Origin: a virus
Taxonomy: Duplodnaviria; Caudoviricetes
DNA length: 60,609 nucleotides
Direction: 5' to 3' (one strand)
Virus record (IMG/VR): IMGVR_UViG_3300027749_000121
Coordinates: 1-60,609 of that record
The notes beneath the pieces are model-generated. The model had not been told where the DNA came from, did not search any database, and saw only the letters and a list, made by a program, of their open reading frames with translations. Shown in pieces: positions 1 through 60,609 of the stretch (its first letter is position 1; every line of letters starts with the position of its first letter). Made by a program: the position numbers and the translations under genes.

Positions 1-296
1 GAGCCTTCTTGTGCGCCTTTTTTCTTAGCCATCATTGCCATGAAGCCGGGATTCATTTTGGAAGCCATAGTATTACCACCTTCTTTAAAAAAAGCCATTT
101 TTCCGTGATCGGTTTTAGGCTTGTTGACACCTTGCACATCGGGACGGGTTTCACCACCCCTACCAAACTTCTTACCCTTATCCGCCTCGTTGAAATCTTT
201 TCCAACGCTTTGCGGTATTCCAACCTTCTTGGCAAACGCAGGGTTGTGCGCTATTGCTGCCATGAAGTTGTGTTGTTTTTTACTCGTCGACGGCAT
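1..296 (-). CDS. Small basic protein, 3' truncated by window edge (MPSTSKKQHNFMAAIAHNPAFAKKVGIPQSVGKDF...)
   Basis: Translated by hand; ATG at 296, open to position 1; absent from ORF track because no stop; overlaps the end of the 280..483 gene. Confidence 0.8.
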   Translation of the reverse strand, partial: MPSTSKKQHNFMAAIAHNPAFAKKVGIPQSVGKDFNEADKGKKFGRGGETRPDVQGVNKPKTDHGKMAFFKEGGNTMASKMNPGFMAMMAKKKGAQEG

Positions 297-483
297 CGTC
301 TTTCTTTCGCTTAAAAAGCGTGCTGAATTCTTTGCCCGTGGCCATCTCATAGATGCGCATAAGGCCAACAACTGCACCAATAAATCCAAACACAGGTGAA
401 ATTACCTCAAAGAAAGTTCCAACAGTTGTGAATATTGCCACAACATCTAAAATATTTTTTACGTTGTCTGTATGTTCAGTCAT
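280..483 (-). CDS. Small membrane protein (holin-like)
   Basis: 67 aa, hydrophobic segments plus charged C-terminal tail; in late operon. Confidence 0.65.
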   Translation of the reverse strand: MTEHTDNVKNILDVVAIFTTVGTFFEVISPVFGFIGAVVGLMRIYEMATGKEFSTLFKRKKDDAVDE

Positions 484-484
484 A

Positions 485-739
485 TCAGCATTTCCAAGCC
501 CGAAGGCTCTTGTTTATGCGGGAGTCCGGGTCTTTCTTGGCCTTCTCTCCGGTCAGCTTCTTCTTCATGCCTTCCATACGGGCGCAGAAAGAGTCGCGGC
601 GTTTGCCGCCCTCGGGTTGAGGTGCTTTCAATCCGGGTTTCCCGGGATTGGCTTTGTTGTACGAGGCCCGTCCCTTGGCGTTCAAGCCACCCTTTTCGGA
701 TTTGCCCTCTTTGCGTGTCCATGCTGGTGATTTAGCCAT
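485..739 (-). CDS. Small basic phage protein (DUF6321-like)
   Basis: K/R-rich; GGLNAKGRASY, RRDSFCARM and C-terminal WKC motifs recognised from related phages. Confidence 0.75.
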   Translation of the reverse strand: MAKSPAWTRKEGKSEKGGLNAKGRASYNKANPGKPGLKAPQPEGGKRRDSFCARMEGMKKKLTGEKAKKDPDSRINKSLRAWKC

Positions 740-1472
740 TGGCTACCTTCAATTTGGAATGATAAATATTTTCCAACATCGGCATGACAACTTCTTCACG
801 GAAGTTGCGCTCAAACGTTTCTTGCCCAACGTGGGGTAAGCTGATGTCTACATCTATGTATACGGTAAAACCCATCTGCGTTGCTCTGTCGCAGAACAAG
901 TAATCTTCACCAACATACTTGCCATTCACAATGGCAAAGTCAAACACTGCTGACATCTGTTCGCCGGGGCTTTTTTCATACATCCACTCTGGATGTGCTT
1001 CTACCAATTTCTCAATGACATGGCGCTGGATCAGCATAAACCCTGTAGGAGCACGTTTAACCCGCATCAGTGAGCCTTCAAACTCAAGGTCACCATTGTC
1101 ATCGTAGTACACATCTGCAAAGAACTTGGCATCTTTGGCTCTGCGTGGATATGCGCCCGTAGTAATGTCTCTACCACCGCTTTGAGCTACCAAACGCATG
1201 ATGTCATCAGGAGCAACAACCACATCAGCATCAATAAACAGAAGCTCTGTGCAATCTGTCTTTAAGAATTCGTGAACTAAAGCATTACGCGCCATCGTAA
1301 TGATAGAGCAGTTAGATAAATCAGACAACGTGACAGACACACCAAGACTCATCGCTTTGGGCATTAACTGCGCCAATGCAAATGCGGTCTTGATGTTCAG
1401 CTTGCCGTCATAAGCTGGAATGCCTATGAACAGCTTGCGTCCCGTCAATGTTGCCTGTTTTGTTTCAGCCAT
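732..1472 (-). CDS. GT-A fold glycosyltransferase
   Basis: N-terminal LFIGIPAY strand, ARNALV, FIDADV (DxD), TGFMLI, GEDYLFC, terminal HVG. Confidence 0.85.
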   Translation of the reverse strand: MAETKQATLTGRKLFIGIPAYDGKLNIKTAFALAQLMPKAMSLGVSVTLSDLSNCSIITMARNALVHEFLKTDCTELLFIDADVVVAPDDIMRLVAQSGGRDITTGAYPRRAKDAKFFADVYYDDNGDLEFEGSLMRVKRAPTGFMLIQRHVIEKLVEAHPEWMYEKSPGEQMSAVFDFAIVNGKYVGEDYLFCDRATQMGFTVYIDVDISLPHVGQETFERNFREEVVMPMLENIYHSKLKVANG

Positions 1473-1971
1473 AATAAATATTACAAGCCGCTACGTTGGA
1501 CAAATAAGCATAAATGCCATTTACTGCTAACACACCATCATCTGAAATAAAAGGTGAATTGTTAAAAGTATCAGACGCAGATACGTCATAACTTAACAGC
1601 CATTTACTTGAATAAACAAGGGTTGGTGAAGCTGAAATAGTTCCTGAATTAATATCAGTAACTGTAAATGTACTTGAGTTTGTAACGGTTACTACGTAGT
1701 TTCCATTAGTAGCAGTGCCGCCTGTACCCGCCGCAAAGTCAATACCTATAGTTTGACCCGTTGTAAAGCCGTGAGCAGTCTGCGTAATTGTTACGGTTGT
1801 GCCAGAACGACCATAAGTAGCAGTAGTAACTGGAGCCGTAGTTGTATCAAACAAAGCCACAAAACCAGCAGTTGATGTGCCTGTAAAAGAAATGCCTTTA
1901 ATGCGATTTCTTCCAAGAACCAAAAATCCACTACCGTTTAAATGTGCTTGTTGTACATTGGTCTGATTCAT
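1465..1971 (-). CDS. Putative virion structural protein with T/G-rich beta insertion
   Basis: AAGGAG RBS; TAHGFTTGQTI-type beta module; late operon. Confidence 0.7.
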   Translation of the reverse strand: MNQTNVQQAHLNGSGFLVLGRNRIKGISFTGTSTAGFVALFDTTTAPVTTATYGRSGTTVTITQTAHGFTTGQTIGIDFAAGTGGTATNGNYVVTVTNSSTFTVTDINSGTISASPTLVYSSKWLLSYDVSASDTFNNSPFISDDGVLAVNGIYAYLSNVAACNIYYG

Positions 1972-1990
1972 AATTAATCTCCTTGTAAAC

Positions 1991-2009
1991 GGGGGCCGAA
2001 GCCCCCTAG
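1991..2009 (-). terminator. GGGGGC-UUCG-GCCCCC hairpin, weak U-tract (attenuator or stabiliser)
   Basis: Stem with cUUCGg loop; identical 19-mer at 3491..3509. Confidence 0.55.
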
Positions 2010-2014
2010 ATCAA

Positions 2015-2539
2015 TTAAGCAGAAGCTGGGAATTGATTGCCGTTTGAGTTGGCTACAGTGTAGATGATTGTGTACTGAACAGTACCAGCAGTCACTGCGG
2101 CAACAGTTGGAGTCAGTGTGGCAACAATTTTTACGTCAGTTGCGCCAATACCAGCACCATTAGGAGAAGCAGTAGTAGCCGCGCCAGCCCATGCACCCAA
2201 CTTTGTAGCAGCGTTGCTGATAGCAGCGCGACCTTGTGCCGTAATGTCTGTAGAAGCCCAATACAAAGCGGCTGTAGAGCCATCACCAATGGTCACGTTT
2301 GCGGCAGTTGAGCCTGTAAACGCAGTGATGGTGTCAATGTGAATAAGTTGAATTTGTGAACCGGCAGGTAACACGCAGATGGTGCTAGCAACTGCGGAAG
2401 CAGCTTGACCTGTGTAGTCTTTTTTGAATGTTTGAGAAACAACGGTTGCACCGCAGTTTTCAATAGTGCCAACAGTAGTGCCGGTTGTGTCTCTAACAGT
2501 ACCAAGCAACCAAGGGCCAAGGTGAGTAGCAAATCCCAT
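2015..2539 (-). CDS. Putative capsid-associated/decoration protein
   Basis: A/T/G-rich beta protein; AAGGA RBS; usual neighbour of the capsid gene in this phage type. Confidence 0.7.
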   Translation of the reverse strand: MGFATHLGPWLLGTVRDTTGTTVGTIENCGATVVSQTFKKDYTGQAASAVASTICVLPAGSQIQLIHIDTITAFTGSTAANVTIGDGSTAALYWASTDITAQGRAAISNAATKLGAWAGAATTASPNGAGIGATDVKIVATLTPTVAAVTAGTVQYTIIYTVANSNGNQFPASA

Positions 2540-2545
2540 GATATT

Positions 2546-2622
2546 TCCTTCATGCAGTTAAAGGTGTATCAGTCTTGCATGATGTCTGCCGGGACAGTTT
2601 GATACACCGGAAAGCCCGGATT
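2546..2622 (-). ncRNA. Pseudoknotted structured RNA leader, probably Mu-gpT-DE-type motif
   Basis: Three interleaved helices: 2615-2619/2589-2593, 2600-2608/2563-2571, 2576-2582/2550-2556; family name from memory of gpT-downstream RNAs, not verified. Confidence 0.6.
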
Positions 2623-2628
2623 ACTGTG

Positions 2629-2657
2629 TTTATATCACGGTATTTTTAAGTGCGCAA
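2629..2657 (-). promoter_or_regulatory. Sigma70-type promoter TTGCGC-N17-TATAAA with extended TG
   Basis: Seen in sequence just upstream of the structured RNA. Confidence 0.65.
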
Positions 2658-2663
2658 CAGTTA

Positions 2664-2692
2664 TTTTTGTTGTCACAATCCGTAGGCATTAT
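2664..2692 (+). promoter_or_regulatory. TTTTTGTTGTCACAA element + CATTAT -10; probable leaderless promoter of the GNAT gene
   Basis: -10 at 2687-2692, 6 nt before ATG 2699; same 15-mer inverted at 3808..3822. Confidence 0.5.
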
Positions 2693-2698
2693 TGGGGC

Positions 2699-3139
2699 AT
2701 GAAATACCGCATTGTCCCTGTTGATACTCGTCAGCCAGAGGTGGTGCAGTTGTTGACGTTGCTTCAAAAAGCGTGTCTCCCCCACGATAAAATTTACCCA
2801 ATTACACAAGGATACTGGCATGTTGTTTACTCGCAAGATGGTGAAGCCGTTGGCTTTGGTGGTGTTGTCCCCTCTACTCGTTGGTCTGACACTATGTACC
2901 TATGTCGCGCAGGCATTACACGCGCTCATCAAGGACAGGGACTCCAGAAGCGGCTTATCCGACAGCGTATTAAAGTGGCCAAAAAACTAAGCATGAACTG
3001 GGTCATTACGGACACCAACGAAAATCCTGCGTCTGCCAATAGCTTAATAGCTACAGGTTTTAAAATGTTTGAGCCATCTCAACCTTGGGGTTTAAAAACG
3101 GCGTTGTACTGGCGGTATCGGATCAAGCATGCCGTATAA
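2699..3139 (+). CDS. GNAT family N-acetyltransferase
   Basis: Acetyl-CoA motif A (RAHQGQGLQKRL) and motif B (NPASANSL..GF). Confidence 0.9.
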   Translation: MKYRIVPVDTRQPEVVQLLTLLQKACLPHDKIYPITQGYWHVVYSQDGEAVGFGGVVPSTRWSDTMYLCRAGITRAHQGQGLQKRLIRQRIKVAKKLSMNWVITDTNENPASANSLIATGFKMFEPSQPWGLKTALYWRYRIKHAV

Positions 3140-3509
3140 AGATAAAATTGTTAAGCAAACTAAACAAAAAACGTACGCAAGTACGTACTACGCCAACAAT
3201 AAAGCCACTGTAATCGCCGCAAGTAAAGCCTCTGCCAAGGCGTATAAAGATCAATGGCGTAGCTTTAAAGCTACATTAGCGTGCGTAAAATGCGGGCAAA
3301 ACCATCCAGCTACCTTTGACTTCCATCACATAGACAGCAACACCAAAGAAGAATCAGTCAATAAGCTGATAAAAAACCGTGCGTTCAAACGGGCTATGGA
3401 AGAAGTCAAAAAATGTATTGTGCTCTGCGCCAACTGCCACCGCATACACCATCACGACGAACGTCTTGTTAAAAAAACCAAAAAGAAGAAGGGGGCCGAA
3501 GCCCCCTAG
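3129..3509 (+). CDS. HNH endonuclease
   Basis: CVKC...FDFHHID...LCANCHRIHH. Confidence 0.88.
   Translation: MPYKDKIVKQTKQKTYASTYYANNKATVIAASKASAKAYKDQWRSFKATLACVKCGQNHPATFDFHHIDSNTKEESVNKLIKNRAFKRAMEEVKKCIVLCANCHRIHHHDERLVKKTKKKKGAEAP
3480..3509 (-). terminator. Rho-independent terminator between convergent genes
   Basis: GGGGGC TTCG GCCCCC followed by TTCTTCTTTTT on - strand. Confidence 0.7.
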
Positions 3510-3511
3510 TA

Positions 3512-3751
3512 TCACTCTTTGTTAGCAGCTTCTGCGGCGGCTTCAGCCACAGCGCCGTCCAACTCTTCTTCTGTGTCGTCTTCGTCTTCAAACTCATCTT
3601 CATCATCAGGCACGGCAATGTACTCAACCGCCCAGCCGTAGTTTTCTTGAAACTGAACAAACTCTTGAAAAATCTGAATCATATCAAAATCAGTTGTTTC
3701 AATAGAAAGTTTGTTATTACCAAAGTACCCAAATTCCATTTCAAATTTCAT
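3512..3751 (-). CDS. Small highly acidic protein
   Basis: 79 aa with DDEDEFEDEDDTEEELD tract; own promoter and terminator. Confidence 0.75.
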   Translation of the reverse strand: MKFEMEFGYFGNNKLSIETTDFDMIQIFQEFVQFQENYGWAVEYIAVPDDEDEFEDEDDTEEELDGAVAEAAAEAANKE

Positions 3752-3793
3752 GATGTGCCCCTATGTTTATGCAACCACAGCGGCTGCAAATTG

Positions 3794-3822
3794 ATCGTAG
3801 TTTAACTTTGTGACAACAAAAA
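3794..3822 (-). promoter_or_regulatory. TTTTTGTTGTCACAA element + TACGAT -10 for the acidic-protein gene
   Basis: TTGTCAC-N10-TACGAT, same spacing as the GNAT promoter. Confidence 0.5.
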
Positions 3823-3841
3823 GGCCACCCGCAGGTGGCCT
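3818..3841 (-). terminator. Terminator after the major capsid gene
   Basis: AGGCCACC-TGCG-GGTGGCCT then TTTT. Confidence 0.8.
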
Positions 3842-3868
3842 CAAACTTACCCTTGTGGGGCTGTTTTA

Positions 3869-4780
3869 TTAGGTTGAACCGGGTGAACCGAAGACGCCCA
3901 ATGGATCAGACCAGCCGAAGCTATAACGCTCACGGGCCTTGTAACGAACGTTACCTGTGTCAAAGTCACCATCCATAGATGTGGACAATGCCATACGCTC
4001 GAAGTGCTTCAAGCCGTTAGGTACGTCAGTTGTCAAGAACCAGCCGTTTGTGTCGGTCAGGTAGTGGTTGATTGTGTAGCCATCAGGGATTGAGCCGTTG
4101 TTCTTCAATGCGTTGATGTCGTTGTCTGTTGTACCAACGCGGAGGCTGGTTTCGAGCAAACGAGTAGCAACGAACTGAAGTGCCGCAGGCACAATCAATT
4201 TCTTAGGCTTAGCAGCGATCAACAAGCCGCGCTCATCAGTCCAAGCAGCGATCTGAATCACAGCGTTTTCCAACGATGTTTCATTCAAGTCAGCATTGGT
4301 TGAAGGACGGTTGCTGTTAGTGCCACCAGACACGAGGGGGTGCGCTGTAGAGAACAGAGCAACACCATCACCACCAGTATAGCTAGAGCTAAAACCGTTG
4401 TTCAAAACGGATGCAGCCTTAACTTGCTTGGTGTAAGCCATAGCACGAGCCAAGCCCTTGGTGTAGCGAGCAGACAAGCTGTCGTACAAGTTATCTTCAA
4501 CCGCTTCTTCAGTGATTGAGAAACCCAAGGCGATGGTTTCGTGGTTGTAGCGAGCCGTGAACGCTTCTTGCGCATTGTCATAAGCAATGGCTGAACCCTC
4601 GTTCTTGACTGGAGCAGCAGAGAAGCCAGACAGTTTGGTCTCTTCTTCAAAGCTACGCTCAGATTTCTCTGTTTCGTAGATTTCTTTGTGCTCTTCGCCG
4701 TAAGTAGCGTACTGCAGGCCGAACAAAGCGTTCAAACCGGGGAGCAGTTCTTTAAGTAGTTGTGCGCGTGAAATAGCCAT
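3869..4780 (-). CDS. Major capsid protein (Mu gpT-like, HK97 fold)
   Basis: MAISRAQLLKELLPGLNALFG N-terminus, DFDTGNVRYKARERYSFGWSDP C-terminus; strong RBS; downstream of scaffold. Confidence 0.93.
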   Translation of the reverse strand: MAISRAQLLKELLPGLNALFGLQYATYGEEHKEIYETEKSERSFEEETKLSGFSAAPVKNEGSAIAYDNAQEAFTARYNHETIALGFSITEEAVEDNLYDSLSARYTKGLARAMAYTKQVKAASVLNNGFSSSYTGGDGVALFSTAHPLVSGGTNSNRPSTNADLNETSLENAVIQIAAWTDERGLLIAAKPKKLIVPAALQFVATRLLETSLRVGTTDNDINALKNNGSIPDGYTINHYLTDTNGWFLTTDVPNGLKHFERMALSTSMDGDFDTGNVRYKARERYSFGWSDPLGVFGSPGST

Positions 4781-4793
4781 GGTAAGTTACTCC

Positions 4794-5408
4794 TTAAATG
4801 CCGGTAGTACTGTTGTACTGAGCCGTGTTGAATTTAACGAGGAACTCGTAATATGTCGTGGCAGCTACGGTGGCAACGCCAGTCGCAGTATCAGGCACAA
4901 CGTCAACAACACGTACGGGAAGCGTAAGAGTAGTGTTGGCGGAAGAACCGTCAATACCATAATACGAGTCACCTGTGGTGGTGGAACCCACGTTAGCAAC
5001 CAAAGCCACGTTAGAACCAACAATCGCACGGCTATAAGCTGTAGGAGTGGTGGAAGCAGCGACTGTAGCGCAGACACGGAACACAGCACTAGGATCATCC
5101 ACAACAAAGGCCATAGCCATAGCTGTTGAAGTTGAAACTGCGGCTGGGTACGCTTGTGAATACGTAGGTTGACTCAACGAGTTGATGTAAGAACATCCAA
5201 CTAACACACCAACAATATTACCTGAGTCAGTGGTATTAGCGGCAACAATGTAGCCACTAGTGTTCACTTGGACGGTATCACCGTTCAGGATTGCTGTTGC
5301 ATAAGCAGGCGCGATTGGGATTTGACGGATCGCTCCGGCGTAGGGTAAACCGTCCAGTCGATTGACCGGCTTGAAACCATACGTCTTGTCAATGGTAGGA
5401 TATGCCAT
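4794..5408 (-). CDS. Putative capsid cement/minor head protein
   Basis: Directly upstream of capsid gene; YGFKPV..., VVDDP motif. Confidence 0.7.
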   Translation of the reverse strand: MAYPTIDKTYGFKPVNRLDGLPYAGAIRQIPIAPAYATAILNGDTVQVNTSGYIVAANTTDSGNIVGVLVGCSYINSLSQPTYSQAYPAAVSTSTAMAMAFVVDDPSAVFRVCATVAASTTPTAYSRAIVGSNVALVANVGSTTTGDSYYGIDGSSANTTLTLPVRVVDVVPDTATGVATVAATTYYEFLVKFNTAQYNSTTGI

Positions 5409-5419
5409 CTATAGACTCC

Positions 5420-5878
5420 TTATTTAGTACCAGAACCAAAACCTGTTCCGCGACTTGATGTTGACTTGCGGTCAGCAAACAAGGGCATCCGAGGGTCGTT
5501 ATTTCGCATGAAATGATTGTCAACTGAATCCATCTGGTTTTGGGATTGGTTGGCATAGTACTCAGCGCGGGCTTGGACGCGTTCTTTGGGAGCCTTGCAA
5601 AGCATCAGCCCACCAATTTCCACGTTGCCGTTTGCGTTGTTGCCAAACAAAGCCAATTCTGGATGATCCACTGCTTTCACCGGCTCATAACCATCGCGCA
5701 TCTGTAAAGACACGTTGTTGGCTAATGGCTGACCTAGCACATGTGTCGCTACCCAGCGAAACATGTAATCTGGATCAGGTGTCGGATCGGGCAGGTTGCT
5801 CGGCGGTACATATACCGTACGAGCAGATTTATCGCGTGACTTAGTGTCACGATTTGAGCGGTCAATAGTTTCAGCCAT
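5420..5878 (-). CDS. Conserved head-module protein
   Basis: YMFRWV...GYEPV...IGGLMLCK; synteny. Confidence 0.75.
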   Translation of the reverse strand: MAETIDRSNRDTKSRDKSARTVYVPPSNLPDPTPDPDYMFRWVATHVLGQPLANNVSLQMRDGYEPVKAVDHPELALFGNNANGNVEIGGLMLCKAPKERVQARAEYYANQSQNQMDSVDNHFMRNNDPRMPLFADRKSTSSRGTGFGSGTK

Positions 5879-5879
5879 T

Positions 5880-6830
5880 TTAATTCTCCAACTTTGCTAC
5901 TTGAGCAGCATATTGCTGCGGGGTTAAACCAAATTTTTTCGCCAACGCTACTTGCGTTTGAGTTAGCTTAATTTTTCCTGCGCTCGTAGAACGAGATACA
6001 GAGGCAACCACTGTCGTAGGTCGTTTTTGAACCTCACCAGACCTTGGCTTGTCATTTGCTTGACCGAATAAATCCGGAAAAGTTGACTTCATGCGACCAT
6101 CAATTTGGTCGAAATATTCAGCAGAGCGGGGATCCACTCCGTTTGTGACTAGTTTTTGGTGCAGCCCTAGTGCGTAGCTGGTGTATTCTTCAAACCCTTG
6201 TTGCCCGAACCACTGGTTTTTTGCCTGCCAGCGCAGAGTTTTTTCGTCGGGCTCAACCTTGGAGGGTTGGGCTTGTTGTGTTTGTACCTCAAAATTATCT
6301 TCCTGTAAAGGGGCAGGTCGATAATTTTTTACTTGTTCTGCACGAATTTTTGCATCCATTACTTCTTCTTGAGCGGCAATGATGGCATCCGTGTCAAACG
6401 ATTCTTGTGCAACTTTCAGTTTAGCGCGGGCATCCTTTAGCTCAGATTCAGCTTTGCCCTTAGCACCTTCAATGATGGCTTCTTGTCCTGTGTAGACGTT
6501 TTGCTTGAGGCGTTTGTTTTCCTCAATTAACTGCTGTGCAAGACGCTCAAGCTCTTGCTTCTCACGCATTGTGGCTTCTTTGACACGGCGCTCGTCGTGA
6601 CGGGCGTGGGTCAACTCTTTAATGCGCCCTTTGACTTTGTCAGAATAGGACTCGATTTCTTCCTCGGTCGGATCAAGCACTTCGCGGTCTAGGGGTTTGC
6701 GGCCTCTGTCACGCTCGGGTGTGTCGTCTTCGATTTCAATCTCTATTTCGCCTTCGCCTTCTATTTCAAACTCAACTTTATCTGTCATTTTGTCCTCGAC
6801 TTCGTCGGGGAACTTGTACGATTCAGCCAT
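5880..6830 (-). CDS. Scaffolding protein
   Basis: Acidic N-terminus, long coiled coil, C-terminal LTQTQVALAKKFGLTPQQYA helix-turn-helix typical of scaffolds. Confidence 0.8.
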   Translation of the reverse strand: MAESYKFPDEVEDKMTDKVEFEIEGEGEIEIEIEDDTPERDRGRKPLDREVLDPTEEEIESYSDKVKGRIKELTHARHDERRVKEATMREKQELERLAQQLIEENKRLKQNVYTGQEAIIEGAKGKAESELKDARAKLKVAQESFDTDAIIAAQEEVMDAKIRAEQVKNYRPAPLQEDNFEVQTQQAQPSKVEPDEKTLRWQAKNQWFGQQGFEEYTSYALGLHQKLVTNGVDPRSAEYFDQIDGRMKSTFPDLFGQANDKPRSGEVQKRPTTVVASVSRSTSAGKIKLTQTQVALAKKFGLTPQQYAAQVAKLEN

Positions 6831-6840
6831 ATTCTTCCTT

Positions 6841-7278
6841 TCAAGCGCGGGTCAGGCCGCGAGGGTCTTGCACAACAGCATCAACTTGGTCGTCGTTGAT
6901 GAGACGGAACTCTTTGCCAAAGATTTTGAATCTTGTGCCGGAGTAAGTACGTACTAACACAAAGTCACCTTCTTTACACCATGCTCCGTTAGGAAACTTG
7001 GTGGTGTCGTTGTACGCATCGGGGCCAACTTTCAGAACAAACAACACAGTGGTTGCTGTTTCTTCTTGGCGCATGCTCTCAATAGGCCGGACTAAGTCCA
7101 GACTTGTACCATCCACTCGTTCAGAGATGTCGGGTACCGCGCAAAGAATCTTCCAACCTGTAGGCAGGGGAAGTTGCGTGGCCTTTAACTCGTCGTTAGC
7201 TTCGGCTTCAGGGGCATCCAAAGGTTGGATGGGTTCAGGCAGTGCAAAAGCACCGGGGGAGAGATCAAGATCACTCAT
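6841..7278 (-). CDS. groES: GroES-like co-chaperonin (start revised to 7278)
   Basis: PTGWKILC, VLKVGPDAY, CKEGDFVL, GKEFRLINDDQVDAVV. Confidence 0.82.
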   Translation of the reverse strand: MSDLDLSPGAFALPEPIQPLDAPEAEANDELKATQLPLPTGWKILCAVPDISERVDGTSLDLVRPIESMRQEETATTVLFVLKVGPDAYNDTTKFPNGAWCKEGDFVLVRTYSGTRFKIFGKEFRLINDDQVDAVVQDPRGLTRA

Positions 7279-7465
7279 TAGATTCTTCAACTTTCTGTGC
7301 AAGGTCAAGTAGATAACGCTCTGCAAGGGCTAGACCCTGAATAATCCCGCAGAGTTTTTGGTACTCTTCAAAAGTACGGCATGAACCACCCGCCAAGTCA
7401 TCGGCATAGTTGTTCATGTCAGTGCGTATTTTTTCACGTAAAACGCGTACGAAGTCTTGAATCAT
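7271..7465 (-). CDS. Small conserved head-module protein
   Basis: Coupled between portal and GroES-like genes; EEYQKLCGIIQGL. Confidence 0.75.
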   Translation of the reverse strand: MIQDFVRVLREKIRTDMNNYADDLAGGSCRTFEEYQKLCGIIQGLALAERYLLDLAQKVEESNE

Positions 7466-9954
7466 TTTCCAGAACCTTGGTTCCTGCTATTTTGGAGCGC
7501 AGCAGTACGCGCTTGTAAATCCATCTGGGCTTTACTCTTTGCGATGTCGGAGCCCATCTGGACGCCGGCACGTTCTTGTTCGAACTGGGTCTTAGCTTGG
7601 GACTCTTTGATTTGTGCACCCACTTTGAGGGCGTCGAGTTCCAAGCGACCGCTGACTTCCTGTTCTCTTAACTGCTGTGCGTCTGCTTGAGCCGCGGCAT
7701 CCATCATGATCTTCTGTTTCTTCAGTTCTAGCTCTTGGCCTTTAAGCTGGAGTTCCTGCATCTGCATCTGCATGACGGGGTCTTGTGCTTGCTGCTGTGC
7801 TTGCATCTGAGCCGCCTGTGCTTGGTTCTGCATAAGAACCTGCTGAGCCGCTTGAGCCATCATGCCGGACAACGCAATCTCGATCTGCGGTGGCAATTTC
7901 TCGTCTTCGGGAGGCAGGGGCATACCCAACTGCTGCTCAATCTGCTGGCGCATTTTGTAGCCAACGTGCTCTGAAATGTGAGCCGTGATCGCCCCCATGA
8001 TCTTAGCGGCTTGTGGGTTTTGACCAATGAATTGCTGAATCATCGGGTCTTGGAGCAACATCATGTGTACTTGGATGTGCGCGGCGTGATCTTGGTGCAA
8101 GAACGCTTTGAGCGGTGTACCTTTAAGTGCATTTTGGTTTTCCTGCACGGGATCGATTGGCTTCTGATCGTCCTCAATTGGCACAAGTTTTTCAGCGTTC
8201 TTGATACCCAAGACGTTCAACATACCGCGGTGTAACTCTGGCAAGTTGTAAATGTCTGGAGCCATCTGCGCCATCTGGATCACAGCTTGATACTGGATCA
8301 CGCGCTGGCTCATGGTGGCCGCATTGGGGTCAGACACGGGGATGATGTCTACCAAATCATAGTCAGACTTCTTAGCTTTACGTGAGCCGTATTCAGGTGT
8401 GTATGTGTAATCTGGGTCGGTGTAGTCGCGGATGATGTTCTTCAAAAGTTTTAACTCTTGCTTCAGCGCAAAGTGCACACGAGCCTGCACCGCAGTCATT
8501 ACCTTTAACTGACGCTCCAGCAACGCCAGCGTTGTACCAACGGGAGCCTGCGCAGACATGTCAGACACCTTCATGTCAGCAGTTGCGGCAAAACGCCTGC
8601 CTTCATCCACGATGGTCTGCATCAAGTTAAACAGCGTCTGGCTTGGCTCCTTGTACGGCAGGGGCAGGATGTTGTCGCGGATCGTGCCCGAACCTACGTC
8701 TACGTCACGGAACTCTCCGGGTGCGATTGGGGTGTCGTCTCCTTTGATTCGCAGGCCCCGTGTCTTAAGTCCACCGGGCAAGTTGCTGAGTGTTCCTGCA
8801 TCGACAAGTTGTCGCATGAGGGATGTAGCGGATTTAGCAAAGCCTCCGATAAGGTGGAAAAGCCCGAAGCCGTAAGCTCCAAAACCCGGAATATATTGGT
8901 AGTGAACAAAGTGCTGGCGCTTGAGTCGGAGGTCATCTTCTTCCTTCCAGTTGCGGCGGATTGACAAGATGTCGTTTGTACCTTTAATCAACGTGACAAC
9001 GTACGGCAGCATGATGCCGGTCTCTTCGTCATCAACCATGTCTTCGTAGCCTTCAAGGTTCAAGTCCACGTGGCACTCATACAGGGTGTAGCGGTCGTCA
9101 TTCAAATCGCTAAAGCCAGTCTCTTTGTCCTTGGCTTTCTGAATGTCTGTCAACTCTTTGGGGGCGTCAGTCAGCTCAATGTCAATGTAAAAGCCCGCTT
9201 GCTGAAGCTTGAGAATCTCGTTCTTGGTCTTGCGCATGACGTGCGTGATGCGGTAGCAAGTATCCAAATCTGTTGTGCCATACGGCAGATACATATCTTC
9301 CGCAGGAATAAACATCGACACTTGACGTCCCAAATTGGGATCGTAGTACACCTTCTTGAAAGCTGAGCCTGTGGCCGGCAGTGACCAGAGCATGCGCTCG
9401 TGTTCAGCGCGGTATTCTGTCATGACTTCCGTCAACTCGTGGTTCATGTCCTCTTCAATGTTGGCCGCGATCTCTTTCATCTCTGGCGTGTCTTTACCCA
9501 GAATCTTAGAACGCACAGGGCCGGAAGCAGGGAACGTCTCAGTAATCGTCTCAGCTTGGAAGCGCACAACGGCTTCGGTAATCATGGGGTGGAACACACC
9601 GCATGCGCCGTTCCAAGGTTCTGTGCGTTCTTCAATCTGCAAGCCCAAAAGCTTCAAACCATCAACGTACGTCTTCTCCCAATCCTTGCGGCCATTCTTG
9701 TCATTGTCAATGTCAGACACCAACTCACTGGCCAGCGACTGCAAGGCACCGCTACTTATGTACTCGGCCAAGTTATCGTCAAAGCCTTCTTCATCGTCAC
9801 CCTCTCCGGGCTTGAGGGTAATCTCCATCCCGTCCATGCCGATGGTGACTTCTTCGGGATCAACGATCTCGATCTCAAGGGGGGATTCTTGCTCGCCCAG
9901 CGCGTCAATGCCCATAGGTTGTTGGTACAGCGCTTTGTCGATGTTGGTAGCCAT
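7462..9954 (-). CDS. Portal protein (P22-like, long Q-rich C-terminal barrel)
   Basis: 830 aa downstream of terminase; GSAFKKVYYD, GFGLFHLIG; C-terminal coiled coil. Confidence 0.9.
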   Translation of the reverse strand: MATNIDKALYQQPMGIDALGEQESPLEIEIVDPEEVTIGMDGMEITLKPGEGDDEEGFDDNLAEYISSGALQSLASELVSDIDNDKNGRKDWEKTYVDGLKLLGLQIEERTEPWNGACGVFHPMITEAVVRFQAETITETFPASGPVRSKILGKDTPEMKEIAANIEEDMNHELTEVMTEYRAEHERMLWSLPATGSAFKKVYYDPNLGRQVSMFIPAEDMYLPYGTTDLDTCYRITHVMRKTKNEILKLQQAGFYIDIELTDAPKELTDIQKAKDKETGFSDLNDDRYTLYECHVDLNLEGYEDMVDDEETGIMLPYVVTLIKGTNDILSIRRNWKEEDDLRLKRQHFVHYQYIPGFGAYGFGLFHLIGGFAKSATSLMRQLVDAGTLSNLPGGLKTRGLRIKGDDTPIAPGEFRDVDVGSGTIRDNILPLPYKEPSQTLFNLMQTIVDEGRRFAATADMKVSDMSAQAPVGTTLALLERQLKVMTAVQARVHFALKQELKLLKNIIRDYTDPDYTYTPEYGSRKAKKSDYDLVDIIPVSDPNAATMSQRVIQYQAVIQMAQMAPDIYNLPELHRGMLNVLGIKNAEKLVPIEDDQKPIDPVQENQNALKGTPLKAFLHQDHAAHIQVHMMLLQDPMIQQFIGQNPQAAKIMGAITAHISEHVGYKMRQQIEQQLGMPLPPEDEKLPPQIEIALSGMMAQAAQQVLMQNQAQAAQMQAQQQAQDPVMQMQMQELQLKGQELELKKQKIMMDAAAQADAQQLREQEVSGRLELDALKVGAQIKESQAKTQFEQERAGVQMGSDIAKSKAQMDLQARTAALQNSRNQGSGK

Positions 9955-9955
9955 G

Positions 9956-10225
9956 TCAGAATTTCTTTCTCAAAGTTGCACGGTTTGTGCTGGGGTCGTA
10001 TTTAAAGGCCGACGGTTTCTTACCTGTGCGTTGGCTTGCTCTGTCAAGAGCGCGTTCTTCAGCCGTCATAGCATCGCGCTTTTTACCGGCGTCTGTCAAA
10101 TTTCCCTGCGCGTCTACATGCCCACGCTGGCGCAGCACATCCAAAGCTCCTTCACGCGAACCCATCTGCGCGGCCAATCGGTCGATCAGTTGGTTCTTAC
10201 CCATGAACTTTTGTGTTGTCATCAA
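9956..10225 (-). CDS. Hypothetical basic protein
   Basis: Coupled between terL and portal. Confidence 0.65.
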   Translation of the reverse strand: MMTTQKFMGKNQLIDRLAAQMGSREGALDVLRQRGHVDAQGNLTDAGKKRDAMTAEERALDRASQRTGKKPSAFKYDPSTNRATLRKKF

Positions 10226-11763
10226 TAGTATTCGTATCTTCTGCGGCGAAAAAGCTCAAGCTCATCTTTCTCATCCGTGTCCAAACTGATAAAGCCGCCT
10301 TGCCTAAAGCGTAGCAGCGCCTGTGTTGTTGTATCCACGTAGTCGTCGTGCTCCCCAACAGGGAACGCGGCCATCTCTTCAATCACTTCCCGTGCCCAGC
10401 GTGTGTCGGGTGCCCAGACTTTACCACTGCTGAATAAATCCGCAACTGCGTTCACCCGCACCATCTTGTCGTTGCCCCTTGACGGACTGAACTCTTGGAC
10501 TGGGATCCCTAACGCCCTGAGTTCTTGGATCAGTGGTGCGCCAGCCGCCTTTTTCTCCACAATGAACGCGTCAGGCTCCCATTCTTTATACTGTTTGAGC
10601 GCAACGACCTTGAGTTCTGGAAAAGCCATCCGGTCTTTAAGAGCGTCGAGCAAGATAACTTGAGGCGTGTCATTTTCTTCCTCGTTGTAGAAGATTCCCC
10701 ACGTTGTGCAGGCTGAATAGTCCGAGTTGTTCTTGGTTTCAAAGGCCGTATCCCAAGACTGAATGATATATTCGCACTTCGGCGGGTCATCGTGCTCCCA
10801 AATACGCCACATCTTACGGCTGACGATGGCAGAGTTCTCAGAAGTTGGTTGCTGCATGTACTGCGCGTTCCAATACCGTGGGTCAATCGACGCTTTTGTT
10901 GATTTCAACGCTTCAAGCGACCACTGCTCTGGCCAAAGAGACTTCTCGTCGTCTTCGTTCTCGTTCAGAATGGCCGGTAACTCCACGATCTCCCATGGAA
11001 TAGCCTCTGGGTTCTTGGTCTGGTAGTCAATCAGGCGCCCAGTCAGGTCTAGGAGCGACCAACGGGTCATCACAATGATAATCCCCCCGCCCGGCATCAG
11101 ACGTTGCAAGGGGCCTGTCTGGAACCAAGACCATGCCGTATCAAACGCAAGTCTACTGTTGGACTTTACGTCTTGCTCAGAATGAGGGTCGTCAATAACA
11201 AATAAATCGGCGCCACGACCAGCCAGTGCTCCACCGACACCAGCAGCATAGTACTGACCCCCAGCGCTAGTAGACCATTTGCCAGCAGCCTTTTGGTCGT
11301 CTGCAACAAGAGTTTGAGGAAAGACATCACGGTACTCCTCCGAATCAATCAAGTTACGTATGCGCCTACCAAAGTCTTCAGACAGACCCGCAGTGTGCGT
11401 GCCCATGATGATCTTCTTCTCAGGATATTTACCTAGAAAGTACGCAGGAAACAAGTAAGATGAGAACTCAGACTTACCCATACGAGGCGCAATGTTGATA
11501 ATCACGCGCTTCTTGCGTCCCTCGACCACGTCCGTAAAGATTTTAGCTAGCTTCTTGTGATGGGGGCCAATCTTAAAGCCGGGGTACACGGCCGTAGCGA
11601 ACCCAAGCATGTTTGTTTTGGCCGCCTGTAGTTTGGCGCGGGACTCACGAAGCTCCAAGTCGTCAAACAACTCCATCTTTTCCTGTACGTTCATGTAAGG
11701 CAAAGCTTTGGCCATGGCTTCTAGCTCAAGCTTACTTAAGGTGGTGAAGTTCTCAGGCTTCAT
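10222..11763 (-). CDS. terL: Terminase large subunit
   Basis: Walker A APRMGKS, Walker B FVIDDP, MTRW coupling motif, RNase H-like SWDTA and HDDYVD. Confidence 0.96.
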   Translation of the reverse strand: MKPENFTTLSKLELEAMAKALPYMNVQEKMELFDDLELRESRAKLQAAKTNMLGFATAVYPGFKIGPHHKKLAKIFTDVVEGRKKRVIINIAPRMGKSEFSSYLFPAYFLGKYPEKKIIMGTHTAGLSEDFGRRIRNLIDSEEYRDVFPQTLVADDQKAAGKWSTSAGGQYYAAGVGGALAGRGADLFVIDDPHSEQDVKSNSRLAFDTAWSWFQTGPLQRLMPGGGIIIVMTRWSLLDLTGRLIDYQTKNPEAIPWEIVELPAILNENEDDEKSLWPEQWSLEALKSTKASIDPRYWNAQYMQQPTSENSAIVSRKMWRIWEHDDPPKCEYIIQSWDTAFETKNNSDYSACTTWGIFYNEEENDTPQVILLDALKDRMAFPELKVVALKQYKEWEPDAFIVEKKAAGAPLIQELRALGIPVQEFSPSRGNDKMVRVNAVADLFSSGKVWAPDTRWAREVIEEMAAFPVGEHDDYVDTTTQALLRFRQGGFISLDTDEKDELELFRRRRYEYY

Positions 11764-12328
11764 CTTTATCTTCTGTTACATCAACTACGTCGATCACACC
11801 CATGAACCTGTTGAGCTTTTCTTTAATACGCATCTCTAGCTCTGTGTCAGACATCTGGGTCTTCTTGACCTCAACCCGTTCGGTAAACAGTGCCACTTCT
11901 GTGACTTTGCCTAGCATGTCTAGCGCTTTAAGCCTGACGCGTGCGTCTGGGTGTTCAACTTCTTTTAGGATCTGAGCGACTGCGTAACCCCTGAGTTCCT
12001 TGGCCTGCTCAACAAAAGCCCAATCGTAGGCAGTCAGCATCCCAACTAAATGCTGCACTGCAGCAGGCGTCTTTAAATTAGCTAGTGCTTGTTGTGTATT
12101 CCCAACAGGCTGGCCTGTCACGAGAGAAGCAAAAGATTTACGGGCTGATTCTTGCTCTGCCTTAGACTCAATCTCTTCATCTTCCAACTCTAGGTTCTTC
12201 AACCATTCAGCGGTCTTGACTTTGGCGTCGATGGTCGTGGTTGGATCTGCCTTTTCAAAAGACAGCACTGCAGCAGTGGCGTCTACCACCTCTGGATGAA
12301 ACTCGCCGTTAATCAGATGTTCAAGCAT
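11753..12328 (-). CDS. terS: Terminase small subunit (probable)
   Basis: Immediately upstream of terL; RLKALDMLGK..LFTERVEV motif. Confidence 0.75.
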   Translation of the reverse strand: MLEHLINGEFHPEVVDATAAVLSFEKADPTTTIDAKVKTAEWLKNLELEDEEIESKAEQESARKSFASLVTGQPVGNTQQALANLKTPAAVQHLVGMLTAYDWAFVEQAKELRGYAVAQILKEVEHPDARVRLKALDMLGKVTEVALFTERVEVKKTQMSDTELEMRIKEKLNRFMGVIDVVDVTEDKDEA

Positions 12329-12355
12329 TGCGTAGGGTTAGTGCTGGCGTCGCAC

Positions 12356-12384
12356 TTGTTGCCTCGTTGCAGTTAGTGTACACT
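12356..12384 (+). promoter_or_regulatory. Promoter TTGTTG-N17-TACACT for candidate sRNA
   Basis: Hexamers and 17-bp spacer seen; points away from terS. Confidence 0.5.
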
Positions 12385-12390
12385 TATTTC

Positions 12391-12474
12391 CGGTGATGGC
12401 GCAAGTCATTGCTTCTCCTTGATGGTTTCAGTTGCCATCTTCAGCCCCGGACATAAGCACCCGGGGCTTTTTTT
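12391..12474 (+). ncRNA. Candidate anti-RBS small RNA
   Basis: Upstream promoter, stem 12395-12400/12434-12439 enclosing CATTGCTTCTCCTTGATG, ends in intrinsic terminator. Confidence 0.55.
12443..12474 (+). terminator. Rho-independent terminator
   Basis: AGCCCCGG-N10-CCGGGGCT followed by T tract. Confidence 0.8.
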
Positions 12475-12483
12475 ATATGGTAT

Positions 12484-12499
12484 TGTCCAACGTTTGACA
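12484..12499. promoter_or_regulatory. Operator-like palindrome TGTCCAACGTTTGACA overlapping divergent promoter candidates
   Basis: Related sites at 19352 and 28018; overlaps TTGACA-N19-TATAAT (+) and ATGTCA-N17-TATAAA (-). Confidence 0.55.
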
Positions 12500-12727
12500 T
12501 GGTACCTTGGAAATTTTTTATAATTTTTGGGGGGTGGGGTGTTTGGGTCTTGTTTTTTGAAAAATGTGATTTGCGGGTGTGGAACAGTGTTCATGCGCGC
12601 GGTGGGACTCCGACTATACAGCTGGGGGTGGGGGATGGGTGGGGTTTAGGGATAGCCAAAATGACCTTTGCCAAACCCCCCATATGGATACTGAAAGTGT
12701 TGATTAGCAATAGTGCTGAGCAACAAC

Positions 12728-12743
12728 GGGGAAAGGTTTCCCC
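12728..12743. repeat. GGGGAAANNTTTCCCC box 1
   Basis: GGGGAAAGGTTTCCCC. Confidence 0.9.
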
Positions 12744-12767
12744 ATTCAATCCACTTAGGAGATAGTC

Positions 12768-13190
12768 ATGTCAGTTAAAACAAATGTAGCTCTGTTCTGC
12801 AAAGCAGGTGTAACCAAAGCCGAAGCCATCGATGCGCTCAAGCGTGACCCGAGCCTCAAGCGCAAAGCCAAGGACACATTGCGTGTGTTGCTGTTGCCGT
12901 TCGTGGCAGAGTTCTGGAAGAAGGATGGCGGCTCGTTGCTCAAGGATGGCGAGGGCAAAGCCAAGGGCACACAGGTCTTGGATAGTAGCCACAAGAACTA
13001 TGAGAACGCTAAGCGTGATCTGTACGATATCGTCAAGGCGATATCAAGCGGATCAAGTGGCAAGAAGGAAGCCATCGAGATACCTGCCGAGTTAATTGCC
13101 GCCGCCGAGAAGCTAGCTAAGCTATCCAAGAAGTATGAGCAATCTCGCAGTCTTGCTAACAAAGCTGTGGCTGAAGCGTTTGCTCAATAA
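12768..13190 (+). CDS. First early gene, basic helical hypothetical protein
   Basis: AGGAG RBS; K/A-rich, 140 aa. Confidence 0.8.
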   Translation: MSVKTNVALFCKAGVTKAEAIDALKRDPSLKRKAKDTLRVLLLPFVAEFWKKDGGSLLKDGEGKAKGTQVLDSSHKNYENAKRDLYDIVKAISSGSSGKKEAIEIPAELIAAAEKLAKLSKKYEQSRSLANKAVAEAFAQ

Positions 13191-13197
13191 TCACAAT

Positions 13198-13213
13198 GGG
13201 GAAAAGTTTCCCC
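13198..13213. repeat. GGGGAAANNTTTCCCC box 2
   Basis: GGGGAAAAGTTTCCCC. Confidence 0.9.
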
Positions 13214-13292
13214 GTTCTTCCATGGCGGTGCAAGCATGAGGCTTGCCCGCTGTTTCATTTCTTGTCCAATCCAAACTCGGGAGTCAATAATC

Positions 13293-13451
13293 ATGTTCAC
13301 AATTATCGTTCGCAACAACGGCATCACCCACGAATACAAAACCGAATCACAAAGCGATGCTCGTGTTTTGTTCCACGCCTTGACTGTAACCTTCCTCCAT
13401 GTAGAAGCGTGGCTTGGCTCAGAGCTAGTTCAAGAATACAAGAACTGCTAA
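13293..13451 (+). CDS. Small early hypothetical protein (start revised)
   Basis: GGGAG RBS before ATG 13293; 52 aa. Confidence 0.65.
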   Translation: MFTIIVRNNGITHEYKTESQSDARVLFHALTVTFLHVEAWLGSELVQEYKNC

Positions 13452-13526
13452 TCCGCAGGGATTTCTACAAGCATAGCGTGCTGTGCTTGTGGGGCTATCC
13501 TGCCCAATACGATCAAGGAGATCACC

Positions 13527-13748
13527 ATGTACCAACTATTCAACCAATACCGCACCAAAGAAGTAGGCATCGTGCAAATCGGCGCTCGTGAGTATCACTT
13601 GCAATACCACTACCCCAATGGCGGTAGCAACTACGTTGTCTACGTCTTCAGCACGAACCTAGCGGAACGTGGGCGTGTGTTCAGCACCGATGAAGCAGCA
13701 CTCGAATGGATAGGCAAACAACCCACACAACTGCCCCTGTTCTCTTGA
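13527..13748 (+). CDS. Small early hypothetical protein
   Basis: AAGGAG RBS; C-terminal QLPLF resembles a beta-clamp-binding motif. Confidence 0.75.
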   Translation: MYQLFNQYRTKEVGIVQIGAREYHLQYHYPNGGSNYVVYVFSTNLAERGRVFSTDEAALEWIGKQPTQLPLFS

Positions 13749-13750
13749 AT

Positions 13751-13766
13751 GGGGAAAGGTTTCCCC
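13751..13766. repeat. GGGGAAANNTTTCCCC box 3
   Basis: GGGGAAAGGTTTCCCC. Confidence 0.9.
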
Positions 13767-13808
13767 ATCACTATGATTATTGACGTCAATAATCTTGTTT
13801 TTTCACGA

Positions 13809-14100
13809 TATCCATGTGTATTGCGTACTGGACGATCAGGTAGACACCTCGCAAGCCGCATGAATGCTAGCGTGGCTCAAAAAAGTGTCATCTTATCTAT
13901 CTTTTTAATATATATATATATATATAGAAGTATATTTATGGGGGGTAGCTCTTTTTCTTTTGCTTGGACTTCTTTTAAAAGACAAGCCCAAGTGCTCTCC
14001 CCAAAAAAGGTAGATAGCTTGCCACATTTATCAAGCAAGCCAGTATTCATGCGGTCTAGCGGGTGTCTACCGAATTGTCCGCTACTATATACACAGGACA
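13809..14100. repeat. Degenerate ~98-bp inverted repeat around an AT-rich/(TA)9 spacer; candidate replication origin
   Basis: Arms 13809-13906 and 14004-14100 align at about 69/98 positions by hand; TA run 13909-13926. Confidence 0.65.
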
Positions 14101-14146
14101 GATTCGGGGTAAAATGTCCACTTGTACTTTGAAAGGATCAATAATC

Positions 14147-14842
14147 ATGTACGAAACATACCTCAACCTCACGCCAAACGAGCTTCATCAAAGATTATTG
14201 AAGCGCAACCGACACCCATCCGAGATCACGCAGATCAAAGACACAGTCGCTCAGATGAAGGAAAAGATGCGTGTCGACAAGATCACACGCCATCAGCGCA
14301 AGCTTGCATGGGACAACGTACTCAAACCGCTACGCTACGAACTCAACAGTGCCAAGGTTGGGCGTGCCTACGATCTCGATGATGAAGATCGTGTTGAGGT
14401 GTTCGATGCGTACATCGCTGTGATGGAGAAGCTATTAAACCGCTTTGCACACCCATCAAGATTATTGGAGCAAACGCCCATGCAACTGGGCAAGGACAAG
14501 AACTTACCTAACGATGGTGAGCATTGGACTGACTGGATACCGCACCGAATCAAGACGCCCATAGCCGAGGCGTTCTACGCCCTACCGCATAAGGCGAAGG
14601 CTAAGCGCAAACTACCCTTCCAACGCACGATGCTGCTCGATCAGCACGCCAAGGCAAAGCTAAGATTATTGAAGTCTACAAACAAAGAACTAGACACGCT
14701 CGAACGCAGACAGGCGGTCGCACCAACCGATGAGCGCACAGATAAGCTGGGGCGTATACGCAAAGCCATCAAGATTATTGACGCTATGCAACCACATGAT
14801 GTAGTACCCGCAACATGGAACACCTTAGATTTGGGAGAGTGA
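14147..14842 (+). CDS. Basic helical hypothetical protein (start revised)
   Basis: AAAGGA RBS before ATG 14147; 231 aa. Confidence 0.8.
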   Translation: MYETYLNLTPNELHQRLLKRNRHPSEITQIKDTVAQMKEKMRVDKITRHQRKLAWDNVLKPLRYELNSAKVGRAYDLDDEDRVEVFDAYIAVMEKLLNRFAHPSRLLEQTPMQLGKDKNLPNDGEHWTDWIPHRIKTPIAEAFYALPHKAKAKRKLPFQRTMLLDQHAKAKLRLLKSTNKELDTLERRQAVAPTDERTDKLGRIRKAIKIIDAMQPHDVVPATWNTLDLGE

Positions 14843-14868
14843 GCACGACCAATGTCTGCTCTCACAAC

Positions 14869-14884
14869 GGGGAAAACTTTCCCC
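14869..14884. repeat. GGGGAAANNTTTCCCC box 4
   Basis: GGGGAAAACTTTCCCC. Confidence 0.9.
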
Positions 14885-14961
14885 ATTCCCTTTTTACCCC
14901 TCGGTCTCGGCGCTTGGGCAATGCCGATGACCATCCTCAAACTGCCTACAAGGAGAAGGCT

Positions 14962-15252
14962 ATGACTTATGAAAACGCAGCAAAAGAGTGGATAGAAAGT
15001 TCGCCATATGTGGACATCCCTGTTGGGCGGTTCACGCTCAGATTCAAATTGACCATCGACAGAGATTGGGGCTGGGTTTGGGAACACATGACGTGGATCC
15101 TCGCAGGAAAAGAATACTGGGAATCGCCAGAGGAAACGTACTTCGATGGTATTTACGACGAAATGAACGCAGACCTACACGATATGTCGTTCATAGATGA
15201 GTTGTTAGAGGCAATGCAGAAGAAACCATTTAACCAAGGAGAAAGCAAATGA
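14962..15252 (+). CDS. Acidic, Trp-rich early hypothetical protein (start revised)
   Basis: AAGGAG RBS before ATG 14962. Confidence 0.75.
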   Translation: MTYENAAKEWIESSPYVDIPVGRFTLRFKLTIDRDWGWVWEHMTWILAGKEYWESPEETYFDGIYDEMNADLHDMSFIDELLEAMQKKPFNQGESK

Positions 15253-15473
15253 CCAAAGTCAAACACAAGACAAACGTGCAACTTATCAACGGACTCATGA
15301 CGCACTCACAAAAAGGCGTGCTCATGCAGGCATTCATCATCGAGGCTATCGCCAAGTACGCAGAGCAGACCAAAGTGTCCCCTGCTTGGGCGAATGAGGG
15401 CTTCATAAGCGAAGCCGCATGGCGTGCGTGTGCTGACGAGGCGCTGGATGCAATCAACAACAGGAGTTTGTAA
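15249..15473 (+). CDS. Early hypothetical protein
   Basis: RBS, ATGA coupling. Confidence 0.75.
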   Translation: MTKVKHKTNVQLINGLMTHSQKGVLMQAFIIEAIAKYAEQTKVSPAWANEGFISEAAWRACADEALDAINNRSL

Positions 15474-15712
15474 TGAGAGTAATACGTATCCGTATACACG
15501 GGAGATACACAGCCCCGTTCAATAACCCGTTCACGGCTAACGCCCTTGTCATGCCAGTTGAGTTATCCGACTCGATGCGTGACGATGTGCTGAAGAAGTA
15601 CCACGACACGTTCTACGTGTTCAATGCGGGTGACCCAATCGTAGGTGAGCATCGCACCTTCGAGGTGTATTCGTTCGATGTAATAGATGACATGGAGGTA
15701 GCCCTAGCCTGA
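15473..15712 (+). CDS. Early hypothetical protein
   Basis: AGGAG RBS, TAATG coupling. Confidence 0.7.
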   Translation: MRVIRIRIHGRYTAPFNNPFTANALVMPVELSDSMRDDVLKKYHDTFYVFNAGDPIVGEHRTFEVYSFDVIDDMEVALA

Positions 15713-15740
15713 GCAACAGGCGCTGTTAGTTTGTTAGTTC

Positions 15741-15756
15741 GGGGAAAGCTTTCCCC
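15741..15756. repeat. GGGGAAANNTTTCCCC box 5
   Basis: GGGGAAAGCTTTCCCC (perfect palindrome). Confidence 0.9.
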
Positions 15757-15784
15757 ATTCTTTTTATACATCAAGGAGAAACGT

Positions 15785-17875
15785 ATGTTTCAAATAACTA
15801 GATTCGTGATGGAAGATTTCATTGACTCACTTGAGCAGACGATCTACATCGTATCCCTCAACAAGCGGTACATGGTGTACAACGCATCTCGTAGGCGTCT
15901 CGTCTGCTCAGATGTGCTGCACATGGATGCGGGTCTTGCACCTCTCGATCTGATTACGACAGGCAACCTGTGCGTGTGGACTCGTACCTCACGCTATCGT
16001 GTCAAGGGTGAGGGTGCTTTTGCGCCATCGCACATCACGTACAGATTAGCTGTTGTCGAGAGCCGTGATCGCTACGATATGCATCAGATGATGCGCAGGT
16101 TGTTGACACCCGCAAGCATTGCAGATATGCCGCGGTTTGATCGTAACCTGTTGTCTACTCGTGTCGATGCAGTCGTTGAGTCGTATGCCAAGAAGCACGA
16201 CCCCAGTGTAAACCAGTCACCGCCTATCCCAAGCGCTAAGTTCAAGGACTTCTGGTACTACGATCACAGCCGTGACTACTTCAAGATTGCTCGCAAGCAC
16301 TACTTAGACTTCGGACGGCTTGTTGCTCGTGCCAAGGCAGGCGATGAGTCCATCACCAACGATGAGCTTCGCACTGCGTTCTTTGAATTGTCTGGTCGTT
16401 ACAGCGATGCCTCTGACCATATCGAGAATGCGTTCAATGCTATCGAGGGCATGGGTGACATGGGCATTGTGCACTGCGACTGCGGTCACTACGAGGACGA
16501 GGGCAACACACACGAGGTGCGTAACGATACATGGTGCGACTCGTGCTACGACGATGACGCTGTGTATGTCGAGGATCTGGATGAGTACTGGCCTCGTGAC
16601 GATGCGTACTACTGCGATGGCGATGACTGCTACTACTCGTATGAGCGCAACGATGATGACGATGATGACGATGAAGACCCCGATGACACACCCATCATGT
16701 CGTACTCTACCAACGTGCTTCATGTGCTTGACTATCCATCGGGCATCACGTCTTCGCACTTCGGTGAGTTCACGATGGGCATCGAGCTTGAGATGACGTC
16801 TGGCGACAACGACTCTCAATCGTCTGCTGAGTCTGTGCGTAGCCGTTTGGGTTCCACATACTGCATCATCAAGAGTGACGGCTCGCTTCCATACAATGGC
16901 TTCGAGGTTGTGACTACACCGCAAGGTCTAGCCAAGCACATCGAGGTGTTCAAAGCGTGGGAGATTGACCCAGCCTATCGTGCATGGAACACAGGCAAGT
17001 GCGGTATGCACGTACACATTGACTCTCGTGCCTTCACGCAGTTGACTGTTGGCAAGTTCCTCATGTTCATCAACAGCAGTGGCAACGTCGACTTCATTCG
17101 CAAGATTGCAGGTCGCCATCCATCTGTCGATGACCAAGCCCGTAGCTACTGCGCCGCTGAGCATCAGTCCATACTTGCCAACCCCAAGACTGCGGTCAAG
17201 GGTAAGTCTGGTGAGCGCTATCGCATGGTCAATATGTGCAACCTCGGCAGTCGTGAGGCTAGGCGTCTGGGTCTTAGCATGGACAACAGCTACAACGGCA
17301 AGTACAACACTGTCGAGCTTCGCATCTTCCGTGCTTCGCTCAAGAAGGAACGTCTGCTTGCACAGATCGAGTTCACCCATGCCGCTGTCATGTTCTGCCG
17401 TGTCGCATCGTGGCGTGATCTCAACGGCACATCTTTCGTCAAGTGGCTCAAGACTGTGGCGGGTCAGTACCCTGCGCTGACTAAGTGGTATGGCGTGCGC
17501 AATGTACACACATCCACACCGACAGTCATAGCGCCAGCTATGGACACTTGCACTGACGCTGTGCCCCCTGCGCCTTGGCAACCCCACCATACGGAAGACA
17601 GGCATGACCGCGAGTACCCAGTGCACATACCCTACGACAACGAGGCTGAGACCTTGAGATCGTGGGTACGGCGTAACGATCTGTACTTCCGCTTCGCTAC
17701 CTACGCAGGCTCTGAGTATGCGTACTTCCCCTACGGGGGCGGTGACTTAGATCGCATCAGTGAGGATGATGTTGTCTATATGCGTGTCGGTGAACTGTGG
17801 GTTCTTATGAATGAGTCCTTCGCCGCCACGATGGCGCAGTGCTCGTACACAGTGTCTGAAGAGCAACCTGTTTAA
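15785..17875 (+). CDS. Putative amidoligase (COOH-NH2 ligase, glutamine-synthetase-like fold) with Cys-rich and poly-Asp region (start revised)
   Basis: GIELE, DGS, GFEVVT, CGMHVH, YRMVN, TVELR motifs; AAGGAG RBS before ATG 15785. Confidence 0.85.
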   Translation: MFQITRFVMEDFIDSLEQTIYIVSLNKRYMVYNASRRRLVCSDVLHMDAGLAPLDLITTGNLCVWTRTSRYRVKGEGAFAPSHITYRLAVVESRDRYDMHQMMRRLLTPASIADMPRFDRNLLSTRVDAVVESYAKKHDPSVNQSPPIPSAKFKDFWYYDHSRDYFKIARKHYLDFGRLVARAKAGDESITNDELRTAFFELSGRYSDASDHIENAFNAIEGMGDMGIVHCDCGHYEDEGNTHEVRNDTWCDSCYDDDAVYVEDLDEYWPRDDAYYCDGDDCYYSYERNDDDDDDDEDPDDTPIMSYSTNVLHVLDYPSGITSSHFGEFTMGIELEMTSGDNDSQSSAESVRSRLGSTYCIIKSDGSLPYNGFEVVTTPQGLAKHIEVFKAWEIDPAYRAWNTGKCGMHVHIDSRAFTQLTVGKFLMFINSSGNVDFIRKIAGRHPSVDDQARSYCAAEHQSILANPKTAVKGKSGERYRMVNMCNLGSREARRLGLSMDNSYNGKYNTVELRIFRASLKKERLLAQIEFTHAAVMFCRVASWRDLNGTSFVKWLKTVAGQYPALTKWYGVRNVHTSTPTVIAPAMDTCTDAVPPAPWQPHHTEDRHDREYPVHIPYDNEAETLRSWVRRNDLYFRFATYAGSEYAYFPYGGGDLDRISEDDVVYMRVGELWVLMNESFAATMAQCSYTVSEEQPV

Positions 17876-17891
17876 TTCAACAACAACCAAC

Positions 17892-17907
17892 GGGGAAAAC
17901 TTTCCCC
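17892..17907. repeat. GGGGAAANNTTTCCCC box 6
   Basis: GGGGAAAACTTTCCCC. Confidence 0.9.
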
Positions 17908-17933
17908 ATTCTTTTACATCAAGGAGTTTTATT

Positions 17934-19040
17934 ATGTGTCTAATTATTACTGGCAAGTCTTCCACAGTTCGTTCAACCCTGCTCAACACACACGGGCTAC
18001 TGAGCGACATCTTCACAGCCAACCCTGACGGCATTGGGTTCATGTATGGTTCAGCCAAGGGACTCAAGGTCACTAAGAACCTGCCCAAGAATCTTGGCGA
18101 TGCTACTGCATTCATTCAGCGTCTGCCGCAAGACGATCGTGAGATTGCCATCCACTTCCGCTGGACTACACACGGCAAGACTGACATGGTTAACTGCCAT
18201 CCGTATGATGTGATTCCTGGCTTCATCGCCATGATGCACAACGGCATCCTGCATACAGGCAATGCTGCTGACAAAGACAAGTCAGATACATGGCACTTCA
18301 TCAATGACTACTTGCACAGCGCTGTGTCTGCTTCACCAGACCTTGTGTATGACGCAGGCTTCGTTGCTATGCTGGAGGAGTTCATCGGCAACAATCGCTT
18401 CGTGTTCATGAATGGCGAGGGTCGTATGCAACACGTCAACTTCGATCAGGGTATCGAGCATGATGATATGTGGTTCAGCAATACCTATGCTTGGACTCCA
18501 TCACGCCTGATCCCTAGCTACAAGAGTGCGACACTCAAGTCGTACAAGTATGCCAGTAGCTATGGTAGCTACATGGACGACGAGTACGACGAGATGTATG
18601 ACTACAACGCAAGCTTCGGTATCAAGCCTCGCTTGGTCAGCGCACACAGCGCCAACTACGACGAGACAGCGTATGACTTTCCAGATGACGAGGATGGCTT
18701 CGTGCAGCCTACCCCTGACGACATTGCCGTTGCGCTGACTGAGGCTGACGTAGAGACTGTTGAAGTATGGCTTGACCAGATGCCTGCGTACACAATCACT
18801 ACGCTACTGCACTGCTACACGCCTTCGCCTCTTAGCTACACACATCGTGACGACTTGTGTTTTGCCGAGCAGGGTATCTACGATATGTTGATGGAGGGTG
18901 ATGCGTCTGGTCTTATCAGTTCAGTGACCAAGTCGTATGGCACAGTCGGCATCGTTGCCGAGGTGATGTGCTACTACCTGCAATGGGATGTGCGCACACC
19001 TGTGACATTCAAGCCAACCTTGCCTGCACTGTTGACTTGA
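17934..19040 (+). CDS. Class II (Ntn) glutamine amidotransferase with acidic C-terminal extension (start revised)
   Basis: N-terminal MC nucleophile, NPDGIG, HFRWTTHG, NCHPY, HNG, SDT. Confidence 0.9.
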   Translation: MCLIITGKSSTVRSTLLNTHGLLSDIFTANPDGIGFMYGSAKGLKVTKNLPKNLGDATAFIQRLPQDDREIAIHFRWTTHGKTDMVNCHPYDVIPGFIAMMHNGILHTGNAADKDKSDTWHFINDYLHSAVSASPDLVYDAGFVAMLEEFIGNNRFVFMNGEGRMQHVNFDQGIEHDDMWFSNTYAWTPSRLIPSYKSATLKSYKYASSYGSYMDDEYDEMYDYNASFGIKPRLVSAHSANYDETAYDFPDDEDGFVQPTPDDIAVALTEADVETVEVWLDQMPAYTITTLLHCYTPSPLSYTHRDDLCFAEQGIYDMLMEGDASGLISSVTKSYGTVGIVAEVMCYYLQWDVRTPVTFKPTLPALLT

Positions 19041-19046
19041 TTCGTA

Positions 19047-19070
19047 GTGGGGGCTTGCCCCCACATTTTT
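19047..19070 (+). terminator. Rho-independent terminator
   Basis: GTGGGGG-CTTG-CCCCCAC then ATTTTT. Confidence 0.7.
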
Positions 19071-19087
19071 AAACCAAGGAGAAGTAA

Positions 19088-19258
19088 ATGAAATACCGCG
19101 TACAAGTAGTTATGTCCTACTGGCAGACAGTAGAGGTCGAAGCCGACAACAGTACCGATGCTGCAAACAAGGCGTTCGATGAGTTTGATATTAAGAAAGC
19201 CCACGTTGGGGAAGGCGAGACTCACGCTATTGAGTTAATAGAAGGAGAATCAGAATGA
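19088..19258 (+). CDS. Small protein MKYRVQVVMSYWQTVEVEADN... (DpnD/PcfM-like), not in ORF track
   Basis: AAGGAG RBS; 56 aa; VEVEA..DA..KA pattern. Confidence 0.7.
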   Translation: MKYRVQVVMSYWQTVEVEADNSTDAANKAFDEFDIKKAHVGEGETHAIELIEGESE

Positions 19259-19347
19259 TGACACCATGGGAAAAACTAGAAAGAGTAGTACTTTTGTTAT
19301 CCGTGATTGTACTAATACTGGATCTTTTATACTGGAGACCCTATTGA
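19255..19347 (+). CDS. 30-aa single-TM peptide MMTPWEKLERVVLLLSVIVLILDLLYWRPY, not in ORF track
   Basis: AAGGAG RBS, ATGA coupling, hydrophobic helix. Confidence 0.65.
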   Translation: MMTPWEKLERVVLLLSVIVLILDLLYWRPY

Positions 19348-19373
19348 CTTCTGTCTACTCTTGGACAAATAAT
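19344..19373 (+). promoter_or_regulatory. Promoter TTGACT-N18-AATAAT with operator TGTCTACTCTTGGACA (19352-19367) in the spacer
   Basis: Seen in sequence. Confidence 0.55.
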
Positions 19374-19393
19374 ATCAACTCAAGGAGAAAATA

Positions 19394-19612
19394 ATGAACA
19401 GCCCACCCTACGATACAGGTAAGGTCAAGATAGGCTTGACTTACGCACCCCCACCCCCTGAATCTACGCCTGAATCCGACTGGATACAGGGCATATTGCT
19501 TGGCGACAAGCAGGGGATGGATGATCTACTACTCACCACAATACAGTCCCTCGGACTTATCGCTTTCATCGTTATCGTCATGCTACTAACAGGAGGAACC
19601 TCAAATGCCTGA
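19394..19612 (+). CDS. Small protein with C-terminal TM helix
   Basis: AAGGAG RBS; PYDTGKVKIG; hydrophobic C-terminus. Confidence 0.75.
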   Translation: MNSPPYDTGKVKIGLTYAPPPPESTPESDWIQGILLGDKQGMDDLLLTTIQSLGLIAFIVIVMLLTGGTSNA

Positions 19613-20276
19613 CATGCAAACCGCCCTCAAGACCGCACTTAGCACAACCTTACAGGAATGGGATGACGATGGGGAAAGTTTTCCCCATTCTCCTTCTGTT
19701 CAACCAGTGTCATCTTCTTTATCGCCACCAACTCAAGGAATTCCCATGACCAAGCAGCTCTTTCCAATTAAAAATAACATCACTCGCGTCACGTTTAACT
19801 ACATCCGAGACAACCCCGGATCCACACGCAAAGAGATCATCACTGCGCTTGAGCATCAGGACTACAACAGCGGATCAACTTCGTCGCTAATTTCGCAACT
19901 GCGTAAGAATGGTCTGGTGCACATGACCAACGATCTGTACTATGCGGATGCAGATGAGTACGCGCCACTCAAGAAAGTGAAACCTCTGAAAAGCAACGGA
20001 CTCAAACCCGCACGAGAGCCTTTTGCTAAGCGTAAGTACGAGAAGAAAGCCGTGACAGGCATCGGTGCGTTACTACGCGAGAAGCTGCAAGCCATGCCAG
20101 AGCCTAGCAAAGAAGCGCTGGATGCAGCTATGAGAGCGATGGAACCTGCGCATATACCCAACAGACGCTACACATCCCTCGTACGCACCAAGACGCCACA
20201 CGATATATTGCAGGACATGACTGTGTATCAGGCGCATGAGTTGTACGTTCACTTGAAACAGATGTTCGGGGGCTGA
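19605..20276 (+). CDS. Winged-helix DNA-binding protein (alternative in-frame start at 19746)
   Basis: FNYIRDNPGSTRKEII...SSLISQLRKNGLV. Confidence 0.7.
   Translation: MPDMQTALKTALSTTLQEWDDDGESFPHSPSVQPVSSSLSPPTQGIPMTKQLFPIKNNITRVTFNYIRDNPGSTRKEIITALEHQDYNSGSTSSLISQLRKNGLVHMTNDLYYADADEYAPLKKVKPLKSNGLKPAREPFAKRKYEKKAVTGIGALLREKLQAMPEPSKEALDAAMRAMEPAHIPNRRYTSLVRTKTPHDILQDMTVYQAHELYVHLKQMFGG
19671..19686. repeat. GGGGAAANNTTTCCCC box 7
   Basis: GGGGAAAGTTTTCCCC. Confidence 0.9.
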
Positions 20277-20277
20277 C

Positions 20278-20460
20278 ATGGATGAAGAAACAAGAGAGAT
20301 GGACTTGCAGTTGGCCGAGCTTGATGTAGAAGTCAAACGGCTACGCAGGATTGAGCAAGCCGCCCATGCTGTGATGAAAGCGTTTGGCAACAGCATTGAC
20401 TACAACACATGGGACAAGGCGCTTGATGCGCTTGAAACTGTACTCAAGGAGAAACCATGA
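20278..20460 (+). CDS. Hypothetical protein
   Basis: Tight operon packing. Confidence 0.65.
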   Translation: MDEETREMDLQLAELDVEVKRLRRIEQAAHAVMKAFGNSIDYNTWDKALDALETVLKEKP

Positions 20461-20612
20461 TCGAGTTAACTTGGGATGCTGAAAGCGGCGAAGGCGCTGT
20501 ACACATCAACAAAGACTTTGTGCTTGCGCACCGCATAGTTCAGTTGGATGCACTGACTGACTGGATCGCAGAACTTCAAGAACTTTATAACGCAATGCTG
20601 GAGAAGCCATGA
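20457..20612 (+). CDS. 51-aa hypothetical protein MIELTWDAESGEG..., not in ORF track
   Basis: AAGGAG RBS, ATGA overlaps at both ends. Confidence 0.7.
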   Translation: MIELTWDAESGEGAVHINKDFVLAHRIVQLDALTDWIAELQELYNAMLEKP

Positions 20613-20812
20613 CAGAAGCACAACTAAATGTATGGGAGAAAGCCTTGGGCTGGCGCAAGCGTCAGATGATTAAGGGGCAGATCACCAATGAAGTCACGCG
20701 CAAGATTCGCAACGATGCGCTTGAGGAAGTGGCGCGTGAGTTCGATGATATGAAAAACTCTGGTGACACCGCCCCAAGCTTCGCGGCATACGTGCGGGGC
20801 ATGAAAACATGA
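20609..20812 (+). CDS. Hypothetical protein
   Basis: RNDALEEVA...SFAAYVRGMK; coupled. Confidence 0.7.
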   Translation: MTEAQLNVWEKALGWRKRQMIKGQITNEVTRKIRNDALEEVAREFDDMKNSGDTAPSFAAYVRGMKT

Positions 20813-21039
20813 AAGGGAATTATGTTAAAGAGAACCTTGCTGCTTATTCGGTCACACGCGCACTTAACAAGTACCGTGCAACCCGAAAGAAGTTGTGTTG
20901 GAAATGCCAAAAAGACAAACCGCAATTCGGTGGTTGTGCCCAAGTGATGGATGGTTTTGGCGGTAACGTTCACAAGTTTATATGCGGAGACTGTATAGCT
21001 GCCAAAGAGAAAGAAAGGAGTCTGAAACTTGAAAAGTAA
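20809..21039 (+). CDS. Small zinc-ribbon protein
   Basis: CWKC...CGDC. Confidence 0.65.
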   Translation: MKGNYVKENLAAYSVTRALNKYRATRKKLCWKCQKDKPQFGGCAQVMDGFGGNVHKFICGDCIAAKEKERSLKLEK

Positions 21040-21340
21040 TCACAACATCATTCGTGAGCTACTCAAACGACACCCCGATGGTTTGAAGTCAAGCGATATA
21101 GCTAAGTTTACTGGCATAGACGTTCGCTCTGTCAACAAATCATTGGAGGGTGTGTTTGGTGTGTACGTTGATCGGTGGGAGTTAGCAACCCACCGCAATA
21201 CATTAGCCGCCGTTTGGGTTGTGGTCGATGTACCTGTAAACTGCCCAAAACCAGAAAACACAGGAAGAAGATCGCGTGAGCGAATACGCAACCCTGATGA
21301 CGCTATATTTTTAAACAAAAGGAGAGAGATCAATGACTAA
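21029..21340 (+). CDS. Winged-helix DNA-binding protein
   Basis: IRELLKRHPDGLKSSDIAKFTGIDVRSVNKSL; TTG start with AGGAG RBS. Confidence 0.7.
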   Translation: MKSNHNIIRELLKRHPDGLKSSDIAKFTGIDVRSVNKSLEGVFGVYVDRWELATHRNTLAAVWVVVDVPVNCPKPENTGRRSRERIRNPDDAIFLNKRREIND

Positions 21341-21575
21341 AGACATAGAAGAAACACGCGCAATGCAACAACGAATGGAGCAAGTTGAATTGACGGCAAA
21401 CAAACTACAAACCGTGTTGGTAGGCACAGAAAGTTATATAGGTATTGGCGCGTTGATTAGTTATTTAGGTCAAGTTGCGTACGACGCAAAAATGCCGCTT
21501 GACATGGTAGTAGCAGGGCTTATAACTGTTTTTGACGCGTGTGAAAAGAAAGATAAAGATGGCAGAAACACCTGA
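21333..21575 (+). CDS. Hypothetical protein
   Basis: AAGGAG RBS. Confidence 0.65.
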   Translation: MTKDIEETRAMQQRMEQVELTANKLQTVLVGTESYIGIGALISYLGQVAYDAKMPLDMVVAGLITVFDACEKKDKDGRNT

Positions 21576-21870
21576 ATGGAAAGTAAAGAAGGCGGTACGG
21601 CTGTTGCTTGACAGGCTAGGCGTGTACCACTTCATGCCCCCTGCTAACGGCTTTGGCCGCGCAGGGATACCCGACATCATTGGCTGTATGGATGGGCATT
21701 TCATCGCCATCGAGTGCAAAGCAGGCAAAAACAACACAACGCCACTGCAAGACAGGGAACTTAACATGATCCTCAACGCAGGCGGTACTGTGTTCATTGC
21801 CCGTGAGCACAACATACCAGACCTAGAACTATTACTGAAGGAGAAACAAAATGAACTACGTGGAACCTGA
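21559..21870 (+). CDS. VRR-NUC / Holliday junction resolvase-like nuclease (start revised)
   Basis: TPE, GIPD, IECK, LQ motifs. Confidence 0.88.
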   Translation: MAETPEWKVKKAVRLLLDRLGVYHFMPPANGFGRAGIPDIIGCMDGHFIAIECKAGKNNTTPLQDRELNMILNAGGTVFIAREHNIPDLELLLKEKQNELRGT

Positions 21871-22147
21871 CTTCGCAATGACAGACGAAGAGCTACACCG
21901 CAGAGTCGAGGCCATGTCAGACGATGAGCAAGAGCACTTCAGACTACTGATCCACAAGTTGGTGATGTGCTACGGCCAAGGCAAGGCGCAGGGCATTGTC
22001 ATCATTGGACGCGCTGAAGATCAATTAGCAGGAGTCGTCACCCTAAACTGTGACGAGATGGAGGCGTCGCAACTCATGTTGGCGGCAAACGATTTTTTCG
22101 GCTTTCTAAACGTCCTCGACGCACCACCCAAGGAGAATTTTAATTGA
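21851..22147 (+). CDS. Hypothetical protein
   Basis: AAGGAG RBS. Confidence 0.7.
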   Translation: MNYVEPDFAMTDEELHRRVEAMSDDEQEHFRLLIHKLVMCYGQGKAQGIVIIGRAEDQLAGVVTLNCDEMEASQLMLAANDFFGFLNVLDAPPKENFN

Positions 22148-22413
22148 CACAAGATGAAATCATTAAGATGGCTAGACAGGCGGGCTTTATTGACGCTGAT
22201 TGGAACATGTGGATGGTTCTTCCGCACCTTGAAGACTTTGCCAAGCTAGTAGCACAGCATGAGCGTGAGGCGTGTGCAGTGGCGGCGGAGAAAGAATCAC
22301 TGCGTGGGTTACCTGAAGAACAACCCGAGGGCGAAGCATTACTACGCGCCTGTGCGCAGATTGCGGGTGGGGTTCTTATTGCCGACGCCATCCGAGCAAG
22401 GGGACAAGCATGA
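22144..22413 (+). CDS. Hypothetical phage protein
   Basis: MARQAG...EREACA...ADAIRARG pattern common in proteobacterial phages. Confidence 0.7.
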   Translation: MTQDEIIKMARQAGFIDADWNMWMVLPHLEDFAKLVAQHEREACAVAAEKESLRGLPEEQPEGEALLRACAQIAGGVLIADAIRARGQA

Positions 22414-22637
22414 CTGACTGTCCAAACTGTGAGTACCACAGGAAACGAGCACAACTGTGGCGTGAGGAAGCCTACAAGCAAGCAGGGCATCCGTTGCCTG
22501 AGCGTGGTTGGGTAGGGCTGACGGATGGAGATATTGCCGAAATATATAACCAAAAAGATTGGGACATTCACACCAATTGGGATTATGAAAGAGCCATTGA
22601 AGCCAAACTCAAGGAGAAGAACCATGCTAGTCCGTAA
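22410..22637 (+). CDS. Hypothetical phage protein
   Basis: WVGLTD...AIEAKLKEKN pattern. Confidence 0.7.
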   Translation: MTDCPNCEYHRKRAQLWREEAYKQAGHPLPERGWVGLTDGDIAEIYNQKDWDIHTNWDYERAIEAKLKEKNHASP

Positions 22638-22905
22638 GGTCAGAGGCGAAGACAAGGTGGGCAAGATTACTTTGCTTGCGTCTGAAGTGGCAATGGTTCG
22701 AAAGATAGGCATACCGATCGAGAAGTATGTAACGGCAAGGCTTGTACAGATTGCCAAAGAACGCAGATGGAAGTGGTATTTCAACAAGAGAGAAGTTGTG
22801 CTTGGCTCTTATGGCGGGCATCACGATCGTGTTGGGTTTGTGTACAAAGACACAGGACTACCGCCTACACAGGCAGAGATAGATAACAAGGAGAAGAACA
22901 GTTGA
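22624..22905 (+). CDS. Hypothetical protein (start revised)
   Basis: AAGGAG RBS before ATG 22624. Confidence 0.6.
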   Translation: MLVRKVRGEDKVGKITLLASEVAMVRKIGIPIEKYVTARLVQIAKERRWKWYFNKREVVLGSYGGHHDRVGFVYKDTGLPPTQAEIDNKEKNS

Positions 22906-24887
22906 CCAAACCGTTTGACAAAATAATAACCATCGACTTCGAAACCTACTGGGACACCAAGGAAGGTTACACACTGAGCAAGATGACAACTGAGGAGTAC
23001 ATACGCCATGATAAATTTAGAGCGTTCGGAGCTTGCGTCCATGTATACGGAAGCGATGAACCAATTAGATGGTTTGGAGATGCAGAGCTACGTGAGTACC
23101 TTGATGGGGTCGACTGGGGACGAACCGCAGTGCTTGCCCATAACGCACAGTTCGATGTATCCATTATGGAGTGGGTCTACGCTGTACATCCAGCCTTCAT
23201 CTTCGACACGTTATCAATGGCGCGAGCTCTCAGAGGCGTTGAGGTTGGCAACAGTCTCGCCAAACTTGCAATCGATTTTGATCTTCCCGCCAAAGGGACA
23301 GCCGTACACAGCACCAATGGTGTGGCCGAGTTGGACGAGGTCTTGGAATCTGAGCTTGCAGACTATTGCAAACACGACGTATATCTATGCGAACGAATCT
23401 TTGAGCGCTTGGTCAATGGATACCCGTCCAAGGAACTTCGGCTCATAGATATGACGCTGAAGATGTACACCCGTGCGTGCCTTGAGCTTGACCCCAACAT
23501 GCTGACTGACGCCATACTAGATGAAAAGGAAAAACGTGAAGCACTATTACAGAAGCTCGGCGTGGACGAAACTGCACTTGCGTCGAACCCACAGTTTGCA
23601 GCACTACTTGAAACCCTCAGTGTGGCTCCCCCAAAGAAAGTCAGTAAAACTACCGGGAAAGAAACACTTGCATTGGCTAAGAATGATGCCCTCTTTCAGG
23701 CGTTGCTCAACGGTGAACGTGAGGACGTTGCCCTTCTTTGTGAAGCGCGTCTTAGGGTTAAGTCGACCACTGAGCGTACCCGTGCTCAGCGGTTCCTCGA
23801 CATTAGTAAACGTGGCGCCTTACCAGTACCTCTCTCCTACTACGGTGCGCAGACTGGCCGGTGGACAGCAAGCAAGGGTTCGGCCATCAACATGCAGAAC
23901 CTCAAGCGAGGCTCGTTCCTACGCAAAGCGATTATGGCTCCCGCTGGTCATCAATTGGTCGTGGGGGACTTATCACAGATTGAACCGCGAGTGCTCGCGT
24001 GGCTTTCGGATTACACAGACATGCTCGACATCTTCCGCTCAGGTGGTGACCCTTACGCCGCTTTCGGCGCTCAGATGTTCAACATCCCAAATCTCACCAA
24101 AGAAACTCACCCAGATCTTCGACAGTCTGCGAAGTCTGCGCTCCTTGGGTGCGGGTACGGCCTCGGTTGGGCAGCGTTTGCATCGCAACTTCTCACAGGG
24201 TTCCTCGGGGCACCGCCTCAGCGTTACGACCTTGCTTTCGCAAAGAAGTTGGGCGTTACGCAACAAGCCGCGGAGAAGTTCCTAGACTGGGAAGTCAACG
24301 TCGAGAAGCTCAACGCTATCCCGCACACCTGTACCACCAGAGAACTAGTCATCCACTGCCTAGCATCCAAGGCGATCATTGATAAGTACAGGGCTACAGC
24401 CACCCCCGTAGTTGAGTTTTGGGACTTGCAAACCCAGCTTATCAACGAGTCCCTTTACAAAGGGAAGGAGTACAAGCACAAGTGTTTGACGTACCGCAAG
24501 GGGGAGATCGTGCTACCTTCTGGCATGAAGCTGTTGTACCCTGACCTCAACATCAGGCGCTACACGGACGAGAAAACAAATAAAGAGCAGGTCGAGTGGA
24601 CATACGGCCAAGATCGTACTAAGATATATGCAGGCAAGATAACCAACAATGTCACGCAGGGCGTAGCGAGATGCGTAATGACAGATGGTATGGTGCGTAC
24701 TGCCAAGAGATACTTTGTAGCGGGAACAGTGCATGACGAGCAGATCGTCGTGGTTCCTGATGCAGAGGTGTCTGAGGCTAAGACTTGGGTCTTAGCGCAG
24801 ATGACTATGGAGCCGCCCTATATGCAGGGCATTCCATTGGACGCTGACGGTGGCGCGCACCGTAGGTATGGGTTAGCCAAGAGTTAA
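22902..24887 (+). CDS. polA: Family A DNA polymerase with 3'-5' exonuclease
   Basis: ExoI DFET, ExoII HNAQFD, ExoIII YCKHD; TGRW, motif A DLSQIEPR, motif B RQSAKSALLGCGYG, motif C VHDE. Confidence 0.95.
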   Translation: MTKPFDKIITIDFETYWDTKEGYTLSKMTTEEYIRHDKFRAFGACVHVYGSDEPIRWFGDAELREYLDGVDWGRTAVLAHNAQFDVSIMEWVYAVHPAFIFDTLSMARALRGVEVGNSLAKLAIDFDLPAKGTAVHSTNGVAELDEVLESELADYCKHDVYLCERIFERLVNGYPSKELRLIDMTLKMYTRACLELDPNMLTDAILDEKEKREALLQKLGVDETALASNPQFAALLETLSVAPPKKVSKTTGKETLALAKNDALFQALLNGEREDVALLCEARLRVKSTTERTRAQRFLDISKRGALPVPLSYYGAQTGRWTASKGSAINMQNLKRGSFLRKAIMAPAGHQLVVGDLSQIEPRVLAWLSDYTDMLDIFRSGGDPYAAFGAQMFNIPNLTKETHPDLRQSAKSALLGCGYGLGWAAFASQLLTGFLGAPPQRYDLAFAKKLGVTQQAAEKFLDWEVNVEKLNAIPHTCTTRELVIHCLASKAIIDKYRATATPVVEFWDLQTQLINESLYKGKEYKHKCLTYRKGEIVLPSGMKLLYPDLNIRRYTDEKTNKEQVEWTYGQDRTKIYAGKITNNVTQGVARCVMTDGMVRTAKRYFVAGTVHDEQIVVVPDAEVSEAKTWVLAQMTMEPPYMQGIPLDADGGAHRRYGLAKS

Positions 24888-24902
24888 CAAGGAGAAGCGG
24901 TA

Positions 24903-25208
24903 TTGAAATTACCAACAAAAATAAGAGTAGGTAGGCGGTGGTACTCAGTCGAAGTAGTTGAAGCCATGCTTGATAAGCGTGACATGGGGCGTGTTCATTA
25001 CGATGAGCAACGCATCCGACTAGGACGAACGAGTAACATCACAGGCAAGCCATTCAAGCCAGAGCAAATTACAGACACGTTCTGGCACGAGGTAGTACAC
25101 ACAATTCTTAAAGACATGGGCGAACACAGGCTCAACTCTAACGAAGTGTTTGTTACCAAGTTTGCTAACCGATTAACAGAAGCCATTAACACAGCGAAGT
25201 TCGAATGA
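24903..25208 (+). CDS. Small zincin-like (HExxH) protein
   Basis: FWHEVVH...NE. Confidence 0.7.
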   Translation: MKLPTKIRVGRRWYSVEVVEAMLDKRDMGRVHYDEQRIRLGRTSNITGKPFKPEQITDTFWHEVVHTILKDMGEHRLNSNEVFVTKFANRLTEAINTAKFE

Positions 25209-25870
25209 AAAAACCAGCATGGTCACACAGCAGCCTAAAAGATTTCGAGGGCTGCCAACGCAGGTATCACGAGGTCAAGGTCTTGAAGAAGTACCCCTTC
25301 CAAGAGACCGAAGCTACGCGTTACGGCAATCAGGTACACAAGGCTATCGAAGACTACATCAGGGACAAGACGCCAATACCACCTGAGTATGCGCAGTTCC
25401 TGCCTGTAGTGAACGCCATGCTGAGTAAATCAGGCCGAGTGCTTGCTGAGCATGAGATGGCGTTAACTGTAGACCTACAGCCTACGGGCTGGAAGTCTCC
25501 TGACGTTTGGGTTCGAGGCATAGCCGACATCCTGATCGTTAACGATGAGAACCTTACGGCGTGGGTGGGAGATTGGAAGACCGGCAACAACAAGTACCCC
25601 GACAGGGATCAGCTTGTGCTTATGTCGCTTATGGTCTTCGCACACTTCCCCCACATCCGCAAGGTTAACTCAGCGTTGCTGTTCATTGTCAAAGATGATA
25701 TGGTCAAGATGCAGATGACACGCGATCAATCTGAAGCCTTCTGGTGGAAGTATCGTGAGCGTACTGCGCGTCTTGAATCATGCTTTGAGACAGACGTATG
25801 GAACCCCAATCAAACCCCACTATGCGGATGGTGTCAGGTCACCGGATGCGAGTTCAATCCCAAACACTAA
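25205..25870 (+). CDS. PD-(D/E)XK (Cas4/RecB-like) exonuclease
   Basis: SHSS..C, G..VH, E, GIAD, DWKTG, QL; C-terminal CGWC..C. Confidence 0.9.
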   Translation: MKKPAWSHSSLKDFEGCQRRYHEVKVLKKYPFQETEATRYGNQVHKAIEDYIRDKTPIPPEYAQFLPVVNAMLSKSGRVLAEHEMALTVDLQPTGWKSPDVWVRGIADILIVNDENLTAWVGDWKTGNNKYPDRDQLVLMSLMVFAHFPHIRKVNSALLFIVKDDMVKMQMTRDQSEAFWWKYRERTARLESCFETDVWNPNQTPLCGWCQVTGCEFNPKH

Positions 25871-25878
25871 GGATTTTT

Positions 25879-26166
25879 ATGTCACTTTTACAAGAACAAA
25901 CTACTCACCCTTCATACCCAAGCATGTGCCATGTTTGCAGCAAACCTCTACGCGCCTGCGACAGCGCTATCGTGCACGATGGGCGGGTGCACACTAATGC
26001 AGATAATGGTACTGATTACGGATCAATCGGTCTGCACATAGAGTGCGCTACGATCTTGTCAATGCGCCTGATTGCAGACGTAATGAAGCACAAAGGTAGC
26101 GCGCACGAACCTCGTGTGGTGCGTAGCCTGCGCAACGCGTGTGAAGCAAAGCTAAAGGAGTTCTAA
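25879..26166 (+). CDS. Zinc-finger hypothetical protein (start revised)
   Basis: CHVC...HIEC; AAGGA RBS. Confidence 0.6.
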   Translation: MSLLQEQTTHPSYPSMCHVCSKPLRACDSAIVHDGRVHTNADNGTDYGSIGLHIECATILSMRLIADVMKHKGSAHEPRVVRSLRNACEAKLKEF

Positions 26167-26168
26167 CC

Positions 26169-26408
26169 ATGACACAGACCAATGGCAAGCGTGACTACAA
26201 ACACGCATACAAACTGCAAAAGAAAACAGGCGAGACAGCCGATCAGATTGAACGGCAGAAGGCTCGTAGAACCTACGATAAGAAAGGTGTTGATCGTGCA
26301 GGTAAAGACATTGACCACATCAAACCTCTGCGTGCAGGGGGCAAGTCAACAACAGGCAACACCCGCCTTCGTAGCAAGAGCGCCAATCAGAGCGACAACG
26401 GAAAATAA
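26169..26408 (+). CDS. Small HNH protein
   Basis: DIDHIKPL..GG...N.R....AN. Confidence 0.8.
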   Translation: MTQTNGKRDYKHAYKLQKKTGETADQIERQKARRTYDKKGVDRAGKDIDHIKPLRAGGKSTTGNTRLRSKSANQSDNGK

Positions 26409-26423
26409 TAGCTTGGAGAAGCA

Positions 26424-27983
26424 ATGGAAATCATCGAAGACAAAGCACTAGTCTTACGCACAAGGAACCCGAACAAGTACAAAGTCATACCCAAACACAA
26501 GATCGTCGAGCGCATGGATGGTGGCTACGACGTGGCTGTGTATTGGGGGCTTGACGAAGCGCGGGTCTTGCGTAACCTAGGTGTTAAAAATGTGCCATCG
26601 CCTATCACTAGGCGCTACGACTGGCCGGGGCGTTACAAGCCCATGGCGCATCAGATCGAGACGGCAGCGTTCCTCACGCTGTACAGGAGAGCCTTTGTGT
26701 TCTCTGAGCCGGGCACGGGCAAGACACTCTCAGCTTTGTGGGCGGCTGACTACCTGATGAAGCTTGGCAAGGTGCGCAGGGTTCTTGTCCTGTGCCCTCT
26801 GTCGATCATGCACAGCGCATGGATGGGCGACATCAACAACAGTGTGATACATCGCTCTGCCGTTATCGCGCACCATGCTCAGGCTAGTCGGCGCATCGAG
26901 ATGATCCAGCGTGACTACGAGATTGTGATTGCCAACTACGAGGGCTTGAACCTTATCGCTGATGAGGTGCGTAACGATGGCCGGTTTGATCTTGTGATTG
27001 TTGATGAGGCCAACGCATACAAGACGATCACCACACGCAGATGGAAAGCGCTCAACTCCATCCTGACTCCCAACACCTACCTGTGGATGATGACAGGAAC
27101 GCCGGCATCTCAGTCACCTGTAGATGCGTATGGCTTGGCTAAGCTAGTCAATCCAGAAGGTGTGCCCAAGTTCTTTACAGCATGGCGCGATCAGGTCATG
27201 AACAAGGTAACGATGTTCAAATGGGCGCCCAAGCTTGATGCCAAGGACAAGGTGTATGAAGCGCTACAGCCAGCAATACGCTTCACAAAAGAAGCGTGTT
27301 TAGATTTACCTCCAGTAATAACCATGACGCGAGAGGTAGCTTTAACACCGCAGCAGGCCAAGTACTACAACCTTTTGAAAGAGCGCATGCTTGTGCAGAC
27401 CGCAGGGGAAACCATAACGGCAGTCAATGCCGCCGCTGGCGTATCCAAGCTATTGCAGATTAGTTGTGGTGCGGCATACACAGACGACAAGGAAGTTGTG
27501 GAGTTTGATTCTGCGCCTAGGCTTGCGGTACTGGAGGAGATACTGGACGAGACAGATCGCAAGGTCATCATCTTCGCCTTGTTCCGTAGCACCATCGACA
27601 CCATCAGCACATACCTCACGAAGAAGGGTATTGTCAATGAGTGCATCCACGGAGACATAAGTCCCCCTAAGCGTGGGCAAACTATCAATCGTTTTCAGAC
27701 TGAGGCTAACCCTAGGGTGTTGGTCATGCAACCTGCGGCGTCTGCTCACGGCATCACGCTGACTGCCGCTGACACTGTGGTGTTCTATGGGCCACTCATG
27801 AGCGTAGAGCAGTACATCCAGTGTTGTGCCCGTGCTGACCGCAAGGGGCAGGACTCAGACAAAGTTACCGTGATTCACATTCAGGGTAGCGCGATTGAGA
27901 AGAAGATGTTTAATGCGTTGGCAGGGAAAGTTAGTGATAACTTACTACTGACCGACATGTTCGAAACTGAAATTAAATCTTGA
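26424..27983 (+). CDS. SNF2-family SF2 helicase
   Basis: PGTGKT, VDEA, MTGTP, HGITLT, QCCARADRKGQ. Confidence 0.92.
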   Translation: MEIIEDKALVLRTRNPNKYKVIPKHKIVERMDGGYDVAVYWGLDEARVLRNLGVKNVPSPITRRYDWPGRYKPMAHQIETAAFLTLYRRAFVFSEPGTGKTLSALWAADYLMKLGKVRRVLVLCPLSIMHSAWMGDINNSVIHRSAVIAHHAQASRRIEMIQRDYEIVIANYEGLNLIADEVRNDGRFDLVIVDEANAYKTITTRRWKALNSILTPNTYLWMMTGTPASQSPVDAYGLAKLVNPEGVPKFFTAWRDQVMNKVTMFKWAPKLDAKDKVYEALQPAIRFTKEACLDLPPVITMTREVALTPQQAKYYNLLKERMLVQTAGETITAVNAAAGVSKLLQISCGAAYTDDKEVVEFDSAPRLAVLEEILDETDRKVIIFALFRSTIDTISTYLTKKGIVNECIHGDISPPKRGQTINRFQTEANPRVLVMQPAASAHGITLTAADTVVFYGPLMSVEQYIQCCARADRKGQDSDKVTVIHIQGSAIEKKMFNALAGKVSDNLLLTDMFETEIKS

Positions 27984-27990
27984 AAGGGGC

Positions 27991-28033
27991 TTGCAACGCT
28001 AGAAATTACATGTAAACTGTCCAACCTTAGACA
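27991..28033 (+). promoter_or_regulatory. Promoter TTGCAA-N16-TAAACT with operator TGTCCAACCTTAGACA (28018-28033)
   Basis: Intergenic, seen in sequence. Confidence 0.55.
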
Positions 28034-28053
28034 AATAATTAACAGGAGAAGCA

Positions 28054-28455
28054 ATGGAAGAAGAAGCAGTACCGTTAGACAAGCTGGTAAAAATTTACCG
28101 CAAGCTACGTACACGTATGACCGAACTGACCCAAGCGTACGACACACAAGCTGAAGTACTCAAGGCGCAACAGGACGAGATCAAGAACGCGATCAAGGAA
28201 CAGATGAAGGCGATGGGCGTCACATCAGTTCGCACTACCGAGGGCACGGCAGTCATGTCCGTGAAGACTCGCTACTACACACAGGACTGGGACTCGTTCA
28301 AACAGTTTGTGATTGACAACCACGCCCTAGAGCTTTTTGAGAAGCGTATTGCGCAGTCCAACATGGCTCAGTTCTTGGAAGAAAACCCCGGGGTCGTACC
28401 GCCCGGTCTGAACTCAACATCTGAGTTCGACATCTCTGTACGCAAACCAACTTAA
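28054..28455 (+). CDS. Conserved replication-module coiled-coil protein
   Basis: SVRTTEGT, DWDSF, LFEKRI, PPGL. Confidence 0.8.
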   Translation: MEEEAVPLDKLVKIYRKLRTRMTELTQAYDTQAEVLKAQQDEIKNAIKEQMKAMGVTSVRTTEGTAVMSVKTRYYTQDWDSFKQFVIDNHALELFEKRIAQSNMAQFLEENPGVVPPGLNSTSEFDISVRKPT

Positions 28456-28467
28456 TCGGAAATCAAA

Positions 28468-29451
28468 ATGAGCAATATTGCAATGTTCAACCCCTCAAAC
28501 GTGCCAGCTTTCGCTAAGAACGCTGAGCTTTCCGCAACTACCTTGGCTTTGGCCGGTGGCGTTAACACCAGCAGTGGCATGAAGCGCGTCTCCATCAAGG
28601 GTGGCGTGTTTCGTCTGCTTGCAGGCGGCAAGGAAGTGGCATCCATCGAAGACCGCCACTTGGATGTGATCGTGGTTAAAGCTGCCCCCAAGGTCAGCCG
28701 TATTTTTTACGCAGGATCGTATGACAAAGACGCGGCTGCAGCCGCCCCTGACTGCACATCTGCTGATGGTGACAAGCCCGATGCAGGCGTACGTAACAAG
28801 CAAGCGTCAAGCTGCGCCGCTTGCCCACAGAACATCGCTGGGTCAGGCAATGGTCAAAGCCGTGCGTGCCGTTACCAACAGCGTTTGGCTGTGGTCTTGG
28901 CTAACAACCCTGAAGGCGACGTGTTGCAAGTGACTCTGCCTGCCACATCTATCTTTGGCAAGGAAGAAGGCGAGAAGCGCCCACTGCAAGCATACGCTCG
29001 CTACATGGCGGCTCAAACTCCACCAGTTAACTTGGACGCTATCGTGACGCGCATGAAGTTCGACACCAAGGCTGAGTCTCCCAAGCTGATCTTCGCCCCT
29101 GTGCGTTGGTTGACTGACTCAGAGTATCTGATTGCCCAAGAGCAAGCTCTGTCCAAGGATGCTGAGAAGGCTGTGTCTGTTACTCCTGCCGCCGCTGATG
29201 GCGTGGTAGCCCCTGCACCGTTGGCTATTGAAGGTAAGCGCCCTGCGGCTAAGACTCTTGGTGACTTGCTTGATGAAGACGAAGCCGAAGCTATGGCCGA
29301 AGTCAAAGCGGCTAAGCCCAAGAAAGCCAAGGCTGTTGAAGCCGAAGCTGAAGAAGAACCAGAAGTGCGTAAAACCGCACCCAAGGTTGAATCCGTTCCA
29401 GCTAAGAAGGGCAAGCTGGCCGACATCGTTGCTGATTGGGACGATGAGTAA
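28468..29451 (+). CDS. Putative ssDNA-binding/annealing protein
   Basis: RVSIKGGVF, CAACPQN..GS, C-terminal acidic WDDE tail. Confidence 0.7.
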   Translation: MSNIAMFNPSNVPAFAKNAELSATTLALAGGVNTSSGMKRVSIKGGVFRLLAGGKEVASIEDRHLDVIVVKAAPKVSRIFYAGSYDKDAAAAAPDCTSADGDKPDAGVRNKQASSCAACPQNIAGSGNGQSRACRYQQRLAVVLANNPEGDVLQVTLPATSIFGKEEGEKRPLQAYARYMAAQTPPVNLDAIVTRMKFDTKAESPKLIFAPVRWLTDSEYLIAQEQALSKDAEKAVSVTPAAADGVVAPAPLAIEGKRPAAKTLGDLLDEDEAEAMAEVKAAKPKKAKAVEAEAEEEPEVRKTAPKVESVPAKKGKLADIVADWDDE

Positions 29452-29458
29452 CTGAATC

Positions 29459-29514
29459 GGGGGGAACGCTGTGCAAAGGCTTTTTTAGCTTGCGGACGAG
29501 CAGTTAGTACCCCC
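29459..29514 (+). ncRNA. Candidate structured RNA with loop-E-like GAA/AGUA motif
   Basis: GGGGG/CCCCC closing stem, inner GCAA..GCU/AGC UUGC hairpin. Confidence 0.4.
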
Positions 29515-29524
29515 ACCTATATAC

Positions 29525-29818
29525 ATGGCCTACTCACAAAAAATCATTGACGAAGTAGCAAAGACACCCAAGTCTCTGGGCAACCAGCTTGGGCGTTGGG
29601 CGATACATCTTGACTTTCCGGTCACGAAGATTGCCTATGCGCTTGGCGTCTCTCGACAGACTGTTTACAACTGGTTTACAGGCACGGAAGTGTTTGTGGC
29701 CTATCGTAATCGCGTCGAATTCTTAACTCACATAATGAAGACCTCACGCACGGCAGATGAGGCATGGAGAAAAATATGCACGGAATACAACCTAGATCCC
29801 TCACCACGCAAGAACTGA
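29525..29818 (+). CDS. Cro/XRE-like HTH regulator
   Basis: VTKIAYALGVSRQTVYNWF. Confidence 0.85.
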   Translation: MAYSQKIIDEVAKTPKSLGNQLGRWAIHLDFPVTKIAYALGVSRQTVYNWFTGTEVFVAYRNRVEFLTHIMKTSRTADEAWRKICTEYNLDPSPRKN

Positions 29819-29958
29819 TTCGGTTTGCTGAAGACTTTGTACACAAGCCCGAAGGCTTGCCAAAGAACTGGCAAATGGAACTGCTCAGTCGAATTGCGGG
29901 TTACCCAATCATGGAGCGCCCAGTAAGCACAGACCCACGCCAACTCGACCTTTTCTAA
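29764..29958 (+). CDS. Hypothetical protein
   Basis: QPRSLTTQEL...DPRQLDLF (QLDLF clamp-binding-like); start may be 29776. Confidence 0.65.
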   Translation: MEKNMHGIQPRSLTTQELIRFAEDFVHKPEGLPKNWQMELLSRIAGYPIMERPVSTDPRQLDLF

Positions 29959-29973
29959 ACCGCAAGGAACTCA

Positions 29974-32868
29974 ATGACTCCGCTTGAGTTTTTAGCGGTC
30001 GTTCTGCCGCCGCCAGAATTTGGTCGGTATTGCGTAGCAGAACTTACAAAGAAGGAGCATGCCTTCGTGCATACTCTGGAAGAGACCACCGCGCCAATCA
30101 AACGTTGGCATGACAGCAAGTTCGACATTTACTTTGCCTTGGCTACATTCGGCGACGAGGACAATCGTCTGGCCGTAAACGCTAGGTACGTGAAGTCCCT
30201 GTTCATCGACATGGATGGCTACGTTTCAAAGAAAGATGCCGCGCTTGCACTTCACGCGTTCTTGGAGAATACAGGACTTCATGCTTTTGGTACGCCCTAT
30301 GTCGTAGCGTCTGGTGGTGGTTTGCACTGCTACTGGCCTTTGACCGAGGCTGTGCCTATCGACGCATGGAAACCTGTTGCTGAGAACTTCAAGCGCCTGT
30401 GCAAACAGGAAGGCTTAGCTATCGACATGACTGTGACGGCTGATGCCGCCCGAGTACTGCGTGTGCCTGACACCACCAACTTCAAGAAGAAATACGCGAC
30501 ACCGCGCCCCGTGCGCATACTGTCTGACGGTGACACCTTTGAGTTTGACATGCTTGCCGAGCACATCAGGAACAAGTTGGTGGGGTCTGTGTATGAGACG
30601 CAAGCTGCGCCCAAGCTAGACTTGGCTGGAACCCGTCCGTCTGGGGCTTCTGCTCCATCCGCGACCAGTGTCAAACTCTTTGAAAACAGCATCACCAAGT
30701 TCAAACCAATTTGGTTGGCTACGCAAAATTCAAGGGGGTGCGGCCAGCTTGCGCACTACGTTGAACACGCAACCGAAGAAGGCATGGAGCCGATCTGGCG
30801 CGGCTTGTTGTCATGGACTAAGGTCTGTGAGGACGGCAACAAGGCGGCGGTGTGGCTGAGCAAGATGCACCCATATGAGCCTGAGCGCATGAACCAAAAG
30901 CTTCAGAGTATCAAAGGCCCCTATCCCTGTATCAAGATGGATAGCGAGAACCCCGGCGTGTGCCCAACATGCGCGCATTGGGGCAAGATCACCAACCCAC
31001 TGATCCTAGGTCGTGAGTTGGCGGTTGAGGTCGAGGAGAAAGAAATCGAGGTGAAGCTTTCGAGTGACAGTCCCGTCACGGAGAAAGAAGTCATCAAGGT
31101 CATGCGCCCAACACCGCCACGCGGCTACTCCTATGGAGCCAACGGCGGCACGTTCATGGAGCGCACAGTAGAAGACGATGATGGCGCCAAGTCCAAGAAG
31201 CAGGTCATGTTGCTACCTTACGAACTGTTTGTTGTTGACATCCTCAACAGCAACGGGGATCACACAGTACACCTGATAGCGCTCAAGCCTGATGGTGCAG
31301 TGAACATAACCATGCCTCAAAGGGCGGTGGTTAGCAAAGACGAAACAGTAAAAGCTTTGGCTAGCCAAAACATTGTGGCGGCCTTCGGTCAAGGCAACGA
31401 TAAAAACCTATCTGAATATATAAGGGCATGTGTGGAAGAAGCTAGCACAAACAAACCAGCGATCAAGGTTCCCGACAGCTACGGATGGCAGGCCGACAAC
31501 ACGTACGTGTACGCGGGTCGTATCTTTAGCAAGGGCAAACCTCCAGTCAAAGTCCCGATGCCGGGGCTTGAGAACATCACAGTAAACACCGAACCCAAGG
31601 GAACCATAGAGGCTTGGCGCGACTTCATGAATATGTTGATCGCCAAGAAGATGTGGGGGCACATAGCCGTAATCCTTGCCGGTGCTGGCGCACCATTCAT
31701 GCGCTTTACAGGCATCTACGGGATGACATACCACTGCGCTAGTACCGAATCTGGTACGGGCAAGACGTTGGCTCTCGAAGCTGCCGCTTCAGTATGGGGA
31801 CACCCAACGCACTACCGCACAGGCAAGAGCACTTCTCCTGTCGCTATGCAGCAACGCCTAGGCTTGCTCAACAGCCATCCGCTTATCACGGATGAGATCA
31901 CCGCCAAGAACAGAGCCGCCCCCGAATGGTTGCCTGAGTTTCTCTTGGACATGACCGAGGGTAGGGGCAAGGAGCGTATGGAGTCTGGCTCCAACAAGGA
32001 ACGCTTGAACCTCTCTACATGGATGACTGCATGTTTGATGTCATCTAACACGCACGTTGTGGACTACCTAACTGGTGGACGCGACCACTCATCTGAAGGC
32101 GAGCTTCGCCGTCTGCTTGAGTTCACCTTCGAAGAAGAACTGTCATGGGCTCCCCATGAGATTGAGATCATCAAGTCTTTGCAACACAACTATGGCGTGG
32201 CTGGCTACAAGCAGGTCGAGTACATGGTGGAGCATGCTGATGAGTTCCCTACATCTGTGCGTGAGTCGGTTGCCGCCATGTACACAGAGTTCAACGCTAC
32301 CAACGATGAGCGCTTCTGGATGGCAGGCATCGGAACCGCAGTGCAGGCACGCAATGTTTTCAAAGCGGCTGGCATTGTGGAGATCCCCCTGCGCCCTGTC
32401 TTAAACGCTTTTAAGAAGGTAGTGCAGACCATGCGTGCCAGTATGAAGAACAGTGTCCGCACTGCTGAAGACATACTTAACGCGTACACCCGTGAGAGTT
32501 ATGGCAGCTTTGTCGTTGTGCGTCCTAGCACTGGCGGCTTGATGGCAGAACTCGGTAGCGGCCAAGTCATTGACCAGACCATCACACGCAACAAGATTCT
32601 TGGACGTGTGGAGCATGGCATCACTGCCGGTTATGTTGACTACTTCATTGAGGAACAACTGCTCAAATCGTATTGCGCTTCGACAAGTTTCGGTTACGCT
32701 TCATTCAAGCGCCAGCTTGAGGATCAATTCCCAATCGAGTACTTAAAGAAGAACATGACCGCCAAGACCAAGGGGCCACCAATGCGTGTTACTGTGATGC
32801 GTGTTAGACGTAAGATGGACGAAGTCGATGAAACTCTCCTTAATCCGGTTCCCTTGGGAGACGACTGA
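29974..32868 (+). CDS. Primase (RepB/AEP-like) fused to DUF927 and ATPase/helicase
   Basis: FIDMD, SGGGLHCYW, RVLRVPDT; ESGTGKT Walker A, ITDE Walker B. Confidence 0.88.
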   Translation: MTPLEFLAVVLPPPEFGRYCVAELTKKEHAFVHTLEETTAPIKRWHDSKFDIYFALATFGDEDNRLAVNARYVKSLFIDMDGYVSKKDAALALHAFLENTGLHAFGTPYVVASGGGLHCYWPLTEAVPIDAWKPVAENFKRLCKQEGLAIDMTVTADAARVLRVPDTTNFKKKYATPRPVRILSDGDTFEFDMLAEHIRNKLVGSVYETQAAPKLDLAGTRPSGASAPSATSVKLFENSITKFKPIWLATQNSRGCGQLAHYVEHATEEGMEPIWRGLLSWTKVCEDGNKAAVWLSKMHPYEPERMNQKLQSIKGPYPCIKMDSENPGVCPTCAHWGKITNPLILGRELAVEVEEKEIEVKLSSDSPVTEKEVIKVMRPTPPRGYSYGANGGTFMERTVEDDDGAKSKKQVMLLPYELFVVDILNSNGDHTVHLIALKPDGAVNITMPQRAVVSKDETVKALASQNIVAAFGQGNDKNLSEYIRACVEEASTNKPAIKVPDSYGWQADNTYVYAGRIFSKGKPPVKVPMPGLENITVNTEPKGTIEAWRDFMNMLIAKKMWGHIAVILAGAGAPFMRFTGIYGMTYHCASTESGTGKTLALEAAASVWGHPTHYRTGKSTSPVAMQQRLGLLNSHPLITDEITAKNRAAPEWLPEFLLDMTEGRGKERMESGSNKERLNLSTWMTACLMSSNTHVVDYLTGGRDHSSEGELRRLLEFTFEEELSWAPHEIEIIKSLQHNYGVAGYKQVEYMVEHADEFPTSVRESVAAMYTEFNATNDERFWMAGIGTAVQARNVFKAAGIVEIPLRPVLNAFKKVVQTMRASMKNSVRTAEDILNAYTRESYGSFVVVRPSTGGLMAELGSGQVIDQTITRNKILGRVEHGITAGYVDYFIEEQLLKSYCASTSFGYASFKRQLEDQFPIEYLKKNMTAKTKGPPMRVTVMRVRRKMDEVDETLLNPVPLGDD

Positions 32869-33058
32869 AAGAGGTCAGGGGTTCTTCATCCCCTGCCTCG
32901 ATCCTGATAGTGTTCGTGAACTAGGGCTGCGCAAGGCAGTCCTTTGCCGCGTACTAGATGCCCGTGCTAAGACGGGCATCTACGAAGGCTTTACTGGGGT
33001 CTTTTTCTTTCGGTTGCCCGATAGAAAGCCTCGGCCTCTCGATTCTGCGCCGCCTTGA
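32828..33058 (+). CDS. Small conserved protein (FPW..E.GQGFFIP), last gene of + arm (start revised)
   Basis: Motif typical of small phage DNA-binding proteins; overlaps convergent gene end. Confidence 0.6.
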   Translation: MKLSLIRFPWETTERGQGFFIPCLDPDSVRELGLRKAVLCRVLDARAKTGIYEGFTGVFFFRLPDRKPRPLDSAPP

Positions 33059-36000
33059 TGCGTGCGATCAGCTCATCTTTACGCTCTGTTGAGAGCCTAG
33101 AGTCAGCGCGTATCGTACGTTCATCGGTGAACATCTCCCCCATAGACTTCTTGAAGCCTCCAGCCATATCAGCTTGAGCCAACAACGCCGCATACTCCTG
33201 CGCCCATGCCTTGGCTTCAGCTTTCTTACCTCGGCTTGCCAAATCCTCATAGCCCTTTTGCGCTTGCACCACTTCGTCCATGCGGTTGTATGCGCGGTCG
33301 ACTATGAAGCGGCCATCGGCTGACTGGAACAACCCTCCGAAGAACGGCGTCTTGCTAGCTGACGAAGAGGCTTTCGCGCCTTCTGTCGACGAGCGCAGGG
33401 CTGGGTCTAGCATGTGCAACGCTGACAGTCCCAAGGAGCTTGTGTAGCTACGCACAAAGTGCTCGATCATCAGAGGCGACACGCCAACGGCTCCGGTTAA
33501 CGATCCCAAAGTTTTGGCCGCCTCGGTCGTTTCTTCGCGGTAGCGCATAGCCGCTGGCAACTCTTTCTCCCTTGCCGATTCGATCGGGCCATATGGTGTA
33601 GCGCCAATAGAAGCTTCGATGAACGGCTTGCCGGCCACAGGCACAACTCCGGGTGCGGACTGCCAGAGCAACATGCCCAAACCTTTGATAGCTTCTTTGG
33701 CCTTGGTATCGCGCCTCGCCACATCAAGGATAGCTTCGGGCAACGCTTTGAACAAGATACCTACCTCATACGGAATCGGTATTTTGAGAGGGTCTTTGAC
33801 GCCCGGAATGTGCACAAACCAATTGCCGTACTTAACTTCGGGCGGCATTTTGCGGTAGTCCTCGTCGTCTTCCATCATCAGAGCGTACGACAGCGTTCCA
33901 GCCATCAACAAAATGCCACGCATTTTAATCTTGCGCTGGATTTCCAAACGCTCTGAGAAAGGCATATCGCCCTTGAATGAACGATACAGCACGTCCAAGC
34001 CTTGAATCTGCGCATTGAAGAACGGAATCAGCGTGTTCATTACTTGAATGCTTGGCGACAGTCCACGGCGGCCAAAGTTTTGAGACTCCATCGCACGAAA
34101 CTGAGAGCGTGCTTCTGACAAACCTTTTTTTATGGAATCTTCATATATAGTTACGCGGGTAGCCGCGTCAGACTGAAGCGCAAAAGTATCTAGCATGCCA
34201 AGCATCTTGTCCCACTTACCGCGACCTGTGCTGATGTCTTGCAAAAACTTTTGCATATCTTTTTCGTCGCCTGTGTACACGTTGCTACTGACAACAAGCC
34301 CACGCATTAACGCTTCTTCCGAAGGGCTACGGCCAACCCGCATTTTAATCAGGGCTGTTAGCGCGTTAAGCACAGGCACGCCATCCACACCGCCTACGAT
34401 AGCCGCATTAAGCGGGTCACGAATTAGCTGACGAACAGGATACGCTGGGCCACGGGTCACAAATTTACGAACCCAGTTTGCTGGAATGCCCATCATGCGT
34501 ACGATCTCTGGGATGGTAGTCTTGATACCTTCCATGCCTTTGACAATTAGGTGGGCAGGAATACCAAAGGTATCAGAGTCAATCACAGCAAAGTGGTCAT
34601 CACCATCAACCTTGTAGCGCACTACGTCAGCGCCTGCTGGGCCGCTTCCTTTGCCGATCTTGGATGCAAAACCTGCCTTGTACATTGCGTCAGAAGTACT
34701 GTGCGTAGCTTGATTCTTTAAACCGGCACGGGACAGCATGAACGTGTTTTGAACAGCACTGGTCAAAATTGGCAATATGGTTTTTTCGTCGCCCAACATG
34801 CGTTGCAAGTCTGGGTTTTCTTTAATGTTGCCAATACGAATGCTGTGTTCTTTGTCAGTAAACAGCTTGACTTCGTTGTTCTCAATACGATAGAACGGAA
34901 TAAACGGCGTCTTTTTCAGCCGCTCGCCCTCTTGTTTAGATATAAATCCGCACTGAACAATAAAGTCTATAAGGCCATTGTTGTACTGTTTGTACACCGC
35001 CTTGGCCGCATCAATGTGTTTCTTAGCTTCAGGGTTTGCCGCCAATGTGGCTTTGTCTTTAAGGTACTCAGCTTTAGCCGCCGCAGGATCAGAAGACAAC
35101 AAGCGTGACCAGCCGTTGGGCGTAGCTTCCGCACGCTCACCAGCAACTTGAACTGTCAGGATGCGCTCAGCATCGGCACCTAATCCGGCTTTAGAAGCGT
35201 CTTCTATATGCTTGGACATATCCACAAGGTTAGGGCCAGTAGATGCTTGGTAACGGTACTCTTTACCAAACGCAGTATTTTCAGATACGATTGATATCGG
35301 GCCACTGTTAATAAATTGCCCCGCGGCTTGCGTAGTCTTATCAGCTAAACGCAGGAAATACTGCGTTTGGAAAGCCTCTGTAGAAGACAACTTACCAGCG
35401 CCTTCACCAGCCACAATAGCCGCATCTGCTGCAGCTAAGCTATCAATTAACTGTACGCGTCCACCAAGGCCAAACAAGTTTGCTTTGAGCGAATCTAATT
35501 TGTTGGCTTCTTGGCCAACAATAACTGAGCTAACTGCTGGCGCTTTGGTGCGGAAGACGGATGCCGTGTTGAGCTTGTCCACCATCTCAAACTTCTGTGC
35601 AGGCATGTACAGCGCTTCAATGTTCTTGGTAGCTACATCAGTAGTCAACTGACCTGTCTTGAAGCCAATTAAACGCAAGACGGCTTTGAAGAAGCGTGTC
35701 AACATGTTGCCGCCAAACCAAGGCTTTTCATTGATGCGGTCACGGAAGTCTTTATTAGACTGCACCTCAGACGCAAACTCAGCTACGTTGGTCAGGCCGT
35801 ACTCATTAACCAACGCCTTGTCTTTTTTCAGTTGGTTGAACATGGCGTTCAACTCATTACGCGCCGCAAGCTGGTCTTTAGTTAGATCGGTTGCAGGCAT
35901 TACCAAACCGCGCAGTGATGCGGCGTGGGTCACTTCGTGGATCAGGTTTTCTTCTGTCAACTCTCCGGGTCTAAACGACACAGTGTTGGTCACGTTGTTG

Positions 36001-39000
36001 TAGAACGCAGGCACGGGAACGCCATTAGCATCAACCAAATTAGGATCAATGACTACCTTGGTGCGAAGCAACATGTCAACCACGTTTTTGGCGTTCTGGC
36101 GAATGAACTCGGTCTGTCCGTTCTCAGCCACATCATTGACAGCATCAAGTAAGCGCCCATCTGCAATGGCTTCTTTAGCCGTGTCAGATAACTGAGCCTG
36201 CTCCATCTCCGTGTACTGCGTTGCAGCACCTTGGATTGGGCCTTCTTCGTCAATCTCTGGCAGTGTGGCGGCTTCTTGCTTGGCAGTAGCGGCATCGATT
36301 GCCGCTTCGACTTCTGCTTGCGATCCGCCTTTGAGGGCTTTAGATGCACGAATATCACGCGCATTTTTGTATACTTCTTCTGCCGCATCGCTACGCTGGT
36401 TAGCAAGGTCAAGGGCGTCTTGTGCCAACTCCTTGGTTGCAGGGGTCTTGGCTTCGTCAAAATCTTTCTGAGCTTTTTCAAGATCAATCACTGACTGACG
36501 ATAGCGCTCACGGGCCGCAATAATTTCAATCGTTGGGCCTTGACCCAACAGGCGCTTGCCTTCAGCCAACTGCTTGGCAACTTGGTCTTCAGTCAAACCT
36601 TCGGTGGCCTCTGCGTAAGCAGTCTCCAACTTAGCGCGGCTGGCATCAGTAGCGCCATCTAAACGAGCTTTCGCTGTAAACAAATGAACTGCGTTGGCAG
36701 CTTCTTGTGACAAGCCGTCGGCTCTAAGTTTAATAACCCCGGCTTGGCGTACACGTTTAGCGCCAGCCAAGTTACGAACCACGGGGCCTTCTTTACGGGC
36801 AGGTAACCGCATACCTTCCGCAGCCGCTGGTTGTGGTGCATTAGGCTGTTCTACATCACGTTCCACAATAGGCGCTGATGCGTAAATGGTGTCGATATTG
36901 GACTCAATCTGGTTGTACTCGGTTTGATACTTTTCAATATCCGCTGTGTTGTTTGTCAACCTAGCCTTACCCAAGTTAGTATCTGCGGCAGCTAAATTTT
37001 TCTTAAGCTTGTTAAGTTCTGCCGTCATTGCTGGGCCAGAAGTGTCTCTTGTAAAGCGACGTACGTCATAGCCTGTGCCAGACATGGCTTTTTCAAGGCG
37101 ATCTTTTTCTACCTTGGCAGCGTCCAGTGCTTTGCGTTGTTCTCCAGCGCCAGCATTTCTTTCGGCCTGCAACTTGCGTTCTTCTTCACGCGCTTTGGTT
37201 TCTGCTTCTGCACGCGCTTTTTCAGCTTTAGCGGCTGTAGCTTTGGCTTCTTCAATTTGTTTGACCAAAGGAGACTCTTGGTTCAAAGCTTTAGCCAAAC
37301 GAGCGCTGGTGTTTACAAACGCTTCACGCAAATCCTCACCCATCAACTTGTTTAAAGTCAAATTATCTCGACGTGCGGCCAAGTAAACCAGTTCAGCAGC
37401 CTGTGTCTTAGGTAGAAGTTTGTCAGTCGCACTAGAGGCGCGAGTCATAGCACTGTCTAAGCGGCCAAACTCAAGACCAGAAGCCATAGAAGGCAGGTTA
37501 TCTATTCCTCTGCGAGCCGCCTCATATGCTTCCTGTGACGCATCGCTAACTTTCTTAGCTGCGTTGTATTCACTACGAGCGTCTTTTTCGGCAAAATCAA
37601 CAGTAGCCGCGTAGTCTCTTGGCAACGGCCCTTTCATTTTGGCTATTACAGGAGACAGCGCTTTCTGCTTATCAGACCCGCGCTCTTGCAGCACTGCGTC
37701 AATTTTTGCCAACTCATCGTCAATTGCTTTAACGTTTTCTTCAGAAAACGCGCCTTTAACAAGAGGCTCAAGCTCCTGTATGACTAGTTGTTGTTGTCTA
37801 ATTTCTTGTGTAACACCCGACTCGGATAACTTGCCACGAGCAGATGTAAGCTCTCTGCCAGACATACGCGCAATTTCAGTTGCCCTTGACAGCGCCTTCT
37901 GCGCTTTAACGACTTCTGGCACTTTGGCCACAGGTGCAACGGATTGCTTTTTGATATCCCAGCTTTCAGCTTTCTTAGGCTTGGTAAGAATTCTGTCCTT
38001 AACATTCTTAAACTCACGAGTTTCACCGGCTTTTAAACGCTCGGCTTCAGTTTGGCCGGCAGGAGCTTTTGTAACAGCGCCTTGTTGCTGTTCCTGCATA
38101 CGCTGGCGGCGTTCTAAATCAATCAGTGCAGCTTCAGCTTTGGGCACCGCACGTTGGGCTTGCTCCAATTCTTTTTGAATTGCTTTTAGATCGGCTTGAC
38201 CTTGTTCAGTCAAATCTGCCAGCATGTCAAAGTAGCGTGAGTTTTGTTCGCGTGCTGCGTAATCTGCTACAGCTCTATCTAATAAAAAGCTGTTAGGAAA
38301 ATCTCTACGCTCTGCCTGATATTGTTTGACTTCATTCCGTAACCTAGTGGCCAGTTCACGGAAGTATTGAGGGTTGTCTTGCAACGCCTCTGTGTTGCGC
38401 ATAGCTTTCTTTAGTTCTTCAACCCTAGTCTCTGCCGCCACAAACGCAGTGCGCGCATCTGTCAGTTCTTCGGGCGTAATCTCACGCAGTGTAGGCGCAA
38501 GGCGCTGTGGCTGAATGCCGGGCAACTCTCGTTGACCTGTAACTGCGGTTGTTTCTTCTTCAGTTCCAGCGGCAATCTTTGCCTTCAAGTCATCACGAGC
38601 TTTCTGCAACTGTGCGCGGATGTTGCCTCTCTCGGACTCAACAGTCAGACCTTTAAGCTGGCGCTCAATGTTGCCAAGCTGCTGTTGCATCTCAGCCATC
38701 TCTGGCGTAACTTCTTGGGCTTGTTTGTTAGCTTCTGCAATAGCGGGACGTGCAGTACGCAACTTTCTTAACTCATCGCCGAGGTCTTTACGGCGGTCTT
38801 TAAGTTCTGCCAACGCAGCCATCTTGGCTTCGTCTGTGGGCCGGCCAGCTTTTTGGACACGCTCATTTACAAGACGCAACTCACGCGTAACTTCATCAAT
38901 ACGGTTAGCCGCACCCTCTACACGTTCAATAGGAAGCTGACGGCCTGCTTTAGATACTTCACGCTCTTCTGCGATGACTTGGCTGTAACGATCAATTACG

Positions 39001-41633
39001 GCATCAGCGCGTTCTTCCAAACCTTTCTCTAGCGGCCTGTCAGCAATAGTCAGTAGTTGTTCACGCAAACCTTGATTAGCTTCGCGTTCTAGTGCTTTGC
39101 CGTTTGCCAAGAGGCGGTTAATGTTTACAAGGCGGGTTGCATCAAAGATAAACTGGCTTGTAGCTTTACGCACCTCATTAAAGTTTTTTCCTTTGGCCGC
39201 GTCATACAGGTCAATCAAGTCGTCGTGTACTTTGGCGCGCAATTCTTGCGTCTGCTGGCGCATTTTTGCTCGGTCGTTCTGTACGTCAAACCCTTCTTGC
39301 GCAGGCTTTAACTTGGGCAAGTAGTAGTCAAGCAACGACGCCACGTTCTCGTCTGTGCGCTCACCAATAATGTTCTGAGCAAACGGGGTTGTGTCTTTAT
39401 AACGGTCAGCCGTCTCCATACGGCGGTTCAGGTTATCCAAAGCTTTGCGCTTTACGTTCAACTCAAACGTTTGGCGGCTAGGCAGCATCTTGCCCGCTTC
39501 GTCCTCACTCTTAGACAGTTCTTTAACGTCTTTCTCAAGCGTCTCTTTGAGCTTGTCGCGGTCATCGCGGAACTCTGTGTTAGCAGGGTCTTGCTTTAAC
39601 TTGTTCCAGTCTTGCTCACCATCTTTAAACAAAGCCAACAAAGAACGTGCGTCTTCCAAGTCCTTGTCATAAATTGCTTGCTCTACAGGAGAGCGGCCTT
39701 TGTTTTTCTCCGCTATGGTTTGCAGCTTTTCAATTTCAGCTTCAACGCTTTCCCGTGTCTCGCGGGCTTCTTGCGCGCCTTTGTCAATCTCAGCGGCAAA
39801 CAAATCATCTGTGGGCGTACCGCGGAACTGATCGCCTTCCATCAATGTGGGTACGGCTTCGAGTTCTTTTAGGCGTGGTAGTAATTTAGCAATCGCCTCA
39901 TCGTCACCAAGGTCTTGGTAACGGGCAACTTTCTTTCGCAGGTCTTTAATCTCAACATCACGAGACGCAACGTCTGTTTGCTTGGGCGCTTCTGCAACAA
40001 AAGGTTTTAATTGTTCAAGCTCGGCTAGTGCTTCTTTATTCTGTTTGATACTACCGACAAGGCGCTCCATGTCGTCCGTGCTGGTAGCTGTCTGCAGTTT
40101 GGTGCGCAGGTTCTCAATCTGTTTATTGACTGTAGTCTGCATAGCCGTATACGCTGTCGGCGTTGGAGCCATAGACTGAAACTGCTTTTGCAAGTCAAAC
40201 TGCTGGTTGGTAAGCGCTTGGATCTGCGTTTGATCGCCTGTCTTTGTAGCTTCGGCAAGCTGTGCGTCAAGCTCTTTGATCTGAGAGTCAAGTGTGCGTA
40301 GCTGGCCAACAGGGGATGTGTCCTTAGCTTGCGGCAATTCACCAAACAAATCTTGTTGGGCCCCGGGGACTTTGTTAGCTTCTGCAAATGCGGTTTTGCG
40401 TGTAGCTTCTTGATTGCGTTCTTCAATCGCTTTTCTAGCGGATCGGTACTCTTCAATAGTGCCTGTGTACTCGTCAGACTTACGTAACTCTTTAATTTGC
40501 GAACGAGCTTCGGCCTTGTCGGCAACAGCGGCCAAATCACCTTCTGCGGGTTTACCCTTAATGCGTGCAAGCAGATCAGCTTCTTGCTTTTGCACGTCAG
40601 CGTAACGTGTTTGTATCTCGTCCAAGTACTCATGGGTCTGACGGTATGCGGCTTTCTCTGCTTCTAAACGCTGCTTCTCAGCTTCTTGAGCTTGCACTTG
40701 TTTGGCCTGCTCTGCACGGGCTTCTTCTGCTTGACGGGTTTTAATGCTACCACGCTCAACATAACGACCGGCAGGGGCAAGAGTGCCGCCTAATACAGCA
40801 CCACCAATAAAGTTGTCAAAATATTCCGAACGGGCTTCTGCATCAGTGATGTTCAGACCGGCTTGCAAACGCTCAAGTACTTGCTGCGCGGCTTCGGTAA
40901 AGCCCTCAGCGCCCATAGTCTTTAGCGTGTTTACACTGTAGTCTTTCAGGACATCTTTCATGCCCTGTTCAGCAATCTTCTTAGCCGCTTGCTCTGATAC
41001 TTCTTTGCCGCCCATAGCCAAAATCTGGCGGACCCCGGGGATCATCTTCATCCCGTAAACATCAAACGCGGCTTGGAATGGTGCTGCGGCTAAAGCTGCG
41101 CCAAGGTTTGTTTCGCCAAGCCTCTTGCCTGTTTCTAGTTGTTTAGATAAGTTTGAACCGCCAAACTGCGCAGCAGAAGTAAGACCTGCTACTGCACCGG
41201 GCGCAGTCAATGCAAGAGCACCGGAACCAATAGTAGCGCCAGCAATGGCTTCTGGAAGTAAAGCGGTTAAGCCAGCAGCGGCAACGGGAGCGGCCATGTA
41301 AGGCAACGACCCACCAGCAAGTTCGCCAAGCTTGGTAAGAGGTGCTTCTGTCCAGCCTTTTTCAGTTGGCTTGAAAGCTTTTCTTTTTTCTTCTTCTTTT
41401 TCTTTGATGTACTTTTCGGCAGCGGCTTCATCCATCAAGCCAGTACGTCCAGCAAGCGCAGCAATGTCTCCTTTGAGAGACGCTACGCTTCCTTTAAACG
41501 CCGCACCAAAACCTTCTTCTGGGGCGCCGCCTATACCAAGTTGTTCTCGAAGAATCTCCGCTGCTTTTTCTTTGGATACGCTGTCTGGAAACTCAACGGT
41601 TCGTCCATCAGGCAAAGCAACGGTATAGCTCAT
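32991..41633 (-). CDS. Large polyvalent internal virion protein (coiled coils, zincin HExxH, C-terminal LPD38-like domain)
   Basis: 2880 aa; LIHEVTH...AEFASE; PFFNAQIQG, KIPIPYEVG. Confidence 0.85.
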   Translation of the reverse strand: MSYTVALPDGRTVEFPDSVSKEKAAEILREQLGIGGAPEEGFGAAFKGSVASLKGDIAALAGRTGLMDEAAAEKYIKEKEEEKRKAFKPTEKGWTEAPLTKLGELAGGSLPYMAAPVAAAGLTALLPEAIAGATIGSGALALTAPGAVAGLTSAAQFGGSNLSKQLETGKRLGETNLGAALAAAPFQAAFDVYGMKMIPGVRQILAMGGKEVSEQAAKKIAEQGMKDVLKDYSVNTLKTMGAEGFTEAAQQVLERLQAGLNITDAEARSEYFDNFIGGAVLGGTLAPAGRYVERGSIKTRQAEEARAEQAKQVQAQEAEKQRLEAEKAAYRQTHEYLDEIQTRYADVQKQEADLLARIKGKPAEGDLAAVADKAEARSQIKELRKSDEYTGTIEEYRSARKAIEERNQEATRKTAFAEANKVPGAQQDLFGELPQAKDTSPVGQLRTLDSQIKELDAQLAEATKTGDQTQIQALTNQQFDLQKQFQSMAPTPTAYTAMQTTVNKQIENLRTKLQTATSTDDMERLVGSIKQNKEALAELEQLKPFVAEAPKQTDVASRDVEIKDLRKKVARYQDLGDDEAIAKLLPRLKELEAVPTLMEGDQFRGTPTDDLFAAEIDKGAQEARETRESVEAEIEKLQTIAEKNKGRSPVEQAIYDKDLEDARSLLALFKDGEQDWNKLKQDPANTEFRDDRDKLKETLEKDVKELSKSEDEAGKMLPSRQTFELNVKRKALDNLNRRMETADRYKDTTPFAQNIIGERTDENVASLLDYYLPKLKPAQEGFDVQNDRAKMRQQTQELRAKVHDDLIDLYDAAKGKNFNEVRKATSQFIFDATRLVNINRLLANGKALEREANQGLREQLLTIADRPLEKGLEERADAVIDRYSQVIAEEREVSKAGRQLPIERVEGAANRIDEVTRELRLVNERVQKAGRPTDEAKMAALAELKDRRKDLGDELRKLRTARPAIAEANKQAQEVTPEMAEMQQQLGNIERQLKGLTVESERGNIRAQLQKARDDLKAKIAAGTEEETTAVTGQRELPGIQPQRLAPTLREITPEELTDARTAFVAAETRVEELKKAMRNTEALQDNPQYFRELATRLRNEVKQYQAERRDFPNSFLLDRAVADYAAREQNSRYFDMLADLTEQGQADLKAIQKELEQAQRAVPKAEAALIDLERRQRMQEQQQGAVTKAPAGQTEAERLKAGETREFKNVKDRILTKPKKAESWDIKKQSVAPVAKVPEVVKAQKALSRATEIARMSGRELTSARGKLSESGVTQEIRQQQLVIQELEPLVKGAFSEENVKAIDDELAKIDAVLQERGSDKQKALSPVIAKMKGPLPRDYAATVDFAEKDARSEYNAAKKVSDASQEAYEAARRGIDNLPSMASGLEFGRLDSAMTRASSATDKLLPKTQAAELVYLAARRDNLTLNKLMGEDLREAFVNTSARLAKALNQESPLVKQIEEAKATAAKAEKARAEAETKAREEERKLQAERNAGAGEQRKALDAAKVEKDRLEKAMSGTGYDVRRFTRDTSGPAMTAELNKLKKNLAAADTNLGKARLTNNTADIEKYQTEYNQIESNIDTIYASAPIVERDVEQPNAPQPAAAEGMRLPARKEGPVVRNLAGAKRVRQAGVIKLRADGLSQEAANAVHLFTAKARLDGATDASRAKLETAYAEATEGLTEDQVAKQLAEGKRLLGQGPTIEIIAARERYRQSVIDLEKAQKDFDEAKTPATKELAQDALDLANQRSDAAEEVYKNARDIRASKALKGGSQAEVEAAIDAATAKQEAATLPEIDEEGPIQGAATQYTEMEQAQLSDTAKEAIADGRLLDAVNDVAENGQTEFIRQNAKNVVDMLLRTKVVIDPNLVDANGVPVPAFYNNVTNTVSFRPGELTEENLIHEVTHAASLRGLVMPATDLTKDQLAARNELNAMFNQLKKDKALVNEYGLTNVAEFASEVQSNKDFRDRINEKPWFGGNMLTRFFKAVLRLIGFKTGQLTTDVATKNIEALYMPAQKFEMVDKLNTASVFRTKAPAVSSVIVGQEANKLDSLKANLFGLGGRVQLIDSLAAADAAIVAGEGAGKLSSTEAFQTQYFLRLADKTTQAAGQFINSGPISIVSENTAFGKEYRYQASTGPNLVDMSKHIEDASKAGLGADAERILTVQVAGERAEATPNGWSRLLSSDPAAAKAEYLKDKATLAANPEAKKHIDAAKAVYKQYNNGLIDFIVQCGFISKQEGERLKKTPFIPFYRIENNEVKLFTDKEHSIRIGNIKENPDLQRMLGDEKTILPILTSAVQNTFMLSRAGLKNQATHSTSDAMYKAGFASKIGKGSGPAGADVVRYKVDGDDHFAVIDSDTFGIPAHLIVKGMEGIKTTIPEIVRMMGIPANWVRKFVTRGPAYPVRQLIRDPLNAAIVGGVDGVPVLNALTALIKMRVGRSPSEEALMRGLVVSSNVYTGDEKDMQKFLQDISTGRGKWDKMLGMLDTFALQSDAATRVTIYEDSIKKGLSEARSQFRAMESQNFGRRGLSPSIQVMNTLIPFFNAQIQGLDVLYRSFKGDMPFSERLEIQRKIKMRGILLMAGTLSYALMMEDDEDYRKMPPEVKYGNWFVHIPGVKDPLKIPIPYEVGILFKALPEAILDVARRDTKAKEAIKGLGMLLWQSAPGVVPVAGKPFIEASIGATPYGPIESAREKELPAAMRYREETTEAAKTLGSLTGAVGVSPLMIEHFVRSYTSSLGLSALHMLDPALRSSTEGAKASSSASKTPFFGGLFQSADGRFIVDRAYNRMDEVVQAQKGYEDLASRGKKAEAKAWAQEYAALLAQADMAGGFKKSMGEMFTDERTIRADSRLSTERKDELIARIKAAQNREAEAFYRATERKRPQ

Positions 41634-41636
41634 AGA

Positions 41637-43424
41637 TCACTTTCTTGGTTCAAGTTGTCCTGTCTTGGCGTTTAGAACAAAATCTGCGCCGCCAACAGGT
41701 GCACCGCCGCCCCCGGAAGTGCCTGCTAATTTTGCCAGAGCTGGATTTAATTGCAAGGTTTTTTCCCATTCTTTTTCAAATGCCGCTGGAATTTCTTCAG
41801 GCGTGTACTTGTTTGACTTTATGACTTGATCCATCACGTTCTTGCGTGCCTGCTCAATAGCATTAGACCCTTTAAAAGCGTTAATGTAATCTTTGTTATC
41901 CTGTGAACGGATTTGCGCTGCGCCCAACGTAGCTTCTTTACCAATATTGGCCACACGTTCTTGCATAGCGCCAGTAAACATTGTCTTGGCATCTTCGCGG
42001 TTCAGGCCGTAACGGGTAACCGCAAAGTCCGTTAGGCTCTTAAGTCCTGCATTGGCAGCTTTGTCTACATCGGCAGTGGCTTTTCTAATCTCTGAGTTGT
42101 TCATGCTCTTCTGGTTAAAGCGCACATCTTCCAAACGTCCATAGGCGTCGTCCAGCTTATCCCTAGCGTCAGCAATCTTGTCCATACTTTTACGATAAGC
42201 GGCAGTGCCAACCATAGCGCCCTGACCAATGTTGGCAAAAGCGTGCTGAGACGTGCCGGACATCATCGCCAAACCAGCTTCGAGCAAAGCCAAACCACCG
42301 GCTTGACCTTCTTCTTTACCAATGCGCTCTTCTTTACCTTTGAGCTTGGCTTCACGGTCTTTGCCATACTCGCCTTGCGCCGCAAGATCAGTTTTAAGTT
42401 GATCCAGTTGTCTTTGAGCGGCGGATGTTTCTGCTTCGCCTTGCTGACGCACACGCTCTTGAATCTGGTTTAGCTCAGTCTCACGTACATTCGCAGGGCC
42501 AGCAAACTGCTCGTACATAGCTTTAATACCCTGCGCTCCACCCATGCTAGTTTGAGGACGTGGTGCGTCAGGCGCGGCACCGGAAGGTGGTGGAAGAGCT
42601 TTGTCTGTAGGAGCCGCCGCAGACACGTTCTCATATCCGGCTTTTACACCGGGGAAGTCTTTTGCCCTTGTAGCCGTGTTTGACGGATACTTAGCTTCGG
42701 TCGCGGCTTTATCCCCCGCTTTAATTCTTTCAGAGTTATACAGTGCAATCTCTTCAGGTCTTGCAATACCTTGGTTGATACGCGCCGCAATCTCGGCTAA
42801 CAAGGCTTGCTTTTTCTTGTCCCCCATGTAGTCTGTAAACCTCTCCCATGGAGTTTGGTTTTCTGGGGAACCCGGTTGCGTAAACTCGGCGCGGGGTTGT
42901 ACTGCTTGGAAACCGGGGATGCCGCCAACAACACTACCGTCCATAGTATTGCCTTGATAACGGGGGATGTGACCACCGCCAGCCATACGCATCACACCGC
43001 CACCATCATGGGCGTAGTTGAACATGCCATCAGTGTTGCCCATACCTTCTAAGTTGCTACGAGACATGGGTGAGTTGGAGCTTTCATCAAACCCTGCAAT
43101 ACCACCATCAGCCATGCGCTGCATATTGGGTGCGGGTATTTGCGCTATGCCTTGATTTTCAGGAAGCTGTGCAACCGTGCGTGAGGGAGCCATGCCTGCA
43201 ATGTCTTGGTCTACAACAGTAGGCATAGGGCCGGCTGCTTGCATCGCTTTAGATCGCTCGGCCGCCTTTACAATATTGTTGACATTCACTGCAGTTGCAA
43301 CAACTGCGGGGTCATTCCTGTGCTGTGTGGCATAGGCTTGCCGTCCTCGGGCATCCATACCCGCCAGCATAGTGGTCAAAGCATCAATGCGTTCAGGGCT
43401 GTAGGGGTTTTGTGATTGAAGCAT
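41637..43424 (-). CDS. Internal virion/ejection protein
   Basis: Synteny; helical; LALLEAGLAMM segment. Confidence 0.7.
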   Translation of the reverse strand: MLQSQNPYSPERIDALTTMLAGMDARGRQAYATQHRNDPAVVATAVNVNNIVKAAERSKAMQAAGPMPTVVDQDIAGMAPSRTVAQLPENQGIAQIPAPNMQRMADGGIAGFDESSNSPMSRSNLEGMGNTDGMFNYAHDGGGVMRMAGGGHIPRYQGNTMDGSVVGGIPGFQAVQPRAEFTQPGSPENQTPWERFTDYMGDKKKQALLAEIAARINQGIARPEEIALYNSERIKAGDKAATEAKYPSNTATRAKDFPGVKAGYENVSAAAPTDKALPPPSGAAPDAPRPQTSMGGAQGIKAMYEQFAGPANVRETELNQIQERVRQQGEAETSAAQRQLDQLKTDLAAQGEYGKDREAKLKGKEERIGKEEGQAGGLALLEAGLAMMSGTSQHAFANIGQGAMVGTAAYRKSMDKIADARDKLDDAYGRLEDVRFNQKSMNNSEIRKATADVDKAANAGLKSLTDFAVTRYGLNREDAKTMFTGAMQERVANIGKEATLGAAQIRSQDNKDYINAFKGSNAIEQARKNVMDQVIKSNKYTPEEIPAAFEKEWEKTLQLNPALAKLAGTSGGGGAPVGGADFVLNAKTGQLEPRK

Positions 43425-43433
43425 GCTTACCTC

Positions 43434-44663
43434 TTATGCCATGTTATAAATAGCCAAGTCTGCCAGACCAGCAGGGCGCTCATCAACCGAGCCGCCTTTA
43501 GCAAATAGTTTACTAGCGCCCAAAGCCGCTGTTCCTAAACCGGCTACTTGCGACACCATAGAAGGCGCTGCTTGATAAATCGTACTGGACTGTTGAGTCA
43601 ATGGCAAACCACGGAGCATGTCAGACATGAAACCTAACTGCTTGTATGGGTAGTTCTGGTAGTTTTGGAAGTCCTGCATCTGCTGATTCAGGATGTTTTG
43701 CGTTTGCTGCTGTTGCATGCCGCCATACTGACCTTGCAGTTGGTTGATGCCCATCATCTGGTTATAGGACGTGTTACCCAAATTACTCAGTTGACCCGCA
43801 CCTGTCAGTGCTGTCTGCAAGCCTTGAAGCCCTAAACCTGCACCGTATTGGCGCGACTGCTCGGCAAGTTGCTGCGCTGTCATGTTTTGCTGTTGGTTGG
43901 CTAATTGGGCTTGCATGTTCTGCCCAGCGCCTAATTGTTGTACACCTAGTTTGGCTTGTAAGTTTTGGCCGCCCGTGGTGATACCAGCTTGTTGATTAGC
44001 CAGTTGAGCCTGTAAGCGTGCGGCTTGCTCAGCATTAAATTGCTGTTGGCCTTGGCTGTATGCGGCTTGCTGACCTTGCGCAAAGATGTCGCCTTGTTGA
44101 CGAGCCAGATTGTTACGCGCTTGACCACGCATGAGGTAGTCGCCACTGCCACCAAACGCACCACTGCGGGCGGCTTGGGCTTGCTGAGTTTGTCCTGCAA
44201 TAGCCGCTTGACGCGCAGCGTCTTGCTGTTGACGTTGAACCACATTGGACATGTACGGCGACATGTAGGCTTCGGCCATTCCGGGACGCGTATAAGACTG
44301 AGTGCCCACACGTTCCGCGTCACCCATCTGGTAGTACTGCAAGTCAGGGCTATTGATGTTATATGCAGAGAAAGCGGCAGGGTTGTAGTTGCCGTAATTC
44401 ATGGCGGCTTGTGAGGCCAAACCAGTCAGATCAGACGCTTGCTGAATCTGCGGAGACACTTGCATGTTCTGCGCACCCGTAAAGGCTTGCTGCTGCAAAG
44501 GTGTAAATTGCGCAACTTTGTCCCCCATGTACTGCATGTAGGGATTGCTATTGACATCGGTAACCGCTGCGGCTTGACCTAGCAGATCCTGAACGTACGG
44601 CTTAGCGTAGTCAGGAAGGGAGGTCTGCGATATGTTCGTTTGTGTTGGTACTATGTCAGCCAT
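43434..44663 (-). CDS. Q/A/G-rich DNA pilot/ejection protein
   Basis: YMSPY, GAFGGS, Q-rich, C-terminal GLGTAALG. Confidence 0.75.
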   Translation of the reverse strand: MADIVPTQTNISQTSLPDYAKPYVQDLLGQAAAVTDVNSNPYMQYMGDKVAQFTPLQQQAFTGAQNMQVSPQIQQASDLTGLASQAAMNYGNYNPAAFSAYNINSPDLQYYQMGDAERVGTQSYTRPGMAEAYMSPYMSNVVQRQQQDAARQAAIAGQTQQAQAARSGAFGGSGDYLMRGQARNNLARQQGDIFAQGQQAAYSQGQQQFNAEQAARLQAQLANQQAGITTGGQNLQAKLGVQQLGAGQNMQAQLANQQQNMTAQQLAEQSRQYGAGLGLQGLQTALTGAGQLSNLGNTSYNQMMGINQLQGQYGGMQQQQTQNILNQQMQDFQNYQNYPYKQLGFMSDMLRGLPLTQQSSTIYQAAPSMVSQVAGLGTAALGASKLFAKGGSVDERPAGLADLAIYNMA

Positions 44664-44673
44664 GATCTAATCC

Positions 44674-47394
44674 TTACGCGGGAAGGTATTTGTCAGCACG
44701 GCTGTTAGCCGCTACTTTGTTTTTGCCTGTGGTCTTGCCGCGCGCACGTTGCACACGATCCATCATGGCGTAGAGCTTCTTGGCTCCAGCATCTGTTGAG
44801 CCGTTACCCAGTTCAGACACAATGCGTGCAGGCACTACAAACTCACCATCGGCAAGGCGTGCGGGCTGTTGCTTCTGGCCAATCGTTGCGGGGATGCTGT
44901 CAGACACGCCATCACCGGGGCCTTTGAGCAAACGGCCACCATCAGAGTAGCTACCCAAAGAACCGAGGCCGCCACCTACGGCGTACATAGGCATACCGCC
45001 AGCCGCAAACCCGCCCGTGCTGGAAGAGTCTTGTTGTGTACTTGCGGCTTTATCGGCGGCGGCTTTATCTGCTACAGCTTTATCTGCTGCGGCAGTAGCC
45101 TGTTTAGCCTTGGCTGCGCGCCATTTTGCTGCTACCTGAGAAAGCGATACGCCAGTAGCCGCCGCAATTTCTTGCGGGGTTAGGTTGTTTTCAACTGCCC
45201 ATGCGTAGGTGGTTGCGTCATCTTGACCTTGGTTCTTTTTAAAGTATTGGAAGATTTCCGATGGCGACATCAAGTAGTTCACACCGCCTGATGGGTCTTT
45301 GTACTCGGCCACGTAGTCAGGGTTGCGAATATATTTGCCCGTAGCTTGATCGTACGTGTACTGTCTATTGGTACTGGCTGGGTAGCCAAGCGTGGCTTCT
45401 GCGTAAGGACGAGCGATCTCGCCCACACCAGACTTGGTCGGGTATGCGCCCTTACCCATAAGGTAGTTGTACGCTGCCATGGAATCACCAGTTTGCTGGT
45501 TGAATTTAGCGTTGTAGTATTTGTCTTTGGCTTGGTCTGGGCTAATGTTAAGAAGCTGCGCTGCTGTCTCTGGGGGCAGACCAATTTTGTCAAGGAAGTT
45601 AACGTGATCCAATTCTGTAGCTGTTGGGTTTTGAATACCAAACTGGCTGTACAGATCAAGCTTGGCTTTGTCTGCGGCTGTCTTAGCAGCGGCTTTGTCT
45701 GCAATTTGCTGTTTGGCTAACGTCAGCGGGTTCGATGTAAACGCCGTCTTACCTGTAAAGTCTACAATCGGGCCTTGTGTGCCAGTCGACGCCATTGTGC
45801 CTGTGCCTTGGTATGTACCTTGGCCAACTGCGGTGCCAACAGCGGGGGCAACAGACGTATCACCAGCCACACCTTTGTATGTGCCGCTGGATGTGACTGA
45901 CACAGGTTTGACTGTGGAAGTGCCGTCGCCTGTGTAGTTCAGCGTTGTGTCAGCGCCAGCATCAACGCGAGGAAGTGTGGCTAAGCCAGCAGCAGCCGCG
46001 TCTTTAGCGGCTTGCTCAGCTTGCAATCGTTTTTCCAAAGCAATAGATTCAGCAGTGCTCATGCGTGGGATAACTTTGTATCCCATTTTCTTTTCATACT
46101 CTGTTTGCCACTCAGGGGTAGCCTCAAAACCTGAAGTTTCGGCCAGCTTTTTAGCAGTTGCGTACCCACCCAAAGTATCAAAAGCCGCTGTTGGCGCGCC
46201 TTGTGTAGAAGAACGATACAGCAACTCCAATGCTTCGTCTTGGGGTGTCTTAAACTTTTTAGCCAAATCAGACGTGTACCCACCAATATAGTCAGACATG
46301 GCTTTTTGTTGGCCAGCAGCAGTTGTCAAATCAGGAGCTACATACGCAGGGGCAGCGGCAGCAGTAACAACAGGAGCAGCGGCAGCAGTAACAACAGGAG
46401 CAGCGGCAGCGGGGGCTGTTGCGTATTTAGACATGATAGAAGCTAGACCAGCTTCATCACCGCCAGCTTTCATGTAGTTGGATGCAATCGTGTCGTAGAC
46501 TTGCTTACCACCAAGGTTAGCGTAGATGTTATTAAGATCCCCGCCTCCAGCCAAAGCCACAATACCGCCTTCATTGAAAGGCTTGTACGCAGGGGTGCCG
46601 TAATTGGCAGCAGGCACGGGGTTCAAACGGCGATATTGCCCATTTTGACCGTAAATGAATTGGTTGATGGTGTCTGTATTTTGTCCAATTTCAGGCATCT
46701 TTGTGGTTGTAGGAACCATAGCGCCAGCCATAATTGGTGCGGCAGCAGCGCCCAAATATTTAAAGTTATCTTTGGCAAAACTTAATGGGTCGTTTGCAAC
46801 AGAACCAAGTCCAGCAGACATTTTTGCCGCTGTGGACGCGTTTGTGCCTTGCGAGACAGCGTTTGACACGGCTTTATTTGCTTCAGTAACATATTCAGGA
46901 TTTACCGCACCGCCTTCTAACGTAGGAAGTATCCCACGCTCGGCCAAAGTGTCAGACATCATTTGACCAGAAGCCACGCCAGTAGCGTCAGCCGCAAGCG
47001 CGCCTGTTCCAGCGTTCATTAGTCCTTCACCCAACCCCGCGCCACCATAAGCGCCCAGTCCGGCCATGAGACCGCGGGACAAGCTGCCAGTAGCCAAGGT
47101 GGTAATGCCGCCAACAGTGGCTGCAGCCATACCCGCAGACATTAAACCACCACCAAAAGCCGCACCAGCAGGGCCTAAGAACGCGCCAAGGGCAATAGGG
47201 GCTACAGCCTTAAACAAGTCCGAAAGGAAGCCCGCTTCGGGTAAACCCGTATGCGGATTGATGGTCATTGTCGTGCCGTTAGCTTCGGCAAAAGCTTGTA
47301 GGCGCTGGACTTCGTCCGGCGTCATGTGTACAAGTAAAGAGTCGTCACCGCGACCGTGTGCGGCTACCTGTTCGGCAAACTTATGCAGGCTCAT
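44674..47394 (-). CDS. Internal virion/ejection protein
   Basis: GRGDDSLLVHM..INPHTGLPEA N-terminus; GPGDGVSDSIPA..LADGEFV C-terminus. Confidence 0.8.
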   Translation of the reverse strand: MSLHKFAEQVAAHGRGDDSLLVHMTPDEVQRLQAFAEANGTTMTINPHTGLPEAGFLSDLFKAVAPIALGAFLGPAGAAFGGGLMSAGMAAATVGGITTLATGSLSRGLMAGLGAYGGAGLGEGLMNAGTGALAADATGVASGQMMSDTLAERGILPTLEGGAVNPEYVTEANKAVSNAVSQGTNASTAAKMSAGLGSVANDPLSFAKDNFKYLGAAAAPIMAGAMVPTTTKMPEIGQNTDTINQFIYGQNGQYRRLNPVPAANYGTPAYKPFNEGGIVALAGGGDLNNIYANLGGKQVYDTIASNYMKAGGDEAGLASIMSKYATAPAAAAPVVTAAAAPVVTAAAAPAYVAPDLTTAAGQQKAMSDYIGGYTSDLAKKFKTPQDEALELLYRSSTQGAPTAAFDTLGGYATAKKLAETSGFEATPEWQTEYEKKMGYKVIPRMSTAESIALEKRLQAEQAAKDAAAAGLATLPRVDAGADTTLNYTGDGTSTVKPVSVTSSGTYKGVAGDTSVAPAVGTAVGQGTYQGTGTMASTGTQGPIVDFTGKTAFTSNPLTLAKQQIADKAAAKTAADKAKLDLYSQFGIQNPTATELDHVNFLDKIGLPPETAAQLLNISPDQAKDKYYNAKFNQQTGDSMAAYNYLMGKGAYPTKSGVGEIARPYAEATLGYPASTNRQYTYDQATGKYIRNPDYVAEYKDPSGGVNYLMSPSEIFQYFKKNQGQDDATTYAWAVENNLTPQEIAAATGVSLSQVAAKWRAAKAKQATAAADKAVADKAAADKAASTQQDSSSTGGFAAGGMPMYAVGGGLGSLGSYSDGGRLLKGPGDGVSDSIPATIGQKQQPARLADGEFVVPARIVSELGNGSTDAGAKKLYAMMDRVQRARGKTTGKNKVAANSRADKYLPA
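46352..46410. repeat. 24-bp tandem repeat x2.5 (AAAAPVVT linker)
   Basis: GCAGCGGCAGCAGTAACAACAGGA repeated exactly. Confidence 0.85.
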
Positions 47395-47395
47395 G

Positions 47396-47644
47396 TCAGA
47401 CCTTTATTTTTAAAGCATTCGATGTTGTGTCACGGTAAACATCTCCTACTCGGAGGTTAGCTAAATTAACCTGAGTTGGCAAGGTGTTTATGTTCAAGTT
47501 AATGCTTGCTCCCGCCAAAGGGCCGGGGGTATCTAGTTGGTTAAAGTACAGACGCAACACATTAACAAGCTTATCCATGTACTGTTGGTCATATTCTACC
47601 GGAGCAAGGGGTAAACTGGGTGCAACTACATTAGTTTGTGACAT
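47396..47644 (-). CDS. Small tail-associated protein
   Basis: LPLAPVEY..LRLYFNQL; synteny. Confidence 0.7.
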   Translation of the reverse strand: MSQTNVVAPSLPLAPVEYDQQYMDKLVNVLRLYFNQLDTPGPLAGASINLNINTLPTQVNLANLRVGDVYRDTTSNALKIKV

Positions 47645-47646
47645 CT

Positions 47647-49728
47647 TTATCTCCTACCATCAGGACGAATATCTATACGCGGTGCGCCAAGCTGCCAAGC
47701 CGTGTTAATTTGGTTTGACTCAACTTTGAAAATCATTTGGCGCCCGCGCATACGGGTAAAGATTTGCCCTGTGAATTCTTCGGTAATGTCGTATGCACTG
47801 CTGCTAGTTACCGGCTGGCTTGCACTGCTTGTTCTGCCAGAGCCTGAATTTGTCAAACCGTACAAAGTCATTGTGACTTTAGGCGCAGCGTTTGTTGGCG
47901 AGTTAGTAGAGTCACCAAAAGTCAAGTCTGGCAGTACGCGCCAGACAAAACCAAAGTTATGGCCGTCACCAATATCAAACTCAGACGAACTGATATATGC
48001 ACTGATCGCAGCATCCGTACCCGCAGTGTTATCATTTATGCCATCTTCATGGTAAACAATATTACCGGTAGTGGTGGAACTTGTATAAACAGCGGCAATC
48101 GGAAAAGACAAAAGGCCAGAGTCCAACCACGCTGTTCGTGACATCGTGCCGTAGTACCAAACTTTTTCAAGGTAGTTGTAAATAACGTACTTGTCAATAG
48201 CACTGCTACCAGCAGAGCAGTAGAACCACCAGACTTCATTAAAGCCTTCATTGGTACCGGAGAAGACTTGCAGTGACTGCTCTTGGTTCAAGTCTTGGAA
48301 CACGTAGCGGCGCAGGTCACAGTTAAGCGTCTGCACGCGGCCATCATAGGCATAGAACTTGTCCACGCCCATCCAGTACACAACACCCGAAGCAATCACA
48401 GCAGCGTTAGGACTCATGATGGAGATGTTGTCACCAAGGAGTTGCGGTGCCCACACATAAGGAGGGCCAAGATACTGAAGCGAGTACACGCTGGAATCCG
48501 TAATCACCACAATCTCTTGGCGAGTCTGAACCGTGGTTATGATCTGTGAGCCGTGAGAAAGCCGCACATACCCTGCTTGGTTTGTAGGATCGGGTGTCCA
48601 GTTATAAACGTCATTTTGTGCTGACCAACGAATCAACATTGGGTCAAGTACAGCGGAGTTATAGTCATTGCAGCCAAACACAATTACAAAACGTGAAGTG
48701 TCTGACACCGTGAGATTATTCTGTACTGTCGGCACGTCAACAATTAAAGACACAGAGCCCGAACCTGTAGATGTTGTGTTTACCACCGCACCTGCAGCAT
48801 TTAGTAAATTAAAAGTTAAACCGTTAACTTGATACACATAATATGTGGTTGCCGCAGACACGCCTGTAGGTAGTGAGCCGCCAGAAAATTGAAGGGCTGC
48901 GCCTTCTGTATACAGTACAGTTGAAGTTACAAGCGTTGGGGATGCGTTGGTAAACGTGACTGTACCGCCAAGAGAATTAAGCAAAACACCACGTGTGCTT
49001 ACGCTGTTTGATGCAGACCAGTAGTAAAGCCCGTATCCACGGGGGCCATAGACCAAATCTTGGCCATAATTCATTTGGTTCCACAAACGCAACTGACTTG
49101 TTGACGTACCACCATTACCCCATGTAGTACCTGTCTGCCCCCAAGTACCTGCGCCCCAACCAAGCAACGGAACAGGCGTTGCAGGGCCAACACCAATTTG
49201 ATATGCAGCCGAAACAGCCGCGCCGCCATAAGAGCCAGCAGTCAGTGCGGAAGCCACAGTAATCGTAAACGTTGTAGAACCTATTGTCTGAATTTGATAC
49301 TCGGCATTGAACGTGGAAGCATAAGTGCCAGTAGCCCCAGAAAACGTAACAAAACTACCCACAACAAGACCCGTAACAGAGGCAGTCACTGTGACTGTTG
49401 TTGTACCATTAGCAGTAAATGGGTTTGCGCCAAGCGTAACTGTGGATGCAATCGGGGTGATGTTGTAATACGCGCCGCCTTGGTTGAGGTAAAACTTAAG
49501 GTTTGTACCAACACCAATTAAATTTTGGCCAGCCAACGTTACCCAATTCCACAATGAACGGCAAACGCCTTGATAAGTACCACCTGAAATGGGTTGCCAG
49601 CCGCCAATAACTTCTGGAGTGCCTTGACGGAAACGAACTTTGTCGCACTCATACCATCCACCTTCGTTGGTATAGCGAGTATTCTCCCGGTTGACGCCCG
49701 GCTTAAACAGAACTTTTTGTAATGGCAT
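47647..49728 (-). CDS. Tail/DNA stabilisation protein (P22 gp10-like nozzle)
   Basis: 693 aa beta-rich; IRWS, VYWMG, NEVWWFY, C-terminal PDGRR. Confidence 0.75.
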   Translation of the reverse strand: MPLQKVLFKPGVNRENTRYTNEGGWYECDKVRFRQGTPEVIGGWQPISGGTYQGVCRSLWNWVTLAGQNLIGVGTNLKFYLNQGGAYYNITPIASTVTLGANPFTANGTTTVTVTASVTGLVVGSFVTFSGATGTYASTFNAEYQIQTIGSTTFTITVASALTAGSYGGAAVSAAYQIGVGPATPVPLLGWGAGTWGQTGTTWGNGGTSTSQLRLWNQMNYGQDLVYGPRGYGLYYWSASNSVSTRGVLLNSLGGTVTFTNASPTLVTSTVLYTEGAALQFSGGSLPTGVSAATTYYVYQVNGLTFNLLNAAGAVVNTTSTGSGSVSLIVDVPTVQNNLTVSDTSRFVIVFGCNDYNSAVLDPMLIRWSAQNDVYNWTPDPTNQAGYVRLSHGSQIITTVQTRQEIVVITDSSVYSLQYLGPPYVWAPQLLGDNISIMSPNAAVIASGVVYWMGVDKFYAYDGRVQTLNCDLRRYVFQDLNQEQSLQVFSGTNEGFNEVWWFYCSAGSSAIDKYVIYNYLEKVWYYGTMSRTAWLDSGLLSFPIAAVYTSSTTTGNIVYHEDGINDNTAGTDAAISAYISSSEFDIGDGHNFGFVWRVLPDLTFGDSTNSPTNAAPKVTMTLYGLTNSGSGRTSSASQPVTSSSAYDITEEFTGQIFTRMRGRQMIFKVESNQINTAWQLGAPRIDIRPDGRR

Positions 49729-49731
49729 CGG

Positions 49732-50175
49732 TCAATCCAGTAAGGCGCACTCAGCAGTGCGGCGTTTTAACAAGCCCGGCAGTACTTTGCCGCCACCTTT
49801 AGTCCAGAGCATCAGTTGTTCCTTGGCCCCGTCCCAATCATTGGCATTGATTTTCCTCTTTAACGTGCTTGTTTGCAAGCGTCCAGTGCCTAAGTTATAG
49901 CAAAAATCCACGATGGCATTGCACTTACGTACGTCTGTAATCAGGCCGGGACAGTTACGTAAAACACCGGGTAAGTACGTATGCTCAAGTTCAATCATTA
50001 AAAGCGCCCTAGCCGTGGGTTCATCCATCGGTGTATCTTCTAGCGTTACCTTGCGTTTGTCTGCGTAGTAGGTAGAGCCATAGCCAATCGTAGCTACGCC
50101 AGCCGGACAAAGGTAGGGCTTGGCCCGATACCCTTCATACCGGCGGCACAGTTCTGCGGCTAGTTCTAGGTTCAT
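49732..50175 (-). CDS. Endolysin, GH24 lysozyme
   Basis: EG..PY.CPAGV.TIGYG, YNLG, LPGL..RR.AE. Confidence 0.92.
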   Translation of the reverse strand: MNLELAAELCRRYEGYRAKPYLCPAGVATIGYGSTYYADKRKVTLEDTPMDEPTARALLMIELEHTYLPGVLRNCPGLITDVRKCNAIVDFCYNLGTGRLQTSTLKRKINANDWDGAKEQLMLWTKGGGKVLPGLLKRRTAECALLD

Positions 50176-50288
50176 TCTTGTTCAAAATGCTCTTGTTCGG
50201 CTTCTCTTGCCTCGTCTTCAAGAATCTCTTCAAACCCACAGGTGCATGGGCCGTCTTCGTGAACTAAACAATTGTTTGCGTGTGCCAT
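50172..50288 (-). CDS. 38-aa His/Cys, acidic peptide MAHANNCLVHEDGPCTCGFEEILEDE..., not in ORF track
   Basis: Fills the holin-lysozyme gap exactly (TAAATG and ATGA junctions). Confidence 0.6.
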   Translation of the reverse strand: MAHANNCLVHEDGPCTCGFEEILEDEAREAEQEHFEQE

Positions 50289-50783
50289 TTAAATACCCCT
50301 TTGCTTTAAAGTACGATCAAGAAACCAATAGTTAATTGTCCCAGACAACAGGGCTGAGAAGTCAGGTGTCATCATGGTCTTGAACACCTCTACGGCTGGA
50401 GCACCGCCAAGCCATGCGTTCCATGCAAACCATACGTGGATAAACGACCAGACAAATAGCACCCAGTATGTAACCACTGGACGGACAGATGCTGACAAAC
50501 TAGCCACCCAACCGCCTGCGGCCTTGACCATTTCGGCTTGCTGAGTGATGGCGTTGTTGAAGGCATCCATGACTCCTACGTCCATAGCGGCTTCTCTTTG
50601 AGCGCCGATCTCAGCCAACTTCTGCTGGCCACGCAGCGTTTCCAGTTCGCACTGACGGGCAAACATGTTGAGTTCATGCTCACGCTCGTTCTTCTTGTCA
50701 AAGAACTTCAGCACCTCGGGGGCCATACGAAAGATGCCGCCAAAGATGGAACCTAGCAAGCCCCCAGATAAAATATCAAGCAT
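50289..50783 (-). CDS. Holin-like membrane protein (GTA-type 3TM)
   Basis: SVRPVVTY, TM helices, WFLDR; beside endolysin. Confidence 0.7.
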   Translation of the reverse strand: MLDILSGGLLGSIFGGIFRMAPEVLKFFDKKNEREHELNMFARQCELETLRGQQKLAEIGAQREAAMDVGVMDAFNNAITQQAEMVKAAGGWVASLSASVRPVVTYWVLFVWSFIHVWFAWNAWLGGAPAVEVFKTMMTPDFSALLSGTINYWFLDRTLKQRGI

Positions 50784-50785
50784 GG

Positions 50786-51046
50786 TTATTCCCCACAGTG
50801 TTTACATTTGTGATGGCTGTCCCCATGCGAGAGCTTGACCCCCGCTAAGAGGCCAATAAAGCCACCGATGATGGTTTGGAAAGCTGGGTGGAGCATACTG
50901 AAGATTTCTGCATTGTCCACTTCCTTGGCCCATAGACCGAGCAGGAAGGCAGCAACCATACCAAGCACCGACAGGCAAAGCGTAGACGCTACCATCAAGG
51001 TTACAGAATAGGTTAATTTACCCACGACATCTTGGTTATGTTCCAT
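50786..51046 (-). CDS. Two-TM membrane protein
   Basis: Hydrophobic helices; PAFQTIIGGFIGLLAG. Confidence 0.7.
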   Translation of the reverse strand: MEHNQDVVGKLTYSVTLMVASTLCLSVLGMVAAFLLGLWAKEVDNAEIFSMLHPAFQTIIGGFIGLLAGVKLSHGDSHHKCKHCGE

Positions 51047-51054
51047 TTCAACCT

Positions 51055-51294
51055 CTATACGTACACGTCCAGTTTGCGGTTTGTAAAAATCTCAAGGCTA
51101 AGTTGATTGCGTTCGGCTTTCTTTACGTACAACTCAAACTCAAGATCATCAATTTTATCCTTCACCTTCTTCATCTTTAAAGCTTGCGCGTATTCTTCTT
51201 GCATACGTTCAGCCCTACGTTCAAGTGCGTCCGTTTTAGTCGGCTCGCCTCCCGGTTGTACCATGGGATACCACTTGTGAATTGGCGGAATCAT
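51055..51294 (-). CDS. Hypothetical protein
   Basis: Coupled in lysis region. Confidence 0.6.
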   Translation of the reverse strand: MIPPIHKWYPMVQPGGEPTKTDALERRAERMQEEYAQALKMKKVKDKIDDLEFELYVKKAERNQLSLEIFTNRKLDVYV

Positions 51295-51578
51295 TTCTTT
51301 TCACGCTCAAGTGCATCCTTATATCCATGTACTACCTTGTTTCTAAGCCATGTGGAGTCGGCTGTACCCGCCCACTCGGACAGGTTGTTCCAAATAACCA
51401 AGTAATCCGTTGATTTGCAATAGGCTGCGTTCTGATCTAGCCACGCCATCATCTCTTTGTGGCGCTCTGTAGGATCGTGCGTTGTGTAGCCAATTCCGTA
51501 AAATTCCCGGACATGACAGCCATTCTTGGCTACGGCTCCAACCAGCCCCAACAGCAGTAACAGAAGGAGCCAACGCAT
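51291..51578 (-). CDS. Secreted protein with signal peptide
   Basis: MRWLLLLLLLGLVGAVA; two Cys. Confidence 0.7.
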   Translation of the reverse strand: MRWLLLLLLLGLVGAVAKNGCHVREFYGIGYTTHDPTERHKEMMAWLDQNAAYCKSTDYLVIWNNLSEWAGTADSTWLRNKVVHGYKDALEREKK

Positions 51579-51581
51579 ATA

Positions 51582-51842
51582 TCATGCTAACTCTGGTATT
51601 TTCTTCTTGACCTTGGCGGTTATGAATGCTGTCGATGTGTCTCGATCAATTGTCATGTAGCCTTGGCAAGTGATGTTGTAGTCTACCCCGTTAGCGTCTT
51701 TCTCACTTTTGATTGGGGTCGTGATGTCAAGGTTCTTAAACAGAAACTCTTTACCGTTTTCAAATACGCGCCACACATGATCCGCTGTCCCACGACCTTC
51801 TTGCCCACGAGTTTTGTTAAACCTAATTTGGTACGTGTTCAT
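51582..51842 (-). CDS. Hypothetical protein
   Basis: IRFNKTRG..GRGT..HVWRVFE; coupled. Confidence 0.7.
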   Translation of the reverse strand: MNTYQIRFNKTRGQEGRGTADHVWRVFENGKEFLFKNLDITTPIKSEKDANGVDYNITCQGYMTIDRDTSTAFITAKVKKKIPELA

Positions 51843-52549
51843 ATAACTTCAGCAGGCGCTGGGCAAGTCTGCGGTTGTTGAACCACTGTCAAGTTAAAGT
51901 GAACAAATTTAATTGGTAAGTCAGCGGCGTGGCGTGTAAAAGAATGTGCCAACCATGAATTAGCAAAGATCATCATGCCCGACTTTGGCGTAAAGTTAAT
52001 CATTTTGCTTGCGGGTGTTGCCATATTTGTATTTTGTTCTGGCAAATCAATTTGTAATTTTCCTGCGCGTGGATCATGGAATACAGCCCGTGAGCAATTT
52101 TCAGGGGTTTCAAGAAAATAAAAACCAACAATTTGCGACCCATTAGCATGGATGTGAACATCCATTGCCGAGTGCTTGTGGTGTTCTTGCGTCCACATCT
52201 CAATAAAAGACACCGCCTTATCCTGCATGGCGTAGCCCTGCTCATTGAGAATGTTCCAAGCAGTAGCGCCTATAAACTCAGAAAAACCTGCTATACGAGG
52301 GTCAGCATAATAGTTACCGCTCATGCACACAGGGTACATTTCATCCAACTTACGTTCTTTACGCTGCACTGCGAGGCTTTCTTCAGACACCTCTTTAACT
52401 GCATTTAAAAAATCAGGACGCTCAACAAAGTAGATTGGGCAAGGAAAGAGATGCGCAACTTCAATCTGTGTGTTCTGAATAACTTCTGCTACAGATTCAG
52501 CCGCTTTACAGACTTTTACTTTAGTTTTTTTGGTGGCTGTTTTAGACAT
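51839..52549 (-). CDS. Putative 2OG-Fe(II) oxygenase (TIGR02466-like)
   Basis: LFPCPIY, HIH, FHDPR, IFANSWLAH, HFN. Confidence 0.85.
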   Translation of the reverse strand: MSKTATKKTKVKVCKAAESVAEVIQNTQIEVAHLFPCPIYFVERPDFLNAVKEVSEESLAVQRKERKLDEMYPVCMSGNYYADPRIAGFSEFIGATAWNILNEQGYAMQDKAVSFIEMWTQEHHKHSAMDVHIHANGSQIVGFYFLETPENCSRAVFHDPRAGKLQIDLPEQNTNMATPASKMINFTPKSGMMIFANSWLAHSFTRHAADLPIKFVHFNLTVVQQPQTCPAPAEVI

Positions 52550-52559
52550 TATGTATTCC

Positions 52560-53048
52560 TTAAGGCTGTATTACTTCCACCCAAGTAGCAGAAGCAATGT
52601 CAAGTCTATACGCTTTACCATCATCTGGACGTTGCGGACGCTCAACCCATGACGAAGTAGTTCCTTGCCAAAAATAATCTCCCGTTTCTGGGCGAGGTAC
52701 TGGTGGTTGGTATTTACACGTAGCTTCGTCAAACACCCAAGCAACATAGTTTTCTAGGTTGCCTCTTAAAGACCACACATCTTTAACAGATTGCTGTGTT
52801 ACCGTTTTTTCTTCAACCGTCATTTCACGCACAGTCCAAACATCCTTTACAACTCCGTCAACCCATTGGTATGAAACTTCATCAACTTGGTATGTGCCGG
52901 CAACCCTCGGATTTTCTACCCGTTCAAATGGCGCAAACTCTGGTGGTAGATTATCAGGGTCGATATGAGGAAACGCCTGTATAAAATTATCTTCAAAGAT
53001 TGGATGCTCAAATGGCTGACCATCGCGTATTTGTATAAAAAGTCTCAT
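52560..53048 (-). CDS. Tail fibre assembly/chaperone-like protein
   Basis: Follows fibre gene; WVFDEATC..PPVPRP. Confidence 0.6.
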   Translation of the reverse strand: MRLFIQIRDGQPFEHPIFEDNFIQAFPHIDPDNLPPEFAPFERVENPRVAGTYQVDEVSYQWVDGVVKDVWTVREMTVEEKTVTQQSVKDVWSLRGNLENYVAWVFDEATCKYQPPVPRPETGDYFWQGTTSSWVERPQRPDDGKAYRLDIASATWVEVIQP

Positions 53049-54472
53049 TACAAATTACCTGTGTTTGTTGATGGGTAAGAACGTGTACAACCGGGGTAAA
53101 TAATTCGCACAAAGCCTACAGCACCATCACCGCCGGAAATGCCAAGGCCACCACCACCACCACCAGCACCACCGTAGAGCCCACCTGCTCCGCCGGTACG
53201 ATTTGTAGGAGCAGAACCATCAGCGCCACCTGATCCAAGTTTACCGCTGGCCGGTGGTGAACCCGCCGCCCCTCCAAGACCCGGAGAACCTACTCCCAAA
53301 AACCCAACGCCTCCGCCACCTGCGCCACCATAAGTGTTTGAGGGGGCACTGCTACCACCACCTCCCCCTGCCGCACCACCTCCCCCTGCCGCACCTGCTT
53401 GTCGAGCATCGCCCCCCTTCCCTCCATTACCCGCAGCTCCCATTGCCGCGCCACCACCACCACCAGCTTGAAAATTGCAACCGCAACCGCCGCCGCCGCT
53501 ACCACCACTACCGCCAGCGCATGCGGTTCGTCCACCCCCACTTCCGTTAGTCGGGCCATTTGCGTTTCCGCCAGAACACGCCCTTAAAACGGCCTCGGAT
53601 ACAAAAAAGCTACTGTTGCAACTAGTACCGCCGTTTGCAGCGCCAACTCTAAGGGAAATACTAGCTCCGGGGGTAACTGTGTAATTGTTTGTCCAACCCG
53701 ACCCGCCTGCGCCACCACCGCCTCCGGCTTTGCTGTTGCCATCACAACAAACACCAGTTCCACCTTTCCCTCCAGCCCCAACAGCCAACACAGAAACTCG
53801 TGTAACCCCAGCAGGAACAACAAACGTGTATGACCCCGCAGAAGTGTAAGTTGTTTGACCTGTAACAATTGTAGGAGTTACGCTGTTACTTGCCGCACTT
53901 GCCGCACTTTGCCCAACAGAGTTGGTAGCTTTAACAGTGAACGTATACGCTGTTCCTGTGGTCAAACCAGAAACAGTAATGGTTCCTGACCCTGCTGTAG
54001 CCAAAGTTCCCGTCAAACCGCCGGGTGATGAAGTGGCTGTGTAAAGCGTAATAGCGGAACCACCGTCACTTGCAGGCGCTGTGTATGTAACTGTTGCTGT
54101 TGTTGGCCCAGTGGCTGTTGCCGTTCCAATCGTTGGTGCTCCGGGAACTGAAGCCGCCACAGAAGCTGTTGAGTTGGAATTAGCCGTAACGCCCGCAGGT
54201 GCAAGGGTGTTGGTAGCTTTTACAACGCAACGGATTGTGTTAGCCACATCAGCGGCAACCAGCACGTATGTACTAGAAGTTGCGCCACTAATATCAGTTG
54301 TAACCCGTTGCCATTGATATGTGAATGTAGGTGCTGGTGCGCCTGTCCACGTACCGTTGGTTGTTGAAAGCGTTTGTCCAACGGTAGCCGTGCCTGAAAC
54401 TACCGGAGCCACGGTGTTGACTGGAGCAGCGCCGTAGCTACCACCAGCAAAGGCCAGCATCATTCCACTCAT
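53048..54472 (-). CDS. Tail fibre/adhesin: Ig-like + fibronectin III + glycine-rich domain (start revised)
   Basis: PVNTVAP..TYQWQR; PGAP..YTFTVKATNSVG; poly-Gly; ATGA coupling at 54472. Confidence 0.82.
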   Translation of the reverse strand: MSGMMLAFAGGSYGAAPVNTVAPVVSGTATVGQTLSTTNGTWTGAPAPTFTYQWQRVTTDISGATSSTYVLVAADVANTIRCVVKATNTLAPAGVTANSNSTASVAASVPGAPTIGTATATGPTTATVTYTAPASDGGSAITLYTATSSPGGLTGTLATAGSGTITVSGLTTGTAYTFTVKATNSVGQSAASAASNSVTPTIVTGQTTYTSAGSYTFVVPAGVTRVSVLAVGAGGKGGTGVCCDGNSKAGGGGGAGGSGWTNNYTVTPGASISLRVGAANGGTSCNSSFFVSEAVLRACSGGNANGPTNGSGGGRTACAGGSGGSGGGGCGCNFQAGGGGGAAMGAAGNGGKGGDARQAGAAGGGGAAGGGGGSSAPSNTYGGAGGGGVGFLGVGSPGLGGAAGSPPASGKLGSGGADGSAPTNRTGGAGGLYGGAGGGGGGLGISGGDGAVGFVRIIYPGCTRSYPSTNTGNL

Positions 54473-55587
54473 GACACGTTTCCTGTAATAAAGACAACAG
54501 AAGCGGTCACATAAAGAATAGTGCAAACACCCCTTGATGCTAATGAAAAAGAAGTTACTACTGTGTTCGTACCACCAAGATAAGCCGTAACTGCTGATGA
54601 AGTACAAGTAATAGCCGCAGCCGTATTGTTAGCAACAGAAATTGCATCGCCTACAGCAAAAATACTTGCTGGAACTACGACCAGACCCGACGTACCAAGA
54701 ACAACAAACTTACCCACATCACCCACAACAAGCGTATAAGAAGCTACTTTAGCTGATCCACTTTGCGGAATGTTGAGATAGCCAACTTTGTTTGTGCCGT
54801 CAACGGTGCAAGAAGAAAGTGTGCCACTGGACGGCGTACCGAGGACAGGCGTTGTCAGCGTTGGTGAAGTCAGTGTCTTGTTGGTCAGGGTGTCCGTTGT
54901 TGCTCTACCAACTAATGTGTCTGTGCTTGTTGGTAGCGTTAATGTGCCGGTGTTGCTAATGCTTGAGATTATCGGCGTTGTCAGCGTCTTATTGGTAAAG
55001 GTTTCTGTACCTGCCAAAGTTGCCAAAGTTCCCGTTGTAGGAAGTGTTACGCCCGTAGTACCAGAAACAGTCAGCGTAGTTGCAAAAGCCCCTGAGATAG
55101 CTAGCGTACTTGCCGCATTGTTTGCAATACCTGTGCCGCCACCAGCAGGGCTAAGAATACCCGTTGAGCCAATACTAGAAACTTTGACGTAATCTGTACC
55201 GTTGTAATACACAAATGCTTTTTCACCCACTGCGATTGACACACCTGTCTGACCGGAAGCTTTGAATGTTACTGCGCTGGTAGCGCCTGCGTGATCCACC
55301 ATGTACAGCTTGCTATAACTTGGGCCTGTGATGACCTTGGTAACAGTTTGTGTGCCGGTAATGCGAATCACCATGTACTGGGCTGTGGTGGAAACTATGG
55401 CGTTGCCTGATGCGCTACCTGTAGTGTTAGCTAAAGTAATAGCGCCATCACCTGCAAAAGATAATGTGCCTGCAATGGCAATGTCCACGTAGTCAGAGAT
55501 ACCGTAGTTAACCGTATCGCCCCATGTACCAGAGAGCGTTCCCTGTGTGGGGGTAACTAAGCCCAAAAGCGTTGTCGTTGCTGCCAT
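54469..55587 (-). CDS. Tail fibre protein
   Basis: GTWG..N N-terminal anchor; TLTNKTLT repeats. Confidence 0.8.
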   Translation of the reverse strand: MAATTTLLGLVTPTQGTLSGTWGDTVNYGISDYVDIAIAGTLSFAGDGAITLANTTGSASGNAIVSTTAQYMVIRITGTQTVTKVITGPSYSKLYMVDHAGATSAVTFKASGQTGVSIAVGEKAFVYYNGTDYVKVSSIGSTGILSPAGGGTGIANNAASTLAISGAFATTLTVSGTTGVTLPTTGTLATLAGTETFTNKTLTTPIISSISNTGTLTLPTSTDTLVGRATTDTLTNKTLTSPTLTTPVLGTPSSGTLSSCTVDGTNKVGYLNIPQSGSAKVASYTLVVGDVGKFVVLGTSGLVVVPASIFAVGDAISVANNTAAAITCTSSAVTAYLGGTNTVVTSFSLASRGVCTILYVTASVVFITGNVS

Positions 55588-55597
55588 TTAAATGCTC

Positions 55598-56476
55598 CTA
55601 ATTCGTTGAAACAGCAGCCCAGCTTGCCGTTTGCGTGTTACCGATATTTTGCCAGTTTGCGGTCTGCGTGTCATCTATTACGCTCCAAGCAAATGCTTGT
55701 GAGATTGATCCAACCGATCCTGTTGACGATACACCTGTAAGTCCTACTGCAATTCCAAAAGTTCCTACCGATCCAGTAGCTGAAACACCTGTCAAAGCTG
55801 CTATGGTTGAACCGCTTGTAGAACCGGGGGAACCTGTAGCAAATACCCCTGTTAAGGCTATACCAACTCCTACTGATCCCACTGACCCAGTTGCCGATAC
55901 GCTTGTAACCCCGTGCCCATGAACCACCGTCCCAACTGAACCCGTAGCGCTTATTCCTGTAAGTGCTCTACCAACCCCAACTGAACCCACACTGCCTGTT
56001 ACGCTTATCCCCGTCAGATTAGCGCTTATAGAAGTAAAAGCTGTAAGGGTTCCAACACTGCCTGTGGCACTTACCCCTGTAACTTCTCTACCAACGTTAA
56101 CCGACCCCACACTGCCTGTTACGCTTATTCCTGCAAGTGCCCTACCAACCCCAACTGAACCCGCACTGCCTGTGGCACTCACTCCTGTAAGCGATATACC
56201 AACCCCAACTGAACCCGCGCTACCTGTAGCTTCTATCCCTGTGATTGCTCTACCAACTCCAAGCGACCCAACACTACCGGTTGCACTTACTCCTGTGAGT
56301 GCTACACCAATATTAAGTTGTCCAACACTGCCTGTTGCACTAACTCCAGAGAGCGCTGCGGTTAAACTTCCGGTAATTGTTCCAACTGCGCCCGTGGCTG
56401 AAACACCTGTGAGCGCCGCTTGTTGACCGCCCCAAGTATTATCACCCCAAGCGCCTGCGCCCCATGCTGTGGACAT
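55598..56476 (-). CDS. Repetitive virion protein (LTGVSATGSVG repeats)
   Basis: More than a dozen ~18-aa G/S/V/T repeats; WG.G.WG N-terminus. Confidence 0.8.
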   Translation of the reverse strand: MSTAWGAGAWGDNTWGGQQAALTGVSATGAVGTITGSLTAALSGVSATGSVGQLNIGVALTGVSATGSVGSLGVGRAITGIEATGSAGSVGVGISLTGVSATGSAGSVGVGRALAGISVTGSVGSVNVGREVTGVSATGSVGTLTAFTSISANLTGISVTGSVGSVGVGRALTGISATGSVGTVVHGHGVTSVSATGSVGSVGVGIALTGVFATGSPGSTSGSTIAALTGVSATGSVGTFGIAVGLTGVSSTGSVGSISQAFAWSVIDDTQTANWQNIGNTQTASWAAVSTN

Positions 56477-56486
56477 GACTTACCAA

Positions 56487-56954
56487 TTACGCAATCCGCA
56501 ACAATCCAGTAGTCGCATCATTAGTGGGCATAGTCAGTGAAAACGTACCAGCAGTCACCGTCTGCGCTGTAAAAGTAAATACAGCCACAGCGTTCTTACC
56601 TGAGTTTGTATTGTTATACAAAAGCATGGCATCAAAAGAAGTTGATAAAGTAACTGTTGTATACGTAATACTTGCCGAAGGTGTTAAGTAAGATGTAGTT
56701 GTGGTATTGGCTGGAGCCGTACCAAACGTAACTGTAACACCGCCAGCGGTATATCCTGTACCAGACACTTCAGTTACTGCGCCCGTGTAAGACGTTGTAG
56801 TGGTTCCCAGTGAACTTGCCGCCGTATACAAAGCCGCTTTAAACACATCAGCCGTAGCCGCAGTGTGTGCTGGTATGCCTGTAGCGTTAAAAGCGTGAAC
56901 CGCATTGAACAAGTCAACCTTGAACGAGTTGGTCATACATTGTGTATTTGCCAT
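56487..56954 (-). CDS. Virion structural protein, paralog B
   Basis: TNSFKVDL..FKAALYT..GYTAGG. Confidence 0.78.
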   Translation of the reverse strand: MANTQCMTNSFKVDLFNAVHAFNATGIPAHTAATADVFKAALYTAASSLGTTTTSYTGAVTEVSGTGYTAGGVTVTFGTAPANTTTTSYLTPSASITYTTVTLSTSFDAMLLYNNTNSGKNAVAVFTFTAQTVTAGTFSLTMPTNDATTGLLRIA

Positions 56955-56963
56955 GATTTTTCC

Positions 56964-57149
56964 TTAAAATTTAGCAGTTTCACCAAAACTTACAACCGCA
57001 CGTTTTAATTGTACGTGCGCCGAACGGTGAACTAGTTCACCCTCTAACCAATACTCCACCCATGTGGTAGTTTCGTTATCATTATCAATGGTTCCCTCAC
57101 GCTTTTCAAGCAATGATTCGTCCATATCACCTTTGGTTGTGGTAATCAA
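56964..57149 (-). CDS. Small hypothetical protein
   Basis: AGGAG RBS; TWVEYW..ELVHRS. Confidence 0.7.
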   Translation of the reverse strand: MITTTKGDMDESLLEKREGTIDNDNETTTWVEYWLEGELVHRSAHVQLKRAVVSFGETAKF

Positions 57150-57565
57150 TTTGAACTCCTGATAAGAGCCGCCGTAGCGGTGTTTGCGGGCATGGTAATT
57201 GTAAATGTAACGGTAGATGTTTTGTCAGAACCAAAGTCCAGAACAGCTATGGATTTGTTGCCTTGGCTAGAGTTGTAAATCAACGCACACCTTGCTGTTA
57301 ATGCGGCAGTCCAAGCTATATCTGGGAAACCCACATAAGCTGTGTAATCAGAGGATGCCACTGTAATAGGCGTCAATGTCGCCCCACCAGCAGAGTAAGT
57401 GCCTGTATTAGCTACTTCGTTTGTAGCTGAATACGCCGTGGTTGTTTCATTTAAATCCGCGCTGGCTGTGTACAGAGCAATCTTGATAACGTCAGTCGTT
57501 AAGTCGTGTATACCTTGATAAAGCTCTGCCTTAAAACTGGTAGTCTGGGTCTGAATAATCGACAT
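57146..57565 (-). CDS. Virion structural protein, paralog A
   Basis: TTSFKAEL..IKIALYT..YSAGG. Confidence 0.78.
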   Translation of the reverse strand: MSIIQTQTTSFKAELYQGIHDLTTDVIKIALYTASADLNETTTAYSATNEVANTGTYSAGGATLTPITVASSDYTAYVGFPDIAWTAALTARCALIYNSSQGNKSIAVLDFGSDKTSTVTFTITMPANTATAALIRSSN

Positions 57566-57566
57566 A

Positions 57567-58481
57567 TCAAGTTACCTTCTGACGGAACTGACCAGAACGG
57601 TAAGCGTCTTGACGCTCCATACCATCACCCAAACGCTTAGCCAATGCAAGAGCTTCCATGAATTTCTGGTTATACAAGCCCATCATGTCTTGCTCACCCT
57701 TCATGTAGGTGTAAGCCTCAACCAAAGATGCGTACAAGAGCACGGGGTCAAAGTTATCACCTAGCCAAGACGTACCGCCTGAGTTAGTTACAGAAGCAAC
57801 AGGAACGGAAAAACCAGAACCTGTCCCGCCAATATTGGTTGCAGCAGCAGATAACGTATTTGCAACACTGTACTGCGCACCGCCGTCTGTAATGGTTACG
57901 GCTGTTACTACGCCGCCAGCAACGGTAATTGTCGCCAACGCACCACTGCCAGAACCGCCCGTTAAAGGTATATCAAAGTATGTACCGGCTGTGTATGCGC
58001 TTCCGCCAGTAACAGCTCCTAATGTAGCCACAGGACTTTGCACAATTGAAGGCGGGTAGAAGAAATAATGAAGCTCGGAACTGTATCCCGCATCTGGCGT
58101 AGGGCCGAGAATAAAAGTCAACTCGGCTGCGTTATCTGAACGGGGGCCAAACAGTGCGTAGTACTTAGGGATCCCTGTGTCTGTGGGCTGTGGATACGCC
58201 TGCCGGATGAAGTTAACATCTTTGTTCAACAGATACTCGTACTCACCACTGGCGTTAATAACCGCCAATGAATACACCGCTAAGAAGTCCGTAGGACACT
58301 GCAAGTACTTGTTGTTTGTAGTCATTACCCCTGTCACGTTACTGCGCAAAGACGGAAACTGCACTGAGTTGTAAATGCGCTGCTCAGCCTGCGTAACAAA
58401 CACAGGAATATTAGCCACGAAATCTGCTTCCGTGTTCTCCGTGTACGCTTGGATCGCGTTGCTGAGTTGCGTGTAATTCAT
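57567..58481 (-). CDS. Head-tail adaptor/tail tubular A-like protein with beta insertion
   Basis: GPTPD..Y, LLYASLVEAY. Confidence 0.72.
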   Translation of the reverse strand: MNYTQLSNAIQAYTENTEADFVANIPVFVTQAEQRIYNSVQFPSLRSNVTGVMTTNNKYLQCPTDFLAVYSLAVINASGEYEYLLNKDVNFIRQAYPQPTDTGIPKYYALFGPRSDNAAELTFILGPTPDAGYSSELHYFFYPPSIVQSPVATLGAVTGGSAYTAGTYFDIPLTGGSGSGALATITVAGGVVTAVTITDGGAQYSVANTLSAAATNIGGTGSGFSVPVASVTNSGGTSWLGDNFDPVLLYASLVEAYTYMKGEQDMMGLYNQKFMEALALAKRLGDGMERQDAYRSGQFRQKVT

Positions 58482-58723
58482 GCCATCGGGCCTCGGGCTG
58501 TAATGCCTTTGGTTGCCGCGCCGTTACCACGGGTGACGATGCCAGATGTCTTAGTAGGCTCGTTACCAGCGGATTTGCTGATATTGCCAACGCTTACATC
58601 GTAGTTTTCAAGTTTACTACGGTTTGGGGGAATGCCGGGGTTTTCAGATATGCCCACAGGCTTGCCATCCATTGTGTGTGGCTTGGCGTAAGCAGAAGCT
58701 GGGAGGTTGTTAATTTTGGCCAT
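58478..58723 (-). CDS. Small basic protein (start revised)
   Basis: RGNGAATKG..ARGPMA C-terminus. Confidence 0.7.
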   Translation of the reverse strand: MAKINNLPASAYAKPHTMDGKPVGISENPGIPPNRSKLENYDVSVGNISKSAGNEPTKTSGIVTRGNGAATKGITARGPMA

Positions 58724-58727
58724 GATA

Positions 58728-58925
58728 TTAACCTGTGGTTTGATTTTTAGCGCGAGCCAAGTTACGGCCATACTGCATGGCTTGATCGGTTGTTACGCCG
58801 CCTTTAGCTAGCTTTAAGGATGTGCCCTTGCCGCCCTTGTGCTCTTGCTTGTCATGCTGTTTGAACGCTTTTTTAATCAAAGCAACGTCTTGCTTCTTGT
58901 CTGACTTCATGTCTTCTTTTGCCAT
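58728..58925 (-). CDS. Small basic protein
   Basis: AGGAG RBS; K-rich; LAKGG. Confidence 0.72.
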   Translation of the reverse strand: MAKEDMKSDKKQDVALIKKAFKQHDKQEHKGGKGTSLKLAKGGVTTDQAMQYGRNLARAKNQTTG

Positions 58926-58934
58926 ATTAAGCTC

Positions 58935-59324
58935 CTATGAAACTGTTACCGTAACTGTACCAACATATGTCGTTGCCACCAAGTAGTTTGGTGTCAAAAA
59001 TGTATCAAAATTAGTTGCCCCACCTACTGGGTTCCAACCCCACTGAACATCCCGCGAACCGCCAGTCAGACTGCCAGTGGCGCTTACCCCTGCCGTAACG
59101 TATGTTGTGTCCTTACGGGGATTACGCACCGCCTGTGGATCATCTACTGGGTACATACCCAACTGCAACTGCGGCTGATCTGGATCCCAGCACGTAGGGC
59201 ACACCATCAAATTGTAAAGCTTTGTCTTGATAACTTCTTTTCTCAAAGCCGTTAATTTAAACTGTTGACCACACCTATCGCACATGGCGATACTGTTTTT
59301 ACCAGAAGCAAAGCGATTGCCCAT
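58935..59324 (-). CDS. Zinc-ribbon late protein
   Basis: CDRC...CPTC..DPQA..NPR. Confidence 0.78.
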   Translation of the reverse strand: MGNRFASGKNSIAMCDRCGQQFKLTALRKEVIKTKLYNLMVCPTCWDPDQPQLQLGMYPVDDPQAVRNPRKDTTYVTAGVSATGSLTGGSRDVQWGWNPVGGATNFDTFLTPNYLVATTYVGTVTVTVS

Positions 59325-60254
59325 TTACGTGCCACTACCAATAAACATTTGCCTCGGAACAAAACGAACCGAAGCCTTCTCACGATCTTCATCAGCGGCC
59401 AACTGCCAAGCTTCATCGTACTGTTGTTTCAGGACGTCCAGACGCTGCGCCCCTTCTGGGATTTTTAACGCCAAATAGTAGGCCAAGCCTGCCACCATAC
59501 AGGGCAGGAAACGGAAAGGTACATCCAGCGTACGTACGCCCCCGCCAGCATCATCAATACGGCGCATGCGCCAGTAAACAAACTGATACGTTGTACTATT
59601 GTCTGGGGTTGGCCAGACGGTCACAGAGGGCAGATTCTGCATGTACGCAGACACGCCTGTTGAGTGTGCTGCTGCGGTTGTGCCGTTCTGTCCACGGAAG
59701 CAGTTGTAAAGCACGTTGCCAGAAATGTAGCCGTACTGAATAGTCTCAGACTCAATTAGTAAAAACCCTGTAGCTGAAAGTCCAGACGCTGAAGTCAATG
59801 TGATTGTGGTGGCTGTGGCACTAATACCGCCGTTAAGCGTTGTGCCAATCGAAGAAGTCTGGCCATCCAAACGCTGATACCACACCTGAATCGGGCGGGC
59901 TTGTTGCAGTTTGTTGGGGATCGTGGCATAGGTAGAAACACTGATACGTGTGATGGTCAGGTCAGCTTGCGTAGATGCGCTACCCGCGCCCGTGCGAATG
60001 ACATGCTCAAGTAGATCCACCGTATCTACGGGTAACGCGTAGTTGTTCAGACCCGGAGTCAGGTTAATTGTCCCCTGCTCAAACGTCCACATGTTGACAC
60101 CGCGGTTTGCCCAATCAGCAAACATCAAATTCAATGAACGACGTGCTGTACGTAAATCGTAGCCCGTACGCAACTCCGAACCGGCGCGTTCAAACGCTTC
60201 CTCAACTAATTCAGTGAGGTCAAGGTTAAACGCTGCGGTTCCTGAAGTGGTCAT
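59325..60254 (-). CDS. Head-tail connector/adaptor protein with beta insertion
   Basis: EEAFERAG..ARRSLN..WAN.G, WPTPD, GLAYY. Confidence 0.75.
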   Translation of the reverse strand: MTTSGTAAFNLDLTELVEEAFERAGSELRTGYDLRTARRSLNLMFADWANRGVNMWTFEQGTINLTPGLNNYALPVDTVDLLEHVIRTGAGSASTQADLTITRISVSTYATIPNKLQQARPIQVWYQRLDGQTSSIGTTLNGGISATATTITLTSASGLSATGFLLIESETIQYGYISGNVLYNCFRGQNGTTAAAHSTGVSAYMQNLPSVTVWPTPDNSTTYQFVYWRMRRIDDAGGGVRTLDVPFRFLPCMVAGLAYYLALKIPEGAQRLDVLKQQYDEAWQLAADEDREKASVRFVPRQMFIGSGT

Positions 60255-60427
60255 TTAAAGCTCTTAAGAGTTTTAGCCAAACGCGCACGCTGCCCCATTT
60301 TACCGGGTTGTTTTGCAGCGGCGTTTAGCTTCTTTGCAGAAATCTTTTCACCAGCTTTTACGCCCAAAGATGCACGCAGTGCACCGGGCTTTTTGATTGC
60401 GTCTTGAATAAAGTTCTTAGTAGCCAT
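60251..60427 (-). CDS. 58-aa basic protein MATKNFIQDAIKKPGALRASLG..., not in ORF track
   Basis: TAATG and ATGA coupling; K/R-rich. Confidence 0.75.
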   Translation of the reverse strand: MATKNFIQDAIKKPGALRASLGVKAGEKISAKKLNAAAKQPGKMGQRARLAKTLKSFK

Positions 60428-60609
60428 TATCTAAATCCTGCCGTTTTCTTTGCAATAGTCTTAGGTTGCGCTACGAATTGTTTGCCGGCGGCTTTTCCGG
60501 CTCGCTTGGCTTTGGTCGTCGCAGCGTACTCACTAGGGCTGAGACTTTTGATCGCAGCGCTTGGAAGGTATCTTTCACCAGTGTCAGAAGATTTTTTACC
60601 ACTTTTGGT
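60427..60609 (-). CDS. Basic protein, 5' truncated (...TKSGKKSSDTGERYLPSAAIKSLS...; DUF5872-like)
   Basis: Open frame from window edge to TAA at 60427-60429. Confidence 0.75.
   Translation of the reverse strand, partial: TKSGKKSSDTGERYLPSAAIKSLSPSEYAATTKAKRAGKAAGKQFVAQPKTIAKKTAGFR

Follow-up and report, generated by a model that had tools for sequence, protein, structure and literature searches.

The window, by which we mean the whole 60,609-nt stretch analysed here (IMG/VR virus record IMGVR_UViG_3300027749_000121; Duplodnaviria; Caudoviricetes), carries a leftward late operon of packaging and structural genes. Its first gene (11753..12328, - strand) codes for a 191-aa protein with a weak HEAT_2 match only and no PHROG, and lacks a Shine-Dalgarno sequence of its own; the gene for TerL follows it in the operon (10222-11763). 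Divergent from this gene lies a single-copy, non-coding gene for a small RNA (sRNA) of about 84 nt (12391..12474, + strand), the 5' end of which is placed by its promoter and the 3' end by the U-run of its terminator. A covariance model of the RNA, R1, scores 91.2 bits at 12391..12474 (+), its sole match in the window, and the predicted fold of the sRNA has an energy of -33.3 kcal/mol (z = -3.9 versus shuffles).

The promoter, as read from the sequence, consists of a -35-like hexamer TTGTTG (12356..12361, +), separated by 28 nt from the 191-aa gene's ATG, and, after a 17-nt spacer, a -10-like hexamer TACACT (12379-12384, +). Of 36 distinct homologous segments, 33 have the pattern TTGNNN-N17-TAYACT, with a spacer of 17 nt in every case. 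Agreement with the sigma-70 consensus is weak (7/12 positions), and a consensus scan did not list this promoter because TTGTTG fits 3/6 positions of the -35 consensus; its conservation suggests a weak but conserved promoter of the sigma-70 type. TACACT is included in a perfect 10-bp palindrome, AGTGTACACT (12375..12384, both strands), the exact copy of which is unique in the window; the corresponding 10-mer is palindromic in 26/36 homologues, counting the variant AGTATATACT. A second palindrome in the region occupies 12484-12499. On the minus strand the first palindrome offers a mirror of TACACT as a -10 hexamer (12380 to 12375), with a possible -35, TTGCGC (12399..12404, -), overlapping the loop of stem-loop 1. 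In 34/36 homologues the distance between a TTGnnn motif and the mirror hexamer is 16-19 nt, nearly always 18, and this TTGCGC-N18-TACACT element could be the promoter that drives the late operon; a scan for sigma-70-like leftward promoters listed none from 12329 to 12767. Two other promoter candidates were rejected, namely a sigma-54 reading of a conserved block near 12573-12598, the spacing of which was unsuitable as judged by eye, and a 2880-aa ORF as an N4-like virion RNA polymerase using GGGGAAAnnTTTCCCC hairpins as promoters, given that this ORF matches Pfam LPD38 only and no PHROG, and that the hairpins are absent in 10 relatives.

The RNA folds into three hairpins around one exposed stretch. 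Stem-loop 1 (12392..12413, +) has 9 bp, including 4 G-U pairs, and a GCAA loop, and insertions into it in relatives form nested hairpins. Stem-loop 2 (12421..12439, +; GAUGGU / GCCAUC) is variable in sequence, with 5/6 of its pairs changed on both sides across homologues. The intrinsic terminator (12443..12474, +) combines an 8-bp GC-rich stem (12443-12450 with 12461-12468), a 10-nt loop, a CUUC linker before the stem and a U-run (T-run 12468-12474); a terminator scan missed it because its loop exceeds 8 nt. Its stem covaries and its T-run is conserved only on the + strand. Hfq-dependent sRNAs have a Rho-independent terminator, a U-tail of at least 6 and a U-rich stretch directly before the terminator hairpin, and the homologues keep such features in the UUUUUUU tail and the CUUC or CUUU linker. 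The sequence-only reading had described the promoter and the terminator just as we find them. It had also placed the complementary tract in a loop, which the fold corrects: CAUUGCU forms the 3' strand of stem-loop 1, GAUGGU opens stem-loop 2, and only UCUCCUU (12414-12420) between them is unpaired. Its statement that the unit holds no ORF stands insofar as no ORF is conserved on either strand, although the minus strand has a 23-codon ORF starting from the tract. The conserved promoter and terminator and the lack of a conserved ORF on either strand mark the sequence as a predicted independent, non-coding transcription unit, as expected of a trans-acting sRNA.

This gene is widespread among related phages. 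R1 matches 69/80 TerL-anchored loci at E <= 0.01, in identical position and orientation upstream of the first late gene, and a further three at E = 7e-4 bring the count to 72/80; among helicase-anchored records one copy each is found in 10/25, and in 3/3 of the subset with a completeness of 90% or above. When 32 distinct homologues were folded individually, all 32 displayed the same layout of stem-loop 1, an open UCUCCU, stem-loop 2 and terminator, the UCUCCU core being unpaired in every minimum-energy fold. In alignment A3, 17/21 base pairs show changes on both sides and 91.6% of pair cells pair, a result matched by 0/500 shuffles, although the counts lean towards structure because A3 was fitted to the model; controls with slid partners give 41-59%. 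Over the two stems and the terminator, 185 cells are changed on both sides, a number reached by 0/500 shuffles. G-U pairs are abundant in the stems and would be A-C mismatches on the opposite strand; therefore, the strand of the sRNA is fixed as +. MAFFT with RNAalifold on all 32 homologues missed the terminator on account of indels, and a subset alignment served to build the model. A loose DNA pattern (TACACT, gap, seed) found at least 119 stretches in IMG/VR; among the matches listed, 23/80 are true copies by the model and the others are chance.

The phages that carry the gene belong to a very abundant, uncultured, lytic group: over 590 TerL stretches in IMG/VR are related to that of this phage, and one of its early proteins has 3768 homologues. 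A nucleotide search of positions 11700-13300 of the window against isolated phages gave no match. The nearest isolates by TerL protein, at about 50% identity, are phage DSL-LC04, phage 023Pt_psg01 and Pelagibacter phage HTVC027P; R1 has no match at E <= 1 in their whole records, which may reflect either absence or divergence of the RNA.

The seed region of the RNA, CAUUGCUUCUCCUUGAUG (12407..12424, +), has the single-stranded UCUCCUU in its middle and its outer parts in the stems, the 5' part being the 3' strand of stem-loop 1. Within it the tract UUGCUUCUCCU is near-invariant across homologues: in a set of 62 distinct sequences, UUGC-UUCUCCU is conserved to 90% or more and the remainder of the RNA is variable. 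The RNA thus possesses the conserved and accessible seed of a trans-acting sRNA, its UCUCCU core being open. The tract is complementary to the Shine-Dalgarno sequence and spacer, and sometimes also the AUG, of many plus-strand replication genes. The longest perfect complements cover the ribosome site and AUG of the gene for a 133-aa protein starting at 28054 (28044..28056, 13 nt) and of the SNF2-type helicase gene (GGAGAAGCAAUG, 26415..26426, 12 nt), where GGAGAAGCA(A) is retained in relatives and the upstream sequence has diverged. Further predicted targets are the ribosome sites of the genes for an amidoligase-domain protein (CAUCAAGGAGAA, 15769..15780, 12 nt exact), a 101-aa protein (24888..24898, 11 nt exact), a 93-aa protein (22609..22619, 11 nt exact), a 368-aa protein (CAUCAAGGAG, 17917..17926, 10 nt exact), a family-A DNA polymerase (22887..22896, 10 nt exact) and a 73-aa protein (13512..13521, a 10-nt match). 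To these may be added predicted sites at 14949-14958 (10 nt exact) and 19075-19087 (10 nt exact at 19075-19084, extended to 19087 by way of one G-U pair), and at gene starts at 19380-19389 and 20444-20453 (10 nt each) and 15235-15243 and 22129-22137 (9 nt each). All of these are on the + strand, and the predicted targets are unlinked to the sRNA gene, lying 1 to 16 kb off. The 133-aa protein has a PHROG match labelled 'minor head protein' and may be a candidate binder of the nearby palindrome. Outside early gene starts there are five + strand matches of 9-10 nt (2162, 2927, 12124, 33722, 52590), and on the minus strand of the window the seed has no complements other than the element itself and one 9-mer within a coding region (6563-6555). 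Every complementary site that the sequence-only reading had put forward is present as an exact complement of 12407-12424, with one G-U in the 19075 site; its label 'GATase' for the 368-aa gene at 17917 is not borne out, the product matching 0 Pfam families. Its view that one RNA silences the whole early arm holds for the predicted pairing with many early and replication ribosome sites and fails for the four ORFs that come directly behind the early promoter (12768, 13196, 13773, 14147), the primase gene at 29974 and several others, which pair poorly.

The complementarity is strongly biased towards the early genes. Complements of at least 10 nt are found at 11/33 early starts versus 0/47 late starts in the window, and the mean duplex energy with the seed is -16.6 kcal/mol for early versus -12.2 kcal/mol for late starts (p = 7e-4). 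When the seed flanks were shuffled around a fixed CUCCUU core, 0/1000 seeds equalled the real one in either mean duplex energy or number of matches; this comparison of early and late genes against shuffled seeds had been proposed along with the candidate, and its outcome favours it. Cofolding of the whole RNA, with the unfolding cost included, gives -8.1 kcal/mol for early versus -4.1 kcal/mol for late starts, and energies of -6 kcal/mol or lower at 22/33 early versus 8/47 late starts (p = 2.5e-5). Across 11 genomes, matches of at least 10 nt occur at 72/417 same-strand (early) versus 4/417 opposite-strand (late) starts, and, among AGGAG-bearing sites only, matches of at least 9 nt at 88/156 versus 4/55. 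The generic anti-Shine-Dalgarno tail of 16S rRNA also pairs better with early than with late genes (-7.9 versus -6.3 kcal/mol); hence, part of the contrast is due to stronger early Shine-Dalgarno sequences. The warning attached to the original proposal, that a CUCCUU core would fit any Shine-Dalgarno sequence, is borne out to this extent, whereas the flanks of the seed go beyond it, outdoing 1000/1000 shuffles. Counts of AGGAGAAGC in the nearest isolates versus two clade members came to 0-3 per genome, numbers too small for use.

Between genomes, seed and sites change together, as the sequence-only reading had suggested might be looked for in relatives: seed variants co-occur with matching early-site variants, with some exceptions. 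Within one genome, an added U in the seed is matched by an added A in the sites, and a C-to-U change by one from G to A; altered 3' flanks are matched too. The helicase site co-varies with the seed in 13 records. Here, seed CAUUGCUUCUCC is paired with site GGAGAAGCAAUG in seven records, an eighth with seed CUGUUGCUUCUCC has the same site (a 10-nt match), seed GCUUUCUCC is paired with site GGAGAAAGCAUG in 4/4 records, and in genome G004 seed CAUUUGCUUCUCCUGAUG is paired with site CAUCAGAGAAGCAAAUG. Beyond the helicase, the orthologous sites of four further genes change along with the seed. The orthologues of the 28044-28056 site follow the seed in the GCUUUCUCC-seed genomes and G004; that of 15769-15780 in G003 is CUCAAGGAGAA, fitting G003's own seed; and those of 17917-17926 are CUCAAGGAG in G003 and CAUCAGGAG in G004, each fitting the seed of its own genome. 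Genome-wide, the spacer classes GGAGAAGC : GGAGAAAGC stand at 19:5 with the GCUUCUCC seed and 2:12 with the GCUUUCUCC seed (Fisher p 1.5e-4, a value that overstates independence because the GCUUUCUCC-seed genomes are probably one clade). Similarly, in G036 (seed UUUGUUUCUCC) GGAGAAACAA occurs at 4/30 early sites versus 6/417 elsewhere, and lineage-specific 5' flanks recur three times each in G004 (AUCAGGAG; seed CUCCUGAU) and G032 (AGUAGGAG; seed CUCCUACU), the latter being absent elsewhere. Among the exceptions, G001, G002, G034 and G035 either lack the own-flank 8-mer or have another that is commoner, and G005 has 7 sites only; in G020 a foreign seed type has 8 matches of at least 10 nt versus 6 for its own seed; and, in the GCUUUCUCC-seed genomes, gene 21851 has an orthologue that retains the other spacer type. 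At least five seed classes were counted. Complementarity that is conserved and compensated across genomes, the remaining hallmark of a trans-acting sRNA, is therefore present here with exceptions.

These observations bear on several ways of understanding the locus. If the element comprised DNA-level signals only, such as a packaging site, operators, a bidirectional promoter or a terminator of stray transcription, the complementarity would be coincidental. The element does adjoin the terminase genes and is accompanied by palindromes at 12375-12384 and 12484-12499, but DNA-level signals do not call for the compensatory changes in two stems and the terminator (185 cells, 0/500 shuffles), the strand-specific G-U pairs, the retention of promoter, terminator and T-run as one unit in 72/80 loci, or a complementarity that beats 1000/1000 flank shuffles, and we regard this as extremely improbable. 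Only slightly more credible, and still very improbable, is the notion that the tract acts on the minus strand, where it would provide ribosome site and start codon for a leader peptide or for a form of the 191-aa protein extended at its N-terminus, its likeness to early sites reflecting no more than the strong site customary in this phage. On that strand the tract indeed supplies a Shine-Dalgarno sequence and ATG, with CAAGGAGAAGCAAUG preceding the 23-codon ORF (12409 down to ~12338), which is in frame with the 191-aa ORF and ends in a TAA 9 nt before its ATG; the 191-aa ORF has no Shine-Dalgarno sequence of its own, and in the close relatives L005, L006 and L014 there is no stop, such that the ORF continues into the 191-aa protein. 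However, 13/36 distinct homologues lack an ATG, GTG or TTG 4-10 nt past the GGAG, among them the entire GCUUUCUCC-seed group, in which the tract is nevertheless retained, and the ORFs range from 6 to at least 52 codons with peptides unrelated between clades; for these reasons the leader-ORF idea was dropped. Moreover, the T-run follows the hairpin on the + strand only, the G-U pairs of stem-loop 1 are impossible on the minus strand, and the conserved promoter is that of the + strand.

Two further possibilities accept the RNA and assign it another principal role. It could regulate the late operon, either in cis as an antisense RNA to the late mRNA or at the promoter level, through two overlapping promoters that exclude each other, and its match to early sites would be secondary. 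The head-to-head arrangement with the first late gene, with the -35 28 nt from its ATG, the overlap of the mirror promoter with the sRNA promoter in 34/36 homologues, and the scan that listed no sigma-70-like leftward promoter at 12329-12767 all agree with this, and late transcripts starting to the right of 12474 would contain the full complement of the sRNA in their leader. Bidirectional promoters reportedly bind polymerase in only one of the two orientations at any moment (PMC12825309). Should the mirror promoter be that of the late operon, though, the late leader starts near 12368 and has no overlap with the sRNA. Further, cis-antisense pairs are complementary whatever their sequence; such a role therefore leaves unexplained both the near-invariance of the 11-nt tract and the way in which it co-varies with early sites far away. 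As the principal role we consider it quite unlikely, and it can coexist with the pairing at early ribosome sites favoured below. Somewhat less unlikely, yet still poorly favoured, is that the main targets are host mRNAs, on which it would act as a general anti-Shine-Dalgarno RNA for host shut-off, in the manner of the growth-inhibiting double-hairpin RNAs of Burkholderia, or the early genes of superinfecting relatives, the match to the phage's own genes being tolerated. The CUCCUU core fits any strong Shine-Dalgarno sequence, the seed would also pair with the early genes of any related phage, and the RNA has a sub-threshold full-length match (26.7 bits) to Rfam RF02278, a family with a growth-slowing member. 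Against this, the flanks of the seed suit the phage's own early sites beyond shuffled flanks (0/1000) and change with them between genomes; a purely host-directed RNA is disfavoured because it does not predict such co-change.

Accordingly, the reading that we favour is that 12391-12474 (+) probably encodes a trans-acting sRNA of about 84 nt that would pair with ribosome sites in the early and replication mRNAs of the same phage and lower their translation. An off-switch for the translation of replication genes is the most likely role to be read from the sequence because the exposed stretch mirrors their ribosome sites and changes with them. The transcription of the RNA, its repressive effect and its timing we infer as follows. 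Host RNA polymerase would make the sRNA, and its own intrinsic terminator would end the transcript. The open UCUCCUU would then nucleate pairing with the Shine-Dalgarno sequences of the plus-strand early and replication mRNAs; from there pairing would lengthen in both directions, on the 5' side through UUGCUU in the 3' strand of stem-loop 1, opposite the spacer and in some cases the AUG, and on the 3' side through stem-loop 2, opposite the bases that precede the Shine-Dalgarno sequence. The resulting duplex of 10-16 bp would occlude the 30S binding site, and the expected outcome is reduced translation of the helicase and DNA polymerase as well as of a dozen small early proteins and the one with the amidoligase domain, with cleavage of the duplex possible afterwards. 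The late structural genes, with their different ribosome sites, would escape. Since the sRNA promoter is mirrored by one facing the late operon, the sRNA may be made alongside the late operon or in competition with it, and could in this way act as an early-to-late translational switch coupled to that operon; superinfection exclusion and carrier-state control, which the sequence-only reading had also put forward, are possible roles alongside such a switch. Two considerations speak against this mechanism: apart from UCUCCUU, most of the seed is tied up in stem-loops 1 and 2, which have to be opened, and one RNA set against at least a dozen mRNAs raises a question of stoichiometry. We offer with considerably greater reserve, as a tentative conjecture, an early-to-late switch that operates on translation and is run by an RNA, not by a protein, in which the replication genes bear a private extended tag of approximately CAAGGAGAAGCAA (Shine-Dalgarno sequence plus spacer), read by one co-evolving sRNA whose bidirectional promoter has the late operon as its other arm. 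If this were true, the onset of late transcription would automatically yield a silencer of early translation.

The predicted mode of action has parallels in phages. Antisense regulators that pair with phage mRNA include c4 of P1/P7, Sar of P22, OOP of lambda and the CI RNA of P4; c4 and Sar pair at the ribosome-binding region and block expression. Each of them controls a single gene or operon (ant, cII) in the immunity or lysogeny of a temperate phage, and they are cis-encoded or derived from a nearby duplicate. In contrast, the sRNA described here matches at least a dozen unlinked sites, in a phage in which a PHROGs scan of 66 ORFs detected no integrase or repressor. Neither Rfam C4 (RF01695) nor another phage RNA family matches at E <= 1 in 11000-15000 or at E <= 10 in 12300-12560. 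In T4, RegA is a translational repressor protein and RegB an endoribonuclease that cuts GGAG in early ribosome sites. Like the sRNA as predicted, they are made by the phage, recognise the translation-initiation regions of numerous early phage mRNAs and shut these down, with late genes spared; those of T4 are proteins, whereas here an RNA is predicted, deriving its specificity from pairing with an extended tag of Shine-Dalgarno sequence and spacer.

Among bacterial sRNAs the nearest counterpart is RF02278 (Betaproteobacteria toxic sRNA, or double-hairpin RNA), the gathering score of which (50 bits) is not reached: its model aligns full-length to 12412-12474 (+) with 26.7 bits (E = 0.0014 in a 261-nt search, 0.021 in 4 kb), and at the gathering score it has no match in the whole window or in the loci of 20 relatives (0/20). 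Its members from Burkholderia and other Betaproteobacteria (ncS03, ncS05, ncS27, ncS62) are reported to have CU-rich tracts that stay unpaired and form the reverse complement of ribosome sites (PMC5688073, PMC4603805). The former also describes slowed growth upon overexpression of a member and 3-5 dispersed chromosomal copies per Burkholderia-type genome (PMC5688073). In the family's layout such a tract is followed by two hairpins, the second of them a terminator. The phage sRNA has an open CU-rich tract, a hairpin and a terminator and, in common with the family, is predicted to cover many ribosome sites. However, it has an extra 5' stem-loop, its middle hairpin loop is not CU-rich, unlike the Rfam consensus, and it is phage-borne, single-copy per phage genome, constant in place and tuned in its seed to the phage's own genes. 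Common ancestry is unproven, and the phage sRNA, while not a member of RF02278, would appear to work like that class of sRNA. Other C- or CU-rich anti-Shine-Dalgarno sRNAs, mentioned in the same report, are RsaE/RoxS of Firmicutes and the NmsRs of Neisseria (PMC5688073). They too direct unpaired pyrimidine-rich seeds at the Shine-Dalgarno sequences of several mRNAs from self-contained genes with promoter and terminator, but they are chromosomal regulators of host metabolism. We found no similarity in sequence or model between them and the phage sRNA.

The timing of gene expression in lytic phages is usually attributed to transcription, through new sigma factors, phage polymerases and anti-terminators, along with a few proteins such as T4 RegA and RegB. 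In open-access papers and bioRxiv we found phage sRNAs that act on host genes or a satellite, and none of a lytic phage aimed at many of its own early ribosome sites. Compensatory changes in a seed and its unlinked targets are a type of signal normally held to be strong evidence of RNA-RNA pairing. If confirmed, the sRNA would help to account for the unusually uniform ribosome sites of some phages and would provide a simple sequence rule to find early genes in related metagenomic phages; the combination of seed and tag would also constitute a compact, portable translational off-switch for synthetic biology. Its confirmation would add to phage biology an RNA-based 'regulon of self'.

The 60.6-kb linear record (CheckV completeness estimate, 79%) is organized as two opposed arms, here labelled 'early' and 'late' by gene function and strand. 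Packaging, structural and lysis functions lie on minus-strand ORFs (732-12328 and 32991-60254), including those for TerL (10222-11763, minus), portal, major head protein, endolysin and tail proteins. Replication and nucleotide functions are on plus-strand ORFs (12768-32868), whose products comprise an amidoligase-domain protein, a family-A DNA polymerase, a PD-(D/E)XK nuclease, a SNF2-type helicase, a DUF927 primase/helicase-like protein and many small proteins. A PHROGs scan (E <= 1e-5) recovered no integrase, repressor or RNA polymerase among 66 ORFs. The late arm also holds a 2880-aa ORF (32991-41633, minus) with a C-terminal LPD38 as its sole domain and no PHROGs match, probably a giant virion or ejection protein, and, on the opposite strand within its structural part, an HNH endonuclease gene (3129-3509, plus) adjoined by a plus-strand ORF without a match (2699-3139).

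The small RNA (sRNA) gene is located in the divergent gap between the arms (12329-12767). On the plus strand, a putative promoter with TTGTTG (12356-12361), a 17-nt spacer and TACACT (12379-12384) precedes a predicted RNA of ~84 nt, calculated to fold (-33.3 kcal/mol, z = -3.9) into stem-loop 1 (12392-12413), an open UCUCCUU (12414-12420), stem-loop 2 (12421-12439), a UUC linker and a terminator (12443-12474) with an 8-bp GC-rich hairpin, a 10-nt loop and seven T. The promoter, transcription unit and intrinsic terminator are all where the sequence-only reading had placed them; its further claim that the 18-mer tract (12407-12424) lies in a loop does not hold, since both ends of the tract sit in stems of the predicted fold. 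Neither promoter nor terminator was picked up by a consensus scan, because the -35 fits just three of six positions and the terminator loop exceeds 8 nt.

A block homologous to the sRNA is present among 80 TerL-anchored IMG/VR loci (TerL identity 76-95%). In the alignment, the TTGNNN-N17-TAYACT promoter is kept in 33 of 36 distinct segments, and the UUGC-UUCUCCU tract is near-invariant (at least 90% conserved across 62 distinct sequences), while the hairpins vary in sequence and retain their pairing. Folded one by one, all 32 distinct homologues give this layout and leave the UCUCCU core single-stranded. A covariance model constructed from 14 of these 32 has a single match in the window and matches 69 of the 80 loci at E <= 0.01, with identical position and orientation in all, and three further loci at E = 7e-4. 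Seven of the eight loci without a match have less than ~720 nt upstream of TerL; the other, L037, has DNA there, yet no match. In the model-fitted alignment, which for that reason leans towards structure, 91.6% of cells are paired and 17 of 21 pairs show changes on both sides; none of 500 shuffles reaches the observed values, and controls with slid partners come to 41-59%. The plus strand can be identified as the folded one from the many G-U pairs and the T-run. Exactly one copy per record is found in 10 of 25 helicase-anchored records (3/3 of those at least 90% complete) and in 5/5 further TerL-anchored records; the covariance model finds no match in the three nearest isolated phages, DSL-LC04, 023Pt_psg01 and Pelagibacter phage HTVC027P (~50% TerL identity). 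A distant homologue in L333 (genome G031; 1709-1809, minus) has two tandem CU-rich tracts, CUCCUCCUUGUU and GCUUUCCUUGUU, rather than one.

The conserved tract might instead be the ribosome site of a minus-strand ORF. The sequence-only reading had seen no ORF here, which is true of a peptide conserved across clades but not of the window itself, where the minus strand carries a strong Shine-Dalgarno sequence and an ATG opening a 23-codon ORF (12338-12409). The short ORF shares its frame with the 191-aa first ORF of the late arm (11753-12328, minus), which has no Shine-Dalgarno sequence of its own and begins 9 nt after the TAA of the short ORF; in three close relatives (L005, L006 and L014) the stop is absent and the two are fused. 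However, 13 of 36 distinct homologues lack the start codon and nevertheless retain the tract, and the encoded peptides show no relation from clade to clade. A minus-strand ribosome site hence does not explain the family. We regard the sRNA gene as very probably real and conserved.

Every complementary site named in the sequence-only reading was reproduced by script, and five more were found at early gene starts. With starts taken from our own rough calls of ORFs of at least 50 aa, perfect complements of at least 10 nt occur at 11 of 33 early and none of 47 late starts in the window, and the mean duplex energy with the seed is -16.6 as against -12.2 kcal/mol, a contrast that partly reflects plain Shine-Dalgarno strength, since a generic 16S tail also binds early genes somewhat better than late ones. 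None of 1000 flank-shuffled seeds with the CUCCUU core fixed equals the observed count or energy, and whole-RNA cofolding that includes the stem-opening cost gives -8.1 (early) versus -4.1 (late) kcal/mol. Across 11 genomes, matches of at least 9 nt are found at 88/156 early and 4/55 late AGGAG-bearing sites, and those of at least 10 nt at 72/417 same-strand and 4/417 opposite-strand starts. Complementarity does not cover the whole early arm that the RNA was proposed to silence: the four ORFs that come first downstream of the putative early promoter match poorly.

Seed and targets also vary together. At the helicase site (26415-26426), GGAGAAGCA(A) persists in almost all of the 79 sites read in relatives, while the sequence upstream diverges. 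Among 13 records carrying both sRNA and helicase genes, seed CAUUGCUUCUCC is paired with site GGAGAAGCAAUG in seven; an eighth, with seed CUGUUGCUUCUCC, also has GGAGAAGCAAUG (10-nt match); an extra U in the seed accompanies an extra A in the site in 4/4 records; and in G004 seed CAUUUGCUUCUCCUGAUG meets CAUCAGAGAAGCAAAUG. Genome-wide, GGAGAAGC and GGAGAAAGC stand at 19:5 in first-seed and 2:12 in second-seed genomes, and although relatedness of the genomes makes such tests overstate independence, each target site, as a locus of its own, needed its own change. In G036 (seed UUUGUUUCUCC), GGAGAAACAA occurs at 4/30 early sites versus 6/417 elsewhere. Altered 3' flanks of the seed are mirrored by private 5' flanks of sites in G004 (AUCAGGAG, three times) and G032 (AGUAGGAG, three times and nowhere else), and orthologous sites of four other genes shift together with the seed. 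The covariation suggested earlier as a check is therefore seen at the helicase, at these four genes and genome-wide, but with exceptions: in G001, G002, G034 and G035 the own-flank 8-mer is missing or outnumbered by another, a foreign seed type outscores the own seed of G020, and one orthologue retains the other spacer type in GCUUUCUCC-seed genomes. With this backing, we consider it fairly likely that the predicted regulon is the phage's own early ribosome sites, repressed by pairing.

Several other elements lie around the sRNA and its predicted targets. A 16-bp palindrome, TGTCCAACGTTTGACA or TGTCCAACCTTAGACA, which looks like an operator for a dimeric regulator, has two copies at sites that recur in relatives: one (12484-12499) 10 nt past the sRNA terminator, overlapping a TTGACA, 19 nt before TATAAT (12519-12524), a possible early promoter; the other (28018-28033) directly upstream of the 133-aa gene, the best predicted target (28044-28056). 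The two best predicted targets have in common an A/T-rich AGACAAUAA(A)UAAU-like stretch immediately 5' of the Shine-Dalgarno sequence (26390-26414 and 28018-28043), conserved in relatives despite differing surrounding bases, which might be a middle promoter or processing signal. The long leader from the putative early promoter to the first early gene contains plus-strand tracts with several runs of 3-6 G and G-quadruplex potential (12525-12545 and 12611-12645), and a block around GTGTGGAACAGTGTTCATGCGCG (12573-12598) is kept even in distant relatives as separate BLAST segments (e.g. L035 and L045). Seven exact plus-strand copies of a hairpin, GGGGAAAnnTTTCCCC (0.11 expected by chance), are placed in the gaps between early genes or immediately ahead of them (12728-12743, 13198-13213, 13751-13766, 14869-14884, 15741-15756, 17892-17907 and 19671-19686), most with ATTC and a T-rich run after them; its absence in that form from 10 related genomes marks it as a genome-specific repeated element, which could be an attenuator, processing site or small mobile element.

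We take the phage antisense RNAs c4, Sar, OOP and P4 CI, as well as T4 RegA/RegB, to be functional analogues of the sRNA. The sole Rfam match, full-length and sub-threshold (26.7 bits, where the cut-off is 50), is RF02278, the Betaproteobacteria toxic sRNA, a family reported to have a double hairpin and CU-rich tracts that stay unpaired and complement ribosome sites, overexpression of one member slowing growth (PMC5688073, PMC4603805). This family is the nearest architectural analogue, and the phage sRNA is not a member of it. Phage sRNAs acting on host genes (10.1101/2024.10.31.621285, PMC13502914) and one acting across phage and satellite (10.1101/2022.04.08.487710) have been reported; a literature search of titles and abstract openings found no lytic-phage sRNA directed against many of its own early sites.

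The -10 hexamer of the sRNA promoter is embedded in a perfect 10-bp palindrome, AGTGTACACT (12375-12384), and a putative mirror promoter towards the late operon, TTGC(G/A)C-N18-TACACT, is kept in 34 of 36 homologues. In the window it reads TTGCGC-N18-TACACT (12375-12404, minus), and its -35 coincides with the GCGCAAG loop conserved in stem-loop 1. Together these suggest a bidirectional promoter, a type described as binding polymerase in only one of the two orientations at any moment (PMC12825309), which may couple sRNA and late transcription or set them competing. On the best reading, the sRNA would act in trans against ribosome sites and repress translation of the phage's replication-module genes.
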